A DNA stretch of 64,000 nt, from the NCBI GenBank assembly GCA_963765495.1, contig CAVXWP010000002.1, forward strand, positions 64,001 to 128,000. The letters run 5' to 3'. The first letter of the stretch is position 1. Each line of letters opens with the position of its first letter. The stretch comes from Blastocatellia bacterium. Lineage in GTDB: Bacteria > Acidobacteriota > Blastocatellia > UBA7656. Below the pieces are notes generated by a model that made no database searches, was not told where the DNA came from, and saw only the letters and a list, made by a program, of their open reading frames with translations. Shown in pieces: positions 1 to 64,000 of this stretch. A program made the position numbers and the translations under genes.

Positions 1-168
1 CCTGAGATGCTGGCCGAACATCTTGGAGTCAGCAGGAAGTGGATTTATCACCGCACTCAATCCAACGGGCCTGAGCGCATTCCCCATCTCAAAATGGGGA
101 AATTGCTGCGCTTCGATCCCGATTCTGAGGACTTCAAACAGTGGCTTCAATCCCACAGGCAAAATTGA
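1..168 (+). CDS. Excisionase-like HTH protein of the neighbouring island (5'-truncated by window edge)
   Basis: Frame 1 reads PEMLAEHLGVSRKWIYHRTQSNGPERIPHLKMGKLLRFDPD...QN*, an HTH_17/Xis pattern, directly upstream of an integrase. Confidence 0.75.
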   Translation, partial: PEMLAEHLGVSRKWIYHRTQSNGPERIPHLKMGKLLRFDPDSEDFKQWLQSHRQN

Positions 169-242
169 CAATGATGCTAAATGGCCATAAAATATTACCC
201 AACGACAGCAAAGCACGGGCTATCGGAAAGGAGAAACTTTCG

Positions 243-1388
243 ATGGCTCGTACCAGTTATCAAAGGGGTTTCATACAAGAGAAAAACGGGCGCTATACTC
301 TCAGGTATCGTATCCGTGATTCTCAAAAAGGATGGCGGGAGAAAAGAGAAACACTGCCGCTAGGCACGTCTCACAAGGACGCGCTACAGTTGCTTGACAA
401 ACGAATAAAGGCCGCGAATTCGCTGAACAACGACGCGCTACGGGTCGCTTCTCTCATATTCGCTGATTTCACGCGAGGTATATGGGCAGATTACCTGCAA
501 CGTCGCAAAATAAAAGCTTCAACTGTCTACAGCTACAACTCAATGTTGAAGAATCACATTCTGCCGAGATGGGGAACGCTCGCGCTGCCGAACATCAAGG
601 TTGAACACGTCACGAAGTTCTTTAATGAGCTAGAAGAGGACTATTCAACCAAGTATATCTTGAACGTCTATGCGCTGTTGAATGTCATGTTTGAAGTGGC
701 GAAAGATCACGATCTAATAGCAGAGATACCTTTGCGGGCAAAGATTCATAGACCGCAGAATACTCCAAAGAAGAAAGTGGCACTGACGCCGGAACAGCTA
801 AGGCAGATACTTGATGAAGTCGGAGAGGATTACAGACCGTTGTTTCTGACGGGAATGATTACGGGCGCAAGACTAGGAGAAGTGCGAGGACTGCGCTGGC
901 AAGACCTGGACGCAAAGGAAAGCAATCTGTGCATCCAGCGGGCCGTGTGGCGGCAAGTTCTCCAAACTCCTAAGACAGAGGCCAGTATCAGGACGTTACA
1001 TATTCCGCGTGAACTGGTAGACGTTCTTATTGCCCATAGAGAACAATCAAAATGGGCTGGCGAGGATGACTTCATGTTTGCGCGGATAGATGGAACGCCT
1101 TATGACGCTGACCACCTGCGTCGAGTGGTCCTCTATCCGGCAATGGATCGCTGCAAAATATCGCGTGAGAAGTGGAAGCATGGTTTTCATGTCTTCCGGC
1201 ACACTGCGGGAAGCATCGTACACGCGCAGACCGGAGATTTGAAACTAGCGCAAGAGTTGCTTGGCCATAGCCGCATTTCGACAACATCGGATATTTACAT
1301 TCACATGCCGGATAATGTCGCGGGAAAGGCAACCGAGATACTTGCGCGAGAGATTACAGGAGCGTTGGGAAGTGAAAAGGTGCAATAA
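243..1388 (+). CDS. int: Tyrosine integrase of a second, tandem island extending left of the window
   Basis: Motifs TGARLGE, TPKT, HVFRHT, LLGHSRISTTSDIY; AAGGAG RBS before ATG 243; gene ends 55 bp before a tRNA-derived att repeat. Confidence 0.93.
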   Translation: MARTSYQRGFIQEKNGRYTLRYRIRDSQKGWREKRETLPLGTSHKDALQLLDKRIKAANSLNNDALRVASLIFADFTRGIWADYLQRRKIKASTVYSYNSMLKNHILPRWGTLALPNIKVEHVTKFFNELEEDYSTKYILNVYALLNVMFEVAKDHDLIAEIPLRAKIHRPQNTPKKKVALTPEQLRQILDEVGEDYRPLFLTGMITGARLGEVRGLRWQDLDAKESNLCIQRAVWRQVLQTPKTEASIRTLHIPRELVDVLIAHREQSKWAGEDDFMFARIDGTPYDADHLRRVVLYPAMDRCKISREKWKHGFHVFRHTAGSIVHAQTGDLKLAQELLGHSRISTTSDIYIHMPDNVAGKATEILAREITGALGSEKVQ

Positions 1389-1443
1389 AACAGGAAAGGG
1401 AACGCCGTTTTTGCGTCCCCTTATTGCGTCCTGTTTCTGTAAG

Positions 1444-1488
1444 TGGTTGCGGGGACGGGATTTGAACCCGTGACCTTTGGGTTATGAG
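1444..1488. repeat. att core: 45-bp copy of the 3' half of tRNA-fMet
   Basis: TGGTTGCGGGGACGGGATTTGAACCCGTGACCTTTGGGTTATGAG is identical to 44032-44076. Confidence 0.96.
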
Positions 1489-1608
1489 TCCCATTCTCTA
1501 ACGCCAAATTGCTTAACATTTGGTGCTAACTACTAACATTTACTACGAGCCGCAGCCACGGACGAGCCATTCGAGTGACACCTGATGACGTGTAGTCTCA
1601 AACTTTCC

Positions 1609-1626
1609 GGTCACATAGCGGTCACA
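1609..1626 (+). promoter_or_regulatory. Putative integrase arm-type sites (GGTCACA-N4-GGTCACA)
   Basis: Same tandem heptamer with 11-bp period occurs inside the other end at 43965-43982. Confidence 0.65.
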
Positions 1627-1678
1627 AGCCTACTCGAGAAACTCCACAACGAAGGTCGGGCGAAATTTGCCTTATAGC

Positions 1679-3808
1679 CGGTTCACCCCCACACGCGTGG
1701 GGACCATTCAACTCGCGCTATCGTCTCGCCGAAGCACGACGGTTCACCCCCACACGCGTGGGGACCATTGGACTGCGAATTGCCTAAGCTGTGGCATCGT
1801 CGGTTCACCCCCACACGCGTGGGGACCATGGCCAGACACACTGCGCCTACTGCAGTCGCCGTACGGTTCACCCCCACACGCGTGGGGACCATTGCGCTAA
1901 TGGACTGCGCCGATCGGGCCGCCACCGGTTCACCCCCACACGCGTGGGGACCATTGCTCTAGCATTCTGATAAGACCTGACGCGCGCATCGGTTCACCCC
2001 CACACGCGTGGGGACCATGTCGTCAGACGTCGATCGATGTACTCTGGCATCGGTTCACCCCCACACGCGTGGGGACCATGCGCCGAGTCGCGATCGCTGC
2101 GCATCGGCGGTCGTGCGGTTCACCCCCACACGCGTGGGGACCATGTGCATATTCCGTTTGGCTCGATTCGAGACTGCGCGGTTCACCCCCACACGCGTGG
2201 GGACCATTCTTCCGGCAGATCATGGCCAGGTTCTGTCGTGCGGTTCACCCCCACACGCGTGGGGACCATATCACACGCGTCCGCATGGCCGTCGGCAGTG
2301 GTCGGTTCACCCCCACACGCGTGGGGACCATCACGGCGAGTCTCCAGTCAGCTTACGCAGTCGGTCGGTTCACCCCCACACGCGTGGGGACCATATGTAG
2401 CGCCGTGCACATACGCGCAGGTCGTCGGTTCACCCCCACACGCGTGGGGACCATACTGGCTCGAGTGCTCTACCGCACGGCGACGCCTGCGGTTCACCCC
2501 CACACGCGTGGGGACCATCTCGTCCGTGCAGCTTCCATGCGCTCCAGTCGGTTCACCCCCACACGCGTGGGGACCATCATCGGCATTGCGATTGACGACG
2601 CTGCGTCATGCGGTTCACCCCCACACGCGTGGGGACCATTCCGCGATTGCCTCGGTCAGCGTGCTGCGACTGTCGGTTCACCCCCACACGCGTGGGGACC
2701 ATCGCGCGATCACGCGACCAGACCGTGCCTGCAGAGCGGTTCACCCCCACACGCGTGGGGACCATGACATCGGACCTCGTCGAGACCATCGTCCTACCGG
2801 TTCACCCCCACACGCGTGGGGACCATCCTCAGAGTCCGCTCGATAGCTTGCTCGTCTGACGGTTCACCCCCACACGCGTGGGGACCATTCCTGCGACTGC
2901 GCGCTGCTCGGCCACGATGTCGGTTCACCCCCACACGCGTGGGGACCATGCGTCGCAGATCGCGGCTCGCTGCGTCAGCGTGCGGTTCACCCCCACACGC
3001 GTGGGGACCATCCGTGCATCAGCTTCGTCGACCTCGCGTCAATGCGGTTCACCCCCACACGCGTGGGGACCATCGCATGGTCGCACGATCTCGGCATAGC
3101 TCGTGCGGTTCACCCCCACACGCGTGGGGACCATTCGAGCTGCTCTGCCCGTGCAGTCACGGTCATCCGGTTCACCCCCACACGCGTGGGGACCATGCAT
3201 TCATCCGATGCGAGTCACTGGACATCGCGCGGTTCACCCCCACACGCGTGGGGACCACTATCACGGCATCCGAGCTCGCTCGTACGTGATCCGGTTCACC
3301 CCCACACGCGTGGGGACCATACCGCACTCAGCGCCGCGATGCATCGCGTACATCGGTTCACCCCCACACGCGTGGGGACCATGCGTCAGCCGTCAATCAG
3401 ACGTCTGTCGCCCTCGGTTCACCCCCACACGCGTGGGGACCATCATCGACTCGACGTATCATCTGCAGCGTCATCGCGGTTCACCCCCACACGCGTGGGG
3501 ACCATTGTATCCTCGAGGTGGATCAGTCCGGCTAGTCGGTTCACCCCCACACGCGTGGGGACCATGCTCACGCTATCGGCTGGCGATTAATCCAGACGGT
3601 TCACCCCCACACGCGTGGGGACCATGTTCCGTTGAACGCGATACCGATCAATGCCGTACGGTTCACCCCCACACGCGTGGGGACCATGCTGTATTAGCGG
3701 CTACCGATTGTGCATCGTGCGGTTCACCCCCACACGCGTGGGGACCATTACTCGAGCACTACTCGAGCCTAGTACGATCCGGTTCACCCCCACACGCGTG
3801 GGGACCAT
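1679..3808 (-). CRISPR. Type I-E CRISPR array, 35 repeats and 34 spacers
   Basis: 29-bp repeat ATGGTCCCCACGCGTGTGGGGGTGAACCG (minus strand), palindromic with I-E AACCG end; spacers 30-36 bp; adjacent to cas2. Confidence 0.98.
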
Positions 3809-3850
3809 ACTGGAAAATAAAAGACTTAGGACCAAAAAGCTATTGTATGT

Positions 3851-4138
3851 CTAGGGATGGTCTGGAGGTTTGAAACGGACAAGGGCTAATCCCTCAAAAT
3901 CCTCAATTACACGAGATGCAGATCCCAAAGAGCGTATCTCAAATCCTTGTTCATTCGCCGTGCCGTGGACTATAACCCCTGCGCCTCCACGTAACTTTTC
4001 GCAAACCATCTTCCACAGCATGTCTCTCACCATCGCCGAAACATTACCAACGAATACACCTGCTTGTAGCTCAAGCATCCACCTTGTGAGTTCTCCTCGA
4101 ACACTTGTAGGCACTCGCTCCAAAATAATAACAATCAC
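3851..4138 (-). CDS. cas2: Type I-E Cas2
   Basis: MIVIILERVPTSVRGELTRWMLELQAGVFVGNVSAMVRD and NEQGF motifs. Confidence 0.96.
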   Translation of the reverse strand: MIVIILERVPTSVRGELTRWMLELQAGVFVGNVSAMVRDMLWKMVCEKLRGGAGVIVHGTANEQGFEIRSLGSASRVIEDFEGLALVRFKPPDHP

Positions 4139-4140
4139 CT

Positions 4141-5088
4141 CTACTCTCCTTCCGCACGATCATCGGCCCAGTTTAACCCTCCCTGAGCCTCGCCTTCCTC
4201 AGGATCCCACAAGCCCCCTGGCGCTTCTTCTGCCGTGTCGTAATCCTGCTTTGCATCTGCGATTATTGAACTTTCTCCAAGGGCTGTCTCAATATCCGGG
4301 ACAATTCGTTGTAATAGCCGTTCACTGTAAAATAGATCCCGACAATATCTGCGGACCCTACTTTCCAATTTCGCTTCGTCCTCAGCTACTGCTTTGAAGG
4401 CTATGGGAACAGTGAGTGCAGTTTTGTAAAGGTCCGCAATATCGTAAACGAATGAGAGCATTTTCCCTGTGTGGATAAATCCCAAAGCAGGAGAGTATCC
4501 TGCCGAAACAATAGCTGCGTGACAAATACCATATAGGCAACTATGTGCAGCAGACAGTGCACGGTTAATCGGATTAGCGCTATCCCAACGGTCCCTCTTA
4601 TAAGAACGCCCCGTCCACTCAACCCCTGTTTCGCGACTCGCTTTTGCATAACCCTCTCGAACGCGGATGCCTTCTCTACCACGGATCTGTTGGAGCGTGA
4701 GAGTTTCATCAAGTGTTTCCGGGAACCGCATTTCATATAATCTCCGTACAACCTTCAGACGCAGTACCGGGTCTGAGCAGAGCCTGGCTTGATGCAGAAG
4801 GTTGCGGGATGAGCGCGTCTCTCCCATGCCCTGAGCGTAAAACCTCACTCCTTCTTCGCCAGTCCACAACACCAGGCAACCACTATCTGATAATGTTCTA
4901 ACCGCAGCGTGCGTGATGCTCGTGCCTGGCCCGACCATCAATGTTGTCAGCGATGCACACGGTACTGCTACCTTGCCGTTTAAATCATGTACTGCGATGG
5001 CCTTCATTTCTTGGTCTATTCGGCAATGCTCTACATAAAGGTAGCTCCAACTATCACGAACTTTCGGCAGCATATGAAGATCTTTCAT
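4141..5088 (-). CDS. cas1: Type I-E Cas1
   Basis: GPGTSITHAA, GEEGVRFYA, RGREGIRVR, PALGFIHTG, FVYDIADLYK. Confidence 0.97.
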   Translation of the reverse strand: MKDLHMLPKVRDSWSYLYVEHCRIDQEMKAIAVHDLNGKVAVPCASLTTLMVGPGTSITHAAVRTLSDSGCLVLWTGEEGVRFYAQGMGETRSSRNLLHQARLCSDPVLRLKVVRRLYEMRFPETLDETLTLQQIRGREGIRVREGYAKASRETGVEWTGRSYKRDRWDSANPINRALSAAHSCLYGICHAAIVSAGYSPALGFIHTGKMLSFVYDIADLYKTALTVPIAFKAVAEDEAKLESRVRRYCRDLFYSERLLQRIVPDIETALGESSIIADAKQDYDTAEEAPGGLWDPEEGEAQGGLNWADDRAEGE

Positions 5089-5091
5089 CCG

Positions 5092-5805
5092 TTACCTCCT
5101 TATCGGTCCGAGCGATAGAAGCCCAAACCCATAGGCTTTACCAGAGCCGATCCCTCCTTCCAATGTTTCTTTGAAGGTTTTGGCATCAGTGATTTCCAGC
5201 TCTCCGTCAAATAACACAGAGCCAAAAGTCAGCCGCTGTTTCTGTTTCTCCCCAGCATTACCACGAAACCCGAGAGCCTTATTTTCAGGCTTTATACGCA
5301 CATTCGGGACATCCGCGTTGAGTTGCAGTGTAAGCACCCGAAAGCCCGATATCGCCGCCTTGCGCAGCAGCCAGGCGATCTGATCCTCCTCGCGAAAAAG
5401 CTCTACGCGCTTACCATTACGTTTCGTCCCATCGGCTAATGACTTAGTTTCAATCTTGCGCGTAGGATTCGCGCGAAGCCGGAATGTGAGCCGCATCCCC
5501 GTGATAAGCGATTCATAACTTTGGTCAATACTCTTATAGGTCGGATTATCCGAGACATCCAACAGGTAATCCGCCGGCAGTTTGTTCCAGTCGGGTTGTA
5601 TGCGCGATTGGACGAGTGCTGTCACTACTCCGGTGCGTGCATTCGTTTCGAGGCGATAGAGCAGTCCGAACTCCAAACGCGCAGCATCGGAATCCTTCTG
5701 TGGGAAAGCTGCAAGGAGCGTGCGGTGCATATTATGACAATCAGCCAGATCGCGCCGCACCGCACGACTGCGCGGATTCATGATGAGCTTTGAGAGAAAC
5801 ATCAT
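5092..5805 (-). CDS. cas6e: Cas6e (Cse3/CasE)
   Basis: MHRTL, FRLRANPT, C-terminal GIGSGKAYGFGLL loop. Confidence 0.96.
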   Translation of the reverse strand: MMFLSKLIMNPRSRAVRRDLADCHNMHRTLLAAFPQKDSDAARLEFGLLYRLETNARTGVVTALVQSRIQPDWNKLPADYLLDVSDNPTYKSIDQSYESLITGMRLTFRLRANPTRKIETKSLADGTKRNGKRVELFREEDQIAWLLRKAAISGFRVLTLQLNADVPNVRIKPENKALGFRGNAGEKQKQRLTFGSVLFDGELEITDAKTFKETLEGGIGSGKAYGFGLLSLGPIRR

Positions 5806-6500
5806 TGATCTCCTTCCGGTGTCGGGATGTAAAGGGTAGTCACATAGCGAATGGTAAAGCGCCTTGCTGAAAAGGAAACAGGAACATCCTGTCGAACTTC
5901 ACCTACCAGATCAGAACTGTCCACGATTAGGCGTAATCGTTCCGGCGAGTGAGTTTGACCGATTACTTCCCAAGGATGCGTTGACAAAGCATCACGTAAC
6001 GATTTCTCTAACAGCCCATTCGGAGTTCTTACTGGCAGGCCTGGTACAAAAGATTTTCTTCCAAGTGATAATTGCCAGCGAGGGTAGGTAATTGCCGTAT
6101 TCAGCCTTGCAAGCAGGTCATGGCTCTCAGCTTCCAGCCCGACTAGAAAATTCGCATCGCTCAGATACCAGCGTTGCGATGTGACAGTGCCACGACTCTT
6201 TCCATCGGCTTTGATGACCCCGTAATCATCACCGCGCTTGTGCGCTCCGCCAGCTGTATGAAAGTCCCGCTTGATTACCCCTTCACGATCTACCCTTACA
6301 CCCATTCGCAATGCCGAGAGCTGCGTGAGACCTGGAAACCCGTCATCAGGTTTTTCAGAGCGAGGCTTGCCAAGTGCAGCGCAGAGCAATCCGATGACAC
6401 CGCTTTTCGACGGCTCCAGCCCCGTATCCCTAATCGAAAAGCGGCTCTGTGTGCCCCACGATTGCATTGGCCCGGCCAGTCTCAAGAGTAATGTGGGCAT
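5802..6500 (-). CDS. cas5e: Cas5e (CasD)
   Basis: LLLRLAGPMQSWG...PSKSGVIGLLCAALG; LGRKS. Confidence 0.96.
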   Translation of the reverse strand: MPTLLLRLAGPMQSWGTQSRFSIRDTGLEPSKSGVIGLLCAALGKPRSEKPDDGFPGLTQLSALRMGVRVDREGVIKRDFHTAGGAHKRGDDYGVIKADGKSRGTVTSQRWYLSDANFLVGLEAESHDLLARLNTAITYPRWQLSLGRKSFVPGLPVRTPNGLLEKSLRDALSTHPWEVIGQTHSPERLRLIVDSSDLVGEVRQDVPVSFSARRFTIRYVTTLYIPTPEGDQ

Positions 6501-6506
6501 GGCAAC

Positions 6507-7691
6507 TCACGCTCCTTCCTTCGCCGCATCAAGCATCCTTCCGACCAATTCGGAAAGATTGCTGACACGCTTGCCGTTCAGATTTGCAAGATCGCGCCCG
6601 TCAAATGTGATGTAGCACTTGTCTATTATCTGGTCATCTCCGTACATCGCTGTCAGTTGCCCCCAGTGCTGATCAAGTGCGCTGATAGAATTCTCCACCA
6701 GATCTCCTTCCGAGTTCGGACGCACCGGCTTCACGAAAGCGTTCGTTAATGACCACAACCCCGATTTGCGCGCCACTGCAAGCACGAACAAAGGCGGATT
6801 CTGTGCCGCCATACTGTTTTGCTTACCCGTAGGGATTGCCGCGACCGAAGCCCGGATGAATGCCTTCAGAGTCCCGTGAGCTAGATCGAGATCGTTGTTG
6901 AGATTCTCCTGAAGCTGATTCAGATCAATATTGGAATAACGATAGAAACAGGCAGAATTATACTCGACAGTGCCAAGCATATCTGCCCCCGCCATATCAT
7001 CAGGCTTGAGGTCATCAACCGCGGTGTAGAAATCAAATTCCAGGTTAACCTTATTGGTTGAAATTGCATGGGCAACCTGACTGGCAGCATCAATATTTTT
7101 CTCAGGTAGATCGGCGAGCATACGCCCGAAAAGCGCTAGATCAGCCGCTTTTCCGCCATTCAAAAGCGCTAACATCCTGTCTCTGATTTCCTTCGGCACA
7201 GCATCTTGATCTGCTTTCTTTGATTCCTTGCTGCTCTTCTTTTTCACAGGTGGCTCGCCCTCGGCTTCCTGGGCAGCAGGTCTTGCAACCTCAATCAGTT
7301 TGTCCCAATTCTCAGCGCAAAGATCGGCGATTGCCTTGATTTCACCTTCTGCAAGAAAGAGGAGATATTGAGTTTTGCCGTCATCCTTCACCTTGAGTTT
7401 GACGCCGTTAAGCAAAGCCTCCGCCACGCGCCGCGCCTCGTCTTCGTTCTTTCCTTGCTCCTTCAGTCTGCCGGCAAGTGTTTCAACAAGACGCTTAGTT
7501 CGCTCAGCCAGGTACTCTTTACTGATGAGTTTGTCTGTTCTGAAGCTTTCGCGAATCGCGCGCTTGAGACACTGGCTGGATATGCGAGCGCGACGGAGGC
7601 CGCCGAACTCGCAGTCTTTCGGCGATCCCGTATCATCACGATTGAGATTGGCAGGTGCGAAATTCTGAATGATGTGCAGTTCAATAAACAT
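6507..7691 (-). CDS. cas7e: Cas7 (Cse4/CasC)
   Basis: NLNRDDTGSPKDCEFGG, RISSQCLKRAIR, ALFGRMLA, QVAHAIST, PTGKQNS. Confidence 0.97.
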   Translation of the reverse strand: MFIELHIIQNFAPANLNRDDTGSPKDCEFGGLRRARISSQCLKRAIRESFRTDKLISKEYLAERTKRLVETLAGRLKEQGKNEDEARRVAEALLNGVKLKVKDDGKTQYLLFLAEGEIKAIADLCAENWDKLIEVARPAAQEAEGEPPVKKKSSKESKKADQDAVPKEIRDRMLALLNGGKAADLALFGRMLADLPEKNIDAASQVAHAISTNKVNLEFDFYTAVDDLKPDDMAGADMLGTVEYNSACFYRYSNIDLNQLQENLNNDLDLAHGTLKAFIRASVAAIPTGKQNSMAAQNPPLFVLAVARKSGLWSLTNAFVKPVRPNSEGDLVENSISALDQHWGQLTAMYGDDQIIDKCYITFDGRDLANLNGKRVSNLSELVGRMLDAAKEGA

Positions 7692-7745
7692 TGCGATTTC
7701 TCCTTTTGTAAATGTGAAATTCATTGCCGAGTCGTAAGACTCATC

Positions 7746-8279
7746 TTAGTTGGCAGTCTCCGAACTCTTTCCCCAGTAGGCGCGCGCCCAGTCGCGTTGC
7801 ACACGGCGGTCTTCACTATGCCACCAGCGCAGATCTCGCAGCAGGCGAGCCCAATCAATCGGAATCTCTTTTGACTTGAGCAGGCTGACAGCGTGGCGCA
7901 GATGTTCAGGCAAATCTTCGCGGTGACAATTAAGCAAAGCTACAAAGCGTTTTTCGATGCTCTCGCTTTCCACCTCTCTATTTAGCCGGGCAAATGATGC
8001 GCCCATGTTTGTCGAGCGATTGGATTCTTCATCCAAATGCCAGTTAATCTGATGCAGCGCGAAGAGAGCGCTAACCATATAGTAAACGTCTTCATCCCAT
8101 AGCGAAGCTTTTCCTATGAAAGGCAGCACATAACGATGCGCCTCCGCCGATTCGCCCGGCGATTTGCCCAGACCGCGACGCAATGCCGCCAGTGCTGCGC
8201 GATTTTCATTCTTCACCAGCCCTTCCAAATAAGCGACAAAGGCTTCCTCCCGGCTTGAATGTTTTGTTTCGGTTTTCAT
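7746..8279 (-). CDS. cse2: Cas11 (Cse2/CasB)
   Basis: LAALRRGLG, RFVALL, IDWARLLRDL..W, WARAYW. Confidence 0.95.
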   Translation of the reverse strand: MKTETKHSSREEAFVAYLEGLVKNENRAALAALRRGLGKSPGESAEAHRYVLPFIGKASLWDEDVYYMVSALFALHQINWHLDEESNRSTNMGASFARLNREVESESIEKRFVALLNCHREDLPEHLRHAVSLLKSKEIPIDWARLLRDLRWWHSEDRRVQRDWARAYWGKSSETAN

Positions 8280-9874
8280 TTTTGTCCTCCGTTAATCGAG
8301 GGTTTGCTGAGGTAATCCGCCAGTGTTTCGCGCAGCTTTCCGCGAAGCTGGGGCTCAACAATGGCAACGGCTTTTAATGCGCGGGCTGAATTGTCGAGAC
8401 TGCGTGAGGCGATCCCGAAGGATTGCAATGCACTCTGCTCCAGGGTGCGTGCCCAGATCGGAATTTCCTTTTCGCCATAGTACACGTCACCGTATTGATC
8501 CACTCGTTGATCCTGTGGCAGATCAAGCAACAGGCGCTTGAATGGAGCTTCAAGCTGTGACCAGTAATGTGGGATCGCGCCAAAGCTGTCTACAATTTTA
8601 CCAATGTCTTTCTTGTCTGGTTGCCGGGCTTCCTTGTTGTCAGACAAGGGCGCGAGCAACAGGCGAGCCAGTGCCCATAAACTCTGCTGAACCTTTTTCG
8701 CCGTCTCTTCTGCCAGCGCCAGCGCCTTCCTGAGTCTTTCGAGGAGTTCTACTTGATTGAGGTATTCGACTTTGATGGGCAGCCTCTCCTGTCGCCAAAA
8801 ATGTATTGTTGGCTGCCCTGATTTTAGAGATTGTCCGAGGATTTGCAGCTGGTACATCCGATGAGAATCAAGAAACCCTTCATTAGAAAGCGTGGCCAGA
8901 TGTCGCAGTCCCTGGGGAATCTGAAACGGGGAGTCTTGCGAGAGATTGAACAACGCGTGACTATCGCGCCACACTGCGCGATCTTCATTGAATTGCCAGA
9001 CAAATAATCCTTGCTTATCATCACGCTTATAGGCGAATGAAGGCTCCTTTCGCCAATCATCTGTCAGTGCGCGTCCCTGTGCGAAATAGCATTCGCTAAC
9101 TGTTCCGTCATCCAAAGGCAGCAGTCGAATCGAACGACTTTGCCACGAGAGATATTCGAGCTTTCCGTTCGGTGTCTGATTGTGCCCTGGTTGCCATTCC
9201 TCTTCGCGTTCCCACGTTGGTGTATCTTCGTCGAAGCTGAGAAAGTCAGGCCGGTGCAGGTTGAGTAGGTTTAGCATTAACGTCTCAAACAGATTATCCC
9301 CTTGCAAAATAATTACCGCGCCTCGAGTCATTGGTGAATCTTTCGTGTGAAGCGTTTCGCTTTTCCCCGCTGACGCGGCAAAACACTGCGTGGCGATGAC
9401 CCACTGTGCCGCTAGCGCAGGCTTAATTGGGGGACGATCTACATCCAGGCTATGATCGAGCAGGGTAGCGTTATTGCCTGCTGCAAACTCCCACCCAAGG
9501 CGTTTCATCGGAGTAGTTTTCTTCGCAGTAAAAGATGCTCGCTGATAAAACGGTCTATCCTTATCGTACAGATCGAAGCGCTCGTGGTAGGTTGCCAGGT
9601 ACACTTCTATATGCTGGTGATCAAATTCCCCTCTATTCCATAGCGTTTTCCATTCAGAGAGGCTACTGATTGGGAAGCACCGATGTGAGACCGCAAGTAA
9701 CAAGCGATAGATTCCTGCTGTGATCAGCGGCGATTGATCGAAGACTTCCTTCACTTCCTGTGCGCGGATCACCGCATCGTACAGGCTTAAATCAAGTTGC
9801 CTGCCATCCAGCATCAGACAGGGTATCCACGGCTCATCAATCAAATTGAATTGTGGTGGTTTGGCTTCATGCAT
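8276..9874 (-). CDS. cse1: Cas8e (Cse1/CasA)
   Basis: FNLIDEPWIPC, FDLYDKDRPFYQ, GNNATLLDH, GDNLFETLMLNL. Confidence 0.95.
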   Translation of the reverse strand: MHEAKPPQFNLIDEPWIPCLMLDGRQLDLSLYDAVIRAQEVKEVFDQSPLITAGIYRLLLAVSHRCFPISSLSEWKTLWNRGEFDHQHIEVYLATYHERFDLYDKDRPFYQRASFTAKKTTPMKRLGWEFAAGNNATLLDHSLDVDRPPIKPALAAQWVIATQCFAASAGKSETLHTKDSPMTRGAVIILQGDNLFETLMLNLLNLHRPDFLSFDEDTPTWEREEEWQPGHNQTPNGKLEYLSWQSRSIRLLPLDDGTVSECYFAQGRALTDDWRKEPSFAYKRDDKQGLFVWQFNEDRAVWRDSHALFNLSQDSPFQIPQGLRHLATLSNEGFLDSHRMYQLQILGQSLKSGQPTIHFWRQERLPIKVEYLNQVELLERLRKALALAEETAKKVQQSLWALARLLLAPLSDNKEARQPDKKDIGKIVDSFGAIPHYWSQLEAPFKRLLLDLPQDQRVDQYGDVYYGEKEIPIWARTLEQSALQSFGIASRSLDNSARALKAVAIVEPQLRGKLRETLADYLSKPSINGGQK

Positions 9875-12700
9875 TACTCTGCTCCTTCCAGTTTTGAAAT
9901 CACTACTCCTAGCCTTTCATCAAGGTGAATCTCATAGCCGCCATCGCTCCACCTGCCAGCCTCATTCAACTTGATCAATCGGTGATGTCGCAACAAAGCA
10001 GACCGCTGCCAGGTTGCGGGAACCTCACTGCGCAACAAATTCCAGACCAGGCCACGATGATTCAGGTTGACAGATCGATGCAGCAGAAACCGGAGGGTGT
10101 CGTAGTTTGGCGGTTGAACTAAATCAATCTGGGCCTGGTCATCAACGCGAAGAATCACAACAGAAATGCTTGCATCTGTAAGACGCGTCAGAGCCTGTAA
10201 AGACTTGTGAACTTCAGGTTCATCTTCTTCAAGCCTCTTATTCCAGACTTCGAGAATATCGTCAGGATAGTAGGGTGGCGGTATGATTTTGTCATCTGCC
10301 TGCATCTGCATCTGTCTAAGTTTGTCTTTCAAATTATTTGAGGTTTCCTGCCAGTAGGAGCGAAGTTCTTCTCCTGCCTCTTTCGGGCACTCACGTTCAC
10401 CATAAACAGTTTCGATCAAGTCTTCGATTTCAAATGGAATGACGACTGCGGATTGGTTGCAAAGTGCCAGCCACGAACGCAATAGAATATGCGCGTCATA
10501 TACGGCTTCAGTGCCACGATCAAACCTCGGAACATCCTGTCTTATCTGCTCAGGTGAACTGATCCATAGTGTCGGCTTCTCAAGCCCTGACGGGCGAGAG
10601 CGTGAGTGGCGATGCAATCTGCCGGACCGTTGCAGCATCAAGTCAACAGGCGCAATATCTGTCACCATCAAATCGAAGTCGAGATCGAGGCTTTGCTCAA
10701 TTACCTGCGTGGCAACCAGGACAAAGCGATGCGGGCGGTTGATTGTCTGGCTGTGGCCTTCTTCAATCTCGATCTCATCGCCCACTTTTCCGAAGCGCGC
10801 AAGAGCTTGTCTCTCCTTTTTTGTCCCGATCACTGAAGAGAAATCGCGCATGAAACAAATCAAGTTCATCCTCAGCAAAATAGGGTTGCAATGCTCTAAA
10901 AATCTGCTGTGCACGATTGACTGTATTGCAGATGACGCCGGCACAACCTCCGCCAGACAGGGCGGCTCTCAGTTGTTCGCCAAGAGTGAATTCTGCTGCT
11001 CTCTCAGACGATTCAGGCACACAACCGTCAACCCATCTGATTTGCAATTTGCGGGATAATTGAGCCGAAGTCTCAATGGATTCTTCCCCACTGGCTGATC
11101 TTGTTGTCCAGGTAATGCGGGGGTAACTCGCGCTCTCTGACTCTGTAATATCTGACTGCTTCGCATTTGCATTCAGCCCTCGCCGATACGCCGCCAACAA
11201 AGCATTTCTGCGCTCGCTCGGTAATGTGGCTGAAAGCAACACCACTGGTGAGCCGAGTGCTGCCAGCCATTCCAGCAGGCGTTCGAGCAACTTCGACATA
11301 TAGGCATCGTAGGCATGAACCTCATCAATTATGACTGTCTTGTGCGCCAGACCGAACAAACGAACAAAAACATGTTTTGTCTGAAGTACTGCCATCAATG
11401 CTTGATCCACCGTCCCAACACCGAAAGGGGCCAGTAACCCGCGCTTGCGATGAGTGAACCATTCGGCCGCAACCACATTCATAGCCTGGGGTGAACATTC
11501 CCCATCGCTAAACACTCCATCAATCTTAAAGACTTTATTGCCATTCGCCTTCATTGTCTGGAACTCAGCCGACAGCGCAGCATGGCCGTGAAGGAGTTGT
11601 AGATTGACTACACTCTTCGGATAACGCCGCTCTAGAAACTGACGCACACGTTGAAACATCTGATTGCTGGTTGCCTGTGTGGGCAACGCAACGTAACATC
11701 CACGAACACCCGGCGCAGTATTCTCCAATGTTTCCGAGATGATCCCCCAGCAATCCGTCAGGTAAAGCGCCGCCTCTGTTTTCCCCTCTCCCATCGGTGC
11801 TTCGATGATAACTATGCCGATTCCCTCCATCTTTTCTGCAACGTTGATAGCTGTCTCTTGCAAAGGGCGCGGAGAGAAAGGGAATAGTTGAGTAAATGAA
11901 AGCAAATCAGTTGACTGTGTCCAACCCACCCAACCTAGCCGCTTAAGAGCATTCTCCGCCTGTATAGATGCGAGATTCATATACTCGCGCGGATCAGTCC
12001 GTGGCAGGTTTCGCCAGTCGCTGACGAGATATGGAAAGAACTCATCATTGGAGCCGATCCAATCCGCAACCGAAACCAGCCCCGCAATGAACAGGAGTGC
12101 AGCGTGATCTGCTTGCTTTGGAGAAACGTCAGGTGATACCTCGATAAGACGAGCCAGATATTCAGATATCTCCCTTCTAACCTGTTTCCACGCGCCTCTG
12201 CCGGCCCCATCTATGGGGCAGCGATTCATTAGATCGTCGCTGGTTGGAAAAAGCCCGTGATGGCCTCCGATCGCTACACTCAGACATTTGGCCAGTCCCC
12301 TCTTTATTCCGAGTAAATCAGGAAGCTCCTTCGCCGTCACCCTGCCGTGCGGGCAATCACTGGCTTTGATCCCTAGCGGGGTTGTCCCGAGGTTGGAATA
12401 AAGACCTGCCAGATGTTGCGCCTCTTCGCGCAACTGGAACGCAGGAGATGCTTTGCCGAGATCGTGCAGCGCTGCGAGATAAACAATCCATCGCTCAGTT
12501 TGCAACTCAGAAAGCCCAAGCGTTTTTGACATAGCTCTTCGTGCAGTGGCTGAAAGCACATCACGCCATATCGCCCTGGCCACAACTGCTACATCAATCA
12601 AATGGCATAATAATGGATGGAAGGAGTCCGGACTTTTCTCCCCATAGGGCAGCTTTGCCCAAAGGGCAAAAGGATTTTTAGAGAATAGTGTTGCCGACAT
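9874..12700 (-). CDS. cas3: Cas3 HD nuclease-helicase, split by a 1-bp frameshift at ~10817-10822
   Basis: HDLGKA, APMGEGKTE, DEVHAY, SAT in 10775-12700; VATQVIEQSLDLDFD and QRSGRLHRH in 9874-10944; removing one A of the A6 run gives DRDKKERQALARFGK. Confidence 0.93.
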
Positions 12701-12722
12701 CGTTTCTTCCCCATTCGTTGGC

Positions 12723-13721
12723 CTAAAGGTAATTCTTCTGCATCTCGGTAATTTCTTCCTGAATCTCTTGTCGCAATTCCTTTGGCGCTATTACCTGTGC
12801 ATGCGAGCCGTACTGCATCACAAAGCGTTTCACTCCATCCAAAGCTGTCACATGCATCTTTACCCTCAGACCGCCATCCGGCATCTCTTCGCGCTCCTCG
12901 GTAGGGTGGAATTTGCCCCGCTCGCGCATCCATCGCGCTTGATACTCATCAAATATAATCTCAACCTCGATAGGATTCTGGCCCCTTATCATCGCAAAAC
13001 CTGATTCCAGGTACTCCCGCAGATCAAATTCTTCCGGCCAGCCGAATCGCTCCTCCGTAACTTCTAACTCGCGTATGCGGCCTGCATGAAAGTCCCGTAT
13101 CCCACCGCGCAGATGATCAAACGCGATCAGATACCATTCGCCCAGGTAGTTCCTCAGGTGAAGTGGATCAACTTGCCGTCGCGTCATCTGCCCACGGTTG
13201 GCAGTATAGTATGTCATCTCTATGCGGAGGTGCTCTTTAGCCGCTCGGCCAAGCCTACGAAAAAGCTCAGGGTCTAGCTCGCTTGTGGCTTGTGCTTCAA
13301 AGGAATATGCCTCAGCCAGTGATCCCAGATCGACAGATACAAGATCAGTCATTGCGCCTATAACCTTGCTGAACGCTGTCTCAACCTGATGAACTATGGC
13401 TGTGCCCCTATACTGTTGAACAAGCCGCTCGGCCAATAAGATTGCTACAAGATCGCCCTCAGAGAGTTCGATTGCCGGGAGGGCGTATGTCGGCTCGGTG
13501 TAATACCAGCCACGGTGCTCATACGAATATGCCAATGGCAACCGAAGTCGATCACGCATAAAGTCTACTGTGCGTTGCGCGGTCTTCGTACTAACTTCGA
13601 AATGATTGGCTATAGTGCGCGCGGTTGGATACCGGCCTAAACGAATTTCCTGATCTATCCAGAAAACACGTTCTAAGTGTCGTAAGTTCTCGCGGCTTTT
13701 CTGACTCGAATTCTGCTTCAT
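12723..13721 (-). CDS. wHTH-WYL-WCX transcriptional regulator heading the cas operon
   Basis: HTH FEVSTKTAQRTVDFMR; RRQVDPLHL...EWYLIAFDHLRGGIRDFHAGRI; YGSHAQVIAPKELR. Confidence 0.92.
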   Translation of the reverse strand: MKQNSSQKSRENLRHLERVFWIDQEIRLGRYPTARTIANHFEVSTKTAQRTVDFMRDRLRLPLAYSYEHRGWYYTEPTYALPAIELSEGDLVAILLAERLVQQYRGTAIVHQVETAFSKVIGAMTDLVSVDLGSLAEAYSFEAQATSELDPELFRRLGRAAKEHLRIEMTYYTANRGQMTRRQVDPLHLRNYLGEWYLIAFDHLRGGIRDFHAGRIRELEVTEERFGWPEEFDLREYLESGFAMIRGQNPIEVEIIFDEYQARWMRERGKFHPTEEREEMPDGGLRVKMHVTALDGVKRFVMQYGSHAQVIAPKELRQEIQEEITEMQKNYL

Positions 13722-14254
13722 GATCAAGCCATATTCAAACATGTGATGTAGGACATCTAGTGTCCTATCAAAAATTTCTCTACTCACTAGATGAAGTATG
13801 TGAGGGGATCATCGTTATTCAGTTTAAGATTCTCAGTTGCCTTGAACCCTCAAAAGGCTAGTGCAACCCGAGTAATCATCTTCCTAATAAACCAACATGA
13901 TGATCATATGCTGGATATATGTAAGTAATCATTGCAACTTTGATGGTTAGCCGATTGATTTCTTCTGCTTAAAAATTGGGTGCCGCAGTATCTCTATTAT
14001 TTAGTTATATTTTGGATAACGCAAAGCTTCTGATTCTTAGGATTCCTCGCGATTATATGCTAATAATTTTACAAGCCACCGATGAACACACATACCCGCC
14101 GACCCGGCTGAATACTCATCGGTGGCTTCGGCTCCCCTTTCTCGAAGCCGCTTGTGTTTTCAAATCTCTTCTTCGAGATCCGTACTGGCAACCAGACGGA
14201 TGTGTTTCACCTGGGGACCGCTGGGCCTATCCCCTCCTCTACAACCCTGGCTAA

Positions 14255-14491
14255 CTATGTGCCCGTTCTCTTTCGAACCGGGAGGCTTCGCTCTTCCAAT
14301 ACTCGCGCCTTTTGTCGTTCGATCTCATCTAACCGGGCTTGCTCGGCAGCTTCCCAAAGGTCTGCGTAATTGGAGAGTATTTCGACCATCACAGTGTTAC
14401 TGCTCTTTCCCCCATACTTCTCACCGAGAGCCGCTATCCTTTCCAGCAACTCTTCCGGTGCGCGTAATCTGAAGGATTTTTCGTCAGTCAT
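14255..14491 (-). CDS. Arc/MetJ-type ribbon-helix-helix repressor
   Basis: KSFRLRAPEELLERIAALGEKYGGKSSNTVMVEIL. Confidence 0.75.
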   Translation of the reverse strand: MTDEKSFRLRAPEELLERIAALGEKYGGKSSNTVMVEILSNYADLWEAAEQARLDEIERQKARVLEERSLPVRKRTGT

Positions 14492-14562
14492 ATTGATGCC
14501 CATTAGATACCTCACTGGTATCAAAAGTCAATCTTGACAAAATGGTACAACATTGATACCGT
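14483..14562. promoter_or_regulatory. Divergent promoter/operator region between two RHH genes
   Basis: TTGACA(14534)-17 bp-TACCGT(14557); several GATACC/GGTATC boxes including palindrome GATACC-N5-GGTATC. Confidence 0.65.
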
Positions 14563-14571
14563 TCTGGCCGT

Positions 14572-14757
14572 ATGAAGAAACGAACAAGCAGCAAAACGAA
14601 GGACAACCAGATGCAGCTTCGCCTCCCGCCTGAGATCAAGAAGTGGATCGGGCCGTGGGCAAAGCGGCATGGGTTCAAGTCTAGCCAGCGAGCAATCGTT
14701 GACATCCTGCGCGACCGAAAGCGCGAGGATGAGATAGCCACGGTCACAAGCAAGTAA
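14572..14757 (+). CDS. Ribbon-helix-helix (Arc-like) protein
   Basis: QMQLRLPPEIKKWIGPWAKRHGFKSSQRAIVDIL. Confidence 0.72.
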   Translation: MKKRTSSKTKDNQMQLRLPPEIKKWIGPWAKRHGFKSSQRAIVDILRDRKREDEIATVTSK

Positions 14758-14907
14758 TCAAGCATCGGCGGGGCTGCGCACGTTCAGAATACTTGAATTG
14801 GCCACTTGCGCGGCCCCATGCCCGAGATTTCTACAAGTTGAAAAAGGAGAAACCCTTTTTCAAATCCATTAACCACTCCTCCCCAGGCACACAAGAAAGA
14901 GGCATGT

Positions 14908-15183
14908 ATGAAAACACTATTCCTAGCTGTCGTGATGATTGCGCTGTTGATGTTTGTAGCAGCGTCAGGCCCAAGCCTAATAGCCAAAACAACTCCACTT
15001 ACGGGTTGCGATTCGCCTCTCGTTGACGGCCATACCCTTGTTGGCGGGTCTCCTAATGACTACTGCCCGGACGGCAAGCCGCTGCTCGACGGCCACACTT
15101 TCCCCCACGGCTCAGTCGGCAGCGACTACTGCCCAATCGAAGGATGGCCCCTGATCGAAGGCCGCACCACCCAGGGTGACTGA
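14908..15183 (+). CDS. Small secreted peptide with Cys/His internal repeats
   Basis: Hydrophobic signal peptide, then PLVDGHT...DYCP, PLLDGHT...DYCP, PLIEGRT. Confidence 0.7.
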   Translation: MKTLFLAVVMIALLMFVAASGPSLIAKTTPLTGCDSPLVDGHTLVGGSPNDYCPDGKPLLDGHTFPHGSVGSDYCPIEGWPLIEGRTTQGD

Positions 15184-15278
15184 TTACTTTCTTCGCCCTG
15201 GCCCGATGCGTCAATTCTCGCCGCTATTAGACAACCGCACTCAGGCCGGGGCGAACATTTCCTTCAGGAGAAAACCAT

Positions 15279-15599
15279 ATGCTCAGACCCACTACAGCAA
15301 CAATCTCGTCTAATTCCCCTCGGCACATAGACTGGCTGACAATCCTCGGAACCCGTACCGTACCGATCACAAGCCCGGCTCCAAAGCTCGCCTCAGGTCC
15401 TGACGGAACGATTAACGAATTCTATCTGCTCGATCACAATCAACTTTCTGCCGCGCAGCTCCACCGGCTCATTGCCCACATAGCGAAGAAATGGAACCTG
15501 CCGCAGATCGAGGTGCGGCGCACTATGGAAGAGTATGGCGGCGTGCCGATCCTGGCCGAAGACGTGATAGTGGCCTGCGATATCAGGCTGTTTTTTTGA
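15279..15599 (+). CDS. Hypothetical phage protein
   Basis: AGGAG RBS, 106 aa, in operon with the replication gene. Confidence 0.7.
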   Translation: MLRPTTATISSNSPRHIDWLTILGTRTVPITSPAPKLASGPDGTINEFYLLDHNQLSAAQLHRLIAHIAKKWNLPQIEVRRTMEEYGGVPILAEDVIVACDIRLFF

Positions 15600-15620
15600 T
15601 TCACTCAGAAGGGTGAGGCG

Positions 15621-16604
15621 ATGAGCAATCTTGTTCAAGGTCTTGTCTATGATCGTGCTCCTTACTCAGATGACCGTTTCAATATCCTGCTCGCCCTGGC
15701 TGATTGGGCCAATGATGACGGACGCAGTTGCTACCCCAGTTTGATAAAGCTTGCAAGAAAAGCAAGAGTCAGCTACCGCAATACCATCTACTCAATTCAA
15801 AAGCTCGAAAACGAACGCATCAACGGCGAGCCTATGTTGAACGTCACTCGTCACAAAAAGAAAGGTCTCGCAAACGAGTACTTCATCAACGTTCCTCTAC
15901 TTGAAAGCCTCCCCTACTATTGGCCGGAGAGTCTACAAAACAGAGTGCAACCATTGCACCCAAGCGTTCTGAAAAAGGCTGTGGAAAAAACTCGGCTCAA
16001 GGGTGCAACCAGTGGAAAAAATAGGGTGCAATCTAGGGTGCAACCCAAGGGTGCAATGGTTGCACCCCATCCATCATGTCATGCATCCATCATGAATCAA
16101 CCACCATTAGATGCAACCGTCAATCATGACGGAGGAGAGACTGTGGAAAACTTTCAGGAGAATCTTTTCCCTGATCTCTCGCCTGCCGAGTTGGTCGAAT
16201 TTGCGGGCGCGCCATCTCTTCCTATCGGGGGGCGATATGTCCGAGACGAAACAGACCCGGGCGGATGGAGTCAGGTCGAGGTGATGGAAGCATACAAAGA
16301 CATGGTGCCGCACGCCCTGAGCAACGATGATAGAAAAGAACTCCAGAAGATCCGAGACTTTCCTTTCTCCACACAACTAACCATCTACGTAATGCACAAG
16401 ACCAAAGCGAAAGCCGGCAGCCCGCCCGGCTCAATGAAGTACTTCCGTATTGCGCTCGAAAGGCTCTGGATAGATTGCTCCATAGCCATTGCAAAGGTGA
16501 GAGACGAAACCTATTCAATGACACGCGAGCAAGCCTTTTGGAAACTGAACGATGCTGTTTTGAAAGAAATTGCGCTGTGGGAATGTAGGCTTGGAAGAAG
16601 CTGA
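15621..16604 (+). CDS. Phage replication initiator (N-terminal wHTH, HTH_36-like)
   Basis: LLALADWANDDGRSCYPSLIKLARKARVSYRNTIYSIQKLE; contains iterons. Confidence 0.85.
   Translation: MSNLVQGLVYDRAPYSDDRFNILLALADWANDDGRSCYPSLIKLARKARVSYRNTIYSIQKLENERINGEPMLNVTRHKKKGLANEYFINVPLLESLPYYWPESLQNRVQPLHPSVLKKAVEKTRLKGATSGKNRVQSRVQPKGAMVAPHPSCHASIMNQPPLDATVNHDGGETVENFQENLFPDLSPAELVEFAGAPSLPIGGRYVRDETDPGGWSQVEVMEAYKDMVPHALSNDDRKELQKIRDFPFSTQLTIYVMHKTKAKAGSPPGSMKYFRIALERLWIDCSIAIAKVRDETYSMTREQAFWKLNDAVLKEIALWECRLGRS
15942..16068. repeat. Iterons, probable replication origin within the initiator gene
   Basis: AGGGTGCAA at 16000, 16023, 16035, 16048; variant AGAGTGCAA at 15942; inverted TTGCACCC at 15954 and 16060. 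Confidence 0.8.
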
Positions 16605-16617
16605 AAAAGGAGACTGC

Positions 16618-16788
16618 ATGAGTTGGAATATAACCACGATGACGCTCAGGCTCGCGCCTGCCTCGACCATCAGGCCACAGCGAAAGCAACGCCGCCGTGT
16701 CGAACACGGCAAAAAGGAGGAGGCGCGAAAGCGGACTGCGGCTTACTACTGGAGGGCAACAGATGCAAGGAAGGCTTCACAGAATTGA
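16618..16788 (+). CDS. Small basic hypothetical protein
   Basis: AAGGAG RBS right after the rep stop; MSWNITTMTLRLAP... Confidence 0.5.
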   Translation: MSWNITTMTLRLAPASTIRPQRKQRRRVEHGKKEEARKRTAAYYWRATDARKASQN

Positions 16789-17043
16789 TTATCGTCCGAG
16801 TTCCATTCGGGCAGATATTCGATCCCCCTGGATCAGATTCAGAGGCTTTCGGGCGCTACGATTTCACCCTATTTGAAACAACCCCCCTTTTGAAAATCCT
16901 GACAAAGATATTTCCATCGCAAATTTAAACGCGGAGATTTTTCACTGTGAACAAATCAACTTGTCGTTATTGTGGCCTTGAGATCGGATGGATTCGCCTT
17001 ATAAGCGACAAACTCGCGCCGGTCGAGCCGCGCCGAAGAGGTA

Positions 17044-17689
17044 GTTAGACCCTACGCCAAGCCATCCAGACCTCTTTGCATTAGTAATAGCCTTTCTATT
17101 CTAAATACAGTCTTACAGGGGATCTGAAATGTTTTGTGAGATTAGGACATATAGAGGTGTGCAGAAATCTCACAACCAACTTGGAGGAAAACCTATGAGA
17201 AAATCGCTGCTTGTCATTGCTGTATGCTGTTTTGTTGCGCTTCTAACTGGCACACAAAGCTTAGGAACTCACACGCATGCTGACTCTCTTCAGATTTCTT
17301 CAACATCTGAGAATTACTCCTATGGGGTAATTCTTGTGTGACTTATGAAACAGAAAGTGGCACAAGATGTACCGGCTCCAACAGCCTCTGGCTTAAGAAC
17401 TTTTACAATGGTTGTGGTAGCCGTGTGGAGGTAATTATAATGGAGAAGCTGAATTCAACCTCTCCTTGGACAAAGAAGACTTCTTTTTACCTGAGTTCTG
17501 GTGAAACGTATAGAATAGGAGATTGGTGGTGTGACGCTCCCTATTCATACCGAGTAGATGTCGAATAAGAAGGGAGAGAAGCGCAAGGCAGGCGGGGTCT
17601 AACAACCAGTTGAAGCGGAGCGCGCGAAGGACACTTCTCGTGGCTTCAGGCAGTGCCGCTCGCGCGCCCGCCGAACTGGACCGATGGCA
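17044..17689 (+). mobile_element. Orphan integron-type gene cassette
   Basis: Starts with core GTTAGAC (17044) and ends in an attC-like fold starting with the exact complement GTCTAAC (17597); arms CAGTTGAAGCGGAGCGCGCGA and TCGCGCGCCCGCCGAACTG. Confidence 0.7.
17195..17568 (+). pseudogene. Secreted Cys-containing protein, frameshifted at G4 run 17324-17327
   Basis: Signal peptide MRKSLLVIAVCCFVALL; one extra G joins the two ORFs as YGGNSCVTYETESGTRC. Confidence 0.65.
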
Positions 17690-17931
17690 GGAAGTTGCTC
17701 ATCTTCCCGGATGGAATTACAGTCAGGCGACATCTCGCATTCGAGAGCGGTTACACAAATCATCATGCGACTTGTCAGGGATGGCAGAGAATCTTGAGAG
17801 AAAGAAAATCGGCCTGTCGTTAATTAACCTACCCTCCTTTTGTAATGTTTCTCCTTGATCCCTCATTTATGGTTGTAGTATATCCTGTGCCAACTCACAG
17901 GTATTGAGTTTCCAATGGAAGGACAACCAAC

Positions 17932-18918
17932 ATGAAAAAGCTCCTCTTTTCCACTATTCTAATCCTCACAATCACTATTCAGGGCCTCTCATTCGGCGCT
18001 CAAGGTCACAAGGCGGTCGGTATGATCGCCCAGGCGAGGTTGAACCTACAGGCCGCCGCCGCTGTCACACGCCTGCTTGGAAATGGTGTCACTTTAGCTG
18101 ATGTAGCGACCTAGCCGGATGATGTGAAGCAAGCTAAGAGACGGAGAGGCCCTCTCAGGAATGATCCTGAGGCGAGAGCCTTCAACACAGCATTTCCTGA
18201 TAATGGAAGCTGGCACTTCGTCAATATGGCGCTTGGAACAAACTCTTACGCGGTCAATGGACCATTCAGCACGCAACATGACATCGTTCATATGATCAAC
18301 ACATGCATCCGTATACTTGAAACGCCTGGAAACCAAAGGACGCCGTTCACAAAGCTCCAGGCGCTCCGATGGCTGGTGCATTTGACTGGTGACATTCATC
18401 AACCTTTGCATGTCTCTGCCGGATACTATGAGTTTGACGATCAAGACGATGCCCTATTGATCGTAGACCCTGCGAGGGCTCTCGAACTTCCCCAGGATAG
18501 AGGCGGCAACTTGCTATTTTTTGGGACGGGCAGTAGCGATGAATTGCACGCTGTCTGGGACAACTTGCTTGTGCGAAGGATCGCCAATACACCTAACTTC
18601 AATCAACTCGCGGATTTCATCCTCTCAAGACTTAACGATCTTACCTGGATGAATCAGCGCAGATCTATGTTGAGTACTCCCGGTGAATTTCATTCGTGGG
18701 CATCCCGATGGGCCACTGACTCTCTTTTTCAGGCTCGGCAAGCCTATCAGGGAATCAGAATCGGAAAGACGACCTTCGATTCAGATGGAGACATTGTCTC
18801 GATTCAAATTGTTTTCCCTGATCATTACCTTGATAGACATGTGGAGCGCGAGACTTTACAGGTGGCAAAAGCTGGGTTCCGCCTTGCGGAATTACTCAAC
18901 AGGATAAACTGGAGATAG
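17932..18918 (+). pseudogene. Secreted S1/P1 nuclease with in-frame TAG at 18112
   Basis: Signal peptide, FGAQGH, DVAT*PDDVK where W is expected, WHFVN, LVHLTGDIHQPLH, DRGGN, LHAVWD, KAGFRLAELLN. Confidence 0.9.
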
Positions 18919-19073
18919 AAAAAGCCAGTAGGGGAACACACCCGAAGTTTCCCCTCACCCGATCACATCAGCGGCGCAGGTCGTCAGCGCCGCTGACGCG
19001 ATCTCCATCCAATCGCTTTCATAGGTAGGATGAGGATTCGCAAAGTGTGAGGAGTATAGCCAGTCAAAGATGG

Positions 19074-19265
19074 CTAGTGCCGCCATACCGCATTTGCGAT
19101 CAGCCCAAACGACAATCCGGCCGATCCCAAACAAACGCCCGCAGCTATCCAGTTGAAAGTGAAGAAAGCGAATATCGCTACTATGAAGCTTGCAAATCCA
19201 CAAACCAATCCACAGATTACTGCAATGCCTCCGATTGTCTGACCTTTCTCTATATCTCTTGACAT
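19074..19265 (-). CDS. Small two-TM membrane protein, possibly cassette-borne
   Basis: GGGAGA RBS; two hydrophobic helices; downstream of a GTTAGGC core site at 19431-19437 (minus). Confidence 0.7.
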   Translation of the reverse strand: MSRDIEKGQTIGGIAVICGLVCGFASFIVAIFAFFTFNWIAAGVCLGSAGLSFGLIANAVWRH

Positions 19266-19520
19266 GGGCTTCTCCCCTATAAGGGATTTTCTTAAAGACT
19301 AGGAAGGCGAGAGATATCAAAAAAACTGTTTCACCTCTAGATCTCTCCCACACTTATAGACGCGATTTATTCTTAGAGTAATGCGATCTTTTGTTGTGCA
19401 ACGCACTTGTTCCAATCTGCGAATTTGGCTGCCTAACACAAGATTCACGGGGCGCGCAATCAGCGGCTATATCAGCAATCCTCTCTTCTCGCTCGGCCTG
19501 TCCCGTATGATGTTTGGTTT

Positions 19521-21701
19521 TTACGAGGCAAGGAAAGCTACCTCACCAGCCGCATCATTTAACAACTTTATGTATTCATCCGTATCATAACGCGAAGCAT
19601 TTTCTACACACTCCGCTCTCACTCTTGATGTTCTTGTCTTTGATCGCGCATCGCTGATTATGTAACCTACGCGCTCTCCCGGATGTACTTTGATTCCTGC
19701 TTCTCTCATCTGTCGCCCTGCTATAGCCGTTCGCGTCTCTGTCGTGTAATCGTCTAGCTCTTTCGTCAGCCTCCGCTTTACCAGCAATTTCTTTGGCTCT
19801 ACCTCGTCTCGCTTCAACTCGTCAATTCTTTTCTGTAGCAACTCCCTTGCTTGCTCCATCCTCTTCGCCCTTTCCTCGAGCGTTCGCGCTTTCGCCACGA
19901 TTGCCAGCATTTCTATCTGCACCTCTTTGATAAACTCAGGTGTATCCGATCTCCTACAGGCCAGCCCTCGCAGCTTCAGATTGCCGCCTGTAAATACCCC
20001 ATAATACCGGCACGCCACAGGACGGCTTCCTTTCTGCTTTGAAGACAGAAAGATTATCCACTTATAAATCCCTTCCAATGCCATCTCTACTCCGGTTGCT
20101 CGCGTGATCTCGTCGCATAATTCAAGCACATCCGTTTCGGTCAGAGACTCGCGCTCGATCCAGAGACTGTCGGTTAGCGCGTGTAATACGCTGAATCCTG
20201 CGCTTTCTGCAAGCTCTTTCGCCTGTAGCAGCTTCTCTCGCCCGAATGCCGTTGTCGCTTCGTGCGCCTCTATTCGACCAAAGCGGGCATTCTTATATCC
20301 GAGATAGCCAAAGCAGGATACAAGCATCCATTTGATGACCGCCTGCCTGGAATCATATTTCTCTCGCAGCCGATTATCTTTACACTCTCGCAGCATTCGC
20401 TTGTATTGCTTTCGACGCTCAAGCAGCGGTTCAAGTGTGAGCGGAATCAGCCCTCGCCGCCTCTCGCAGATGTTGTAGCCTGCTTCGGGCACGGTTCTGT
20501 TCTCACAGCAAGGGCAAAGCACGGTTTCCGGCGAGATGTTATGACGGACCATAATCGCCGGATACATGGAGGCAAAGTCTATCTCTGCTACATTCTCGAA
20601 AGCCCCAACCTTTTGCTGAAACGTAAGCCCGCCCTTATCTATCACAAGCAACTCAAGCGCCGTTTTGTAGCTCTCAGGCTCGCTCTTGTGCCAGGGCACA
20701 AGTATCCCTTCACCTGTAGCCCTGTCCATCTCCATAGAGGTCATCGCAGAGCCGGGACTTGTTCGCGCCATCCTCTGTACGGGAATCTTTGCGAGCCGCG
20801 CAAGCTCGATAAGTCCATCTAATCCCGTTTCGCCATAGAGAAATGAGTTTTGACCATCAATATGCCAGCGTCCGAATAGCGGATACGAAGGCCCTTTGTA
20901 GATTATCCTGCCATAGCTGAAATATGTACGCCCCTCCGTGACAATCTTTCGCTCAGTTACAACGCGGTCGCGGTCAAGCATCAAGTCAATCTTTTCTCGT
21001 TTGGCAATTTTCAGCAGGGCCGGAACGAGTAGCGTATCGCCTCGCTCGCTCAGGATCACATCGGGGTTGTATCGCTCTATCAGGCCATTGAATTCCTGCA
21101 CGGCTCGCGCGCCATCTTTAAGCCGAAGCGTTACTCGCTCGCCCGCATATTCAAGAATAATGCGGCTGTTGTAATTTGTGGGCCGCATCCTCTCGCCCCG
21201 CATCCTCAGCACCCGCAGACTGGGGAGCTTATAGCCGGTTTCCCACACCGAATCGGTGGCGGCGATCTTAAGGATGGTGCCCGCGCTATCCACTTCACAA
21301 GCAATGCGGCACAACGGAAAGAGTTGTCTCAGGTAGAGATAATATTGAGCCGTAGGTATGTCGCAATTGTAGAAGGTAATCTCTTGATCGAGCGAGGCCG
21401 CAAGACTTCTCAACTTCGGCAGCAGCGAAGAGTCGGCAATCTGCAATTCAAGCACTTCAATCAGGTTACCGCTCCAAAACTCTCGCCGCTCGGTCCATCT
21501 CACATTCAATACAATGCCGCGCCGATTCAACTCCCCGGCAAGCTGCCTCAGCCTCGCGCGCTCGCCTTGAACATAAACCGGCGGGTGAAACTCATCGGTG
21601 AGTCTTACAAGATTTCCGTCATCGGTATAGACCCATAAGGCGACCTGCGAGCCAAGCTCATCAAGATCGAATAGCCATCCTTCAAGCCGCCGATTCGCCA
21701 T
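19521..21701 (-). CDS. Family B DNA polymerase, PolB2 (archaeal B2-like) type
   Basis: Motif A EIDFASMYP...HNISPETVLCPCC; motif B KWMLVSCFGYLGY; motif C reduced to HALTDSLW; degenerate exonuclease region. Confidence 0.9.
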   Translation of the reverse strand: MANRRLEGWLFDLDELGSQVALWVYTDDGNLVRLTDEFHPPVYVQGERARLRQLAGELNRRGIVLNVRWTERREFWSGNLIEVLELQIADSSLLPKLRSLAASLDQEITFYNCDIPTAQYYLYLRQLFPLCRIACEVDSAGTILKIAATDSVWETGYKLPSLRVLRMRGERMRPTNYNSRIILEYAGERVTLRLKDGARAVQEFNGLIERYNPDVILSERGDTLLVPALLKIAKREKIDLMLDRDRVVTERKIVTEGRTYFSYGRIIYKGPSYPLFGRWHIDGQNSFLYGETGLDGLIELARLAKIPVQRMARTSPGSAMTSMEMDRATGEGILVPWHKSEPESYKTALELLVIDKGGLTFQQKVGAFENVAEIDFASMYPAIMVRHNISPETVLCPCCENRTVPEAGYNICERRRGLIPLTLEPLLERRKQYKRMLRECKDNRLREKYDSRQAVIKWMLVSCFGYLGYKNARFGRIEAHEATTAFGREKLLQAKELAESAGFSVLHALTDSLWIERESLTETDVLELCDEITRATGVEMALEGIYKWIIFLSSKQKGSRPVACRYYGVFTGGNLKLRGLACRRSDTPEFIKEVQIEMLAIVAKARTLEERAKRMEQARELLQKRIDELKRDEVEPKKLLVKRRLTKELDDYTTETRTAIAGRQMREAGIKVHPGERVGYIISDARSKTRTSRVRAECVENASRYDTDEYIKLLNDAAGEVAFLAS

Positions 21702-21984
21702 TGTTCCCCTTCAGAGACTTCAATTGCTCTTCAAGCTCATTTACTCTTGATTCCAGCTTTTCGATTGACTTCCAGCCTTCTATAAGTACTGAGATGAAGA
21801 AGGCTTCAGCCGGGTCGGGATTCGAATAATAAACAGCCGCCTGTATGTGCAATCGGGCTTGCTCGAATAACGCGTCTAACGCCTGCTGGTCTTCTTTACG
21901 CAAAGCGCGGCGAAACTTGTTGAGTTGTTGCTGCTGTTCGGCAAGCACCTGGCTAAATGGCAGAAGTGTGCGCCCCATACTCAA
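21682..21984 (-). CDS. Small helical PolB2-associated protein (arCOG07300-like)
   Basis: MGRTLLPF...FRRALRKEDQQALDALF..ARLH signature; overlaps the polB start. Confidence 0.8.
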   Translation of the reverse strand: MSMGRTLLPFSQVLAEQQQQLNKFRRALRKEDQQALDALFEQARLHIQAAVYYSNPDPAEAFFISVLIEGWKSIEKLESRVNELEEQLKSLKGNNGESAA

Positions 21985-22604
21985 CCTCCTATGATATGGT
22001 CTAAGGCCGCGAGGTAAGGAAGCGCCACGCGGCGACGGTTTTCGAGCGCAAATGTATGCTTGCTGCCCAGACGCAACACCACGTCAGACGCCCGGCAAAG
22101 GTCTGTCAAGAAATAGGTGCGGCGGGTGGCTTGTGGCATCTGGCTTTGAACCAGCACCAGCGTCATCCCGTCATTGACAAGCCCTACAATCTGCCAGAGA
22201 GCGCGATAGAACAGGCGCGCGGCGTCTACGACCGAAACATCTTCATCGAAAAAGGTAGAGCATGGCCCCGAAATCACAACCAGATCATTTTGCAGGTTAG
22301 ACTTGAGCCTGCCGACAAGCTCGACGAACTGATAAACAGTGAAAGCGCGAGCAATCAGGATTGATTGCAACGCGCTTTCCGGCCTCACTCCTTTCAACTT
22401 TGCAAAGAGCGACACAGCATAAGGATCGAATCGGTTATCTCCACAAATGAATCTTACCTGTCGTCTCTCACAAACAGCGCGAGCGATAACATAAGTAGCA
22501 AGCCCCTGAGCGCCATCGCCGCACAGCAACACGCTGCGAGCAGGAGCGAGCGAGGCAAAGGCTACAGTCTGGGCCATGCTGATGGAGAGAGTTCTTGAAA
22601 CCAT
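21981..22604 (-). CDS. Inactivated RecA/RadA-like ATPase (ImuA analogue)
   Basis: DNRFDPY, ILIARAFTVYQF; Walker A degenerate (CGDGAQGLAT). Confidence 0.78.
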   Translation of the reverse strand: MVSRTLSISMAQTVAFASLAPARSVLLCGDGAQGLATYVIARAVCERRQVRFICGDNRFDPYAVSLFAKLKGVRPESALQSILIARAFTVYQFVELVGRLKSNLQNDLVVISGPCSTFFDEDVSVVDAARLFYRALWQIVGLVNDGMTLVLVQSQMPQATRRTYFLTDLCRASDVVLRLGSKHTFALENRRRVALPYLAALDHIIGG

Positions 22605-22608
22605 AAGC

Positions 22609-23226
22609 TCAATCTCTGGACTTGTATCTGCGGAGTACGCCAATGACAACACCCTGAATATCCACCCGCTCAGAGGCATTGATAAAGATCGGTTTGTAAC
22701 GCGGATTTGCGGCTTCCAAACGAATACGACCCCGCTCCCTGTAGAATCGCTTTACGGTGGCATCTGTGCCGTCGATGAGAGCAACTACAGTCTGCCCGTT
22801 GTCGGCTGTCTGGCGAGATTCAACAATGATGAAATCCTCATCGAGAATACCTTCTCCAATCATAGAATCGCCTCGCACCCGCAGGGCGAAGGTGCGATTA
22901 TTCCCAAGCATAGTATGAGGAACACAGATAGACTCGCTGCTGAGAATAGCTTCAATAGGATGACCGGCGGCGATGACACCAAGTAAAGGTATCTCGCAGT
23001 CATTCTCGAATACAGGGGAGCCAATGATTTCAATGCCTCTACTGACATTGGGGGTGCGCCGTATAAACCCTTCTCGCTGTAAAGCGGAGAGCAGAGAGTG
23101 AACAGTGGCCGGAGAGCTAAGGCTGAACTGGTTGCGGATTTCAGCGATAGTAGGCGCATGGCCATGCGCCTGGATGAAGCGACAAAGATAATCAAACACC
23201 TGGTTCTGGCGCGGAGTAATGGTCAT
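22609..23226 (-). CDS. lexA: LexA repressor
   Basis: TPRQNQVFDY...PTIAEI wHTH; IAAGHP cleavage site; VRGDSM Ser; TVKRF Lys. Confidence 0.95.
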   Translation of the reverse strand: MTITPRQNQVFDYLCRFIQAHGHAPTIAEIRNQFSLSSPATVHSLLSALQREGFIRRTPNVSRGIEIIGSPVFENDCEIPLLGVIAAGHPIEAILSSESICVPHTMLGNNRTFALRVRGDSMIGEGILDEDFIIVESRQTADNGQTVVALIDGTDATVKRFYRERGRIRLEAANPRYKPIFINASERVDIQGVVIGVLRRYKSRD

Positions 23227-23240
23227 AATTCGTCTCCTGG

Positions 23241-23284
23241 CGAAAATCTACTATCCATGATCGAAAATAAACGAAAATTGTCAA
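23241..23284 (-). promoter_or_regulatory. lexA upstream region with three ATTTTCG direct repeats and TTGACA
   Basis: CGAAAAT at 23241, 23262, 23272; TGTCAA at 23279-23284. Confidence 0.55.
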
Positions 23285-23497
23285 GGGATAAAATACTTCC
23301 GACCATGCCCCACCATTTTTTAGAAAAGGAAGTAATCAGAAAGTGGTCAACCTCTTCCAGATCATCGAAAAGGTAATCACTCCTGATTTTATTCCGCGCA
23401 AGCTACTACTTGCCCTGATCCTTCGTAAGATTCATATCTCTATTGACGTCCTGATGCGGCTGTAGTATATGCTTTGCCCGTTTGTAGGAGAACAACC

Positions 23498-25183
23498 ATG
23501 ACATCCCCGGATACTCTCAAACCACCACAAGAGTCTACCTTCAAATGTGACTGTGAAGATTGGATGCGTTCTGCCTGTGAGGGTGAGCCTTTCTACAAAG
23601 AGCATGAAGGCAAGCAGTACTGTGTGCTTCACTCTCCAGAAAAAGAAAAGAGTGAGGCTTTCAATGAAGCCCTAAACAGAAAGCTTGAGAATAAAGACTT
23701 TGATTTTCGCGGTGTATGGTTCCCCGATGATGTGGACTTTAATGGATTTGAATTCAGCGCGTCGGCGGACTTCTTCTCTGCTAGATTCAGCGAGAAGGCC
23801 GACTTCCAATCTGCAAAATTTAGCGCGTGGGCGGATTTCCGAGCTGCAAAATTCAGCGAGAAGGCGGACTTCCGAGCTGCAAAATTCAGCGAGAAGGCCG
23901 ACTTCCAATCTACCACATTCAGCGCGTCGGCGAACTTCTTCTCTGCCAGATTCAGCGAGAAGGCCGACTTCCAATCTGCAAAATTTAGCGCGTGGGCGGA
24001 CTTCCGATCTGCCACATTCAGCAAGAAGGCCGACTTCTTCTCTGCCAGATTCAGCGAGAAGGCCGACTTCCAATCTGCAAAATTCAACGAGAAGGCCGAC
24101 TTCCGAGCTGTCACATTCAGCGCGTCGGCGGACTTCCGGTCTGCCACATTCAGCGGGAAAGCGATCTTTTACTCTGCCACATTCAGCGCGTCGGCATACT
24201 TCTCCTTAGCCACACTCAGTGGGGAGGTGGATTTCTACTCTGCCAAATTCAGCACGTCGGCGTACTTCTCTGTTGCAACATTCAGCGGGAAAGCGAATTT
24301 TCACTCTGCCAGATTCAGCGAGAAGGCCGACTTCCAATCTGCAAAATTCAGCGAGAAGGCCGACTTCTCCTTTGCCACATTCAGTGGGGAAACATCCTTC
24401 GCCTCTGCCGCATTTAGCGGGGATGCGTCCTTCTCCGAGGCTACGTTCAAAGATCAGGTCAGGTTTGTCGGGAATGACGGGAATCGGATTTTTAGTGAAG
24501 AGTCTACAGTTGATTTTCAAGTTAAACTCATTGAAAAGCCTGACCGAGTTTCTTTTCATACAGTGACTCTTTGCCCAACCTGGCTCATCAATGTAATAGA
24601 TGCGCCTAAGTTCGAGCTTACGAACGTGAAATGGGTTGAGGGTGTCACCAAACAAGAAATCAAAACGTTGAAATCCAGAAATGTTGAATCACCCCATCAA
24701 CTCCTTTCTATTGCTTATCGCAATCTTGCAGTCAACACCGAAGAGAATCACCACTATGATAGGGCATCAAGGTTTCGTTATAAGGCGATGGATGTGCTCA
24801 GATGTGAAAATTGTAGGGGCTTCGCTTTCTGGTCGTTGGGTTGGTGGTACTGGGTTTCAAGCGGTTACGGCGAAAAGATCATTAGAGCCTTTTTTTGGTT
24901 CTTAGTAATATGGTTGCTATTTGCCTGGCTCTACACAAAAGTAGATTTTGCTCACCCGAATCCACAGGCTTCAACTGCGAATCAGGCAGCAGCCGCAGAT
25001 GTAGGCGAACCACTCAAGTTACCACGCGCCCTCACTTACAGTTTTGCAGTGATGAGCTTACAGAAACCGGAGCCACGCCCGGCAACAAATACGACTCACG
25101 CTCTGGTAACACTAGAAACAGTTCTAGGCCCCTTGCAAGCTGCGTTGCTTGCCCTCGCTGTTCGTAGAAAGTTTATGCGATGA
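23498..25183 (+). CDS. Pentapeptide-type repeat protein with C-terminal TM region
   Basis: About 20 tandem 11-aa ADFxxAxFSxK units (33-bp DNA repeats); YCVLH N-terminus; WVSSGYGE and TM helices; own TTGACG-17-TATATG promoter. Confidence 0.88.
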   Translation: MTSPDTLKPPQESTFKCDCEDWMRSACEGEPFYKEHEGKQYCVLHSPEKEKSEAFNEALNRKLENKDFDFRGVWFPDDVDFNGFEFSASADFFSARFSEKADFQSAKFSAWADFRAAKFSEKADFRAAKFSEKADFQSTTFSASANFFSARFSEKADFQSAKFSAWADFRSATFSKKADFFSARFSEKADFQSAKFNEKADFRAVTFSASADFRSATFSGKAIFYSATFSASAYFSLATLSGEVDFYSAKFSTSAYFSVATFSGKANFHSARFSEKADFQSAKFSEKADFSFATFSGETSFASAAFSGDASFSEATFKDQVRFVGNDGNRIFSEESTVDFQVKLIEKPDRVSFHTVTLCPTWLINVIDAPKFELTNVKWVEGVTKQEIKTLKSRNVESPHQLLSIAYRNLAVNTEENHHYDRASRFRYKAMDVLRCENCRGFAFWSLGWWYWVSSGYGEKIIRAFFWFLVIWLLFAWLYTKVDFAHPNPQASTANQAAAADVGEPLKLPRALTYSFAVMSLQKPEPRPATNTTHALVTLETVLGPLQAALLALAVRRKFMR

Positions 25184-25239
25184 TTTATTTGCCCTCTCAT
25201 TCGTAGACCTCAAGCAATCATCGGAGTAGAATTAAGCTA

Positions 25240-25440
25240 ATGAATAACCAACCTCAATCGAAACTGACCTCTCAATGGGATTTGTTATGGCAGGATTTGC
25301 AGAAGATCACTCAAGGCTGGCCAGAAGAAGAGGCGCGATACTTTACGAAAGTTTTCACCTCTCAACCTGGAAGAATAGCCTTCACGATTTATCTCGTAAT
25401 TGTGCTGGCTTTCATATTTGCAGTTTTCAAAGCCCTATGA
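25240..25440 (+). CDS. Small C-terminally anchored membrane protein
   Basis: 66 aa with one C-terminal TM helix. Confidence 0.6.
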   Translation: MNNQPQSKLTSQWDLLWQDLQKITQGWPEEEARYFTKVFTSQPGRIAFTIYLVIVLAFIFAVFKAL

Positions 25441-26307
25441 ACCCAAGGGCTCCCAATTCCAGATCATAGGGAAGGTAATCACGCCAACCGCAGTGCCGCT
25501 CAAGCACCCACCCGGCCCGAGCCCCACATCATCAGCGCCGCTCACTATCTGGGCCATTGGGATGAGTTCAGTCCAGTCACTCTCATCGGTTGGATCGCTC
25601 GCCTTTGTCGAGTAATAGGTGTGAAAGATCGCCCCTCTCCTCTGCAACCTCACATAGCGCCCTGAATCGCCGCTCATGGTCTCGACCTGCGCCGCCGCAT
25701 CGTATTGATCAATTCTTGTGAACACAGCCGCGCCGTCATTTCTCACGCAGATGTAAACACCAAAACCTGATTCGAATCGAGCGCCGATGAATCCTCTGTA
25801 AGTCGGAGGCCCCGCAGGCACATCAACCGCCGCCCACACGTCGAAGTCTTTCATCACGCCCTGATAAAGCAACGAACCATCACCGGCCAGAACAGCAACA
25901 GGTGGCGCAATCTCCAACTCACCTTTCTTGTTCACCGAAAAGCCCGCTCCGCTCGCGGTCCAGAATGGATCGATCACCTCATGCTCGAAGTCATCAGGAA
26001 TGAACCAGGCGATCTCTCGACAGAGCGCAGTCTTTGTGTTGCTCTCCGGCGCGATCTGCACGACCTGGAGAACGCGCATTTCACCGACCGGACCCTTGAG
26101 AATATCGCCCACGATCACATCAGCGTTCGACGACACGCGCACGCCCATAGTGTAGGCTCTCGACCTCGCCCCGCGCGCCAGCACTTCGCTTATTCCGACT
26201 TCGCCGCGAAGTACCCGAACCCAGGCAGGCGAGATAGTAATCATCTCACTGCCGTAGCGAATGCGAGTAAACGAGGCGCGCGCCCAAGGCGTTTGTGTGC
26301 GTCTCAT
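25435..26307 (-). CDS. Putative virion protein, possibly head-closure-like N-terminus plus lectin/concanavalin-like C-terminus
   Basis: Last gene of head operon; YVRLQRRGAIFHTYYS...DWTEL resembles a ConA-like beta-sandwich end. Confidence 0.55.
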   Translation of the reverse strand: MRRTQTPWARASFTRIRYGSEMITISPAWVRVLRGEVGISEVLARGARSRAYTMGVRVSSNADVIVGDILKGPVGEMRVLQVVQIAPESNTKTALCREIAWFIPDDFEHEVIDPFWTASGAGFSVNKKGELEIAPPVAVLAGDGSLLYQGVMKDFDVWAAVDVPAGPPTYRGFIGARFESGFGVYICVRNDGAAVFTRIDQYDAAAQVETMSGDSGRYVRLQRRGAIFHTYYSTKASDPTDESDWTELIPMAQIVSGADDVGLGPGGCLSGTAVGVITFPMIWNWEPLGS

Positions 26308-26400
26308 AGTTCTACTTACTCAAGACACGAAGACCCGGCACGAGGAGATCAAGGCTTTGGCCCACGTCCTTGCGTCTCCCGCTCTCTGCGCCGGCAAACG

Positions 26401-27543
26401 CTATGGAATGCGCTTCACCTGGTCAGTGTCGCCTACAATCCCGGCATAGCGACCAAACCCTGCCAGGTCATCAGCATACTGCACCGGATCGAAACGACCG
26501 AACAGCGTCAGGTCCATTCGATAGCCGCCTTTGAGTTTTCCCTTGGGCAAGATCACATAGATGCCAGCCCCGTCGCCATCCACCGGAACATGAACGCTCA
26601 TCACTGGTCGGATGCGGAATTTCAAACGCTGCTTGCCTGCCGCCTGCTGAATCGCAAAGTCGGTGTTTGTTCTCAGCGCCCCATCAACCTCACCGGCCTT
26701 CTCAGGAGCGTACAGCACAACAAACTCACTGTTCGCGCTTGCGGAGTAGCCTTTCCCCTGAACTGCTCGCAGGATCGTAGCGCATGCGCCGTTGATCTTT
26801 GCGATCAGGTCAGCACCCTTATTGAAGTTGATCGTGTTGCCGAGACCGGTGATCAGCGAGTAGAAGGCTTTCGCCCGCTCGAAATAGTAGTCTTCTCGCA
26901 TCATGAAGAAGACATCCGAGATACTCATGTAATCCTGATCGTCCCAGTAAACGCGATCAATCGAGAGTCCCCCGCCGAACATATCGTATTCAACAGTGAC
27001 CTCAGACCCTCTGACCTGGCGCAGTTCAACCGGCTCACCCGGTAGCCGCTTCTTGAAAGTCACTCCGCTTGTGACATTCAGGATCTTGAAATAACTCTTG
27101 ATCAGTTGAGCCTCCGCCGTAGCTACGTCATGGATCATAAAGATTTGCTCGTAGCTTGTATCCATCTCACCAGGCGTTATCAAGAAGCGGTCTATATAGG
27201 CTCGGATATTTGCATCCGCAGGGAAGTCACCAAATGTTATCCCCTCTGTCACTCGTGCCCGCGCGCTGAATTCGTATAGCGAGGTCCTGAATTTTCGTCG
27301 TAGCTTCTCCGGAGCCCTCAAGAACTCTTGCAGGGCGACAACAGCGGCCACACGCCTGGCGGCCTCGCCGTTTCGCATTGCCTCAAGTACCCCTATCATG
27401 TCGAACTGCGACGGGTTCTGACGGCCATGCCCCTGCGCTCCCGGCTCAAACTCCCTTACTTGCGCGGCCCTCGCGTATAGGATCGCCTGATCTACCATTG
27501 ACGCGCCCTTAGGCCCACTCATCGGAATTAGATTCGTTCCCAC
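26401..27543 (-). CDS. Major capsid protein (HK97 fold, Mu gpT-like)
   Basis: ~380 aa; EVTVEYDMFGGGLSIDRVYWDDQDY pattern; follows protease and decoration genes; GGAGGT RBS with GTG. Confidence 0.78.
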   Translation of the reverse strand: MGTNLIPMSGPKGASMVDQAILYARAAQVREFEPGAQGHGRQNPSQFDMIGVLEAMRNGEAARRVAAVVALQEFLRAPEKLRRKFRTSLYEFSARARVTEGITFGDFPADANIRAYIDRFLITPGEMDTSYEQIFMIHDVATAEAQLIKSYFKILNVTSGVTFKKRLPGEPVELRQVRGSEVTVEYDMFGGGLSIDRVYWDDQDYMSISDVFFMMREDYYFERAKAFYSLITGLGNTINFNKGADLIAKINGACATILRAVQGKGYSASANSEFVVLYAPEKAGEVDGALRTNTDFAIQQAAGKQRLKFRIRPVMSVHVPVDGDGAGIYVILPKGKLKGGYRMDLTLFGRFDPVQYADDLAGFGRYAGIVGDTDQVKRIP

Positions 27544-27626
27544 ATTACACCTCCCAGGCATCGGCAGTGAGCCGATGCTTCTCAAATTTGGAAATCTCAA
27601 CCTCGAATTCTGATGGCCAAAGGCTG

Positions 27627-28016
27627 TCAGACCACATCGGGGCTGAACTCGATAAACAGAGTGTTGCCCTCCAGCACCCCGCCGCTCAGATCCTTTGCCT
27701 CAAGCACTCGACCGCACAGAGTATTGCCGCCGGCAGTCTTTGTGAACTTGCCAGCGCCGTTGTCCCAATAGACCTTATCGAACACGCCGAAGTTCTCAGC
27801 AGCGATGTTTGAATCATCGGCTGCGGCGGTCACCTCTGCGCGCTCGACTTTGTAGACATACAGATGGTCCGCGCCATCTGCGTAGCTGTCGAAGGGAAAG
27901 ACAACCTTGCCGCTCAGGAGCTGAGGCGTCCCCTTCACCTTCGCCCCGGCTTCGGCCATCTTCTTGACAGTGCAGTAGGTACCCACCGCCGATCTGATCT
28001 CGATTACATCATTCAC
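27627..28016 (-). CDS. Capsid decoration/cement protein (DUF2190-like)
   Basis: FGVFDKVYWDNGAGKFTKTAGGNTLCGRVLEA. Confidence 0.75.
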   Translation of the reverse strand: MNDVIEIRSAVGTYCTVKKMAEAGAKVKGTPQLLSGKVVFPFDSYADGADHLYVYKVERAEVTAAADDSNIAAENFGVFDKVYWDNGAGKFTKTAGGNTLCGRVLEAKDLSGGVLEGNTLFIEFSPDVV

Positions 28017-28064
28017 GCCTCACCTCCAACTTGTCAGTAAATAGACACCTTTGAATTAGGCCGA

Positions 28065-28901
28065 TTAATCAGCAGGTAAGAATTCGTTAAACTTCGGATC
28101 AGTCAGACTCACCGCAGTGCCCTCCCCTTCCGGCTTCTTCTCAGTCGGAGCAGGTACTTTCTCCTCTGGCGGCTTGGGCGGTTCTTGCTTGCCAAAGATA
28201 TCTTCAGCATTCAGCCCCGCCTCTTTCACCTGCTCGATCAGTTCCTCCCTTGTCGGCTTCGCCGCTGGCGGAGGCTCCGGCTTCTTCTCAGGTGGCGGCT
28301 CGTCATCCGGGGGAGGGCAGAACTCAGACAGTGCCATCACCCGCGCGCCTGCAAACCCCGGCGTTTGCTTCGAGGTATGGCCGAGCACTACGCCAGTGGC
28401 ACGCTCCACATCCTCGACGATCATTCGCCCGGCCTGCTCGCTCACAACCACATCAGCCTCAATCGAGCAGCAGTCACGCTCTCCCTTGCGGATCGCTTCG
28501 CGCAAATCCGTCTGGTCGGCGTAGATATAGCCCACAGCTAAAGCCGACAGCACCCCGCTCAACTCCTGCCCTCGACTATGAAGGACCTCACCAACCGCAA
28601 CCCGGCTATCTTCGCTTCCATGCCAGTTGATGATCCCGTCATAGATGCGAGCAGGAACCCTACCGGCAGGATCGAAGGCATGCACCAGCGCGCGCACAAC
28701 TCGCTTGCCCCACTCTTTGACACGAGCGCCCAACCCCGACAGACTCCCGCTCGATGTGCCTTCGTGTCCGATGGTCATCTGCACAAAGAAAGGCGACTCA
28801 TCGGTCGCCACAATCTGCTGATACTGATGCGGGCCGATCAGCGCCTGCACGTCTGCCGCCGCCAGCTCTTTCACGCTTGCTCGAAGAAATACTCTCTTCA
28901 A
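28065..28901 (-). CDS. Prohead protease/scaffold
   Basis: WHG, VGEVL, CSIEA, TPGFAGARV; Pro/Glu/Lys-rich tail; position upstream of capsid genes. Confidence 0.7.
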   Translation of the reverse strand: MKRVFLRASVKELAAADVQALIGPHQYQQIVATDESPFFVQMTIGHEGTSSGSLSGLGARVKEWGKRVVRALVHAFDPAGRVPARIYDGIINWHGSEDSRVAVGEVLHSRGQELSGVLSALAVGYIYADQTDLREAIRKGERDCCSIEADVVVSEQAGRMIVEDVERATGVVLGHTSKQTPGFAGARVMALSEFCPPPDDEPPPEKKPEPPPAAKPTREELIEQVKEAGLNAEDIFGKQEPPKPPEEKVPAPTEKKPEGEGTAVSLTDPKFNEFLPAD

Positions 28902-28912
28902 ATCACACCTCC

Positions 28913-29464
28913 TTATGGATAGACACGGATCTCAATCGGTGTGTTAGACAGGAAATCGTCTCCCCCTGTACTCCCATCAAGAGCCAGGGTCACAAGACTT
29001 ACCTCGTTTGGAGAGTTTGGCGTTATTGAGATGAACCCGGCGGCATTTTGAACGTCTTGAGCATAAGCCACCGCAAACACCTTCTCCGCAGGAAAGGCCC
29101 CTGCGAGCGTGCCGGTATACGTCCCTACACCATCGCGAGTCCAAACAACTGTCTCGCCCAGACTGTTCTCAAACACCGTGGCAGTCGGCGCGCTTGTCCC
29201 ACTTTGCGAAAGTAACGCCACATATTTCTTGTATGCAGCTACTGGCGTATAAGTCACCGAGCCAACCGAGTTTGCGAGTGACCCGTTAGGAAACTTCAAC
29301 TGTCTGGCATTGAACACATCAGGCGAGCCATCAACCTCAGTGACACGAAGCCCTGAACCTTTCGCCCCAACCGACATCACCGGGCTTGAGCCAGTGTCAC
29401 AGATGACGCCAACAGAAAGCAGCAGCACAGCCATCACGGCAAGCAAAGCGAAAACCTTTTTCAA
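28913..29464 (-). CDS. Phage structural or surface protein with signal-like N-terminus
   Basis: YVALLSQSGTSAPTATVFENSLG..WTRDGVGTY; in head operon. Confidence 0.6.
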   Translation of the reverse strand: MKKVFALLAVMAVLLLSVGVICDTGSSPVMSVGAKGSGLRVTEVDGSPDVFNARQLKFPNGSLANSVGSVTYTPVAAYKKYVALLSQSGTSAPTATVFENSLGETVVWTRDGVGTYTGTLAGAFPAEKVFAVAYAQDVQNAAGFISITPNSPNEVSLVTLALDGSTGGDDFLSNTPIEIRVYP

Positions 29465-29482
29465 ATCGCACCTCCCCTCTCA

Positions 29483-29560
29483 ATTTTAGACTTTGGATTT
29501 CGGATTTTGGATTTCAATTTCTATCCGCTAATCCAAAATCGAAAATCCAAAATCCAAAAT
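29483..29560. repeat. Inverted heptamer tandem repeats forming a hairpin
   Basis: (ATTTTGG/ATTTCGG)n followed by (ATCCAAA/ATCGAAA)n. Confidence 0.75.
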
Positions 29561-29859
29561 CAGACTGTGTGATCGTAATAGACTAACTCCACATCATCCC
29601 CATTGTTGGCCGCATCAAAGCGGAGGTCTGACAGATCGATCTCCCCGGCAAGCGGCGCTTCAAACTCAGGTGAGCTTGTCCCGGGTTGCAGCGCAGCCCG
29701 ATGAGTTGCATCTATGTCAGCCCCACCATAAAAGACCGCTCCCGCATTCCCAGCTGGAGCGTTCAAGATGAACTTCTTCGCCGTAGCCGCAGGACCATCC
29801 ACAGGAGTCCCCGCAGCAGGCACATCGATTAACATCGCTCGAACTCGAAAAGGCATCAT
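29560..29859 (-). CDS. Small beta-rich phage structural protein
   Basis: NAPAGNAGAVFYGGADI...LQPG; GGAGGT RBS. Confidence 0.65.
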   Translation of the reverse strand: MMPFRVRAMLIDVPAAGTPVDGPAATAKKFILNAPAGNAGAVFYGGADIDATHRAALQPGTSSPEFEAPLAGEIDLSDLRFDAANNGDDVELVYYDHTV

Positions 29860-29923
29860 TCACCTCCCGGCTGTTAGTAATTGCGCGTTGCCGCGCCGAA
29901 AGAAAAATATTGAAAGAGTGCAA

Positions 29924-31315
29924 CTACATTATCTGTGTTCCCTCTGATCCCCCAGATAATTCCGGGTCAGTCCGGCCCCCGGCCCCCGACCCCTGGCCCC
30001 CGCGAGCGCCGCGAGCTATCCCCTCTTCTCGCCTTTGCTGTCTCGCCCTTCCTGCTTCGGTCTTCTCATCCACTCCCGGCAGCTTCTTCAAAAACTCCTC
30101 GTCGGTGATCGCTCCCTCTCTCCACGCCGGAAGCCAGACAGTCGCGATGTGGTTCCACGCCTCGAAGCTCACTACCTCTACCTCAACCCTGCCCGCTGTA
30201 GCCTGCAACCTGCTCCCTGTCTCCCGGTTGTACATTGCCATTGCTCGACCTACCAGATCAGTAAACCCGCTCCCCCACTCATCTGTTTCAGTCTCGCTGA
30301 TAGCAACAAACATCCGGCTTATGTCGTCTGCCGTAGCCCGATTGTTGAGCAGATCTGGAAACCCGAAGTAATGAGGCGGGACCGAGGTGTGACCGCTGAT
30401 GATCTTCACAAGGATGGTTATCAACTCGCTGTTTGCCGAATACGGCCCATACCCTATTTGCAGCATCGAAGGCTTGCCACCCACAGCAAGCGGATCACCT
30501 GCTTTCCAGTTCAGAGTTTTAAGCCTCTCTTGAAAGCTGCTTGCATCATCCTCAGTGTTGAACTCAAAACAAGGCGTAGGCTTCGAGGCTTTCGAGTTGA
30601 TCGTCTTAAAACAGATGATCGCATCGTCGAGGTCCTCAAGCTGCCCGAGGATACCCGCGAACAACGGAGTGCCTACATTCGAGTTCATCCGAGTGTGAAA
30701 CTTCATAAATGCAGTGCGACCGGCATCTACGTCATAGTCTAGCTGCGCGTCACCAAGCCAGCGGACATACTTGAAGTAACCATAATCCAGCGGGTCCGAC
30801 ACCACCTCATACCTTGTGTCATACCACGATACAAATCGAATCCGTGGAATATGATCCTCGCCGGGATTGAGCACAAGAAGCACCTGCCCCTCAAAGCATC
30901 TCTCCCTACCGAGCCGCCGCAGATAGGCCATGTTGAACCGATTGACCGCAAAGAACTCTTTTATAAACCCGGTCTCTGCCTCACCAACCCAACCCGTATG
31001 ATTCAGCCCCTTTCCAATCGTCCAGGCTGTGCGAGCCTCCAGAATGTTTCTCAGCAGGATATTGCCTTTGGCAGCCTGCCCTCGATACTTCCTGATAGTC
31101 TCATCAACTTGCATCTCACGAGTGAGATAGCGATTGCTCGACGTGCCTTGAAGCGCCTCAATCTGTAAGATCAAATCGCCAAGGTACTCGATTCCACCGT
31201 GTTCACCGAATTCTTGTGCTTTACGGCGCAAGGAGCGTCCGCGCTCCGGCCGCTTGCTGGTGTAGGAAAACTCGAAAGGCCCTAACTTCAAATTGCGTCC
31301 ACTTCTACCTGCCAA
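29924..31315 (-). CDS. Portal protein
   Basis: 463 aa following terminase; FEGQVLLVL, GTPLFAGI, VPPHYFGFPDLLNNRATA. Confidence 0.8.
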   Translation of the reverse strand: MAGRSGRNLKLGPFEFSYTSKRPERGRSLRRKAQEFGEHGGIEYLGDLILQIEALQGTSSNRYLTREMQVDETIRKYRGQAAKGNILLRNILEARTAWTIGKGLNHTGWVGEAETGFIKEFFAVNRFNMAYLRRLGRERCFEGQVLLVLNPGEDHIPRIRFVSWYDTRYEVVSDPLDYGYFKYVRWLGDAQLDYDVDAGRTAFMKFHTRMNSNVGTPLFAGILGQLEDLDDAIICFKTINSKASKPTPCFEFNTEDDASSFQERLKTLNWKAGDPLAVGGKPSMLQIGYGPYSANSELITILVKIISGHTSVPPHYFGFPDLLNNRATADDISRMFVAISETETDEWGSGFTDLVGRAMAMYNRETGSRLQATAGRVEVEVVSFEAWNHIATVWLPAWREGAITDEEFLKKLPGVDEKTEAGRARQQRREEGIARGARGGQGSGAGGRTDPELSGGSEGTQIM

Positions 31316-31401
31316 AATGTGGGGCGGCGTTGACTCGACTACGAGTCTGCCGGGAGCCGCCCCGCTCGCCTTCTTAGATCAGGATAGATCTGATTTTCGT
31401 G

Positions 31402-31430
31402 AATATAAGCTGTACTTATATAATCGTCAA
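31402..31430 (-). promoter_or_regulatory. Sigma70-like promoter with overlapping palindrome between terL and portal
   Basis: TTGACG-17-TATATT; ATATAAG-N5-CTTATAT at 31403-31421. Confidence 0.65.
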
Positions 31431-31449
31431 GTAGAATCAGGAATAGTTA

Positions 31450-32778
31450 TTAAAAGCATGAGGGGAGCTTCACCGCGAAGCTATCAGATCGAAAAGGAAA
31501 CTTCTTATGCACAACATAGCCCAGAGCGGCCCCAGGATGCGTCAACGGCCCCTTGTAGCTGTCTTTCAGCAACACATCCCAGGTACATTTCTCCAGATCA
31601 CCTCTGAGCAGCTTGCAGGATTTATCCACGAATAGATGACGCTCTCCCAGACTGTTGAAGATGCGCCCGTTGACGGCATTGATACGATCTTTGATGGGTG
31701 GATTTTTGGCCGGTCCACCAAGCTTGAACCCGGCCTCTTTCAAAATCTTATGATCGCTCGTTCCCGTAGTGTGTCTCTGCGCCCCGGCAGCATCGGGGAT
31801 CAGCACCACGCCCCCGACCCCATACCGGCGCTCAATCTCTTTCACCAGTTGCGGAGTATCGCCGCCTCTGATGTAAATCTCATCTATGACGTAAACATCC
31901 AGCCCCCGCACCTCGCAAGCATAGGCATGCATCCCCGGATCAACATTGAAATCAATCCCCACAAGCAATACTTCATCTGTCAACGAATACTCGCCCATAT
32001 TCTCCACCCTTGAGAAATTCGGATAGCAGTTTCCCGAGTAGATATTCAGCACCTTGCCCTCAATCTGCTGCTGTGCCATCTCCGGAGACATAACGCTCAT
32101 CACGTCTTCGACATAATCAGCAGGCAGATGATAATTCTCGCGGCTGTCGGCGGTCACAACTCGAACCTTTGGATCTTCCTCAATCTCACCAAACCAGTTC
32201 AGACCATCGGGCGAGCTGGTCAGCCAGCCCTCCAATCTGTCTACCCTGCCATCACGGTGACGCTCCCGGATAGTCCTGTATGCGGCCTGTTCCATATCCT
32301 TTGCCTCATCCAGCCAGAACCAACCGCATTTGAATCCGTCCCAGGTCTTATAGCCCTTGTTCTCAGCAGCGCGGCAAAGCACCTCCACCCTCTCCCACAG
32401 ATAGAGCACCTTCTTTTTGGCCGCAGCCTCCGGAGTCTTAGGATGAATCGCCACGCCATACGACTTTGCGACCTCATACAGACCCGTCAGTGTGGATTGC
32501 CAAAGCTGAGTGTATGTGTTAGCTCCGATGAAGCCCCTCACCTCTGGATTGCGCGCGGCCTTCTCAATAGCGTAATGAGCGCCGATCCACGACTTGCCCG
32601 ATCCGATCCCGCCGCGATAGCCCACATACTTGGCCTCTTCCTGATCGAAGTAGCCTACAAACTGAACCTGCCCGGGGATGGATTGCTTGCCTGGAGGAAA
32701 CAGCCTCGCGCGGATCTCCCCGCCGGTTGGAATGATAATCAACCGCTTGCCTGCTCGTCTTGTCCAGCCTAAAGCCAT
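31450..32778 (-). CDS. terL: Terminase large subunit
   Basis: GGIGSGKS Walker A, WLDEA Walker B, TSSP motif C, GIDFNV nuclease, DAAG, NPPIKDRINAVN. Confidence 0.93.
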   Translation of the reverse strand: MALGWTRRAGKRLIIIPTGGEIRARLFPPGKQSIPGQVQFVGYFDQEEAKYVGYRGGIGSGKSWIGAHYAIEKAARNPEVRGFIGANTYTQLWQSTLTGLYEVAKSYGVAIHPKTPEAAAKKKVLYLWERVEVLCRAAENKGYKTWDGFKCGWFWLDEAKDMEQAAYRTIRERHRDGRVDRLEGWLTSSPDGLNWFGEIEEDPKVRVVTADSRENYHLPADYVEDVMSVMSPEMAQQQIEGKVLNIYSGNCYPNFSRVENMGEYSLTDEVLLVGIDFNVDPGMHAYACEVRGLDVYVIDEIYIRGGDTPQLVKEIERRYGVGGVVLIPDAAGAQRHTTGTSDHKILKEAGFKLGGPAKNPPIKDRINAVNGRIFNSLGERHLFVDKSCKLLRGDLEKCTWDVLLKDSYKGPLTHPGAALGYVVHKKFPFRSDSFAVKLPSCF

Positions 32779-33081
32779 CGCACTTTTCCCGAGTGGCGAA
32801 GTGTGTAAGTCGTTTCAACCTCACTGAAAGCGCGATCACCTCACCCCACCACTACTATTTGCAACACTTACCGTCTCAACAAATCAAACTTCGCAGTTTC
32901 TAATTCTGCGAAATTCATTCTCTGCCCATCAGATCGACCCCGCGCTGCCCACTCGCGCACCAGTGAGAGGCCCCGGCTCGCATTCAGAGACTTGCGGGCG
33001 CGGCCCTCTCACCCTGTTTTTAACAAACCCCGTTTTGAAACTTTTCACGAATTTCTCTCCGCAAATTTCTGCAAATAAATT

Positions 33082-33405
33082 TCATCGCCGCCGCTTCTTC
33101 CCTCGCATCACAGTATCCGGCGCGCGCTCCAATGAATCCGCGCCGTGTCCTTCTTCAACAACTTTCTCTACCTTGGTGATCCGCTCTTCGTGATCCTCCA
33201 TCTTGTCTTCGAGCTTCTTCAACGTAGCGGTATTGTGCTCGACCGCATCAACCACAGTCTTGAAATCATTGCGATAGAATTGCACGGCTTGACCGGCGAG
33301 ATTCAATAGCAACAGCGCCACCGCCGCCCACGTCGCTTTCGGTTGCTTGTCTGTAATGGTCTCAGTCGCCGCTTTCTTCGCGCGGGCGGTCCATCCAGTT
33401 TGCAT
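33082..33405 (-). CDS. Single-TM coiled-coil protein (holin-like candidate)
   Basis: WAAVALLLLNLAG then KLEDKMEDHEERITKVE. Confidence 0.5.
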   Translation of the reverse strand: MQTGWTARAKKAATETITDKQPKATWAAVALLLLNLAGQAVQFYRNDFKTVVDAVEHNTATLKKLEDKMEDHEERITKVEKVVEEGHGADSLERAPDTVMRGKKRRR

Positions 33406-33868
33406 CGCGTCCACCTCCAATCTGCAACAGAGACAGTTCAAGCCCCGTCAGTATTCGATCAACAGCAATGTTGCAGCGTTCGCACTCCTCGACGTGCTTC
33501 CAGATATCCGACAGAGCCAGGTCTTTCTGCGCCTCTCGCTTTCGTGAATCGTCGTTGCCCTGAATGCGGTGATCCGTCCTGCGATTGTTATCAATCGCGA
33601 TCAGCGCCTTGAGCACTCGCTGTATTCCGATGATTTCAGAAAGAGAGACAACACGAGCAAACGCGAGATTCCGTAGGTAATCAGCTTGCTCGCCTGGGTG
33701 CATCTGCTCTGCCTTTTCGAGAGCATCGAGGAAGTTGCGCCGATCATCGGCATTCAACTTAGGCAGAAGCGAAGCGCCGCGCCGGTTAGTGTTGCCGGGC
33801 TGTCCTCCACGCTTGCGCGGGTTCTTCTTGCCGCCGCCTCTGTCTCCACCGTAGGGGCTTGCCATCAC
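33362..33868 (-). CDS. Putative terminase small subunit
   Basis: KRGGQPGNTNRRG N-terminal motif, helical, upstream of terL. Confidence 0.6.
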   Translation of the reverse strand: MMASPYGGDRGGGKKNPRKRGGQPGNTNRRGASLLPKLNADDRRNFLDALEKAEQMHPGEQADYLRNLAFARVVSLSEIIGIQRVLKALIAIDNNRRTDHRIQGNDDSRKREAQKDLALSDIWKHVEECERCNIAVDRILTGLELSLLQIGGGRDANWMDRPREESGD

Positions 33869-34072
33869 TCATTCCCTTTCCCGAAGCACGATCACCGTGT
33901 CACAGATGCAGTATGGGTGAGCAGACGGCCTTCCCACTTCACTCACAGGCTGACCATCGTTGTCTTCACAAATGCCGGTAGTGCAGAGAGCAACTTCGCC
34001 AGCAGTATCGTTATTGTTGTCCCGCCACACTTCAACGAATTGAAGCGGCCCAATCACCTCGATTTCGTTCAT
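33869..34072 (-). CDS. Hypothetical protein
   Basis: Translationally coupled; HPYCIC resembles the HPxCRC end of phage head morphogenesis proteins. Confidence 0.5.
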   Translation of the reverse strand: MNEIEVIGPLQFVEVWRDNNNDTAGEVALCTTGICEDNDGQPVSEVGRPSAHPYCICDTVIVLRERE

Positions 34073-34644
34073 AGAATCCCTTCCACAGCAGCAGCAGCAG
34101 CAGCCTCATTCACCACAAGGTAAGCGTGCAGGCTTTCAAGATTGGCGTGCCTCGATAGCTCCATCACCGTTCGCACATCGAGCTTTGAATCAAGCAATCT
34201 CTGCACATAGAACTTTCTTAATGAGTGGGGTGTAATCTTCTTCCTCACATCAGCAGCGAGTCGGATCTCCTTCAATCGAAGCTGTACGGCTCTCGTCGAA
34301 AGATGCCTGCCGTTATAGCCCGGAAACATCCAATCACCCTCATACCAGCCTCTAAGCCATCGCACATAAGCAGAGATCACACCTTTCAATCTGTTCGACA
34401 CCGGCAGTTTCCCGCCCCTGCCTCGCTTCGTATGTTTGCGGTCGAGGTGAAGAATATCTTTCACCTGGCCGTACTCCATAAGCTGGCTCACCCTCAGAGA
34501 CACAAGCTCCGACACACGCAGCCCGGTACCCGCCAGCACTTCAAGCATCGTGAGATCACGAATAGCAAGAGCGCCGCTGGCAGTTCCTACAGCGCCGATC
34601 AGCAGCGTGCATTCTTCGAGGGTGAGGCTATCGCTTCCGCGCAT
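34069..34644 (-). CDS. Catalytic-domain-only tyrosine recombinase (Xer/FimB size)
   Basis: RDLTMLEVLAGTGLRVSEL, TKRG, HSLRK, RHANLESLHAY; 191 aa. Confidence 0.88.
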   Translation of the reverse strand: MRGSDSLTLEECTLLIGAVGTASGALAIRDLTMLEVLAGTGLRVSELVSLRVSQLMEYGQVKDILHLDRKHTKRGRGGKLPVSNRLKGVISAYVRWLRGWYEGDWMFPGYNGRHLSTRAVQLRLKEIRLAADVRKKITPHSLRKFYVQRLLDSKLDVRTVMELSRHANLESLHAYLVVNEAAAAAAVEGIL

Positions 34645-34646
34645 TG

Positions 34647-34829
34647 TTACTCTCCAGTTGCAACCGGGGCTGGTTCCGGCACAGCCGCCAGAAACTGCCC
34701 TGTAGCTTCGTGGGCCGTCTGTACATAGCTCCGCAGCTTCCGCGCGGAGTCAGAGTTAGGGTTCTTCACAAAAGACGCAAGGATAGTCACCAGCGTCGAG
34801 ATAGCGATTCTCAAAGCAAACTCATTCAC
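34647..34829 (-). CDS. Small membrane-associated hypothetical protein
   Basis: GGAAGGTG RBS/GTG start; hydrophobic N-terminus. Confidence 0.5.
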   Translation of the reverse strand: MNEFALRIAISTLVTILASFVKNPNSDSARKLRSYVQTAHEATGQFLAAVPEPAPVATGE

Positions 34830-34999
34830 CTTCCACACTCCTTTCCCCAACCGTACCGCTCAACTTTTTCAGCCTCATCGGCTTCATCAAGGAGCCGCTG
34901 TATCTCACAGGCAGCCTCATCACTTTGCGGGTCGAGGCCCAGGAGCCGAGCGGCATAGTCTGGATTGTTGATTAAAAGTATTTTGTTCAGCACCTTCGC

Positions 35000-35125
35000 A
35001 GTAGGGAGTAAGCAGTAGGTGGTAGGCAGTTTACTTTCCGTCTCCTGACCAAAGAGCACCTCCGCCTGTTTAGCGAAATCTTCCATAACCACCCACTGCC
35101 TACTGCCTACTGCTTACTCCCTACT
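35000..35125. repeat. 31-bp inverted repeats built from heptamers
   Basis: 35000-35030 matches the reverse complement of 35095-35125 at 29/31. Confidence 0.85.
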
Positions 35126-35271
35126 CCAAAAAAGCACACCTTGATCGAATCTCAATCCTCTGGCGTCGTGTCTGTCTTGTTCGTCTTATTCGTCACGTCA
35201 AAGAGGGGGTAAAAATCACATAACCTGTGCGAATATAGGCTAGCTCCATTTCAGGAAGTGGGAGGGACGCT

Positions 35272-35526
35272 GTGAACCGCAAGCAACTTGAGCGTGTAGT
35301 CCTCACCGACGCTCTCAGCTACATCAAAGAGCAGACCGGCTACGATTTTGAGCGACGGACATTCTTACACTGGATCGAGCAGGGATTCGTGAAGCTCAAC
35401 GGCAACGAGTTCAATCTGATCGCTGATAAGATCGGAGAGCGGTACTACATCAACCGTGCAAACCTCGACAACTTGATTGTTTTCCTCAACTGGTCCAAAG
35501 AGCAGTACAACACTAACGAGGGGTAA
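35272..35526 (+). CDS. MerR/excisionase-like DNA-binding protein
   Basis: LTDALSYIKEQTG...RRTFLHWIEQG...KIGERYYINRANLD. Confidence 0.65.
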   Translation: MNRKQLERVVLTDALSYIKEQTGYDFERRTFLHWIEQGFVKLNGNEFNLIADKIGERYYINRANLDNLIVFLNWSKEQYNTNEG

Positions 35527-35571
35527 TCAATCGGTGCGCTACGCGGATATTTAATCCGGCAAGACTCACAC

Positions 35572-35860
35572 TGATGGAGCGGGCCTGCGGCCCGTCCATC
35601 ACTTTCTAATCTCAGGTGTGACAGATGAAAGGACGCGCGGCAAACAACGCCGCGCGATTGGCCTGCGGCAGCAACGAGGCGATGCAAAAAACGCATCGCG
35701 ATAATGGGCTGTGCGGCAACGCGGTCGGCCCATTATCCGCTCAGGCAAAGGCGGCACATAGCCGCCTCTGGCGGCTACGGTGGCGCTTCGCGCTGCACCG
35801 CCCTTCGGGTTATGCCGCCTTGCCTTCGCAGGTTTGGCCTCCATCGCGTTGCTGCACGCC
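35572..35860. other. Highly structured non-coding element (multi-branched ssDNA or RNA fold)
   Basis: At least seven nested or adjacent stems with TTCG loops; no credible ORF. Confidence 0.7.
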
Positions 35861-35996
35861 CCATGCCACAAATCCCCGCCATCAAATCAATTTATTGACC
35901 TGCTTAAATTGATAAGAATTATTCGTTTCCGTTTTGATACCATTATGATACAATAGTGACATCAAGTAACACTCAGTTACAGAAAGGACAACCAAC

Positions 35997-36452
35997 ATGA
36001 AAACCACCACCCAAAGCGACCGCATTGACCGCGCGCTTGAGATAATCAAGGGCGGTCACGTTCTTAAGGTTCAGTATCACGAGCGAGACGCAAACTGGTT
36101 TGTGGCCTCGCAATCAAAACAAGATTTCAACTACAAAGTGGAAAGCGATTCCTGCACCTGCCCGGATGCATCCAGCACAGGGCGACCGGCGCGCATTTGC
36201 AAGCATATGTGGGCCGGTCCCGGCGCTCCGGCAGCTTTGCTCATCTCCAAAATTCGAGCGTGCACCGGCTTTCTGCAATTGCGCGAGATTGCCGAAATGT
36301 ATGCGCCCGCCCTGGCCGATGTGCCTGCTCTGTTCATCCGTGTAGCCCGATCAGAATACAAACTGGCTTGCCGCCGCATTTGCACCCGAATCACTTTTGA
36401 CACCGCACCCGAGCCGGCCTCTCAACAAAGCGAAAGGGGGCTGGCAGCATGA
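35997..36452 (+). CDS. SWIM zinc-finger protein
   Basis: VASQS..YKV..SCTCPDA...ICKHMW; strong RBS. Confidence 0.8.
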   Translation: MKTTTQSDRIDRALEIIKGGHVLKVQYHERDANWFVASQSKQDFNYKVESDSCTCPDASSTGRPARICKHMWAGPGAPAALLISKIRACTGFLQLREIAEMYAPALADVPALFIRVARSEYKLACRRICTRITFDTAPEPASQQSERGLAA

Positions 36453-36739
36453 ACGGCATTGTTTATCTTCTCCACTTCACCAGTCCCTACAAACACGCCC
36501 GGCATTATGTCGGGTTTACAACCGATCTGGCTGCGCGTCTCGCTGATCACTTCAATGGTCGCGGCGCTCGACTTCTTGAAGTTATCGTTGCCGCCGGGAT
36601 CGGCGCGCAGTTGGCCCGCACCTGGGCAGGCAATCGCAAACTCGAAAGGCAGATCAAAAACAGGAAAGCAACGCCTCGCCTGTGCCCCATTTGCAATCCA
36701 CAAACGGCGCTCAACAATGTGGCGCACTTAAACCACTGA
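36449..36739 (+). CDS. GIY-YIG nuclease
   Basis: VYLLHF..YKHARHYVGFTTDLAARLADH..GRGARL...LERQIK...LCPIC. Confidence 0.85.
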   Translation: MNGIVYLLHFTSPYKHARHYVGFTTDLAARLADHFNGRGARLLEVIVAAGIGAQLARTWAGNRKLERQIKNRKATPRLCPICNPQTALNNVAHLNH

Positions 36740-36784
36740 TAAAACCGGGGCCGGGCAGACCGGCCCCAGAAAGGACAACCACAG

Positions 36785-37564
36785 ATGCAGGAAACCACCA
36801 CAGATAACCTCAGATGGACGGAGCTGCTAAGTCAGGCGGTTTCACAGCCCGGCTTGCTTCTCAAGGCATATGGCTACTTCCACAACTACAGCTTAGGCAA
36901 TCAGGTAATGGCTTTGATGCAATGCGCGCTCAGACAGATCGAACCCGGCCCGATCAACACATACCCCGGCTGGCTTTCACTCGGCCGACAGGTCCGCAAA
37001 GGTGAACGCGCCCTTGTGCTTTGTATGCCGCTCGCCGCTAAACGCACAAACGACCAGGGCGAGAAAGAGGAATTCATCAAGGCTTTCGCATACAAGCCCC
37101 GATGGTTTGTTATCTCTCAGACCGATGGCGCAGCCTATCAGATGCCGCCGCTGCCCGAATGGGACAAGACGCGCGCCCTGGCCGCTCTCTCGATCACAGA
37201 GGAAGAGTTCACGCACACAGATGGCAATGTGCAAGGCTACGCCACAGCCCGACGGCGGGTTGCAATCTCACCGCTCGCGGCTTTGCCTCATAAGACTCTT
37301 TTTCACGAGTGCGGTCATCTCCTACTAGGCCACACGACAGAGGCAGACTTTAACGACGAGGCCACGCTCCCGAAATCACTGCGCGAAGCCGAAGCCGAAG
37401 CCGTCGCCCTGCTTTGTCTCGATGCGCTCGACCTCGAAGGGGCCGACTTTTGCAGGGGCTACATACAGAACTGGCTCGCAGGTGAACCGATACCCGAACG
37501 CAGCGCACAGCGCATCTTTGCCGCAGCAGATCAGATCATCAAGGCCGGTCAGCTTCCGGCCTGA
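36785..37564 (+). CDS. ArdC-like ssDNA-binding antirestriction protein with zincin domain
   Basis: FHNYSLGN, TYPGWLSLGRQVRKGERA, QTDG, HECGH, EAEAEAVA, YIQNW, RIFAAADQI. Confidence 0.88.
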   Translation: MQETTTDNLRWTELLSQAVSQPGLLLKAYGYFHNYSLGNQVMALMQCALRQIEPGPINTYPGWLSLGRQVRKGERALVLCMPLAAKRTNDQGEKEEFIKAFAYKPRWFVISQTDGAAYQMPPLPEWDKTRALAALSITEEEFTHTDGNVQGYATARRRVAISPLAALPHKTLFHECGHLLLGHTTEADFNDEATLPKSLREAEAEAVALLCLDALDLEGADFCRGYIQNWLAGEPIPERSAQRIFAAADQIIKAGQLPA

Positions 37565-37636
37565 GGGTGGTCCCGATTCGTTGCCAACAATCAACCAGGG
37601 CCGGGGCGCGGTCCCGGCCCAGAAAGGGTAATTGCG

Positions 37637-37903
37637 ATGAGAATGACAACGAGCCAGGGAAGGCAAATCTTCCTTGAGCGATTGAGCCGAGCCGATCTCG
37701 AAGGCTGGATTGAGCGCAACAGCCGGCTCGCGCTTTCAAACTGTCGCGCAGGTCGCGCGACCGAAGCAAACATTTACACGCAGGCAGCAGTGGCCGGCGC
37801 GCGCGAGCTCCTGGCCCGCGATCCGCGCGCTGTCGAGACCCGCGCCCCGCTAGTGAAGCCTCAACTCCCAACAAGCGGCCGTCACGAAGACATCGAGATA
37901 TGA
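37637..37903 (+). CDS. Hypothetical protein
   Basis: Preceded by hairpin and AGAAAGG module. Confidence 0.55.
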   Translation: MRMTTSQGRQIFLERLSRADLEGWIERNSRLALSNCRAGRATEANIYTQAAVAGARELLARDPRAVETRAPLVKPQLPTSGRHEDIEI

Positions 37904-38273
37904 AGCGCATCAAGCGAATAATTCACGAATTGAAACATTGGGGGCCGGGCGCGGGTTGGGTGATGCTCACTCGCGTCTGGCTTCCCAACAAGATCGCACA
38001 GATCAGATGGGCACGCGCCCAGAGGAGGCTAGATGCAAAGAGAGCCAACAGAGAAAGAGAAAAGAGAGAGGATGATTGACCTGGCTATTTCCAGTCTGAT
38101 CACCGCAGCCGAGGCTGTCGTCGAAGATGCCGCGAATAACGGTCAGCCATCTTTGGCCTCGCTTCTCTACCTCAGCCACAAGGTAGTAACCGCGCGAATC
38201 ATTCTGGGATCTCCAATTCCTACAACCGCTATCACCTGGCATTTTCCAGGTGGCAGCAAACGGAGGATGAACA

Positions 38274-38636
38274 ATGCGAAATTATCCTGATGAAATCCAC
38301 GCCAAACGACTTGAGCTTATAGACCTCAACGAGCAGATCAGAGACTTGCGCGAAGATCAGAAGAAGATCGAGACACAGGAAACCATCGAGGTTCTCTATG
38401 CAAAAGGTGACAACGAGAAGCCGAGATACACCAACGACACACAGCGCGGCCTCGCCCTCGATCAGGCATTAGAGGCAAACGGCTCATATCAAGTTCAAAA
38501 AATCGACCTGCAAAACCTCGAAAGGAAGCGAGAAGAATTGAATGCCGAAATCGAACGACTGCGGGATCTGTTCAAGGTCGAGAAGATGGAGAAATGGGAA
38601 GTGATCAGCAAGAGGATGGCTAATGCATCGCTCTGA
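38274..38636 (+). CDS. Coiled-coil hypothetical phage protein
   Basis: GGAGG RBS; KPRYTNDTQR motif. Confidence 0.7.
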   Translation: MRNYPDEIHAKRLELIDLNEQIRDLREDQKKIETQETIEVLYAKGDNEKPRYTNDTQRGLALDQALEANGSYQVQKIDLQNLERKREELNAEIERLRDLFKVEKMEKWEVISKRMANASL

Positions 38637-38713
38637 AGAACCCGGCCCCTGGGGTAGCCGGGCGGGCCGGATTACCGATTCGACCCGGCAGCAAAATACG
38701 CCTGGCAGATCAT

Positions 38714-38784
38714 AAAGTCAAGGCCCGACTCGCAACCACCACGAAGCGAGCCGGGCCAGAACAACCAACTTTTCAGTCTTGTAT
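38714..38784 (-). ncRNA. Candidate antisense small RNA (~70 nt)
   Basis: Minus-strand TTGACT(38819-38814)-17-TATCTT(38796-38791); 12-bp GC hairpin 38722-38757 that pairs fully only on the minus strand (G:U), followed by a U-rich tail. Confidence 0.55.
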
Positions 38785-38830
38785 GGAGCAAAGATAACAG
38801 CCCCTCGGGGAGCAGTCAATAGGAGGTTAA

Positions 38831-39196
38831 ATGAAAGTTCTTGCTGTAATGGTTGACGACAAAATTGCGAGAGTCGAAGACGCGACCGGAAAGGTTTTTG
38901 ATCTGGTCACAACTCGACTCACTCAAAAGGGCCTGCTTGAAGAGGCAGCGTTAGAGTTGAAAAAACAGGGATGCGAAGCGGAGCTAAAGGAGTTTGATAT
39001 CAAAGCTCCATACGGTTACTCCAAGGTGCTCAATCGGGCAGAAGGCGCTTCTTTGATCGGCGACGGGCCAAATCCACTTTGCCTTTGTGAAAACGGAATT
39101 TCCCCAATGTTCTGCCAGTTTGGTCATCTTACCGAGTGCCACTATCCAATGAATTGCCGAGAGGCCGAGTGTTCACATCTTTCAAGGTATGAATAA
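38831..39196 (+). CDS. Hypothetical protein with Cys/His-rich C-terminus
   Basis: AGGAGG RBS; CLC...FCQFGHLTECHYPMNCREAECSH. Confidence 0.7.
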   Translation: MKVLAVMVDDKIARVEDATGKVFDLVTTRLTQKGLLEEAALELKKQGCEAELKEFDIKAPYGYSKVLNRAEGASLIGDGPNPLCLCENGISPMFCQFGHLTECHYPMNCREAECSHLSRYE

Positions 39197-39206
39197 GAGG
39201 TGATAT

Positions 39207-39542
39207 ATGATCGCTAATAATGTGAAAACCGATGTGACCTTGATTTCGACATGTCCATATTGCGAGCAGGAAATAGAAACGATTTCCGCTCAGGTGGCGA
39301 ACTTCATACAGAAATACGGTTGTGATGATTGCCGCCTGGGTTCATTTGAAATCAAGTCGGAGTTCCTGACGAGAATTGATCTTCAAAGAGTCCTGAAAAT
39401 CACAAAGCGCCAGGTATATGATCTGGTCCAACGCCGCGCGATCCCCTTCAGAAGAGTAGGGCGTCTGCTCCGATTCTCTCGCAAGGAGATAGACAAATGG
39501 ACGAAGGGTGATTCCGATTCGGAGCGGGCAGCAAATAATTGA
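39207..39542 (+). CDS. xis: Excisionase (HTH_17) with N-terminal CxxC-CxxC
   Basis: FLTRIDLQRVLKITKRQVYDLVQRRAIPFRRVGRLLRFSRKEIDKW. Confidence 0.82.
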   Translation: MIANNVKTDVTLISTCPYCEQEIETISAQVANFIQKYGCDDCRLGSFEIKSEFLTRIDLQRVLKITKRQVYDLVQRRAIPFRRVGRLLRFSRKEIDKWTKGDSDSERAANN

Positions 39543-39554
39543 TGGAGGTGTCGA

Positions 39555-39788
39555 GTGAAAGACCCAAGCACTAAGGAGGAATGGCAGGAAGCGGCCGATG
39601 CAGCGCACGCCTGCCTTTTGCTTCACGACGCGCGATTGTAAGGCTTCGTGATAGGCGGCCCGGAGATAAACTCTGATCGCTGCATCCAGATACTCGAACT
39701 GGCTAAAGCCAGGCGGATCTATCCAAGGCCGGATGCCGCCGAGCGATTCATAGCCGAGTTGCAGGTTGCCTACGGAGAAAGCAAATGA
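39555..39788 (+). pseudogene. Small phage protein with internal TAA at 39639
   Basis: GGAGG RBS; KDPSTKEEWQEAADAAHACLLLHDARL*GFVIGGPEINSDRC continues in frame. Confidence 0.6.
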
Positions 39789-40010
39789 AGGGGAGGGTAA
39801 TGTCCTTCTCAAGTATATGAATGTAATAAAATACTATTCGGCAATTGTCTTCGATTCTAATCTTTTTTGCTAAGCATTATGACTCATCTGCTTAGTAGTA
39901 TAACATCTTACCTAAACCGGGGCACAAACCTGCATTTCGTATTCTGCCTATTGCTGCTTAAGTCCTACAGTAAGTGGATGACAACAGCAATGGATGAAAA
40001 GGGTCTAAAT

Positions 40011-40162
40011 TTAATTGAGACGTGGTCATAAATTAAAACCTTTACATCTAGCAGTTAGAGGGTCTGACAAGACCGGCCGCAAGCTGTGCTAAATTATGTT
40101 ACATCTGTAAATGTTGCATCTGGGCCTTAACTGTTTCTGAATTATGACCACGCCTCAATTAA
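40011..40162. repeat. 21-bp inverted repeats flanking ~110 bp
   Basis: TTAATTGAGACGTGGTCATAA versus TTATGACCACGCCTCAATTAA (20/21). Confidence 0.8.
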
Positions 40163-40247
40163 TTCCTGTTTTGCCTGGATCACTCATTTTTCTCCTTAAT
40201 CGTTCGATTTCTTCCCATTCGGGGGGTGCTTTGGAAGTGACTTGAAA

Positions 40248-40883
40248 CTACTTAACCTGCTCATATGTTCCCTCCATGAAAAACTTGTTCTGATCTAATG
40301 CGCTTTTGGTAGTGTAAAAGTCCACAGTCACAGAATCCTCATTAAATACCATCTTGATATAGCGACATCTGTCACCATCAAAGTTTGGAGCAGACAACAG
40401 ACGAATGATGGTTCCGTCCTCATCCTCCGAAATAGTTTCGTATGCAGAACTTTGCCCGCTTCGCCAAGTGATCTTTTTTGAATTTCGATTTTCATACATC
40501 GTCATCCTCCCAAAACTCATATTAGAAGTACTGACCGGCTCCCACCGCGTAACTGAATCCTGAAAGATAGCGCAAAGGTGTGAATAACCAGTCCCGTTAA
40601 ACTGATTTATCGCCGCCTCACCTTCCTCGCGGCTCGCCATCACAACAAAACCGAAACCTCTCGACCTTCCGGTTTCCTTATCCTCACCGACTTCCGCACT
40701 CTCGACAGGGCCAGACTGTGAAAAAAGTTCACGCAACTCTTCGCTGCTAGTTTGAAAACTTAGATTGCCCACATATACCTTCATCTGCTCGGCTATCGGG
40801 TTTTGAGCTTCGGCAAAATTCGATAGACAAGCAATTGCAGTGATGACAAATACAGTTGACCATATTCTTTTGAACATAATCAT
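40248..40883 (-). CDS. Signal peptide, RRM domain and unknown C-terminal domain
   Basis: MFKRIWSTVFVITAIACLSNFAEAQ then KVYVGNLSF (RNP2) and RGFGFV (RNP1). Confidence 0.8.
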   Translation of the reverse strand: MIMFKRIWSTVFVITAIACLSNFAEAQNPIAEQMKVYVGNLSFQTSSEELRELFSQSGPVESAEVGEDKETGRSRGFGFVVMASREEGEAAINQFNGTGYSHLCAIFQDSVTRWEPVSTSNMSFGRMTMYENRNSKKITWRSGQSSAYETISEDEDGTIIRLLSAPNFDGDRCRYIKMVFNEDSVTVDFYTTKSALDQNKFFMEGTYEQVK

Positions 40884-40896
40884 AATTTCTCCTCGA

Positions 40897-41661
40897 CTAT
40901 TTTTTGTAATTCTCCGACACAAACTGATTAAAGAATTTATTCAGGTTTTCCGGTTCCAAGAGCGCAAAACCGTCGGCATTGGAATTCTTAGACCTGACTG
41001 CATTCTCTTTCTGCTGCTCATACGCCTCAGCTTCGTCTATGTAAGCGGTCATGAATTTTTTTCCGAGCGCGGTTGCCGTAAATTTATCGTGTTCTGCTTT
41101 GTCTTCCGGTGTGAAGTCCAAAGTGCCGCCATTTCCGGTGATGAGTTCTGCCATCTTTGAAATCCTGACGTATTTTAGAACCTGCTGACCGGCGGTTCCC
41201 TGAAAAAAGGTGATCAGGCTGTTTAGTTCTTTGACCGTAAATTTCGCGGTATAACTTTTCTGCAAGCCTTCTTTGATCCATTGCTCGGTCGGAAAGTTCT
41301 TTCTGATTGTATCGTCAATGATCTTGTCAATGCTTTTGCTCAACCGGTCATAATTGGCTTTGACAAACGATTTTTGACCGGGCGTTAATTTGTTATTGAC
41401 CTTCAGCGCCTCATCAAAAACTTCTATTCTGACTTTTCTCACTCTTTCTTCCTCATCTTTGACGTCTTTGGTTCCCGGCAGCGAAGCAATTTGCTCTTCA
41501 ATGCCGACGTAGGGATGCATCGAAAAAGTTAAATCGATCAGGTTTTTTACCGACGCGCCTTTTGCTGGTGCGCCTTTCGGTGTTTGAGCTTCGGCAAAAG
41601 GCGCGTCGCCCGCGACCAGCACGATAAGCGAGATGATTACGATAAGCCCTATTTTCTTCAT
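40897..41661 (-). CDS. Secreted DUF2059-like protein
   Basis: Signal peptide; YTAKFTVKELNSLITFFQGTAGQQ and KFTATALGKKF. Confidence 0.75.
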   Translation of the reverse strand: MKKIGLIVIISLIVLVAGDAPFAEAQTPKGAPAKGASVKNLIDLTFSMHPYVGIEEQIASLPGTKDVKDEEERVRKVRIEVFDEALKVNNKLTPGQKSFVKANYDRLSKSIDKIIDDTIRKNFPTEQWIKEGLQKSYTAKFTVKELNSLITFFQGTAGQQVLKYVRISKMAELITGNGGTLDFTPEDKAEHDKFTATALGKKFMTAYIDEAEAYEQQKENAVRSKNSNADGFALLEPENLNKFFNQFVSENYKK

Positions 41662-41965
41662 GGTTTCTTTGTCTCCCTTTTCCTGAGGGGGTTGCTCCAA
41701 ATCTGCTTGATTGATGGCCCGATCCGCCAAGGCTTGTTTGTTGCAGTCCGTATCTAACTCTATGAAAGCAACGTCCAGTAGTTGATGAGTTTCAAGGCTG
41801 CCTCAACTCCTGTCGAGTGCTCTCAGTAGATAAGGGGGAATTGGTGGGCGAAAGTGTTCACGCCACGAGAAAACTCAGGGGAAAATCGTTCTGGCTTAGC
41901 CTGCCCGGATGTGCCCCCGGATCGGACCTGTCCCGCGGCAAGCGTTAGGCTCTCCTCATCATCGC

Positions 41966-42190
41966 TCAAGCCACCAGTGAGTGTTTCTGCCTGTAGCCGA
42001 TCAGGCTCTGATACCCAAGTGCCTGATGCGGCCTTGCCTCGTTATACCACCTGATCCACTCGCGCACCTTCTCGCTGGCTGCTGCGAAACTCTCGAAGTT
42101 ATGCTGCCACACGCATTCTTCCTTCAAGCGCGGAAGAATCGCTCGATCAAGCCATTCTGCTCCGGTGAGTAGGGCGTGATGTACTCCTTC
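41966..42190 (-). pseudogene. IS3-family transposase C-terminal fragment
   Basis: EYITPYSPEQNGLIERFFR and LKEECVWQHNF...WYNEARPHQALGY, with a frameshift. Confidence 0.8.
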
Positions 42191-42845
42191 TCATTTTTCA
42201 TAGCCTACCTCCTGAGAAAGCATTCTCTGATATGTCTTATTAGTGGTCTACTTCTTAAGGAGAGCACGATACTTTCTTACTAAGCAAAATAACTATGCCG
42301 CCGAGTAGCAGAATGCGAAACAGGTGAATTTCCTAGTGTTTGTGTCCCAATCTCAGACCCTTTTCTGCCTCTTATGCTTAGTTCGGCAAATCCTCACCCG
42401 AAAAACTGTTCTGTCCAACTGCATCTCTACACAAGATTGGGAATCGCCAAACAGAAGAGATGCTTGAATGGAACAAGAAAAACGTGATATAAGAGGCTCA
42501 ACCCGACCCCAGGCGGGTTTATCTCATCTCGGAGATAACCCGATGCCTAAAATTCCACGCTCTGGCTTTCTGCCTTTCCTGAAAGATGACCTGGCGAATG
42601 GCTACGTCAAGGTAATGGCTCCAAAGATCGGCCAGGTTTACGCAAAGTTGCAAACTATCTCCGGGTCGAGGCGAGTAGAACTACTCGGTTGGGGCTTACA
42701 ACCTTCGGCTGCCTACCAATTGGAGTGCTACTCGAATGAAGATCAGCAGAAACTATTGAATACTCTTTCTTGAGTCGTATCCGAGTGGCAGTTAAAATGA
42801 CCACGCCCAAGCTGTGGCTGCGGCTCGGGAAAGGAACAGCCAACT

Positions 42846-44006
42846 ATGTCAGTGTACAAACGTACCTGGAAACAGAAAGACGGAAGCACCGCTTTTTGTT
42901 GGTACTTCCACAGAACCATTGATGGTGTGCGCTATCGTGATCGAATCCCAACGGCGCGCACCAAGCGCGAGGCTGATGAAGCAGAGCGCAAAATTCTAGC
43001 TCAAATACACGAAGGGACTTACGGCAAGCCCAAAGGCAACACAACGCTTAGGGAGTTTGTCGAAGGAACCTTTATCCCATGGTCAAAAGAAAACAAGAAG
43101 TCCTGGCGTTCGGACCTCTCGCGTCTCAAGCCGATCCTCGCCTACTTCGGCAAGAAGCGATTGAGGGAGATTTGCGAAAACCCGTTCCTAGTTGAAACCT
43201 TCAAGTCAAAGCGCCTCAAGGCACCGGTTGTTTACAAGACGAAGAATGGTCAGGGAAAACAAAAAAACAGATCGAAAGCGGCCGTCAATCGCGAACTCCA
43301 GTTGCTCTCTCGAATCTTCACCCTGGCGATGAGTAGAAAGGAAGTCTCTACAAATCCTGTTAGCCAGGTTGAGTTATTCAAAGGAGAGAAAAGAAGAAAG
43401 CGAAGGCTTGGACCGGATGAACGGTTGAGGCTATTCGAAGCAATCCCCGGCAAGCTTTCTCAGGCCAGGCGGTCGCATCTTATACCCATTGTGCTGCTTG
43501 CTCTCAACTGCGGACTTCGGCGCACCGAGCTACTTTCTCTGAAAACCGAAGACATAGATTTTGAGCAGAACATTATCAACGTCAGAGACACCAAGAACGG
43601 AGAGGATCGAGAGGTAGAGATGAACGCCACGGCAAAGGGAGTTTGTCTCGACCTCGTAGCGCAGGCGCGCGCCAAAGGGTGGATATACATCTTCACGAAC
43701 CCGAAGACAGGAATTCGATACAAAGACATCAAGAAGGGATTCGGCAATGCGCTTCGAGATGCAGGTATCGAGGATTTCCGCTTTCACGATCTGCGCCATA
43801 CATTTGCATCAACAGCAGGCGACGATCCAAGGGTGCCGATCACGGCCCTTGCCGAGACTCTGGGGCACAAAGATTGGCGCACAACGATGCAGTACACCCA
43901 CGCAAGTAAGAGCGGAAAACTGAGGGTTGTTGAAGCCCAGGAAAGGACCGAAGATGAGAGAGCAGGTCACAAAATGGTCACAAAGAACGAAAGGCAGGCT
44001 GTATAG
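42846..44006 (+). CDS. int: Tyrosine integrase of the 42.6-kb element
   Basis: CGLRRTEL, TKNG, FRFHDLRHTFAS, LGHKDWRTTMQYTH; abuts tRNA 3' end. Confidence 0.96.
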   Translation: MSVYKRTWKQKDGSTAFCWYFHRTIDGVRYRDRIPTARTKREADEAERKILAQIHEGTYGKPKGNTTLREFVEGTFIPWSKENKKSWRSDLSRLKPILAYFGKKRLREICENPFLVETFKSKRLKAPVVYKTKNGQGKQKNRSKAAVNRELQLLSRIFTLAMSRKEVSTNPVSQVELFKGEKRRKRRLGPDERLRLFEAIPGKLSQARRSHLIPIVLLALNCGLRRTELLSLKTEDIDFEQNIINVRDTKNGEDREVEMNATAKGVCLDLVAQARAKGWIYIFTNPKTGIRYKDIKKGFGNALRDAGIEDFRFHDLRHTFASTAGDDPRVPITALAETLGHKDWRTTMQYTHASKSGKLRVVEAQERTEDERAGHKMVTKNERQAV

Positions 44007-44015
44007 CCTGCCTTT
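43990..44015. terminator. Bidirectional hairpin between int and the tRNA
   Basis: AAAGGCAGGCT-GTAT-AGCCTGCCTTT. Confidence 0.7.
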
Positions 44016-44031
44016 AAGTCGTTCTAAATAT

Positions 44032-44108
<77 letters not shown>

Positions 44109-44132
44109 TTAAAGACTCTCAAACAAAAATGT

Positions 44133-44162
44133 AGTATAGCCATCCCTGAAACGGGGTGTCAA
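44133..44162 (-). promoter_or_regulatory. tRNA promoter
   Basis: TTGACA-18-TATACT. Confidence 0.75.
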
Positions 44163-44255
44163 GGGTCCGAAGCCAGCGATTCCCGGTGAGGCTGTAAATG
44201 AAGAAAACAAGCCAAGAGGTGGATTGAGTTTTTGCGCTTTGCTATCCTTTGGCCT

Positions 44256-45581
44256 ATGCGACCTCTTAAGAGCCTTACTTTGGATGCTGTTATTTCCCGT
44301 TTCTCTGATGCTTTCTCTGCCTTTCCTGATATCAGAGATGCCGGTAAAGTCAACTACCCGCTTCGCGACTGTCTGATGAGCGGGTTTGCGATGATGTTTT
44401 TCCAACATAAGAGCCTGCTTGAGTTTCAGCGCAGGATGAAGCAAAGGCGCGGACGGTGTAATCTTGAGACTATCTTCTGTGTCAAAGATATTCCTTCTGA
44501 CTCTCAGATGAGAGAGGTCCTCGACACTGCTCCTACGGAAGAATTACGTCGGCTTTTGCCAAGGCTGTTTGAGGATGTCAGACGAGCGGGTTGGGCAATC
44601 GATTTTAAGACCTTCATCCCTACAGGCCAAGATAAGGGTGACTACTACACGCTTATGCTTGATGGAACCGAGTACTTTCATTCTACAAACATAGAGTGCT
44701 CCTCGTGTTTGAGAAGAAGTGATAAGAGTGGCCAAACCCACTACTCGCACTGCGTAGTGGCAGCGTCTTTGCTACGGGCTTCATCACACAGAGTTCTTCC
44801 ACTCGATGTAGAAGAGGTTCAAAACACTGACGGGCAACAAAAACAAGACTGCGAGTTGAATGCCGGTAAGCGACTCATAGAGCGGTTGCGTCGTGAGCAC
44901 CCACAGATGGAGATGATCGTTGGAGGCGACGATCTTTATTCACACGAGCCTTTTGTAGAACTACTTCAAAGCAAGCGAATGCATTACGTGTTGGTGGCAA
45001 AACCTGATTCTCACAGAGAACTCTTTGAATGGGTAGAAGAGTTGAGTTGCCTGCCGGAGTGTGAGCAAGGCGAGTGGGAAGAAGGGCCAGCCTGCAAGCG
45101 GAGATATTTTGAATATAGAATTGTGCGAAGCGTGCCCTTGTCATCAGCGCGCAAGGTGATGGTGACGTTCGTAGAAGTGTGGGAGAGAGACAGGCAAGGA
45201 AAATTACTTTACCACAACTCTTGGATAACAGACCTGGAAGTAGAGATTGAGAACCTGTCGGTGATAGTAGCGATAGGACGGTCGAGATGGAAGATAGAAA
45301 ATGAGCACTTCAACGTGGCAAAGAATCACGGTTATGAGATGGAGCATAACTTTGGGCATGGGAAGAAGAATCTATCTATGGTCTTTTACTTGTTGAACCT
45401 GCTGGCATTTGTAGTGCACAAGATAGTAGAGAAGGGAGACCATCTGTATCAGAAATGTCGAGCGATGGAGACGCTCAAAGAGCTATGGAATGGGTTGAGG
45501 ACCATCATGAAGACGTTTCAAGTGGAGAGTTGGAAAGAAATGCTTATGATGTATATAGGAGAAGAAGAAGGCGATCCGTGA
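44256..45581 (+). mobile_element. DDE transposase (IS4-superfamily/ISNCY-like)
   Basis: LDGTEYF, KQDCELNAGKR, GDDLYS, GRSRWKIENEHFN..KNHGY..EHNFGHG. Confidence 0.88.
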
Positions 45582-45865
45582 GCAGGAAAGATTCAGGCCG
45601 GTGTCAAAGAGAAACGGTCAGGAAAGCAAAAAAGAGAAAATAGAAAAGAGAAGGAGGGGAGGCAAAGAAAGACAGAACGAGAAGAAGGGAAAGCAAGATG
45701 GTGGAAAGGAGAAGTTGTATCCAAGTAGTCAGTATCTCCGCTTGCAACCCTAAGAGGACTCTTCATTTAGACTTATTATGCAAAATATCAAGGAAAGAGG
45801 TGTCTTTTGCCTTCAGGTCATCTCAACAGATGGCTTCCGAAGGGGTTCGATAAGAAGATTTATCA

Positions 45866-46381
45866 CTACTTCTTCCTAAGCAATTCTGTTGTGTGGTCGG
45901 TAATGCTTGAAGCAGGTATTTCAAATGCCTCTCCAGTATCGAAACCTCTTGCCTCTTTACTCTCCAATGGAATCGCTTCAACCCCCTTTATCTTTTTATT
46001 GTTCCTGGCTTGCCTTAATTGTCTGAACCCCGTACTTTCATTTGTATCGGAATGACTTTCGCCAAAGAGTGCGAAATATAAAATCCAAAAGATGCCTCCG
46101 AGAAAAAGAGTCAGTGGGACAAGCAGGGGAGCCGGAGTATCTACGCCTATTGAGAGGGCGAGAAAAACAGGAGATGCGACAATGCTCGCAAATATCATCT
46201 TAGCTCCCCGGCGAATACTTGGCCTTTGAAGAAGAGGCTTATCATTTATTTTCACATTGTTTCCTGGAGAGGAAAGACCATTATTGGAAAGCATGGCAGC
46301 CAGGCCATCAAGCTGGAATCCGCACCGGGAACAGAATCGCGCTTGATCGACAATTGCCAGTCCGCATTTTGGACAATACAT
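45866..46381 (-). CDS. Zinc-ribbon membrane protein
   Basis: MYCPKCG...FCSRCG, two TM helices, C-terminal SITDHTTELL. Confidence 0.8.
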   Translation of the reverse strand: MYCPKCGLAIVDQARFCSRCGFQLDGLAAMLSNNGLSSPGNNVKINDKPLLQRPSIRRGAKMIFASIVASPVFLALSIGVDTPAPLLVPLTLFLGGIFWILYFALFGESHSDTNESTGFRQLRQARNNKKIKGVEAIPLESKEARGFDTGEAFEIPASSITDHTTELLRKK

Positions 46382-46652
46382 ATAACCTCGCATCAAACCT
46401 AGAGATGAAATTTCAAGAAACCTACGAGACGAACGATCACAAAGTTTCAATAACAGAGGTTGCGCGCGCCGGGTAAACACTTTGCCAATAGGTATGATTG
46501 GCCGCTCTTTGAGGAGTTTTGAAGCGATATCAAGATGCTCAACGGCTAAGAATGCCGGCGTTCTGTCCTGAGGAGTTTCTTGACCTCCAGTGCCTCCTGA
46601 TTTTATTGAGCCGGTGGGAAGCGCCTCCGTTCCAAGGGAGTCAGTTCTGGTC

Positions 46653-47060
46653 TCAACTGATTCTTTCCCAAACTATTCTCCGTGTCGAGCCGGGCTTCAG
46701 AATCAATTGCTTTCCTGAGAACTCATATTCCCGCTTTAACTCTTTTCCTATACTGCTTGCCCAAAGGTGCCCCTTGACATAGTGAGTGATGATTCCCTGC
46801 ACTTCATCTATTTCATACGTACCCCAGAAGGCAGTAAACCCCTCGATAGATTCCTTCAGCCTGCCGTCGCTCATCCCTGTCGACTCTGTTGAAGACAGAG
46901 CCGGGCGATCAGGCTTCATGATCTGAACCGCCATGTTGCCTGACGAATCATAAATAAGCAGACCGACAGGATTCCGCCCATACGGATAGGAGAGGTGGCC
47001 GTCGGGAAGATCTTCTTCAAAGGAGATGAGCCTCCAGGTTCCGACAAATCTATTCATCAC
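46653..47060 (-). CDS. Lipocalin-like domain protein
   Basis: VGTWRLISF, PYGRNPVGLLIYD..G.MAVQIM. Confidence 0.85.
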   Translation of the reverse strand: MMNRFVGTWRLISFEEDLPDGHLSYPYGRNPVGLLIYDSSGNMAVQIMKPDRPALSSTESTGMSDGRLKESIEGFTAFWGTYEIDEVQGIITHYVKGHLWASSIGKELKREYEFSGKQLILKPGSTRRIVWERIS

Positions 47061-47127
47061 TCTACCGCCATTCCGCTCTCAACGCCCGATTACTTTATAC
47101 AACTCTATCGTGACCTCTGCGACCATT

Positions 47128-47610
47128 TTACAAACAGACCACCCTTCGGTCACTTGCGCCATAGAATCTCAGATATGGCCCGGCAACACCCGTTTGCATC
47201 ATCAAGTCGATACTCTCTACAAAGGCAGCTTTCTTGTTTGATTCGTAGCGGGCTACCCATTGGGTGTCGGTTGTGAAACCTCCCGATATGCTCACCCTTG
47301 AAAGCTCAAGCAGAGGCAGGTAATCCTGAGCAACAGGCAATATCTTTGCTTCCACTTCACGGGCAAATATATCAGATACCTCGCTAAAGGGTATGGGTTG
47401 TGAATTGTTGGCAAGCCATCCGGGTAGCTCCTGTTCGGCGCGCGCCTCTGACATGAAGTTGACGGTATGGATTCCTTTTTTCCATCCAAAGTATGTAACC
47501 GTCAGAAGATGCCAACGAGCGTGGCGAAAGACAAGGGCAAAATCCCCGTCGAGCAGGACGGTATCAGATGTCTTAAGGTTGGTTATATACAAAGTGTGTT
47601 CTTCATTCAT
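47128..47610 (-). CDS. Hypothetical protein
   Basis: Non-overlapping 160-aa part of the long ORF. Confidence 0.5.
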   Translation of the reverse strand: MNEEHTLYITNLKTSDTVLLDGDFALVFRHARWHLLTVTYFGWKKGIHTVNFMSEARAEQELPGWLANNSQPIPFSEVSDIFAREVEAKILPVAQDYLPLLELSRVSISGGFTTDTQWVARYESNKKAAFVESIDLMMQTGVAGPYLRFYGASDRRVVCL

Positions 47611-47859
47611 AATCACGATCAGATCTGTGTGCCTCGATCTTATGGAAGGTATAATCCGCTTGCAAAAAAAGAGTATGAGTGAGTCAGGAATATACGGGCG
47701 AAGGACATACAAAATCAAGCAAACAATAGCCGGTGGTTGAAAGGTAAATGGAATAGCCTGGCAGTCTTCGCCTCTTCCGTTCAAATCATGTATGATGGTT
47801 CGGACAATTCGCCATTGAATCATCAATATATCAATTGTAGCAGGGAGGGTTTGGTATAA

Positions 47860-50232
47860 ATGCCACACACTGGAATCATAGGAGTCAGGCTCATCATTGC
47901 CGCGCTTTTTGTCGCAGGAATTGCCAGGGGTCAGCGGATAAAGAACGCGGTCCCGGAGGTTGCTCGCCCCTTGCCCCTGTCTGCGGTGCGGCTGACCGGC
48001 GGACCGCTCAAGCGGGCGCAAGACCTTGACGCGGAGTATCTGCTAAAGCTGGAACCTGATCGCATGATGGCCTATTACCGCAAGCGCGCCGGGCTTGAGC
48101 CAAAGGCGCAAGGTTACGGCGGCTGGGATGGAGACGGCAAAAACCTGACGGGTCATATCGCAGGCCACTATTTATCGGCTGTGAGCTTGATGTATGCCGC
48201 GACGGGTGATCCGCGCTTCAAGCAGCGCGCCGACTACATAGTGAAGGAGATGCAGGAGGTTCAAAACAAGCACGGCAACGGCTATCTCGGCGCGCTTGAA
48301 AATGGAGAGGAGCGATTTGCCGAAGTTTCTCGCGGCAACATTCGGTCGGCCAGCTTCGATTTGAATCAACTCTGGTCGCCCTGGTATGTGCTGCACAAGA
48401 CATTTGCCGGGCTTCGCGATGCATATCGTTACACGGGAAATCGCGCGGCGCTCGATGTAGAGGCTGGCTTCGCCCGTTGGGCCGAAGGGATACTCTCAAA
48501 GCTCGACGATGCCCAGCTTCAGAAGATGCTAAACACGGAATTCGGCGGCATGCCCGAAGTCCTTGCCGATCTCTACGCCGACACGGGTGACACACGCTGG
48601 CTGACTCTCTCTCACCGCTTCGATCATCATGCCGTGCTTGATCCGCTCGCCCGTCACGAAGACATATTGCCGGGTCTGCATGGGAACACGCAGGTGCCAA
48701 AGATTCTCGGTTATCTTGCGTGTTATGCCTATACCGGAGACAAAACCGACTGGGAGGCCGCAACATTCTTCTGGGATTCCGTAGTGGATCATCACAGTTT
48801 CGCAACCGGCGGTCACGGCAAGGATGAATACTTCGGCCCGCCCGACAAGTTGAGCGACCGATTCGAAGGACGCACCGCCGAGACGTGCAACGTCTATAAT
48901 ATGATAAAGATGACGCGCCTGCTCTTCGCGCTTCACCCCGACATCAAATACGCCGAGTTCCACGAGCGCGCACTCTTTAATCACATCCTCGCCTCAATGG
49001 ATCCTGAGGACGGTCAAACCTGTTACATGGTTCCCGTAGGCCAGGGGGTCGAGCGCGAGTATCAGGATATGTTCAGCGATTTTACCTGCTGTGTAGGCAC
49101 TGGAATGGAGAGTCACGCGCTCCACGGCGAAGGAATATATTACGAATCGGGTGACCGGCTCTGGGTGAATCTGTTCGTGCCTTCAACTGCCAGATGGGAA
49201 GCAGCAGGCGTAGACCTGTCGATGGAAACTACTTTTCCCGAAGGCGAATCAGCTACCCTGAAACTCAAGCTCAAAGCGCCGTGGCGCTTCACGCTGGCGC
49301 TGCGTCGCCCTTCGTGGGCAGAGAAAGGGTTTACCGTAAAAATCAACGGACGGGCTTTGGGTGATCTGTCAAAGCCGGGCTCTTATATCGAGATGAATCG
49401 CCTATGGGAAAGCGGCGATACTGTGGCCGTGACTCTGCCAAAGACTCTGCACCTTGAGCCCTTAGCCGATAATGCGCGTATCGCGGCCATCGCGTGGGGG
49501 CCGCTTGTGCTTGCCGGGGACCTTGGGCCGGAGCCTGGAAAAGATGCCCAATCCGTGGAGCCGATAAATACTCCCGCGCTTGTGGCGGCGGGGCGGCCCC
49601 TGACTGACTGGCTCAAACCCGTGCCCGGCAGACCGGGACTCTTCCGCAGTCAAGGCGTTGGGCGCGAGCGCGATGTGGAACTCGCGCCGTTTTACCGTCT
49701 GCACCATCGCACATACAGTGCGTACTGGAATCTATTCACACCCTCTGAATGGGAAAAGAAAACCGCCGAGATCGAAGCAGAGCGTGAACGGCAGCGAAGG
49801 CTCGAAGCAGCAACCGTAGGCTTCGCCCAACCGGGAGCGATGCAGCCGGGAGCAGATTTCAACCAGCAGGGAGAAGAGACTTCACCGGCCAGCATAGCCG
49901 GACGAAAGGGACTCTCGGCAAAGAGATGGATTTCATTCGACCTGCCTGTGGATCCGGCGCACCCGCTGGCCCTGATCACCACTTACCATAGCGAAGAAAG
50001 AGGAGAACGCACCTTTGAGATTCTGGTTGATGGCGTGAAAGTCGGAGAACAGAAAATCGCGGGGTATCGCCCCGGCAGCAGTTCCGGCAGCTTCTTCGAT
50101 GTGGAATACGCGATACCGCAGGAGCTAATCAAAGACAAGCAAAAAGTGACCGTGCGCTTTCAGGCTACAGGTGGCAAAGAAGTCGCCTCGATCTTCGGCG
50201 TTCGCATAATCCGCGCCGACGCGCAACGCTAA
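47860..50232 (+). CDS. GH127/GH146-type beta-L-arabinofuranosidase
   Basis: YGGWD, GHIAGHYLSA, EFGGM, HGNTQVPK, ETCNVYNM, FTCCVGTGMESH. Confidence 0.92.
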   Translation: MPHTGIIGVRLIIAALFVAGIARGQRIKNAVPEVARPLPLSAVRLTGGPLKRAQDLDAEYLLKLEPDRMMAYYRKRAGLEPKAQGYGGWDGDGKNLTGHIAGHYLSAVSLMYAATGDPRFKQRADYIVKEMQEVQNKHGNGYLGALENGEERFAEVSRGNIRSASFDLNQLWSPWYVLHKTFAGLRDAYRYTGNRAALDVEAGFARWAEGILSKLDDAQLQKMLNTEFGGMPEVLADLYADTGDTRWLTLSHRFDHHAVLDPLARHEDILPGLHGNTQVPKILGYLACYAYTGDKTDWEAATFFWDSVVDHHSFATGGHGKDEYFGPPDKLSDRFEGRTAETCNVYNMIKMTRLLFALHPDIKYAEFHERALFNHILASMDPEDGQTCYMVPVGQGVEREYQDMFSDFTCCVGTGMESHALHGEGIYYESGDRLWVNLFVPSTARWEAAGVDLSMETTFPEGESATLKLKLKAPWRFTLALRRPSWAEKGFTVKINGRALGDLSKPGSYIEMNRLWESGDTVAVTLPKTLHLEPLADNARIAAIAWGPLVLAGDLGPEPGKDAQSVEPINTPALVAAGRPLTDWLKPVPGRPGLFRSQGVGRERDVELAPFYRLHHRTYSAYWNLFTPSEWEKKTAEIEAERERQRRLEAATVGFAQPGAMQPGADFNQQGEETSPASIAGRKGLSAKRWISFDLPVDPAHPLALITTYHSEERGERTFEILVDGVKVGEQKIAGYRPGSSSGSFFDVEYAIPQELIKDKQKVTVRFQATGGKEVASIFGVRIIRADAQR

Positions 50233-50314
50233 TCGGAATAGGCCGGGACGGGCACGGCCTATTTAAATTTACCCTGCTTCGGAGATTCGCTTACACCGCA
50301 TAGCATTCAAATCA

Positions 50315-53140
50315 TCAGCGCCCAGCAATCAATTCGACCCAGGTAATAGTATCCGAGAGCGGAACTGTGAAGGCACCACGTTCTTCCCTCAACCGCCCGC
50401 GCGGCCTGTAGCTTCCTATCCCGGTCACCCGCGCCGGTTGTTCAATTCTCAGACGCGCTTTCGGGGTTTCAGGTGTCGAGCGCGATAATCCGATTCTCAC
50501 GGCACGCGTGCGAGGGTCCATGTAAATGCTTTCGAAAGTTCCGGCATCCAGCGTAAGCCACAAACCAAAGGGGGCGATGTATACACGCATTCTAAAAGAA
50601 TCTCTAGGTTGAACCCTGACCCGGTCGCCCTCCATACGCAGGTTGCCGCCAAATGCCTGCCAGCCGAATTCGGAATGGTTGATCACATAGGTCGCCGTGT
50701 TTAAGGCGTGCCCGAAGAAGTTCGGGCCGTAATCGCCTGAGTATGCGTCCCACTTCAGCGTAGAGGGGAAGGAGTGAAAGGCCGCCGAGGCGAACCCCTC
50801 ACGATCAATGTTTGAGAGCGCGCCCATCATGCCGCCATAGCCTGTCCGCAACAGGTAGTCGTCTTCCGGGTGTTGGCGGAAATGCGCGAGCACGGGAATG
50901 GCGTTCAGTCCCGAGCCATAATGATGAAGCTGGCGTTCGATCCGGCGCAACTTGCCGCCGTAGAGGAAGTCCCAGTAGCGGCGGGCGTTGCCGTTGTACC
51001 CCCAGTGCGGCAAGGTAGGCATGTAACCGAGAATCGAGTTGAGCGAGACCAGCGCCTTATCGTCATAACCAAAATATCTGCACCACGCATAGACCTCTTC
51101 CTGCCCGGTCGAGTCCCACGCCATCTCGCTGCCAAAAGGATAAGCCTCCTGCTTCCATCGGTCGGCGCGCTCTTTCATCAGCGCTTCAACAAAAGCGGCC
51201 TGTTTGGTCCAGCCCTCGCGCTTGAGGTCGTCTAGCAGCGCGAGAAAAATATCCCCTTCCATCAATCCAAGCTCTACATATTCAACCCGGCGACTGCCGT
51301 CAGCATTTCGTCCAAACATGAATTTTGTTGTCTGATATGCCTGATCGAGATACCACTTCCACGAATGGCTGGTAACAAGACCGTTATGATTGCGAGCCAG
51401 CCGGTACATTGACCAGTAAGCGGCGACTACATGGGGATAGTTGTAACCTCGCCCGATGGATTCGGCGGCACCTTTTTTCCAGCTTGTCCAGGAACTCCAA
51501 TCGAGGGTTTTGTCATACTCAAAGCCGGGTACGGCCTCGGGCGAGTAGAAAAACAGACTCTTGCGGACCCCATATTTTTTCGGCCCCTCGCTGTACTGAA
51601 GACCGCCCCAGAGAACTCTATCTACGAACTGCTCATATTTAGCGATCTCTTCCCTCTCGGGTTGGCCGAACTCTTTCATCGCGGCAGCCAGCCACGAGCC
51701 CGACCCGCCTTCATCGCCAAGCCCGGCAATCCATACCCGGCTGTCTTCGGTCACGATGCGGTCGCGCTCCCGGTCATAGCTCATGACGGAAGGGCTGCGA
51801 TGAAAAGGATCATCAGGGTTTACGAACCACTGCCGCGTCATCAGGAAATGGCCCAGATCGGCCACGGCCTGCGCCGCCGGTTTTATCACATAATAATTTA
51901 TTGATTGCTTCACGCCGTCATAGTAGATCAGTGTCAGCCGCGCGCGTCCCCAGTCTTTGCCGCGTAGAGTGTAGGCTTGCCAGCCGTGTCTGGTCGGGCG
52001 GTCTTCACTGATGCTGATCGCTCCCCTCGGTTCGACCGTCACACCCGCGACCCTGTGCTTATAATTCAGGAAAAGCCGCGCCTCCTGATCCATCGGCAGA
52101 ATATAGCCGGGAATGCCTACGGCAACGGGACGCCCGTTTGCCGCAAGCGTCTGCTCGATGTCGCGAATGCTGTCGGATAGAAGAAATCTGAGGCCGTAAG
52201 ACCGAGTCTCGCCCGGCTCAATCGTCGCAGTCGTAGGCGGGTTCCACGGTTCGGCGTTTCGCCATTCGTTTTCGGCGTAAGCCTGAGAGTTCGCAAGCCA
52301 TGCAAACGTACCCTCGAAAGTCTGGCTGGGGCGAACAGGTTCATTGAGCAATTGATAGGCTTCAAACGGCGTTTGCCCATCCGGGACTACGATAAGCGCG
52401 GGCCCTTGACCGCTCAAGCGTGTCACCCGAAGATAACCGCCGTCCCGCCCTATGTAAGGATCGGAGAAAGAACACAACTGGTGCGCCTGCTCGAGCGAGC
52501 GGTCCGTGAGGATGTTGTTGAAGGCCAGGGGAATGCCAACCCCACCCACTTGAAGGGCCTCTGAGGAGCTGTTCTTGAGCACAAAACGCAAAACGAGGCG
52601 ACCATTTTCGACCGCCCAGATGCGCGTGATCTGTAGGGGACAATTCTCAGGCAAGGTCGGTGAAAGTTCGGCTGCGGCCAGAAATAGCTCCGATGAAGGC
52701 AAGGGTTGGACCGGCTTGCGCGCGGTGGCCGTCGAGTATTCCTGCCACGAGCCGGAACTGCCGCTTCGCACTCGCAGGGTCAGATCGCCCAGATGGTAGT
52801 AACCATTCCCGGCGCGGCTCTTGAGGCGGTCTGAGGGTGTAAAGTCAAAGCCTCCGGCTCCTTTCGGCTCTAAAGCGGCGATTGTCTGAGACGCCCTGAC
52901 AAGCTTCAGTTTGAAGTCGGGTGTGTCAAATTCCAGATAACCCTGTTCGAGTCCAAGCGTCTCCGGCTCGTCCTTTTTCGGGTTCCGCTCGCGCCCTTCT
53001 TGCGACTGCCGAATTACTGATATGAACGGGTGGGAAGGAACTCCGTACCCGGGCACTGCCGAAGAAATGACGGTTGAGGAAATGACGGCTAAGGCTGCCG
53101 TGATTGCAATTGCTTTTAGAAACCCGTAGATCGATTTCAT
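50315..53140 (-). CDS. Secreted DUF5695-family glycoside hydrolase-like protein
   Basis: PFGSEMAWDSTGQEEVY, PHWGYNGNARRYWDF, ERQLHHYGSGLN, DAYSGDYG. Confidence 0.85.
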   Translation of the reverse strand: MKSIYGFLKAIAITAALAVISSTVISSAVPGYGVPSHPFISVIRQSQEGRERNPKKDEPETLGLEQGYLEFDTPDFKLKLVRASQTIAALEPKGAGGFDFTPSDRLKSRAGNGYYHLGDLTLRVRSGSSGSWQEYSTATARKPVQPLPSSELFLAAAELSPTLPENCPLQITRIWAVENGRLVLRFVLKNSSSEALQVGGVGIPLAFNNILTDRSLEQAHQLCSFSDPYIGRDGGYLRVTRLSGQGPALIVVPDGQTPFEAYQLLNEPVRPSQTFEGTFAWLANSQAYAENEWRNAEPWNPPTTATIEPGETRSYGLRFLLSDSIRDIEQTLAANGRPVAVGIPGYILPMDQEARLFLNYKHRVAGVTVEPRGAISISEDRPTRHGWQAYTLRGKDWGRARLTLIYYDGVKQSINYYVIKPAAQAVADLGHFLMTRQWFVNPDDPFHRSPSVMSYDRERDRIVTEDSRVWIAGLGDEGGSGSWLAAAMKEFGQPEREEIAKYEQFVDRVLWGGLQYSEGPKKYGVRKSLFFYSPEAVPGFEYDKTLDWSSWTSWKKGAAESIGRGYNYPHVVAAYWSMYRLARNHNGLVTSHSWKWYLDQAYQTTKFMFGRNADGSRRVEYVELGLMEGDIFLALLDDLKREGWTKQAAFVEALMKERADRWKQEAYPFGSEMAWDSTGQEEVYAWCRYFGYDDKALVSLNSILGYMPTLPHWGYNGNARRYWDFLYGGKLRRIERQLHHYGSGLNAIPVLAHFRQHPEDDYLLRTGYGGMMGALSNIDREGFASAAFHSFPSTLKWDAYSGDYGPNFFGHALNTATYVINHSEFGWQAFGGNLRMEGDRVRVQPRDSFRMRVYIAPFGLWLTLDAGTFESIYMDPRTRAVRIGLSRSTPETPKARLRIEQPARVTGIGSYRPRGRLREERGAFTVPLSDTITWVELIAGR

Positions 53141-53600
53141 CTCAATACCCGACAAGCTTTGGAATTGTCCGTATCAGATTACCCATACAATCACGGGCTG
53201 GCAATCCGGGCGTGTATCCGGCTAAATCGAACCGCAAGAGATTGGCACAAATGAAATTGAATGAAGGGCACGTAGAAATAGACCACTAATGAACGCGGAT
53301 CAGGCGGATTTACGCGGATCGGATCACTTGATCAGGGCTGATTTATGAAATTCTCGATCAATAAAAGTGCTATCCAGCAAATCAAGCTCGATTATCTATG
53401 CTGGGTTGTGCATGGTTGGGGCCGTCTACTTCATATTTCGATCCTGAGCAATGCGCTTTCTTGACAATCGAGGAGTCTATAGCGCAGGCTCTAAAAATCA
53501 GGGCAATCAGAGGCGGAGTAGTCAATGGCTTGCTCTTGATTTCTGGGTTCTAAGGCGATTTCACCTCGGCAGACAAAATGGCTGCACACGGGTCAAACAG

Positions 53601-54110
53601 ATGAGCCTGATCGACATAAACAGTTTACCTCCGAATATCAAAATCAGGATTGACTTGAGACCGGGCGACATAGGTTATCTGACCTATCTGCATGGCATAC
53701 TCTATGCCCGGGAATACGGCTGGGATCACAGGTTTGAGGCATACGTGGCCGGTCCACTGGCTGAGTTCGCGAAAACGCAAAATGACCGGCAACGCATCTG
53801 GATCGTGGAGCACGAGGACCGGATTGCCGGTTCGATAGCGATAGTCGAGGCAACACGAGACACGGCTCAACTGCGCTGGTTTTTGCTTCATCCCGCGTTG
53901 CGCGGAATGGGGGTCGGCAAGGTCCTGATCAGAAAGGCCATAAGCTTTTGCAGAGATAATGAATACTCTTCGATCATTCTGTGGACGGTCAGCACACTGG
54001 AGGCGGCGGCGAGCATTTACCGTTCAATGGGGTTCGAGTTGAAGGAAGAAAAGACGGGCGAACACTGGGGCGCGACAGTTACCGAGCAGCGATATGAACT
54101 GCTGCTTTGA
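53601..54110 (+). CDS. GNAT acetyltransferase
   Basis: AQLRWFLLHPALRGMGVGK, LWT, AASIYRSMGF. Confidence 0.9.
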   Translation: MSLIDINSLPPNIKIRIDLRPGDIGYLTYLHGILYAREYGWDHRFEAYVAGPLAEFAKTQNDRQRIWIVEHEDRIAGSIAIVEATRDTAQLRWFLLHPALRGMGVGKVLIRKAISFCRDNEYSSIILWTVSTLEAAASIYRSMGFELKEEKTGEHWGATVTEQRYELLL

Positions 54111-54276
54111 GTATTGAGGACAGACCGCATCAATCAAAGTGATATATGGATTTCTGGTCGTTGTATTCAAACAGCCGATGTCCGAAGTCTGGAAAACCCT
54201 ATGACTGGAAAACTCTATGAATTGCTCCGCAAGGATCGGATAGCCACCTGATCCAACAAATCTTAAAATAATAGAC

Positions 54277-55347
54277 ATGATGAACGATAGAATTATTACC
54301 CAGGCAAATCTCGACGAATGGCGTTGGCAGGCGATTCAAAATAAGAGTTCGAAGTTTGACGGCGTGTTCCTGTTTGGAGTGGCAACGACCGGAATTTATT
54401 GTCGTCCGTCATGCGCTTCGCGGCTGCCGAAACGCGAAAATGTACGTTTTTTCACCGACTCCGCCACGGCCGAAAAAAGCGGCTATCGGGCGTGTCGGCG
54501 GTGCGAACCGCAAAAGATTGATTTTGAACATTCAAAGATCAAACTTGTGCGGCAGGTATGCGAATTGATTGAAGCAAGAGGCAGTGAAAATTTATCGCTC
54601 GAAGACTTGAGCGTAGAGTTGAATATAAGCCCGGCGCATTTACAACGCACCTTTAAACAGGTTTTCGGCATCTCTCCGCGCGAATTTTCAGAAGCGGAGA
54701 GACTCAGGAAATTCAAGCAGGCGGTCAAGAGTTCCGATGTGACGACCGCGCTTTACGAGGCGGGGTTTAATTCGAGTCGCGCACTTTATGAAAACGCCGC
54801 CGGAAAGATCGGGATGACACCGGCGCAATATCGCGCCCGAGGCAAAAATATCGAAATCGGTTTCACGGTCGCAGATTCCCCGCTTGGCAAACTGCTCGTC
54901 GCAAGAACAGCGAAAGGCATCTGTGCGGTCAGCTTTGGCGATTCGGAAAGAGAGTTGATCGACAATCTGCGCGAGGAATTTGCGGCGGCGGAAATTCATT
55001 CGGGCGATAAACTTTTACAGGAAGCGGTGCGCGAAATCTTGCTGCACCTGGAGGGCGAGCAGAAGGTTTTCGATTTACCGCTCGATTTGAGGGCGACGGC
55101 TTTTCAGATGCGCGTATGGGCGGAGTTGCGAAAGATACCATACGGCAAGACAAAATCTTACAAAGAGATTGCCGAAGCCATCGAGAAACCGAAAGCAGTT
55201 CGCGCCGTCGCGAGAGCCTGCGCGACGAATCCGGTTGCGCTGCTGACACCCTGTCACCGCGTCGTAGCGGCGGATGGTAAATTGAGCGGCTATCGCTGGG
55301 GCGTGAACCGCAAAAGGATGTTGCTCGATAAAGAGCAGGCAATCTAA
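54277..55347 (+). CDS. ada: Bifunctional Ada regulator and O6-methylguanine-DNA methyltransferase
   Basis: TTGIYCRPSC, GYRACRRC, AraC HTH, PCHRVV. Confidence 0.95.
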   Translation: MMNDRIITQANLDEWRWQAIQNKSSKFDGVFLFGVATTGIYCRPSCASRLPKRENVRFFTDSATAEKSGYRACRRCEPQKIDFEHSKIKLVRQVCELIEARGSENLSLEDLSVELNISPAHLQRTFKQVFGISPREFSEAERLRKFKQAVKSSDVTTALYEAGFNSSRALYENAAGKIGMTPAQYRARGKNIEIGFTVADSPLGKLLVARTAKGICAVSFGDSERELIDNLREEFAAAEIHSGDKLLQEAVREILLHLEGEQKVFDLPLDLRATAFQMRVWAELRKIPYGKTKSYKEIAEAIEKPKAVRAVARACATNPVALLTPCHRVVAADGKLSGYRWGVNRKRMLLDKEQAI

Positions 55348-55400
55348 ATCATGCCGCAAGAACCTTGTACATTTTAAAAGTGTGTGAAGGGTAGATTTTC

Positions 55401-55475
55401 AGACAGGGTTTACAGGATTTTCAGGGTCTTTCCATCTATCTCAGCGATCTTGTTAATCCTATAAATCCTGTCTAA
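55401..55475. repeat. Inverted 9-mer (ACAGGATTT-type) intergenic repeat
   Basis: AGACAGGGTTTACAGGATTTTCAGG ... CTTGTTAATCCTATAAATCCTGTCT. Confidence 0.6.
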
Positions 55476-55644
55476 TTTCTTCTCGCTCTTTACCGATCAC
55501 GCATCTACTTTATCAGCGCCGATCTTATACGTTTCGGTTCTGTTTTATCTCCTCATCCCACACTTTGGAAACCGATTTGACATTTTCTCAAGCAGTACGC
55601 CGCGACATTGGACCCGCTCACACCTCTTTTGGTACGATAGCGCG

Positions 55645-56154
55645 ATGATGAGAATAACCTCTGTTCACATCGCAAGAGTTGTGTCCTGCCTCCTCCTGTT
55701 TTTCGCAGGCACATCCACAGGGCAATCCCATAGACCTGCCCAATCAGCCCCTTCGACCCCGGTGCTTCCATTGATCGAAAAGTACAAAGCTCCTCCGTAC
55801 CCAAAATCCCAATTTCTCACGGCAGAAACTTATGAGTATCGTATCAGCTACAAACGACCTGTTCCGCCCACACTCACGGATGTCTTTATTTGCGATATCT
55901 GGCAGAGGGTGACTCTGGATATGAAGCTGACGATTACCCCGCAAGAAATCTCCGAAGATATAGCCAATCAGGCAATCAGGATTTACCTTACAAAAAACTG
56001 GTCGGACATCGCGGGTTATCGTCCCTGGACTCACTGGAATTTTATTAGAACCTTAAAAGTGGGGCAGCGCACCGCACTCGCTAAAGAGGTCGTTGCCTAT
56101 ATCGGCGAAAACGGTGTTAGAGATGTAGAAGAAGACGCCCAGGAAAAGAAATAA
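55645..56154 (+). CDS. Secreted hypothetical protein
   Basis: Signal peptide, 169 aa. Confidence 0.6.
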
Positions 56155-56176
56155 ACTTCGGGCAAGGAGGCTGAGG

Positions 56177-56626
56177 ATGTGGAAAGAGTTTAAAGAGTTT
56201 ATAGCACGCGGCAACGTCATGGACCTTGCCATAGCCGTTGTCATCGGCGCGGCCTTTGGCAAAATCGTCACATCCCTTGTAGAAGGCATTTTAATGCCTC
56301 CTATCGGGTTGCTTCTTGGGAAGATTGACTTCTCAAGCCTCTTCTTTGTCCTCGATTCTTCAAAGGGTGTGCCCGCGTCTCTGGCCGACGCGAAGGTTAA
56401 AGCCATTCCGGTCATCGCCTACGGAGCCTTTATAAATGACATCGTGAATTTCCTGATAATTGCGTTTGTCATTTTTCTGATCGTGCGAGCGGTGAACCGG
56501 CTGAAGAGCAAACAGGAAGCGCCTACGGGTGAGCCTACAACAAAGGAATGCCCGTATTGCCTCTCTACGATACCTCTCAAGGCCCGCCGATGTGCTTCTT
56601 GTACGGTTGATCTTGAACCGGCATAA
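56177..56626 (+). CDS. mscL: Large-conductance mechanosensitive channel
   Basis: [32 protein letters not shown]; C-terminal CPYC..RCASC. Confidence 0.96.
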
Positions 56627-56739
56627 GGCTATTCGAGATCGTCGTTAGCGGTGCAAATCGCGGGCGATATGTTATTCTGGTATCGGGTTTAAGGGTGGCA
56701 ACAGATTGCCGCCCGAGCAGGAAAGAGATAGGAGGAGTT

Positions 56740-57759
56740 ATGGCAAAGATGCGCGCGGTACAGATTCCTAATGCGCACGGACCATTGGAACTCGTTGAAC
56801 GTGAAATACCTGATCCCGGAGCAGGGACAGTGCGAATAAAGGTACAGGCATGCGGGGTATGCCACAGCGATTCCTTTACGAAAGAGGGCGCTTTCCCCGG
56901 CATCGAATATCCGCGAGTCCCGGGACACGAGGTTATCGGGATCATAGATGCAGTCGGGGCGGGCGTCGCCAACTGGAAAGAGGGTCAGAGAGTCGGCGTA
57001 GGCTGGCATGGAAACAATTGCGGATACTGCGATTCCTGTCGCAGGGGTGATTTTTTTGCCTGCCAGATCGCATTGCAGGTAACAGGCATCAACTTCGACG
57101 GCGGCTACGCCGATTATATGATCGCTCCGACCGTAGCGCTCGCGCGGGTCCCCGAAGAGCTTTCGGCCGAAGAGGCAGGCCCCTTGATGTGCGCGGGGAT
57201 TACGACTTATAACGCCCTTCGAAATAGCGGCGCCAGAGCCGGTGATCTGGTGGCGGTGCTCGGCATAGGAGGGCTTGGCCATCTGGGCGTTCAGTACGCC
57301 GCGAAGATGGGATTTCGGACCGTAGCCATTGCCAGGGGCAGCGACAAAGAGCCGCTTGCAAAACAACTCGGCGCGCACAGTTATATAGACAGCCGGGCGA
57401 CTGACCCCTCCGAAGAACTCGCAAAGATGGGCGGCGCACAGGTTATTTTGGCGACCGTAACAAACGGCGATGCGATAGGCGCGGCCCTTGGCGGTCTCGG
57501 CGTAAACGGGAGGCTGATGGTCCTCGGGGCCGCCGAATCGCTTCAGGTCCCTCCGCTGCTGCTCATCTTAGGCCGCCGCTCGGTCATGGGATGGTATTCG
57601 GGCACTTCCATCGATTCCGAAGACACGCTTTCCTTCAGCGTGCTTGCAGGAGTGCGCTCTATGAACGAAGTCTATCCGCTTGAGCAGGCGAGCGAAGCCT
57701 ACGAACACATGATGAGCGGAAAGGCGCGATTCAGAGTGGTTCTCACAACCGGGCAATAG
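56740..57759 (+). CDS. Zinc-dependent alcohol dehydrogenase
   Basis: CGVCHSD, GHEVIG, CGYCDSCRRG, GIGGLGH. Confidence 0.94.
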   Translation: MAKMRAVQIPNAHGPLELVEREIPDPGAGTVRIKVQACGVCHSDSFTKEGAFPGIEYPRVPGHEVIGIIDAVGAGVANWKEGQRVGVGWHGNNCGYCDSCRRGDFFACQIALQVTGINFDGGYADYMIAPTVALARVPEELSAEEAGPLMCAGITTYNALRNSGARAGDLVAVLGIGGLGHLGVQYAAKMGFRTVAIARGSDKEPLAKQLGAHSYIDSRATDPSEELAKMGGAQVILATVTNGDAIGAALGGLGVNGRLMVLGAAESLQVPPLLLILGRRSVMGWYSGTSIDSEDTLSFSVLAGVRSMNEVYPLEQASEAYEHMMSGKARFRVVLTTGQ

Positions 57760-57791
57760 CTGAACTGTTGGTTGATAGACGAAAAGGGGAT

Positions 57792-58553
57792 ATGGACACG
57801 GCTTATTTCCTTGACCCTGACAAGCTTCAGAGTGTGGCTACAGGACTGCGCGAACAGTATCGCAATGCCAGGCCATTCCCTCATATCGTCATAGATGATC
57901 TTTTTCCCGAAGAGACATTAATGGCGATCATTGAAGAGTTCCCAAAACCGGGTGAGATCGACTGGAATCAATTCGATAATCGGGAAGAAAAGAAACTGGC
58001 TTCAACAGCCGAATCGCAGATGGGCGAGTTAACCAGATTCTTTCTTTATCAATTGAACTCGTCATCGTTTATAAGCTTTCTGGAGACGCTGACCGGGATT
58101 GACGGGCTTATACCCGACCCGCATTTCTGGGGCGGGGGTCTGCATCAAATTACACGAGGCGGCTATCTGAAGATTCACGCGGATTTCAACTGGCACGAAC
58201 GCCTTCGACTCGACCGGCGGTTGAATCTCCTGCTCTATCTCAACCGTGATTGGAATGAAGAATACGGCGGACATCTTGAGTTATGGAACTCTGATATGAG
58301 TCGCTGTGAACAGAAGGTGCTGCCGGTCTTCAACCGATGCGTCATCTTTAACACCGAAGATGATTCCTACCACGGTCATCCGGAGCCGCTGACCTGCCCG
58401 CCTGACCGGACTCGAAAATCGCTGGCGCTCTATTATTACAGCAGCAGGCCCGTTGAAAAGGGGGTTAGCCATTCTCACGGGACGCTGTTTCGGAAGAGGC
58501 CAAGCGAAGCACTCGGAGGCATACCACACCGCATCAAGTCGCTTTTCAGATAA
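57792..58553 (+). CDS. 2OG-Fe(II) oxygenase
   Basis: PFPHIVIDD, GGGLH, HADFN, SYHG, RKSLALYYY. Confidence 0.9.
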   Translation: MDTAYFLDPDKLQSVATGLREQYRNARPFPHIVIDDLFPEETLMAIIEEFPKPGEIDWNQFDNREEKKLASTAESQMGELTRFFLYQLNSSSFISFLETLTGIDGLIPDPHFWGGGLHQITRGGYLKIHADFNWHERLRLDRRLNLLLYLNRDWNEEYGGHLELWNSDMSRCEQKVLPVFNRCVIFNTEDDSYHGHPEPLTCPPDRTRKSLALYYYSSRPVEKGVSHSHGTLFRKRPSEALGGIPHRIKSLFR

Positions 58554-58599
58554 AAGGAACGCCCGGAAAACAGGCGAGGAGGGTTTTAGCTGAAAGATC

Positions 58600-59682
58600 A
58601 TGACAAGCCGGAGAATTGCCTACCTGCGACTCAAGAACCAGTATATTGCCGGAATCGGTTTTGACAGACCCGCCGATACGGTCGAGTGGTTTGGCGCTGT
58701 TCAGGCTCAGGATTATTTGGGCGCGTTGTGGGCTGTCGGGCTTCGCACGCAGCAGGCCACAGAAAAAAAGATCGAGCAGGCAATAGCCGAAAAGAGCATA
58801 GTTCGAACGTGGCCGATGCGCGGGACATTGCATTTTGTGGCTGCCCGTGATGCCCGCTGGATGCTTGAGCTTTTGACTCCCCGCATCGTGGCGGGAAGGG
58901 CAAACCGATTGAAAAAGCATATGGAGCTCGATGAAAAGGTCTTTTCCCGCAGCAAAGAAGTGATCGGAAGGGCGCTTGAAGGCGGCAGGCAGATGGAGCG
59001 AAACTCAATTTATAAAGCTTTGGAGGCTGCCCGTATTTCGACATCCAACATGCGCGGGCTTCACATCCTGTCCAGGCTGGCGATGAACGGCTTTATCTGT
59101 TTTGGGGCGCGCGAAGGCAAACAACACACATTTGCCCTGCTCGATGAATGGATTCCTGAATCGAGAAAGATGGACCGCGAGGCGGCGCTCGCGGAACTCG
59201 CAAGACGCTATTTCACAAGCCACGGGCCAGCCACGTTGCAGGACTTCATCTGGTGGTCAGGGCTGACCTCGGCCAATGCGAGAGAGGGCCTGGGGCTGGC
59301 AAAAGCGCGCCTCGAACAGGAAATTATCGATGATCAGACATACTGGTTTTCTTCATACAACGGAGAGGTGAAAGATATTGCCGCAGATGTTTATATACTC
59401 CCGGCCTTTGATGAGTACACGGTTGCCTACAGGGATCGAAGCGCCGTACTCGACCCTTTGCATGCGAAACAAACCTCCTCCGGCTACGGTATCTTTCACC
59501 CGATTATTGTGGTCGATGGTCGCGTCGCAGGCACGTGGAAACGCACACAGACGAGGGGCTCAATCGTCATCACTCCAAACCTTTTCGTAAAGATCAGCAA
59601 AGCAAAAACAGAGGCCCTCGCGGAAGCGGCAGACCGCTACGGCAGATTTCTTGAAGCGACGATTGAATTATCGAAAGGCTGA
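58600..59682 (+). CDS. AlkZ/HTH_42-family DNA glycosylase
   Basis: AVQAQD, WPMRGTLH, RYFTSHGPATLQDFIWWSG, LPAFDEY. Confidence 0.9.
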   Translation: MTSRRIAYLRLKNQYIAGIGFDRPADTVEWFGAVQAQDYLGALWAVGLRTQQATEKKIEQAIAEKSIVRTWPMRGTLHFVAARDARWMLELLTPRIVAGRANRLKKHMELDEKVFSRSKEVIGRALEGGRQMERNSIYKALEAARISTSNMRGLHILSRLAMNGFICFGAREGKQHTFALLDEWIPESRKMDREAALAELARRYFTSHGPATLQDFIWWSGLTSANAREGLGLAKARLEQEIIDDQTYWFSSYNGEVKDIAADVYILPAFDEYTVAYRDRSAVLDPLHAKQTSSGYGIFHPIIVVDGRVAGTWKRTQTRGSIVITPNLFVKISKAKTEALAEAADRYGRFLEATIELSKG

Positions 59683-59832
59683 TTGCTATATGAAACCGCT
59701 TAGAATTTCCTGAGACTTGAATAACCCTGCCGTATCATCCTTCGCCGTGGTTGTCAGATGATTGGTTGCGACTCTTACGTGAGACGGTTAGATTAGCAAT
59801 TTACAATTTCAATATTCTTTGGGGAATCTAGC

Positions 59833-60259
59833 GTGCAGAAGAAGAGCCCGAGAAAAGAGGCAGCGAAGGAGGCGAAAGAGACCGGGCGAGTTGAGGCATT
59901 CAGCGACGGCGTATTTGCCATAGCCATCACGCTTCTCGTACTCGACCTCATTGGCCGAGTACATCGAACGCCAAGAGGCTTCGGTGACGGCATTAATTTA
60001 CTCTGGAATCTTTGTAGTGATCGCAATCCTCTTCAACCTGCTCTGGCGATACGCAAGCGGGCGCGGCAATTTGCTGGCCGCAGATCATGATCCTGCCTCG
60101 GTTCGGGCCATCACAGAGCAATACAGGTTTGGCCCCCTCATGTACATTGCCGCTCTTTTGCTGGCGTTTGCGAGCCCGCTTGCGAGTTTTGGACTCTGTA
60201 TGTTGTTTGCGATCTTTTTCGCCCTGCCAAGAGGTTTGACAGGCTCGGCCAGCATTTGA
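59833..60259 (+). pseudogene. TMEM175/DUF1211 potassium channel with internal deletion
   Basis: RVEAFSDGVFAIAITLLVLDL jumps out of frame at ~59950 to the C-terminal helices (LAEYI...). Confidence 0.8.
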
Positions 60260-60276
60260 AACCGGGAGTATAACCG

Positions 60277-61053
60277 ATGGATGAGGCAGACCGTTATGCG
60301 CGTTATCCCAGTCTTCGTGACAGGGTAATACTTGTGACAGGCGGCGGTTCTGGCATTGGCGCGGCAATAGTCGAGCACTTCGCGCTCCAGCAGGCGAAAG
60401 TTGCATTCCTCGACATCGCCGGAGATTGCTCGGTGGAACTTGTTGAGAGGCTGGCCGACCGCTGCCCGCAGACGCCCCTCTTTCTTCAATGTGACCTGAC
60501 CGACATCGAGGCATTGCGCGGGGCCGTCCGCGAGGTCGAAGCGCGGCTGGGCATCACGCGAGTGCTGATCAATAACGCCGCCAGGGATGACCGTCACAGG
60601 TCCGCCGATGTGACCCCGGAAGAATGGGACGCCCACATGAAAATAAACCTGCGGCATCAATTCTTTGCCATACAGGCGGTCGCGCCCGGGATGGCTGCCG
60701 AAGGCGGGGGCTCGATCATAAACATGGGGTCGATAGCATGGAAGATTCCAACTACCGGCCTGCCTGCATATGTAACCGCCAAGGCGGCTATTGTCGGGCT
60801 GACCAGGACGCTTGCCAGAGAACTCGGCCCCGCAAATATTCGCGTCAATTGCGTGATGCCCGGAGCCATAATGACCGAACGCCAGAAACGGCTCTGGCTG
60901 ACGCCTGAATATGAGGCCGAAATAATGGAGGCTCAATCCATAAAACGACAACTTCTCCCCGAGGATGTTGCCCGATTGATTCTCTTTCTTGCCTCCGACG
61001 ATAGCAGCGGCATCACCAGCCAGAGCCATATCATTGATGGAGGCTGGGTGTAA
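60277..61053 (+). CDS. SDR oxidoreductase (sugar dehydrogenase-like)
   Basis: TGGGSGIG, NNAARDDRH, YVTAK. Confidence 0.93.
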   Translation: MDEADRYARYPSLRDRVILVTGGGSGIGAAIVEHFALQQAKVAFLDIAGDCSVELVERLADRCPQTPLFLQCDLTDIEALRGAVREVEARLGITRVLINNAARDDRHRSADVTPEEWDAHMKINLRHQFFAIQAVAPGMAAEGGGSIINMGSIAWKIPTTGLPAYVTAKAAIVGLTRTLARELGPANIRVNCVMPGAIMTERQKRLWLTPEYEAEIMEAQSIKRQLLPEDVARLILFLASDDSSGITSQSHIIDGGWV

Positions 61054-61153
61054 TAAAGCCTCAGAATCTCTTTCCTGGAAATTTCCCCCGATTGAATCTT
61101 TTAAGACAAAGAGAGGGGATTCCTTCGCCGGAAGTTTATCCTTTGGTGCTCAA

Positions 61154-62194
61154 ATGAAACTGCAAAATCGTGAGACTCCCTGGATCAGGTTGGATTTGGC
61201 TTCGGTGGAAACAACAGACCCGAATCGAGCCGCAACTGAGCTTCCAGAGATTGAGAACAGAACCAGCCGCCTGGCCCCTTCGAATGGAAGTATATTCCCT
61301 CACGAAATTTCCATAAAACACCTGATCGCCCCGGCTGCTAAATCGAAACCCAAGACTCACGCCAGCCCCTCATCCGAGCAAACGCTGCACGATGTACGGG
61401 CCAGGCTTGAAGCCAGACTCGAATGCCTTGACTTCCTGTTGACTCAGAAAAAAAATGTGCGCGCAAGGAGGAGTTTTCCCCGTCTTTCGGATGAACTCAG
61501 AGATCAAGCCCCGACTCCTTCCGCTATCGAATCGTTTGAAACATCCACCGAGTTTCCAACAGACCAGATTGAAACCGAAAACTGCGAATTCGCTCTTCTG
61601 GAATATAGCTCCTATAACCGCACCTCTATAATGAGGGATACATATAAGGCCGATCTGCTCGCAAGGCAGGGGCAGGTCGAGCAAGCCGTGACCCTGCTCA
61701 AAGCTATCGTCAAGTATGATCCAGATAATGCGCTGATTCGTCTCAAGCTGAGACGTATCTATTTGCAGGCAGGCTTGATGGATCTAGCTTCAAATGAAAC
61801 GCTTCAGTTATCACGAATAGAGCAGACCCGCCACGAGACGTTTGCATCAGAGGATTCCGAAACCAGAAATGACGGCGAACTGAATTCAACCGATTCGGTC
61901 GACAGACGCATGCTGAAGCGAATGCCCCTTTCCCTGCCTCTTCTGGCAATTTCAGATGCGGGGCAGTGGCAGGAATTCACAGAAACTATCGATGTCAATC
62001 AAACAGGTCTTATGATTCGTCTGACGCATCCGGTAGAGGTTGGAATGAAGCTGAGAATCAAAACCCCAATGCCGAAACACCTGCGAATCCATAGCCGCGA
62101 AAGCCGACTCTATGATGTCAATTGCGTCGTGCGCCACACAAAGAGAGAGAAATTCGGCTGGAATCTGGTGGGCGTGGATTTCGAGATTTTGTAA
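61154..62194 (+). CDS. TPR and PilZ domain protein
   Basis: TPR-like ADLL..GQVEQAV..YDPDN; PilZ DRRMLKR and DVNQTG. Confidence 0.7.
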   Translation: MKLQNRETPWIRLDLASVETTDPNRAATELPEIENRTSRLAPSNGSIFPHEISIKHLIAPAAKSKPKTHASPSSEQTLHDVRARLEARLECLDFLLTQKKNVRARRSFPRLSDELRDQAPTPSAIESFETSTEFPTDQIETENCEFALLEYSSYNRTSIMRDTYKADLLARQGQVEQAVTLLKAIVKYDPDNALIRLKLRRIYLQAGLMDLASNETLQLSRIEQTRHETFASEDSETRNDGELNSTDSVDRRMLKRMPLSLPLLAISDAGQWQEFTETIDVNQTGLMIRLTHPVEVGMKLRIKTPMPKHLRIHSRESRLYDVNCVVRHTKREKFGWNLVGVDFEIL

Positions 62195-62496
62195 TTCGAC
62201 GCGAGATCAAAAAGTCAATCAAAGCGCCGGCCCCAAAGCATACACCCTTTCGAAACTGGAGCATTAAGGGCTGATGAGCCTCGGAAGGGACCGCCTGTAC
62301 CAACTATTCATATAAAGCCCCATCAGCGCGCAAAGCCCGTTCAGGCTTTCATCGAGGCCGGAAGCGGTGTCTTCTTTCAAGCCATCGTAACCGGCGAGCC
62401 GGAGCCGGTGTCTGATCTTATGTGGATGATTGGTGCTCTACCTGATTATTTAATTCAAATGATTGCCGAACGCACCAATTACATAGAAGAGGAGAA

Positions 62497-62781
62497 ATGA
62501 TCATGAAGAAGATTCTCGCATTATCAATACTGGCATCCTGTCTTACATTTGGCGCAGGCACCAGTTTCGCCGCAACAGGTGCCACAAGAACATCAGCGCC
62601 TGCGGTCACAAGGAGCGCAAATACGGTCGCGCAAAGGTGGAGGAATCCGAGGGTTCGGACTCGTCTGGTGACACGGACGGTGCGACAAGGTAGGCACCTT
62701 TACAGGGTCACTTACAGAATCACTACCTTGCGAAACGGCAGGACATCCAGCAGGGTGGTTCGAAGAGTAATAATCCGCTAG
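62497..62781 (+). CDS. Small secreted Arg-rich protein
   Basis: AGGAG RBS, signal peptide, Arg/Thr/Val-rich tail. Confidence 0.7.
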   Translation: MIMKKILALSILASCLTFGAGTSFAATGATRTSAPAVTRSANTVAQRWRNPRVRTRLVTRTVRQGRHLYRVTYRITTLRNGRTSSRVVRRVIIR

Positions 62782-63050
62782 GATTCGGCGACCATACATG
62801 ACACAAAGAAAACAAGCTCCGAAGATGATCTGCTAAGAGAGCAAAGTATTTCTCTTGGCAGATCATTTTGCATCATTGCCTCAGATCAAGCACAGAAACC
62901 CTCCCGGGAAATAATCTGTAAATGTCGTAATCACCCTGCGGGTGCAGTGTAAATTCAAACCTTAAAATTCTTTGCCTGCTTTGCAAATAGACCTCAGTTG
63001 CCATGCGCTCAAATAAACGACATGATAAGAGTAAGGAGGCCCCGCAAATT

Positions 63051-63833
63051 ATGTGCTCTGCAAAGCGACAGACCGAAACCCTGGACGGAATCGAGATGTA
63101 TGTAGAGGTTTTCGGAGAAGGAGAGCCGCTCCTTCTTCTACACGGATTTTCAGGGGCGGGTTCGAACTGGGAATCGTTCATACCTCGTTTTGTCGAGCGA
63201 TACAGGCTTGTAATCCCCGACCTCAGAGGCCACGGGCGTTCCACGAATCCTACCCGGAGCTTTACATTTCGCCAATCCGCCTTAGATATTTATGCGCTGC
63301 TCGACCGGCTGGAAATTGGTAACTTCAAAGCGATCGGCGTAAGTGGCGGGGCCAAGACTATACTTCACATGGCCACACAGCAACCCGGGCGTGTCGAGGC
63401 AATGGTAATCGTCAGCGCAGCGCCATATTTTCCCGAGCAGGCCCGCGCCATAATGGGGCAGATGAATCCCGATAATCGGTCTGATGAGGAGTGGAAACTT
63501 ATGCGTGAATGGCATAAGCACGGCGACGAGCAGATTCGAGCCCTCTGGCAGCAGGGGCACGACTTTAAAGACAGCTACGATGACATGAATTTTACGCCTC
63601 CTTATCTCTCAACCATTACAGCCGATACGCTGATCGTACACGGGGACCGTGATCCGTTTTATCCGGTCGAGCTTGCCCTTGAAATGTACAGAGCGATTCC
63701 GGCCTCTTACCTCTGGGTCATACCCGACGGCGGGCACGGCCCTATCTTCGGAGAGACAAAGGATCAATTCATCGAGGCTGCCCTGGCTTTCCTCGGCGAC
63801 AAAGGGGCGTCTAATTCGCAGGGCAAATCTTAG
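63051..63833 (+). CDS. Alpha/beta hydrolase
   Basis: LLLHGF, DLRGHGRS, GVSGG, GDRD, GGHG. Confidence 0.92.
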   Translation: MCSAKRQTETLDGIEMYVEVFGEGEPLLLLHGFSGAGSNWESFIPRFVERYRLVIPDLRGHGRSTNPTRSFTFRQSALDIYALLDRLEIGNFKAIGVSGGAKTILHMATQQPGRVEAMVIVSAAPYFPEQARAIMGQMNPDNRSDEEWKLMREWHKHGDEQIRALWQQGHDFKDSYDDMNFTPPYLSTITADTLIVHGDRDPFYPVELALEMYRAIPASYLWVIPDGGHGPIFGETKDQFIEAALAFLGDKGASNSQGKS

Positions 63834-64000
63834 CGCGCTTTGCGAGAGATAGTTGCTCGCAAAGGCATACGATTAATTGCTATGATCTGTCCTGATCTGG
63901 ATAGTTTTCCGATGAGGAGTTTTTATGCGACTTGTTACCTGCGCCTGCGCGATGCTGTTATTGCTTTCTCTTCCCGTTCATTCGGATGAAAAGACGACCT

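Follow-up and report, generated by a model that had tools for sequence, protein, structure and literature searches.

In the early operon of a prophage-like island in an acidobacterial genome, the minus strand of a spacer carries a putative gene for a small trans-acting anti-Shine-Dalgarno (SD) RNA of the element, which would repress the integrase (int) and entry genes. We give this reading, drawn from sequence comparison, a probability of about 0.6. Its core, namely a minus-strand sRNA whose GU-rich tract pairs with start regions of the element including that of int, had been put forward in a preliminary description of the same DNA and gave the best fit to the comparative data. It is supported by a promoter, a tail, a hairpin and a U-rich end that recur in four lineages and in one orientation only, and by a seed that changes together with the start regions of int, of a SWIM-like gene and of an ArdC-like gene.

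The stretch of DNA that was analysed, hereafter the window, covers 64,000 nt (C2:64001-128000) of a 7.3-Mb genome assembled in 17 contigs. Pfam scans of the window delineated a prophage-like island that extends from about 14 kb to a tRNA-Met gene (44032-44108, minus strand), its integration site, and is closed by a tyrosine integrase gene (42846-44006, plus strand). The island encodes a LexA-like repressor, PolB, an S1/P1 nuclease and a pentapeptide-repeat protein, and its structural genes, among them that of the terminase large subunit (31450-32778), lie on the minus strand. The early operon (35272-39542, plus strand) comprises a SWIM-like gene, a GIY-YIG gene, an ArdC/IrrE-like gene and small ORFs, followed by the genes of 38274-39542. 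The first of these encodes a 120-aa protein (38274-38636, plus strand), is convergent with the candidate sRNA and served as the marker of the module in all lineages. The candidate sRNA locus lies within the 194-nt spacer separating it from a 121-aa Cys-rich ORF (38831-39196, plus strand), itself followed by an HTH_17 gene of the excisionase type (39207-39542, plus strand), both downstream of the locus. Elsewhere in the window, the Pfam scan detected another integrase gene at 141-1388, and a CRISPR array (approximately 1680-3800; 35 repeats, one every 61 nt or so) adjoins a type I-E cas operon (4141-12700), with a WYL-domain regulator (12723-13787) beside them; the long ORFs at 2037-3873 are artefacts of the array. 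The HTH_36 gene (15621-16604) contains four copies of AGGGTGCAA within 57 nt (16000-16056). Two stretches, 39875-40818 and 41583-42293, parted by a 764-bp insert, are 99% identical to a single stretch of contig C16 (243596-245233); since the gene of an RRM-domain protein (40248-40922) lies within this C16-like DNA, it is a recent copy of host DNA and not core element content.

The preliminary description had pointed to a minus-strand promoter, TTGACT-17-TATCTT, and a consensus scan located it at 38819..38791. The -35 box TTGACT (38814-38819) abuts the SD of the next plus-strand gene and is separated by 17 nt from an extended -10 element, TGT-TATCTT (38791-38799), in which TG precedes the -10 box. 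From this spacing, transcription is predicted to start at 38784, the A of a CA and the seventh base after the -10 box. The 5' tail (38758-38784, minus strand) is unpaired in the centroid fold. It contains the 14-nt seed core AAGUUGGUUGUUCU (38758-38771), which is indeed, as had been noted, a GU-rich tract directly 5' of the hairpin on this strand. The terminator-like hairpin (38722-38757, minus strand) is GC-rich and has 12 bp; its loop (38734-38745) contains GUGGUGGUU, the complement of a motif, AACCACCAC, found just past three target start codons. A U-rich 3' tail, UUGACUUUAU (38712-38721, minus strand), follows, with U at 6 of the next 10 bases compared with 0 of 10 in the other orientation. 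The claim that the hairpin pairs fully on the minus strand only was borne out as well, all 12 pairs being formed, with position 7 a G.U on the minus strand and an A.C on the plus strand. We also considered the minus strand as a peptide gene and rejected it, as an indel shifts the frame and the reading frame is not kept; this lack of conservation indicates that the candidate RNA is non-coding.

A second copy of the block is found in the same genome at C9:191186-191268, with 93% identity over 84 nt. Its carrier (L001, C9:176900-193120) is a 16-kb mosaic relative of the island, located at a tRNA-Arg(CCG) gene and without structural genes, that shares with it the pentapeptide gene, a 290-aa gene, the C-terminus of the ArdC-like protein, small ORFs, the 120-aa gene, the RNA module and the integrase; this may be a defective element, or one resembling a satellite. 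The window and the second copy are approximately 92% identical throughout, and identical runs reach 63 nt in coding sequence. We therefore dismissed a higher conservation of the block relative to its flanks: hairpin and seed share a 50-nt identity, to be compared with the 63-nt identical coding run, and such an identity between two copies is not special because the coding flanks are equally alike. Just past the block the two copies cease to be homologous and have different genes downstream. A further GC-rich hairpin-forming stretch of the window (CCCGGCCCC...GCCGGGCGGGCCGG, 38640-38690), between the stop codon of the 120-aa gene and the RNA module, is missing in the second copy.

A six-frame protein search revealed homologues of the 120-aa protein in 14 of the 401 genomes of the class. 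The same spacer build was present behind the homologue in four lineages, represented by the window with its second copy and by the genomes G051, G002 and G027, all belonging to the host's own acidobacterial family. The 120-aa proteins of these genomes are 48, 28 and 33% identical to that of the window, respectively, identities across the lineages being 28-50%, and the flanks of the module cannot be aligned between lineages. A word-indexed protein search gave a single relative, P0001, at 88-91%. Close DNA relatives were found in none of the 52 other genomes of the family, and the exact 24-nt pattern had no match in viral or metagenome contigs. A degenerate seed-hairpin pattern searched in public collections returned the G002 and G051 contigs again, together with three chance hits devoid of hairpin. 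A covariance model, R1, built from four copies retrieved its own training copies and nothing further in 53 family and 58 order genomes; the G027 copy, which scored only 9.5 bits with R1, was assigned by synteny and inspection. The module was absent from one IMG/VR relative of the 120-aa protein, and reads of three soil DNA runs gave only the window and second-copy contigs, with no new variant. A search of sequencing runs brought up no RNA run containing the locus. The genome itself contains seven further paralogues of the 120-aa gene, with 33-37% identity (C16:3271, C2:56317, C6:9153, C14:113360, C12:207358, C9:650217 and C15:184668). Those on C16, C14 and C12 and the one at C2:56317 have a different conserved spacer made of two hairpins, then AGAAAGGCA and ATG; a T-rich run antisense to the first of these hairpins makes an analogous antisense RNA conceivable.

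All five copies show promoter-like and terminator-like features at corresponding positions and with a bias to one strand. The five promoters read TTGACT-17-TATCTT, TTGCCA-18-TATCGT, TTGACT-18-TAATCT, TTGACT-17-TACCCT and TTGTTT-18-TACACT. TTGACT occupies the same position in G051 and G002, while the TTGCCA of the second copy arises from non-homologous sequence; the spacers between the boxes cannot be aligned. TAnnnT is present in 5/5 copies, with TG one base upstream in four of them, and in all five the -10 box is followed by six bases and then CA. The 5' tail measures 20 to 27 nt, and UUGGUU is invariant in its alignment. The -10 boxes are weak (3-4 matches out of 6), so that only two of the five copies passed the promoter rule of the tool, and the promoter match on its own carries little weight since there were 3 promoter-like sites per 1.5 kb for 1.2 expected. 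The promoters of host tRNA genes provide a usable consensus for this group of bacteria: 35% of the 49 genes score at least 10/12 on TTGACA-17/18-TATAAT, compared with 0.4% of 3000 random 80-mers, and they are very regular (TTGACA-18-TAnnAT), 7 of the 49 scoring 11/12.

Strand bias was also apparent in the hairpins. In the four independent hairpins, the sense corresponding to the window minus strand was the more stable one, with -27.6 compared to -20.3 kcal/mol in the window and -24.4/-22.7, -35.2/-29.9 and -17.9/-16.1 kcal/mol (minus/plus sense) in the others, and each contains one G.U pair that is A.C on the opposite strand. Both sides were altered at 6 of the 12 stem pairs, yet 94.7% of 38 cells were paired; this level was reached by 3 of 500 shuffles, and slid registers gave at most 56%. 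Past the hairpin, U accounts for four to six of ten bases in the four counted copies and for none or one in the other sense; the tail of the G027 copy, which stands outside this count, is UUCACUUCUCA. The U-tails are interrupted (UUGACUUUAU, UUCGAGUUUU and GCACGUUUUU). The hairpin was rejected as a plus-strand terminator, no U-tract being present in that sense. Other families have a T-run after the homologous hairpin on the plus strand, which makes the inverted polarity in the four lineages stand out. In two further GC-rich hairpins of the operon (36747-36767 and 37598-37620), a terminal CCGGCCC is directly succeeded by AGAAAGG, which serves the next gene as SD; the hairpin at 37598-37620 has its G.U on the plus strand and thus fits the mRNA sense, unlike that of the candidate sRNA. 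We infer from the conserved elements of the minus strand that it is transcribed.

The seed of the candidate RNA has counterparts elsewhere in the island. Four plus-strand copies of ACAACCAAC had been reported in the window, and we retrieved them at 17172, 17923, 35988 and 38761, where 0.25 would be expected; none of 100 shuffles reached four copies, and the entire 7.3-Mb genome holds only 19 on both strands. As a control for the look-elsewhere effect, we collected every 9-mer that occurs four times or more on one strand of the window; these numbered 302, mostly CRISPR repeats and internal repeats of the pentapeptide gene, and among them ACAACCAAC was the most enriched dispersed 9-mer. The overlapping AGGACAACC and GGACAACCA also recur, at 14600, 17920, 35985 and 36772. 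Together, these recurrences point to a longer motif common to the start regions, AAAGGACAACCAAC-ATG. As for AACCACCAC, it occurs at 23520, 36002, 36793 and 38734, the last copy being the hairpin loop of the candidate sRNA. In three genes that also bear the AAAGGACAACCAAC motif it lies 5-25 nt past the start codon, and it is found likewise after the SWIM-like start of G051. In the spacer, AACCACCAC and the first motif stand in inverted order, which speaks against their having arisen by simple duplication in the same sense.

The six sites listed in the preliminary description were all confirmed at start regions, and their pairing with the candidate RNA was estimated from cofolds. Of its "about six" targets, int, the SWIM-like gene, the ArdC-like gene and the S1/P1 nuclease N-terminal ORF held, whereas two, the site at 17172 and the pentapeptide gene, turned out to be weak. 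The best predicted target is the SD-to-start region of int (GGAACAGCCAACUAUG, 42833-42850, plus strand), with a net gain of -17.0 kcal/mol. It is followed by the SWIM-like start (AGGACAACCAAC-AUG, 35985-36010, plus strand; -14.7 kcal/mol), in which AACCACCAC occupies 36002-36010, and by the ArdC-like start (AGGACAACCAC, 36772-36801, plus strand; -12.5 kcal/mol), with AACCACCAC at 36793-36801. At the start of the S1/P1 N-terminal ORF (site 17920-17934, ORF from 17932, plus strand), 20 nt are identical to the SWIM-like site and the net gain is -12.2 kcal/mol. The S1/P1 gene itself (17932-18918) is split by an in-frame TAG at 18099-18101, its 55-aa N-terminal ORF corresponding to profile positions 1-31 and the ORF starting at 18124 to positions 55-256; it is either a pseudogene or a case of read-through. 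A target absent from the earlier list, with a net gain of -11.9 kcal/mol, is the start of a 48-aa ORF (14611-14757; AAGGACAACCAG-AUG at 14599-14613, plus strand). Gains were low for the start of the pentapeptide-repeat gene (AGAACAACC-AUG, 23489-23528, plus strand, with AACCACCAC at 23520; -6.4 kcal/mol), whose site is conserved in the second copy, and for ACAACCAACTT (17172-17182, plus strand; -7.4 kcal/mol), upstream of the SD of a 47-aa ORF (17198). By comparison, two neighbouring genes gave -4.6 and -2.1 kcal/mol. The full-length cofolds leave the terminator intact.

At the scale of the genome, the complementarity does not resemble that of a generic host spacer, the check that had been suggested: pairing of the 14-nt seed at -16 kcal/mol or better is found at just 23 of the 31,023 start-like sites of the host. 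When all 31,236 start-like sites of the genome are probed with the 22-nt tail, the top two ranks go to the int starts of its two elements; probing with no more than the 14-nt seed places int second and the SWIM-like gene seventh. Of 1000 permuted tails of matched composition, 0, 0, 1, 0 and 4 do as well as the cognate tail-int duplexes, whose energies range from -18.4 to -23.6 kcal/mol. Element starts below -13, -15 or -17 kcal/mol are not in excess, their number being matched by 44, 37 and 22 of 150 permuted tails, respectively. Since these target counts are no better than those of permuted tails, the case rests on specific conserved targets and not on broad enrichment. The site is kept across lineages in int (5/5 elements), in the SWIM-like gene (3/3) and in the ArdC-like gene (2/2): SWIM-like orthologues with a matching site are found in G051 and G027, and an ArdC-N-like gene with the site in G051, while the upstream flanks of the target genes are unrelated between lineages. 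The 12 cognate duplexes comprise 12-20 bp, span about -13 to -1/+5 and are imperfect. A conserved single-stranded seed that matches several start regions imperfectly is what characterizes trans-encoded sRNAs. Hfq is encoded in the genome (93.8 bits).

Covariation of seed and targets in related elements had been proposed as a further check, and the seed was found to vary together with the int, SWIM-like and ArdC-like starts. In the window, the spacer motif and the SWIM-like start contain ACAACC and int ACAGCC. The same ACAACC is present in the spacer motif and SWIM-like start of G051, with ACGACC at int. G002 has ACAAACC in the spacer motif and ACAGACC at int, and in G027 spacer motif, int and SWIM-like start all have ACAAACC. 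The one-base difference in seed length (ACAACC compared to ACAAACC) is thus repeated in the local targets, and an additional A specific to the window (GAACA) is common to the spacer motif and the int start. In the cross-matrix, the cognate int was the best partner in four of the five rows. When the two copies of the genome are compared, a 57-nt stretch around the int start differs only by the loss of 1 nt from the paired tract; their RNAs differ by a substitution and an indel adjoining the seed, and the advantage of cognate pairs amounts to 0.9-3.5 kcal/mol. With the second copy set aside, the 11 remaining cognate duplexes contain 15 wobbles, always with G in the mRNA and U in the sRNA and never reversed.

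Other explanations of the locus have to be weighed against these data. The minus-strand RNA might act only in cis, as an antisense to the operon spacer combined with promoter collision that limits the HTH_17 module, the distant matches being non-regulatory. The arrangement lends itself to such a role: the candidate RNA is fully complementary to any read-through transcript, read-through is itself likely as the plus sense of the hairpin has no U-tract, three lineages have the -35 box immediately against the SD of the following gene, and the HTH_17 gene follows directly in three of the five copies (the second copy, G002 and G027). We nevertheless consider a purely local action improbable, because it accounts neither for the invariance of the seed within the tail, nor for int and SWIM-like starts located kilobases away that vary in step with it, nor for the first two ranks of the int starts in the genome. 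It is also conceivable that there is no minus-strand RNA at all, and that the spacer holds a plus-strand stabilising or processing hairpin and a degenerate copy of a ribosome binding site (RBS) at a recombination joint between modules, with complementarity as a by-product. An RNA complementary to start regions necessarily makes the opposite strand look like a start, so that this same-sense reading mirrors that of an sRNA. The unit "GC hairpin + AGAA(AGG)" indeed occurs three times in the same sense in the operon (36768, 37621 and 38758) and is a real RBS twice, homology of the two genome copies ends after the block with different genes downstream, in G027 the spacer motif and the SWIM-like start region coincide over 17 nt, ATG included, and an ORF of 4-5 codons follows the motif in 4/5 copies. 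However, these short ORFs encode no conserved peptide (MEQR, MREG, MLNQV; G051 has none), four of the five spacer copies have lost the SD (AGA for GGA), the loop and tail motifs are in reverse order compared to start regions, and the conserved spacing of TTGACT, TAnnnT and CA has no plus-strand reading. As each of the four hairpins is weaker in the plus sense, where it contains an A.C mismatch and is followed by no U-tract, we attribute only a small probability to this explanation.

A third explanation would have AAAGGACAACCAAC and CCACCAC recognised by a sequence-specific protein that the element encodes, acting either as a translational repressor or as a regulator that binds DNA, with the spacer copy as one more site. 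A co-evolving protein would yield the same pattern as that observed, namely a motif whose position is fixed relative to the start codons of several genes and lineages and which changes in concert within an element, and the module contains several small conserved proteins of unassigned function. No candidate was identified among the proteins, though. The RRM-domain protein was rejected as a reader of the motif because its gene belongs to the 99% identical copy of host DNA and is missing in relatives. All deviations of the targets from the spacer motif are A to G changes, which an RNA duplex tolerates, and a protein site would leave the promoter, the strand bias of the hairpin and the U-tail unexplained; we thus regard it as very unlikely.

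Under the preferred reading, that of a trans-acting sRNA, a sigma-70-type promoter whose -35 box abuts the RBS of the next gene would drive minus-strand synthesis of a non-coding RNA, about 65-75 nt long, within the plus-strand early operon, and the GC-rich hairpin with its U-rich tail would terminate it. Its GU-rich single-stranded tail of 20-27 nt would pair with 12-20 nt of the int mRNA, from the SD to the start codon, and with the early mRNAs bearing AAAGGACAACCAAC (SWIM-like, ArdC-like and others). Pairing would block ribosome binding, so that int and early genes would be held down during residence of the element; on this basis we infer a role of the candidate RNA in lysogeny. The GUGGUGG of the loop may add a second contact with the CCACCAC present after some start codons, but the geometry makes simultaneous contact of seed and loop doubtful. 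Since the candidate RNA is fully complementary to transcripts that read through the spacer, strong early transcription might both hinder its promoter and soak it up, and this titration by the early operon would release int and the early genes. One could go further and combine a start-region code, in which one RNA reads the SD-spacer motif of the integrase, anti-restriction-like, SWIM-like and other entry genes, with the CCACCAC contact and a transcript acting as sponge and roadblock, to form an RNA-only bistable switch between residence and excision. The seeds are identical in the full element and its 16-kb relative, which in such a scheme could lead to cross-immunity or helper-satellite cross-talk of co-resident elements. 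We find this extension speculative and rather unlikely.

Comparison with known systems indicates that the candidate RNA would be a new sRNA family of a known kind and belongs to none of C4, CI and GcvB. At the Rfam 15 gathering score, only a tRNA was detected in the window with a set that included C4, GcvB, DicF and IsrK, and at E<=10 the region 38600-38900 gave chance-level matches to Tombus_3_III and sR2 (10-12 bits for cut-offs of 35-42). C4 of phages P1 and P7 pairs through two short contacts and is cut from a same-sense operon transcript ahead of its target. This antisense RNA is required for full repression of ant in P1, and its binding site lies in the c4-icd-ant operon (PMC8198154). 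As in the immI operon, the candidate would be a small phage RNA that pairs over short stretches at the start region of a phage mRNA and helps to maintain lysogeny; however, it lies opposite to the operon and is preceded there by a promoter-like site of its own, which is not the C4 arrangement, and its predicted targets are several genes located up to 24 kb away, including the integrase. The CI RNA of P4 pairs with seqA and seqC and causes premature termination (PMC4825925). It is likewise an immunity RNA encoded by the element and complementary to sites in the element's own transcripts, but its source is an untranslated same-sense transcript, from which it is processed, and what it affects is transcription termination instead of ribosome binding. 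GcvB has been described to pair immediately upstream of the yifK SD, in a context where ACA motifs enhance translation (PMC3879156). Both RNAs oppose a GU-rich single-stranded seed to C/A-rich sequence at or just upstream of the SD in many mRNAs, although GcvB is a core-genome regulator of amino-acid transport, whereas the candidate RNA resides on a mobile element and would target the element's own genes. In IS10, RNA-OUT is a small RNA that keeps transposase translation low by covering the RBS of the element's own recombinase mRNA and acts on other copies in the cell; it overlaps its target gene and is perfectly complementary to it. In contrast, the gene of the candidate RNA (38712-38784) is located 4 kb from the int start (42846) and overlaps the operon spacer only, and its pairing with int is imperfect (12-16 bp with G.U), as for trans-encoded and not cis-encoded sRNAs.

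Our literature search yielded no element-encoded trans-acting RNA that represses the element's own integrase together with early genes, and Table 1 of a 2022 review gives 4 annotated sRNA families for Acidobacteria compared to 345 for Proteobacteria (PMC9029176). If the proposal is true, it would provide a compact and testable RNA-based control of integration and excision in a soil phylum that is hard to culture, for which the natural seed-target variants already resemble compensatory mutants. It would also mean that phage "immunity RNAs" of the P1/P4 type have analogues far beyond enterobacteria.
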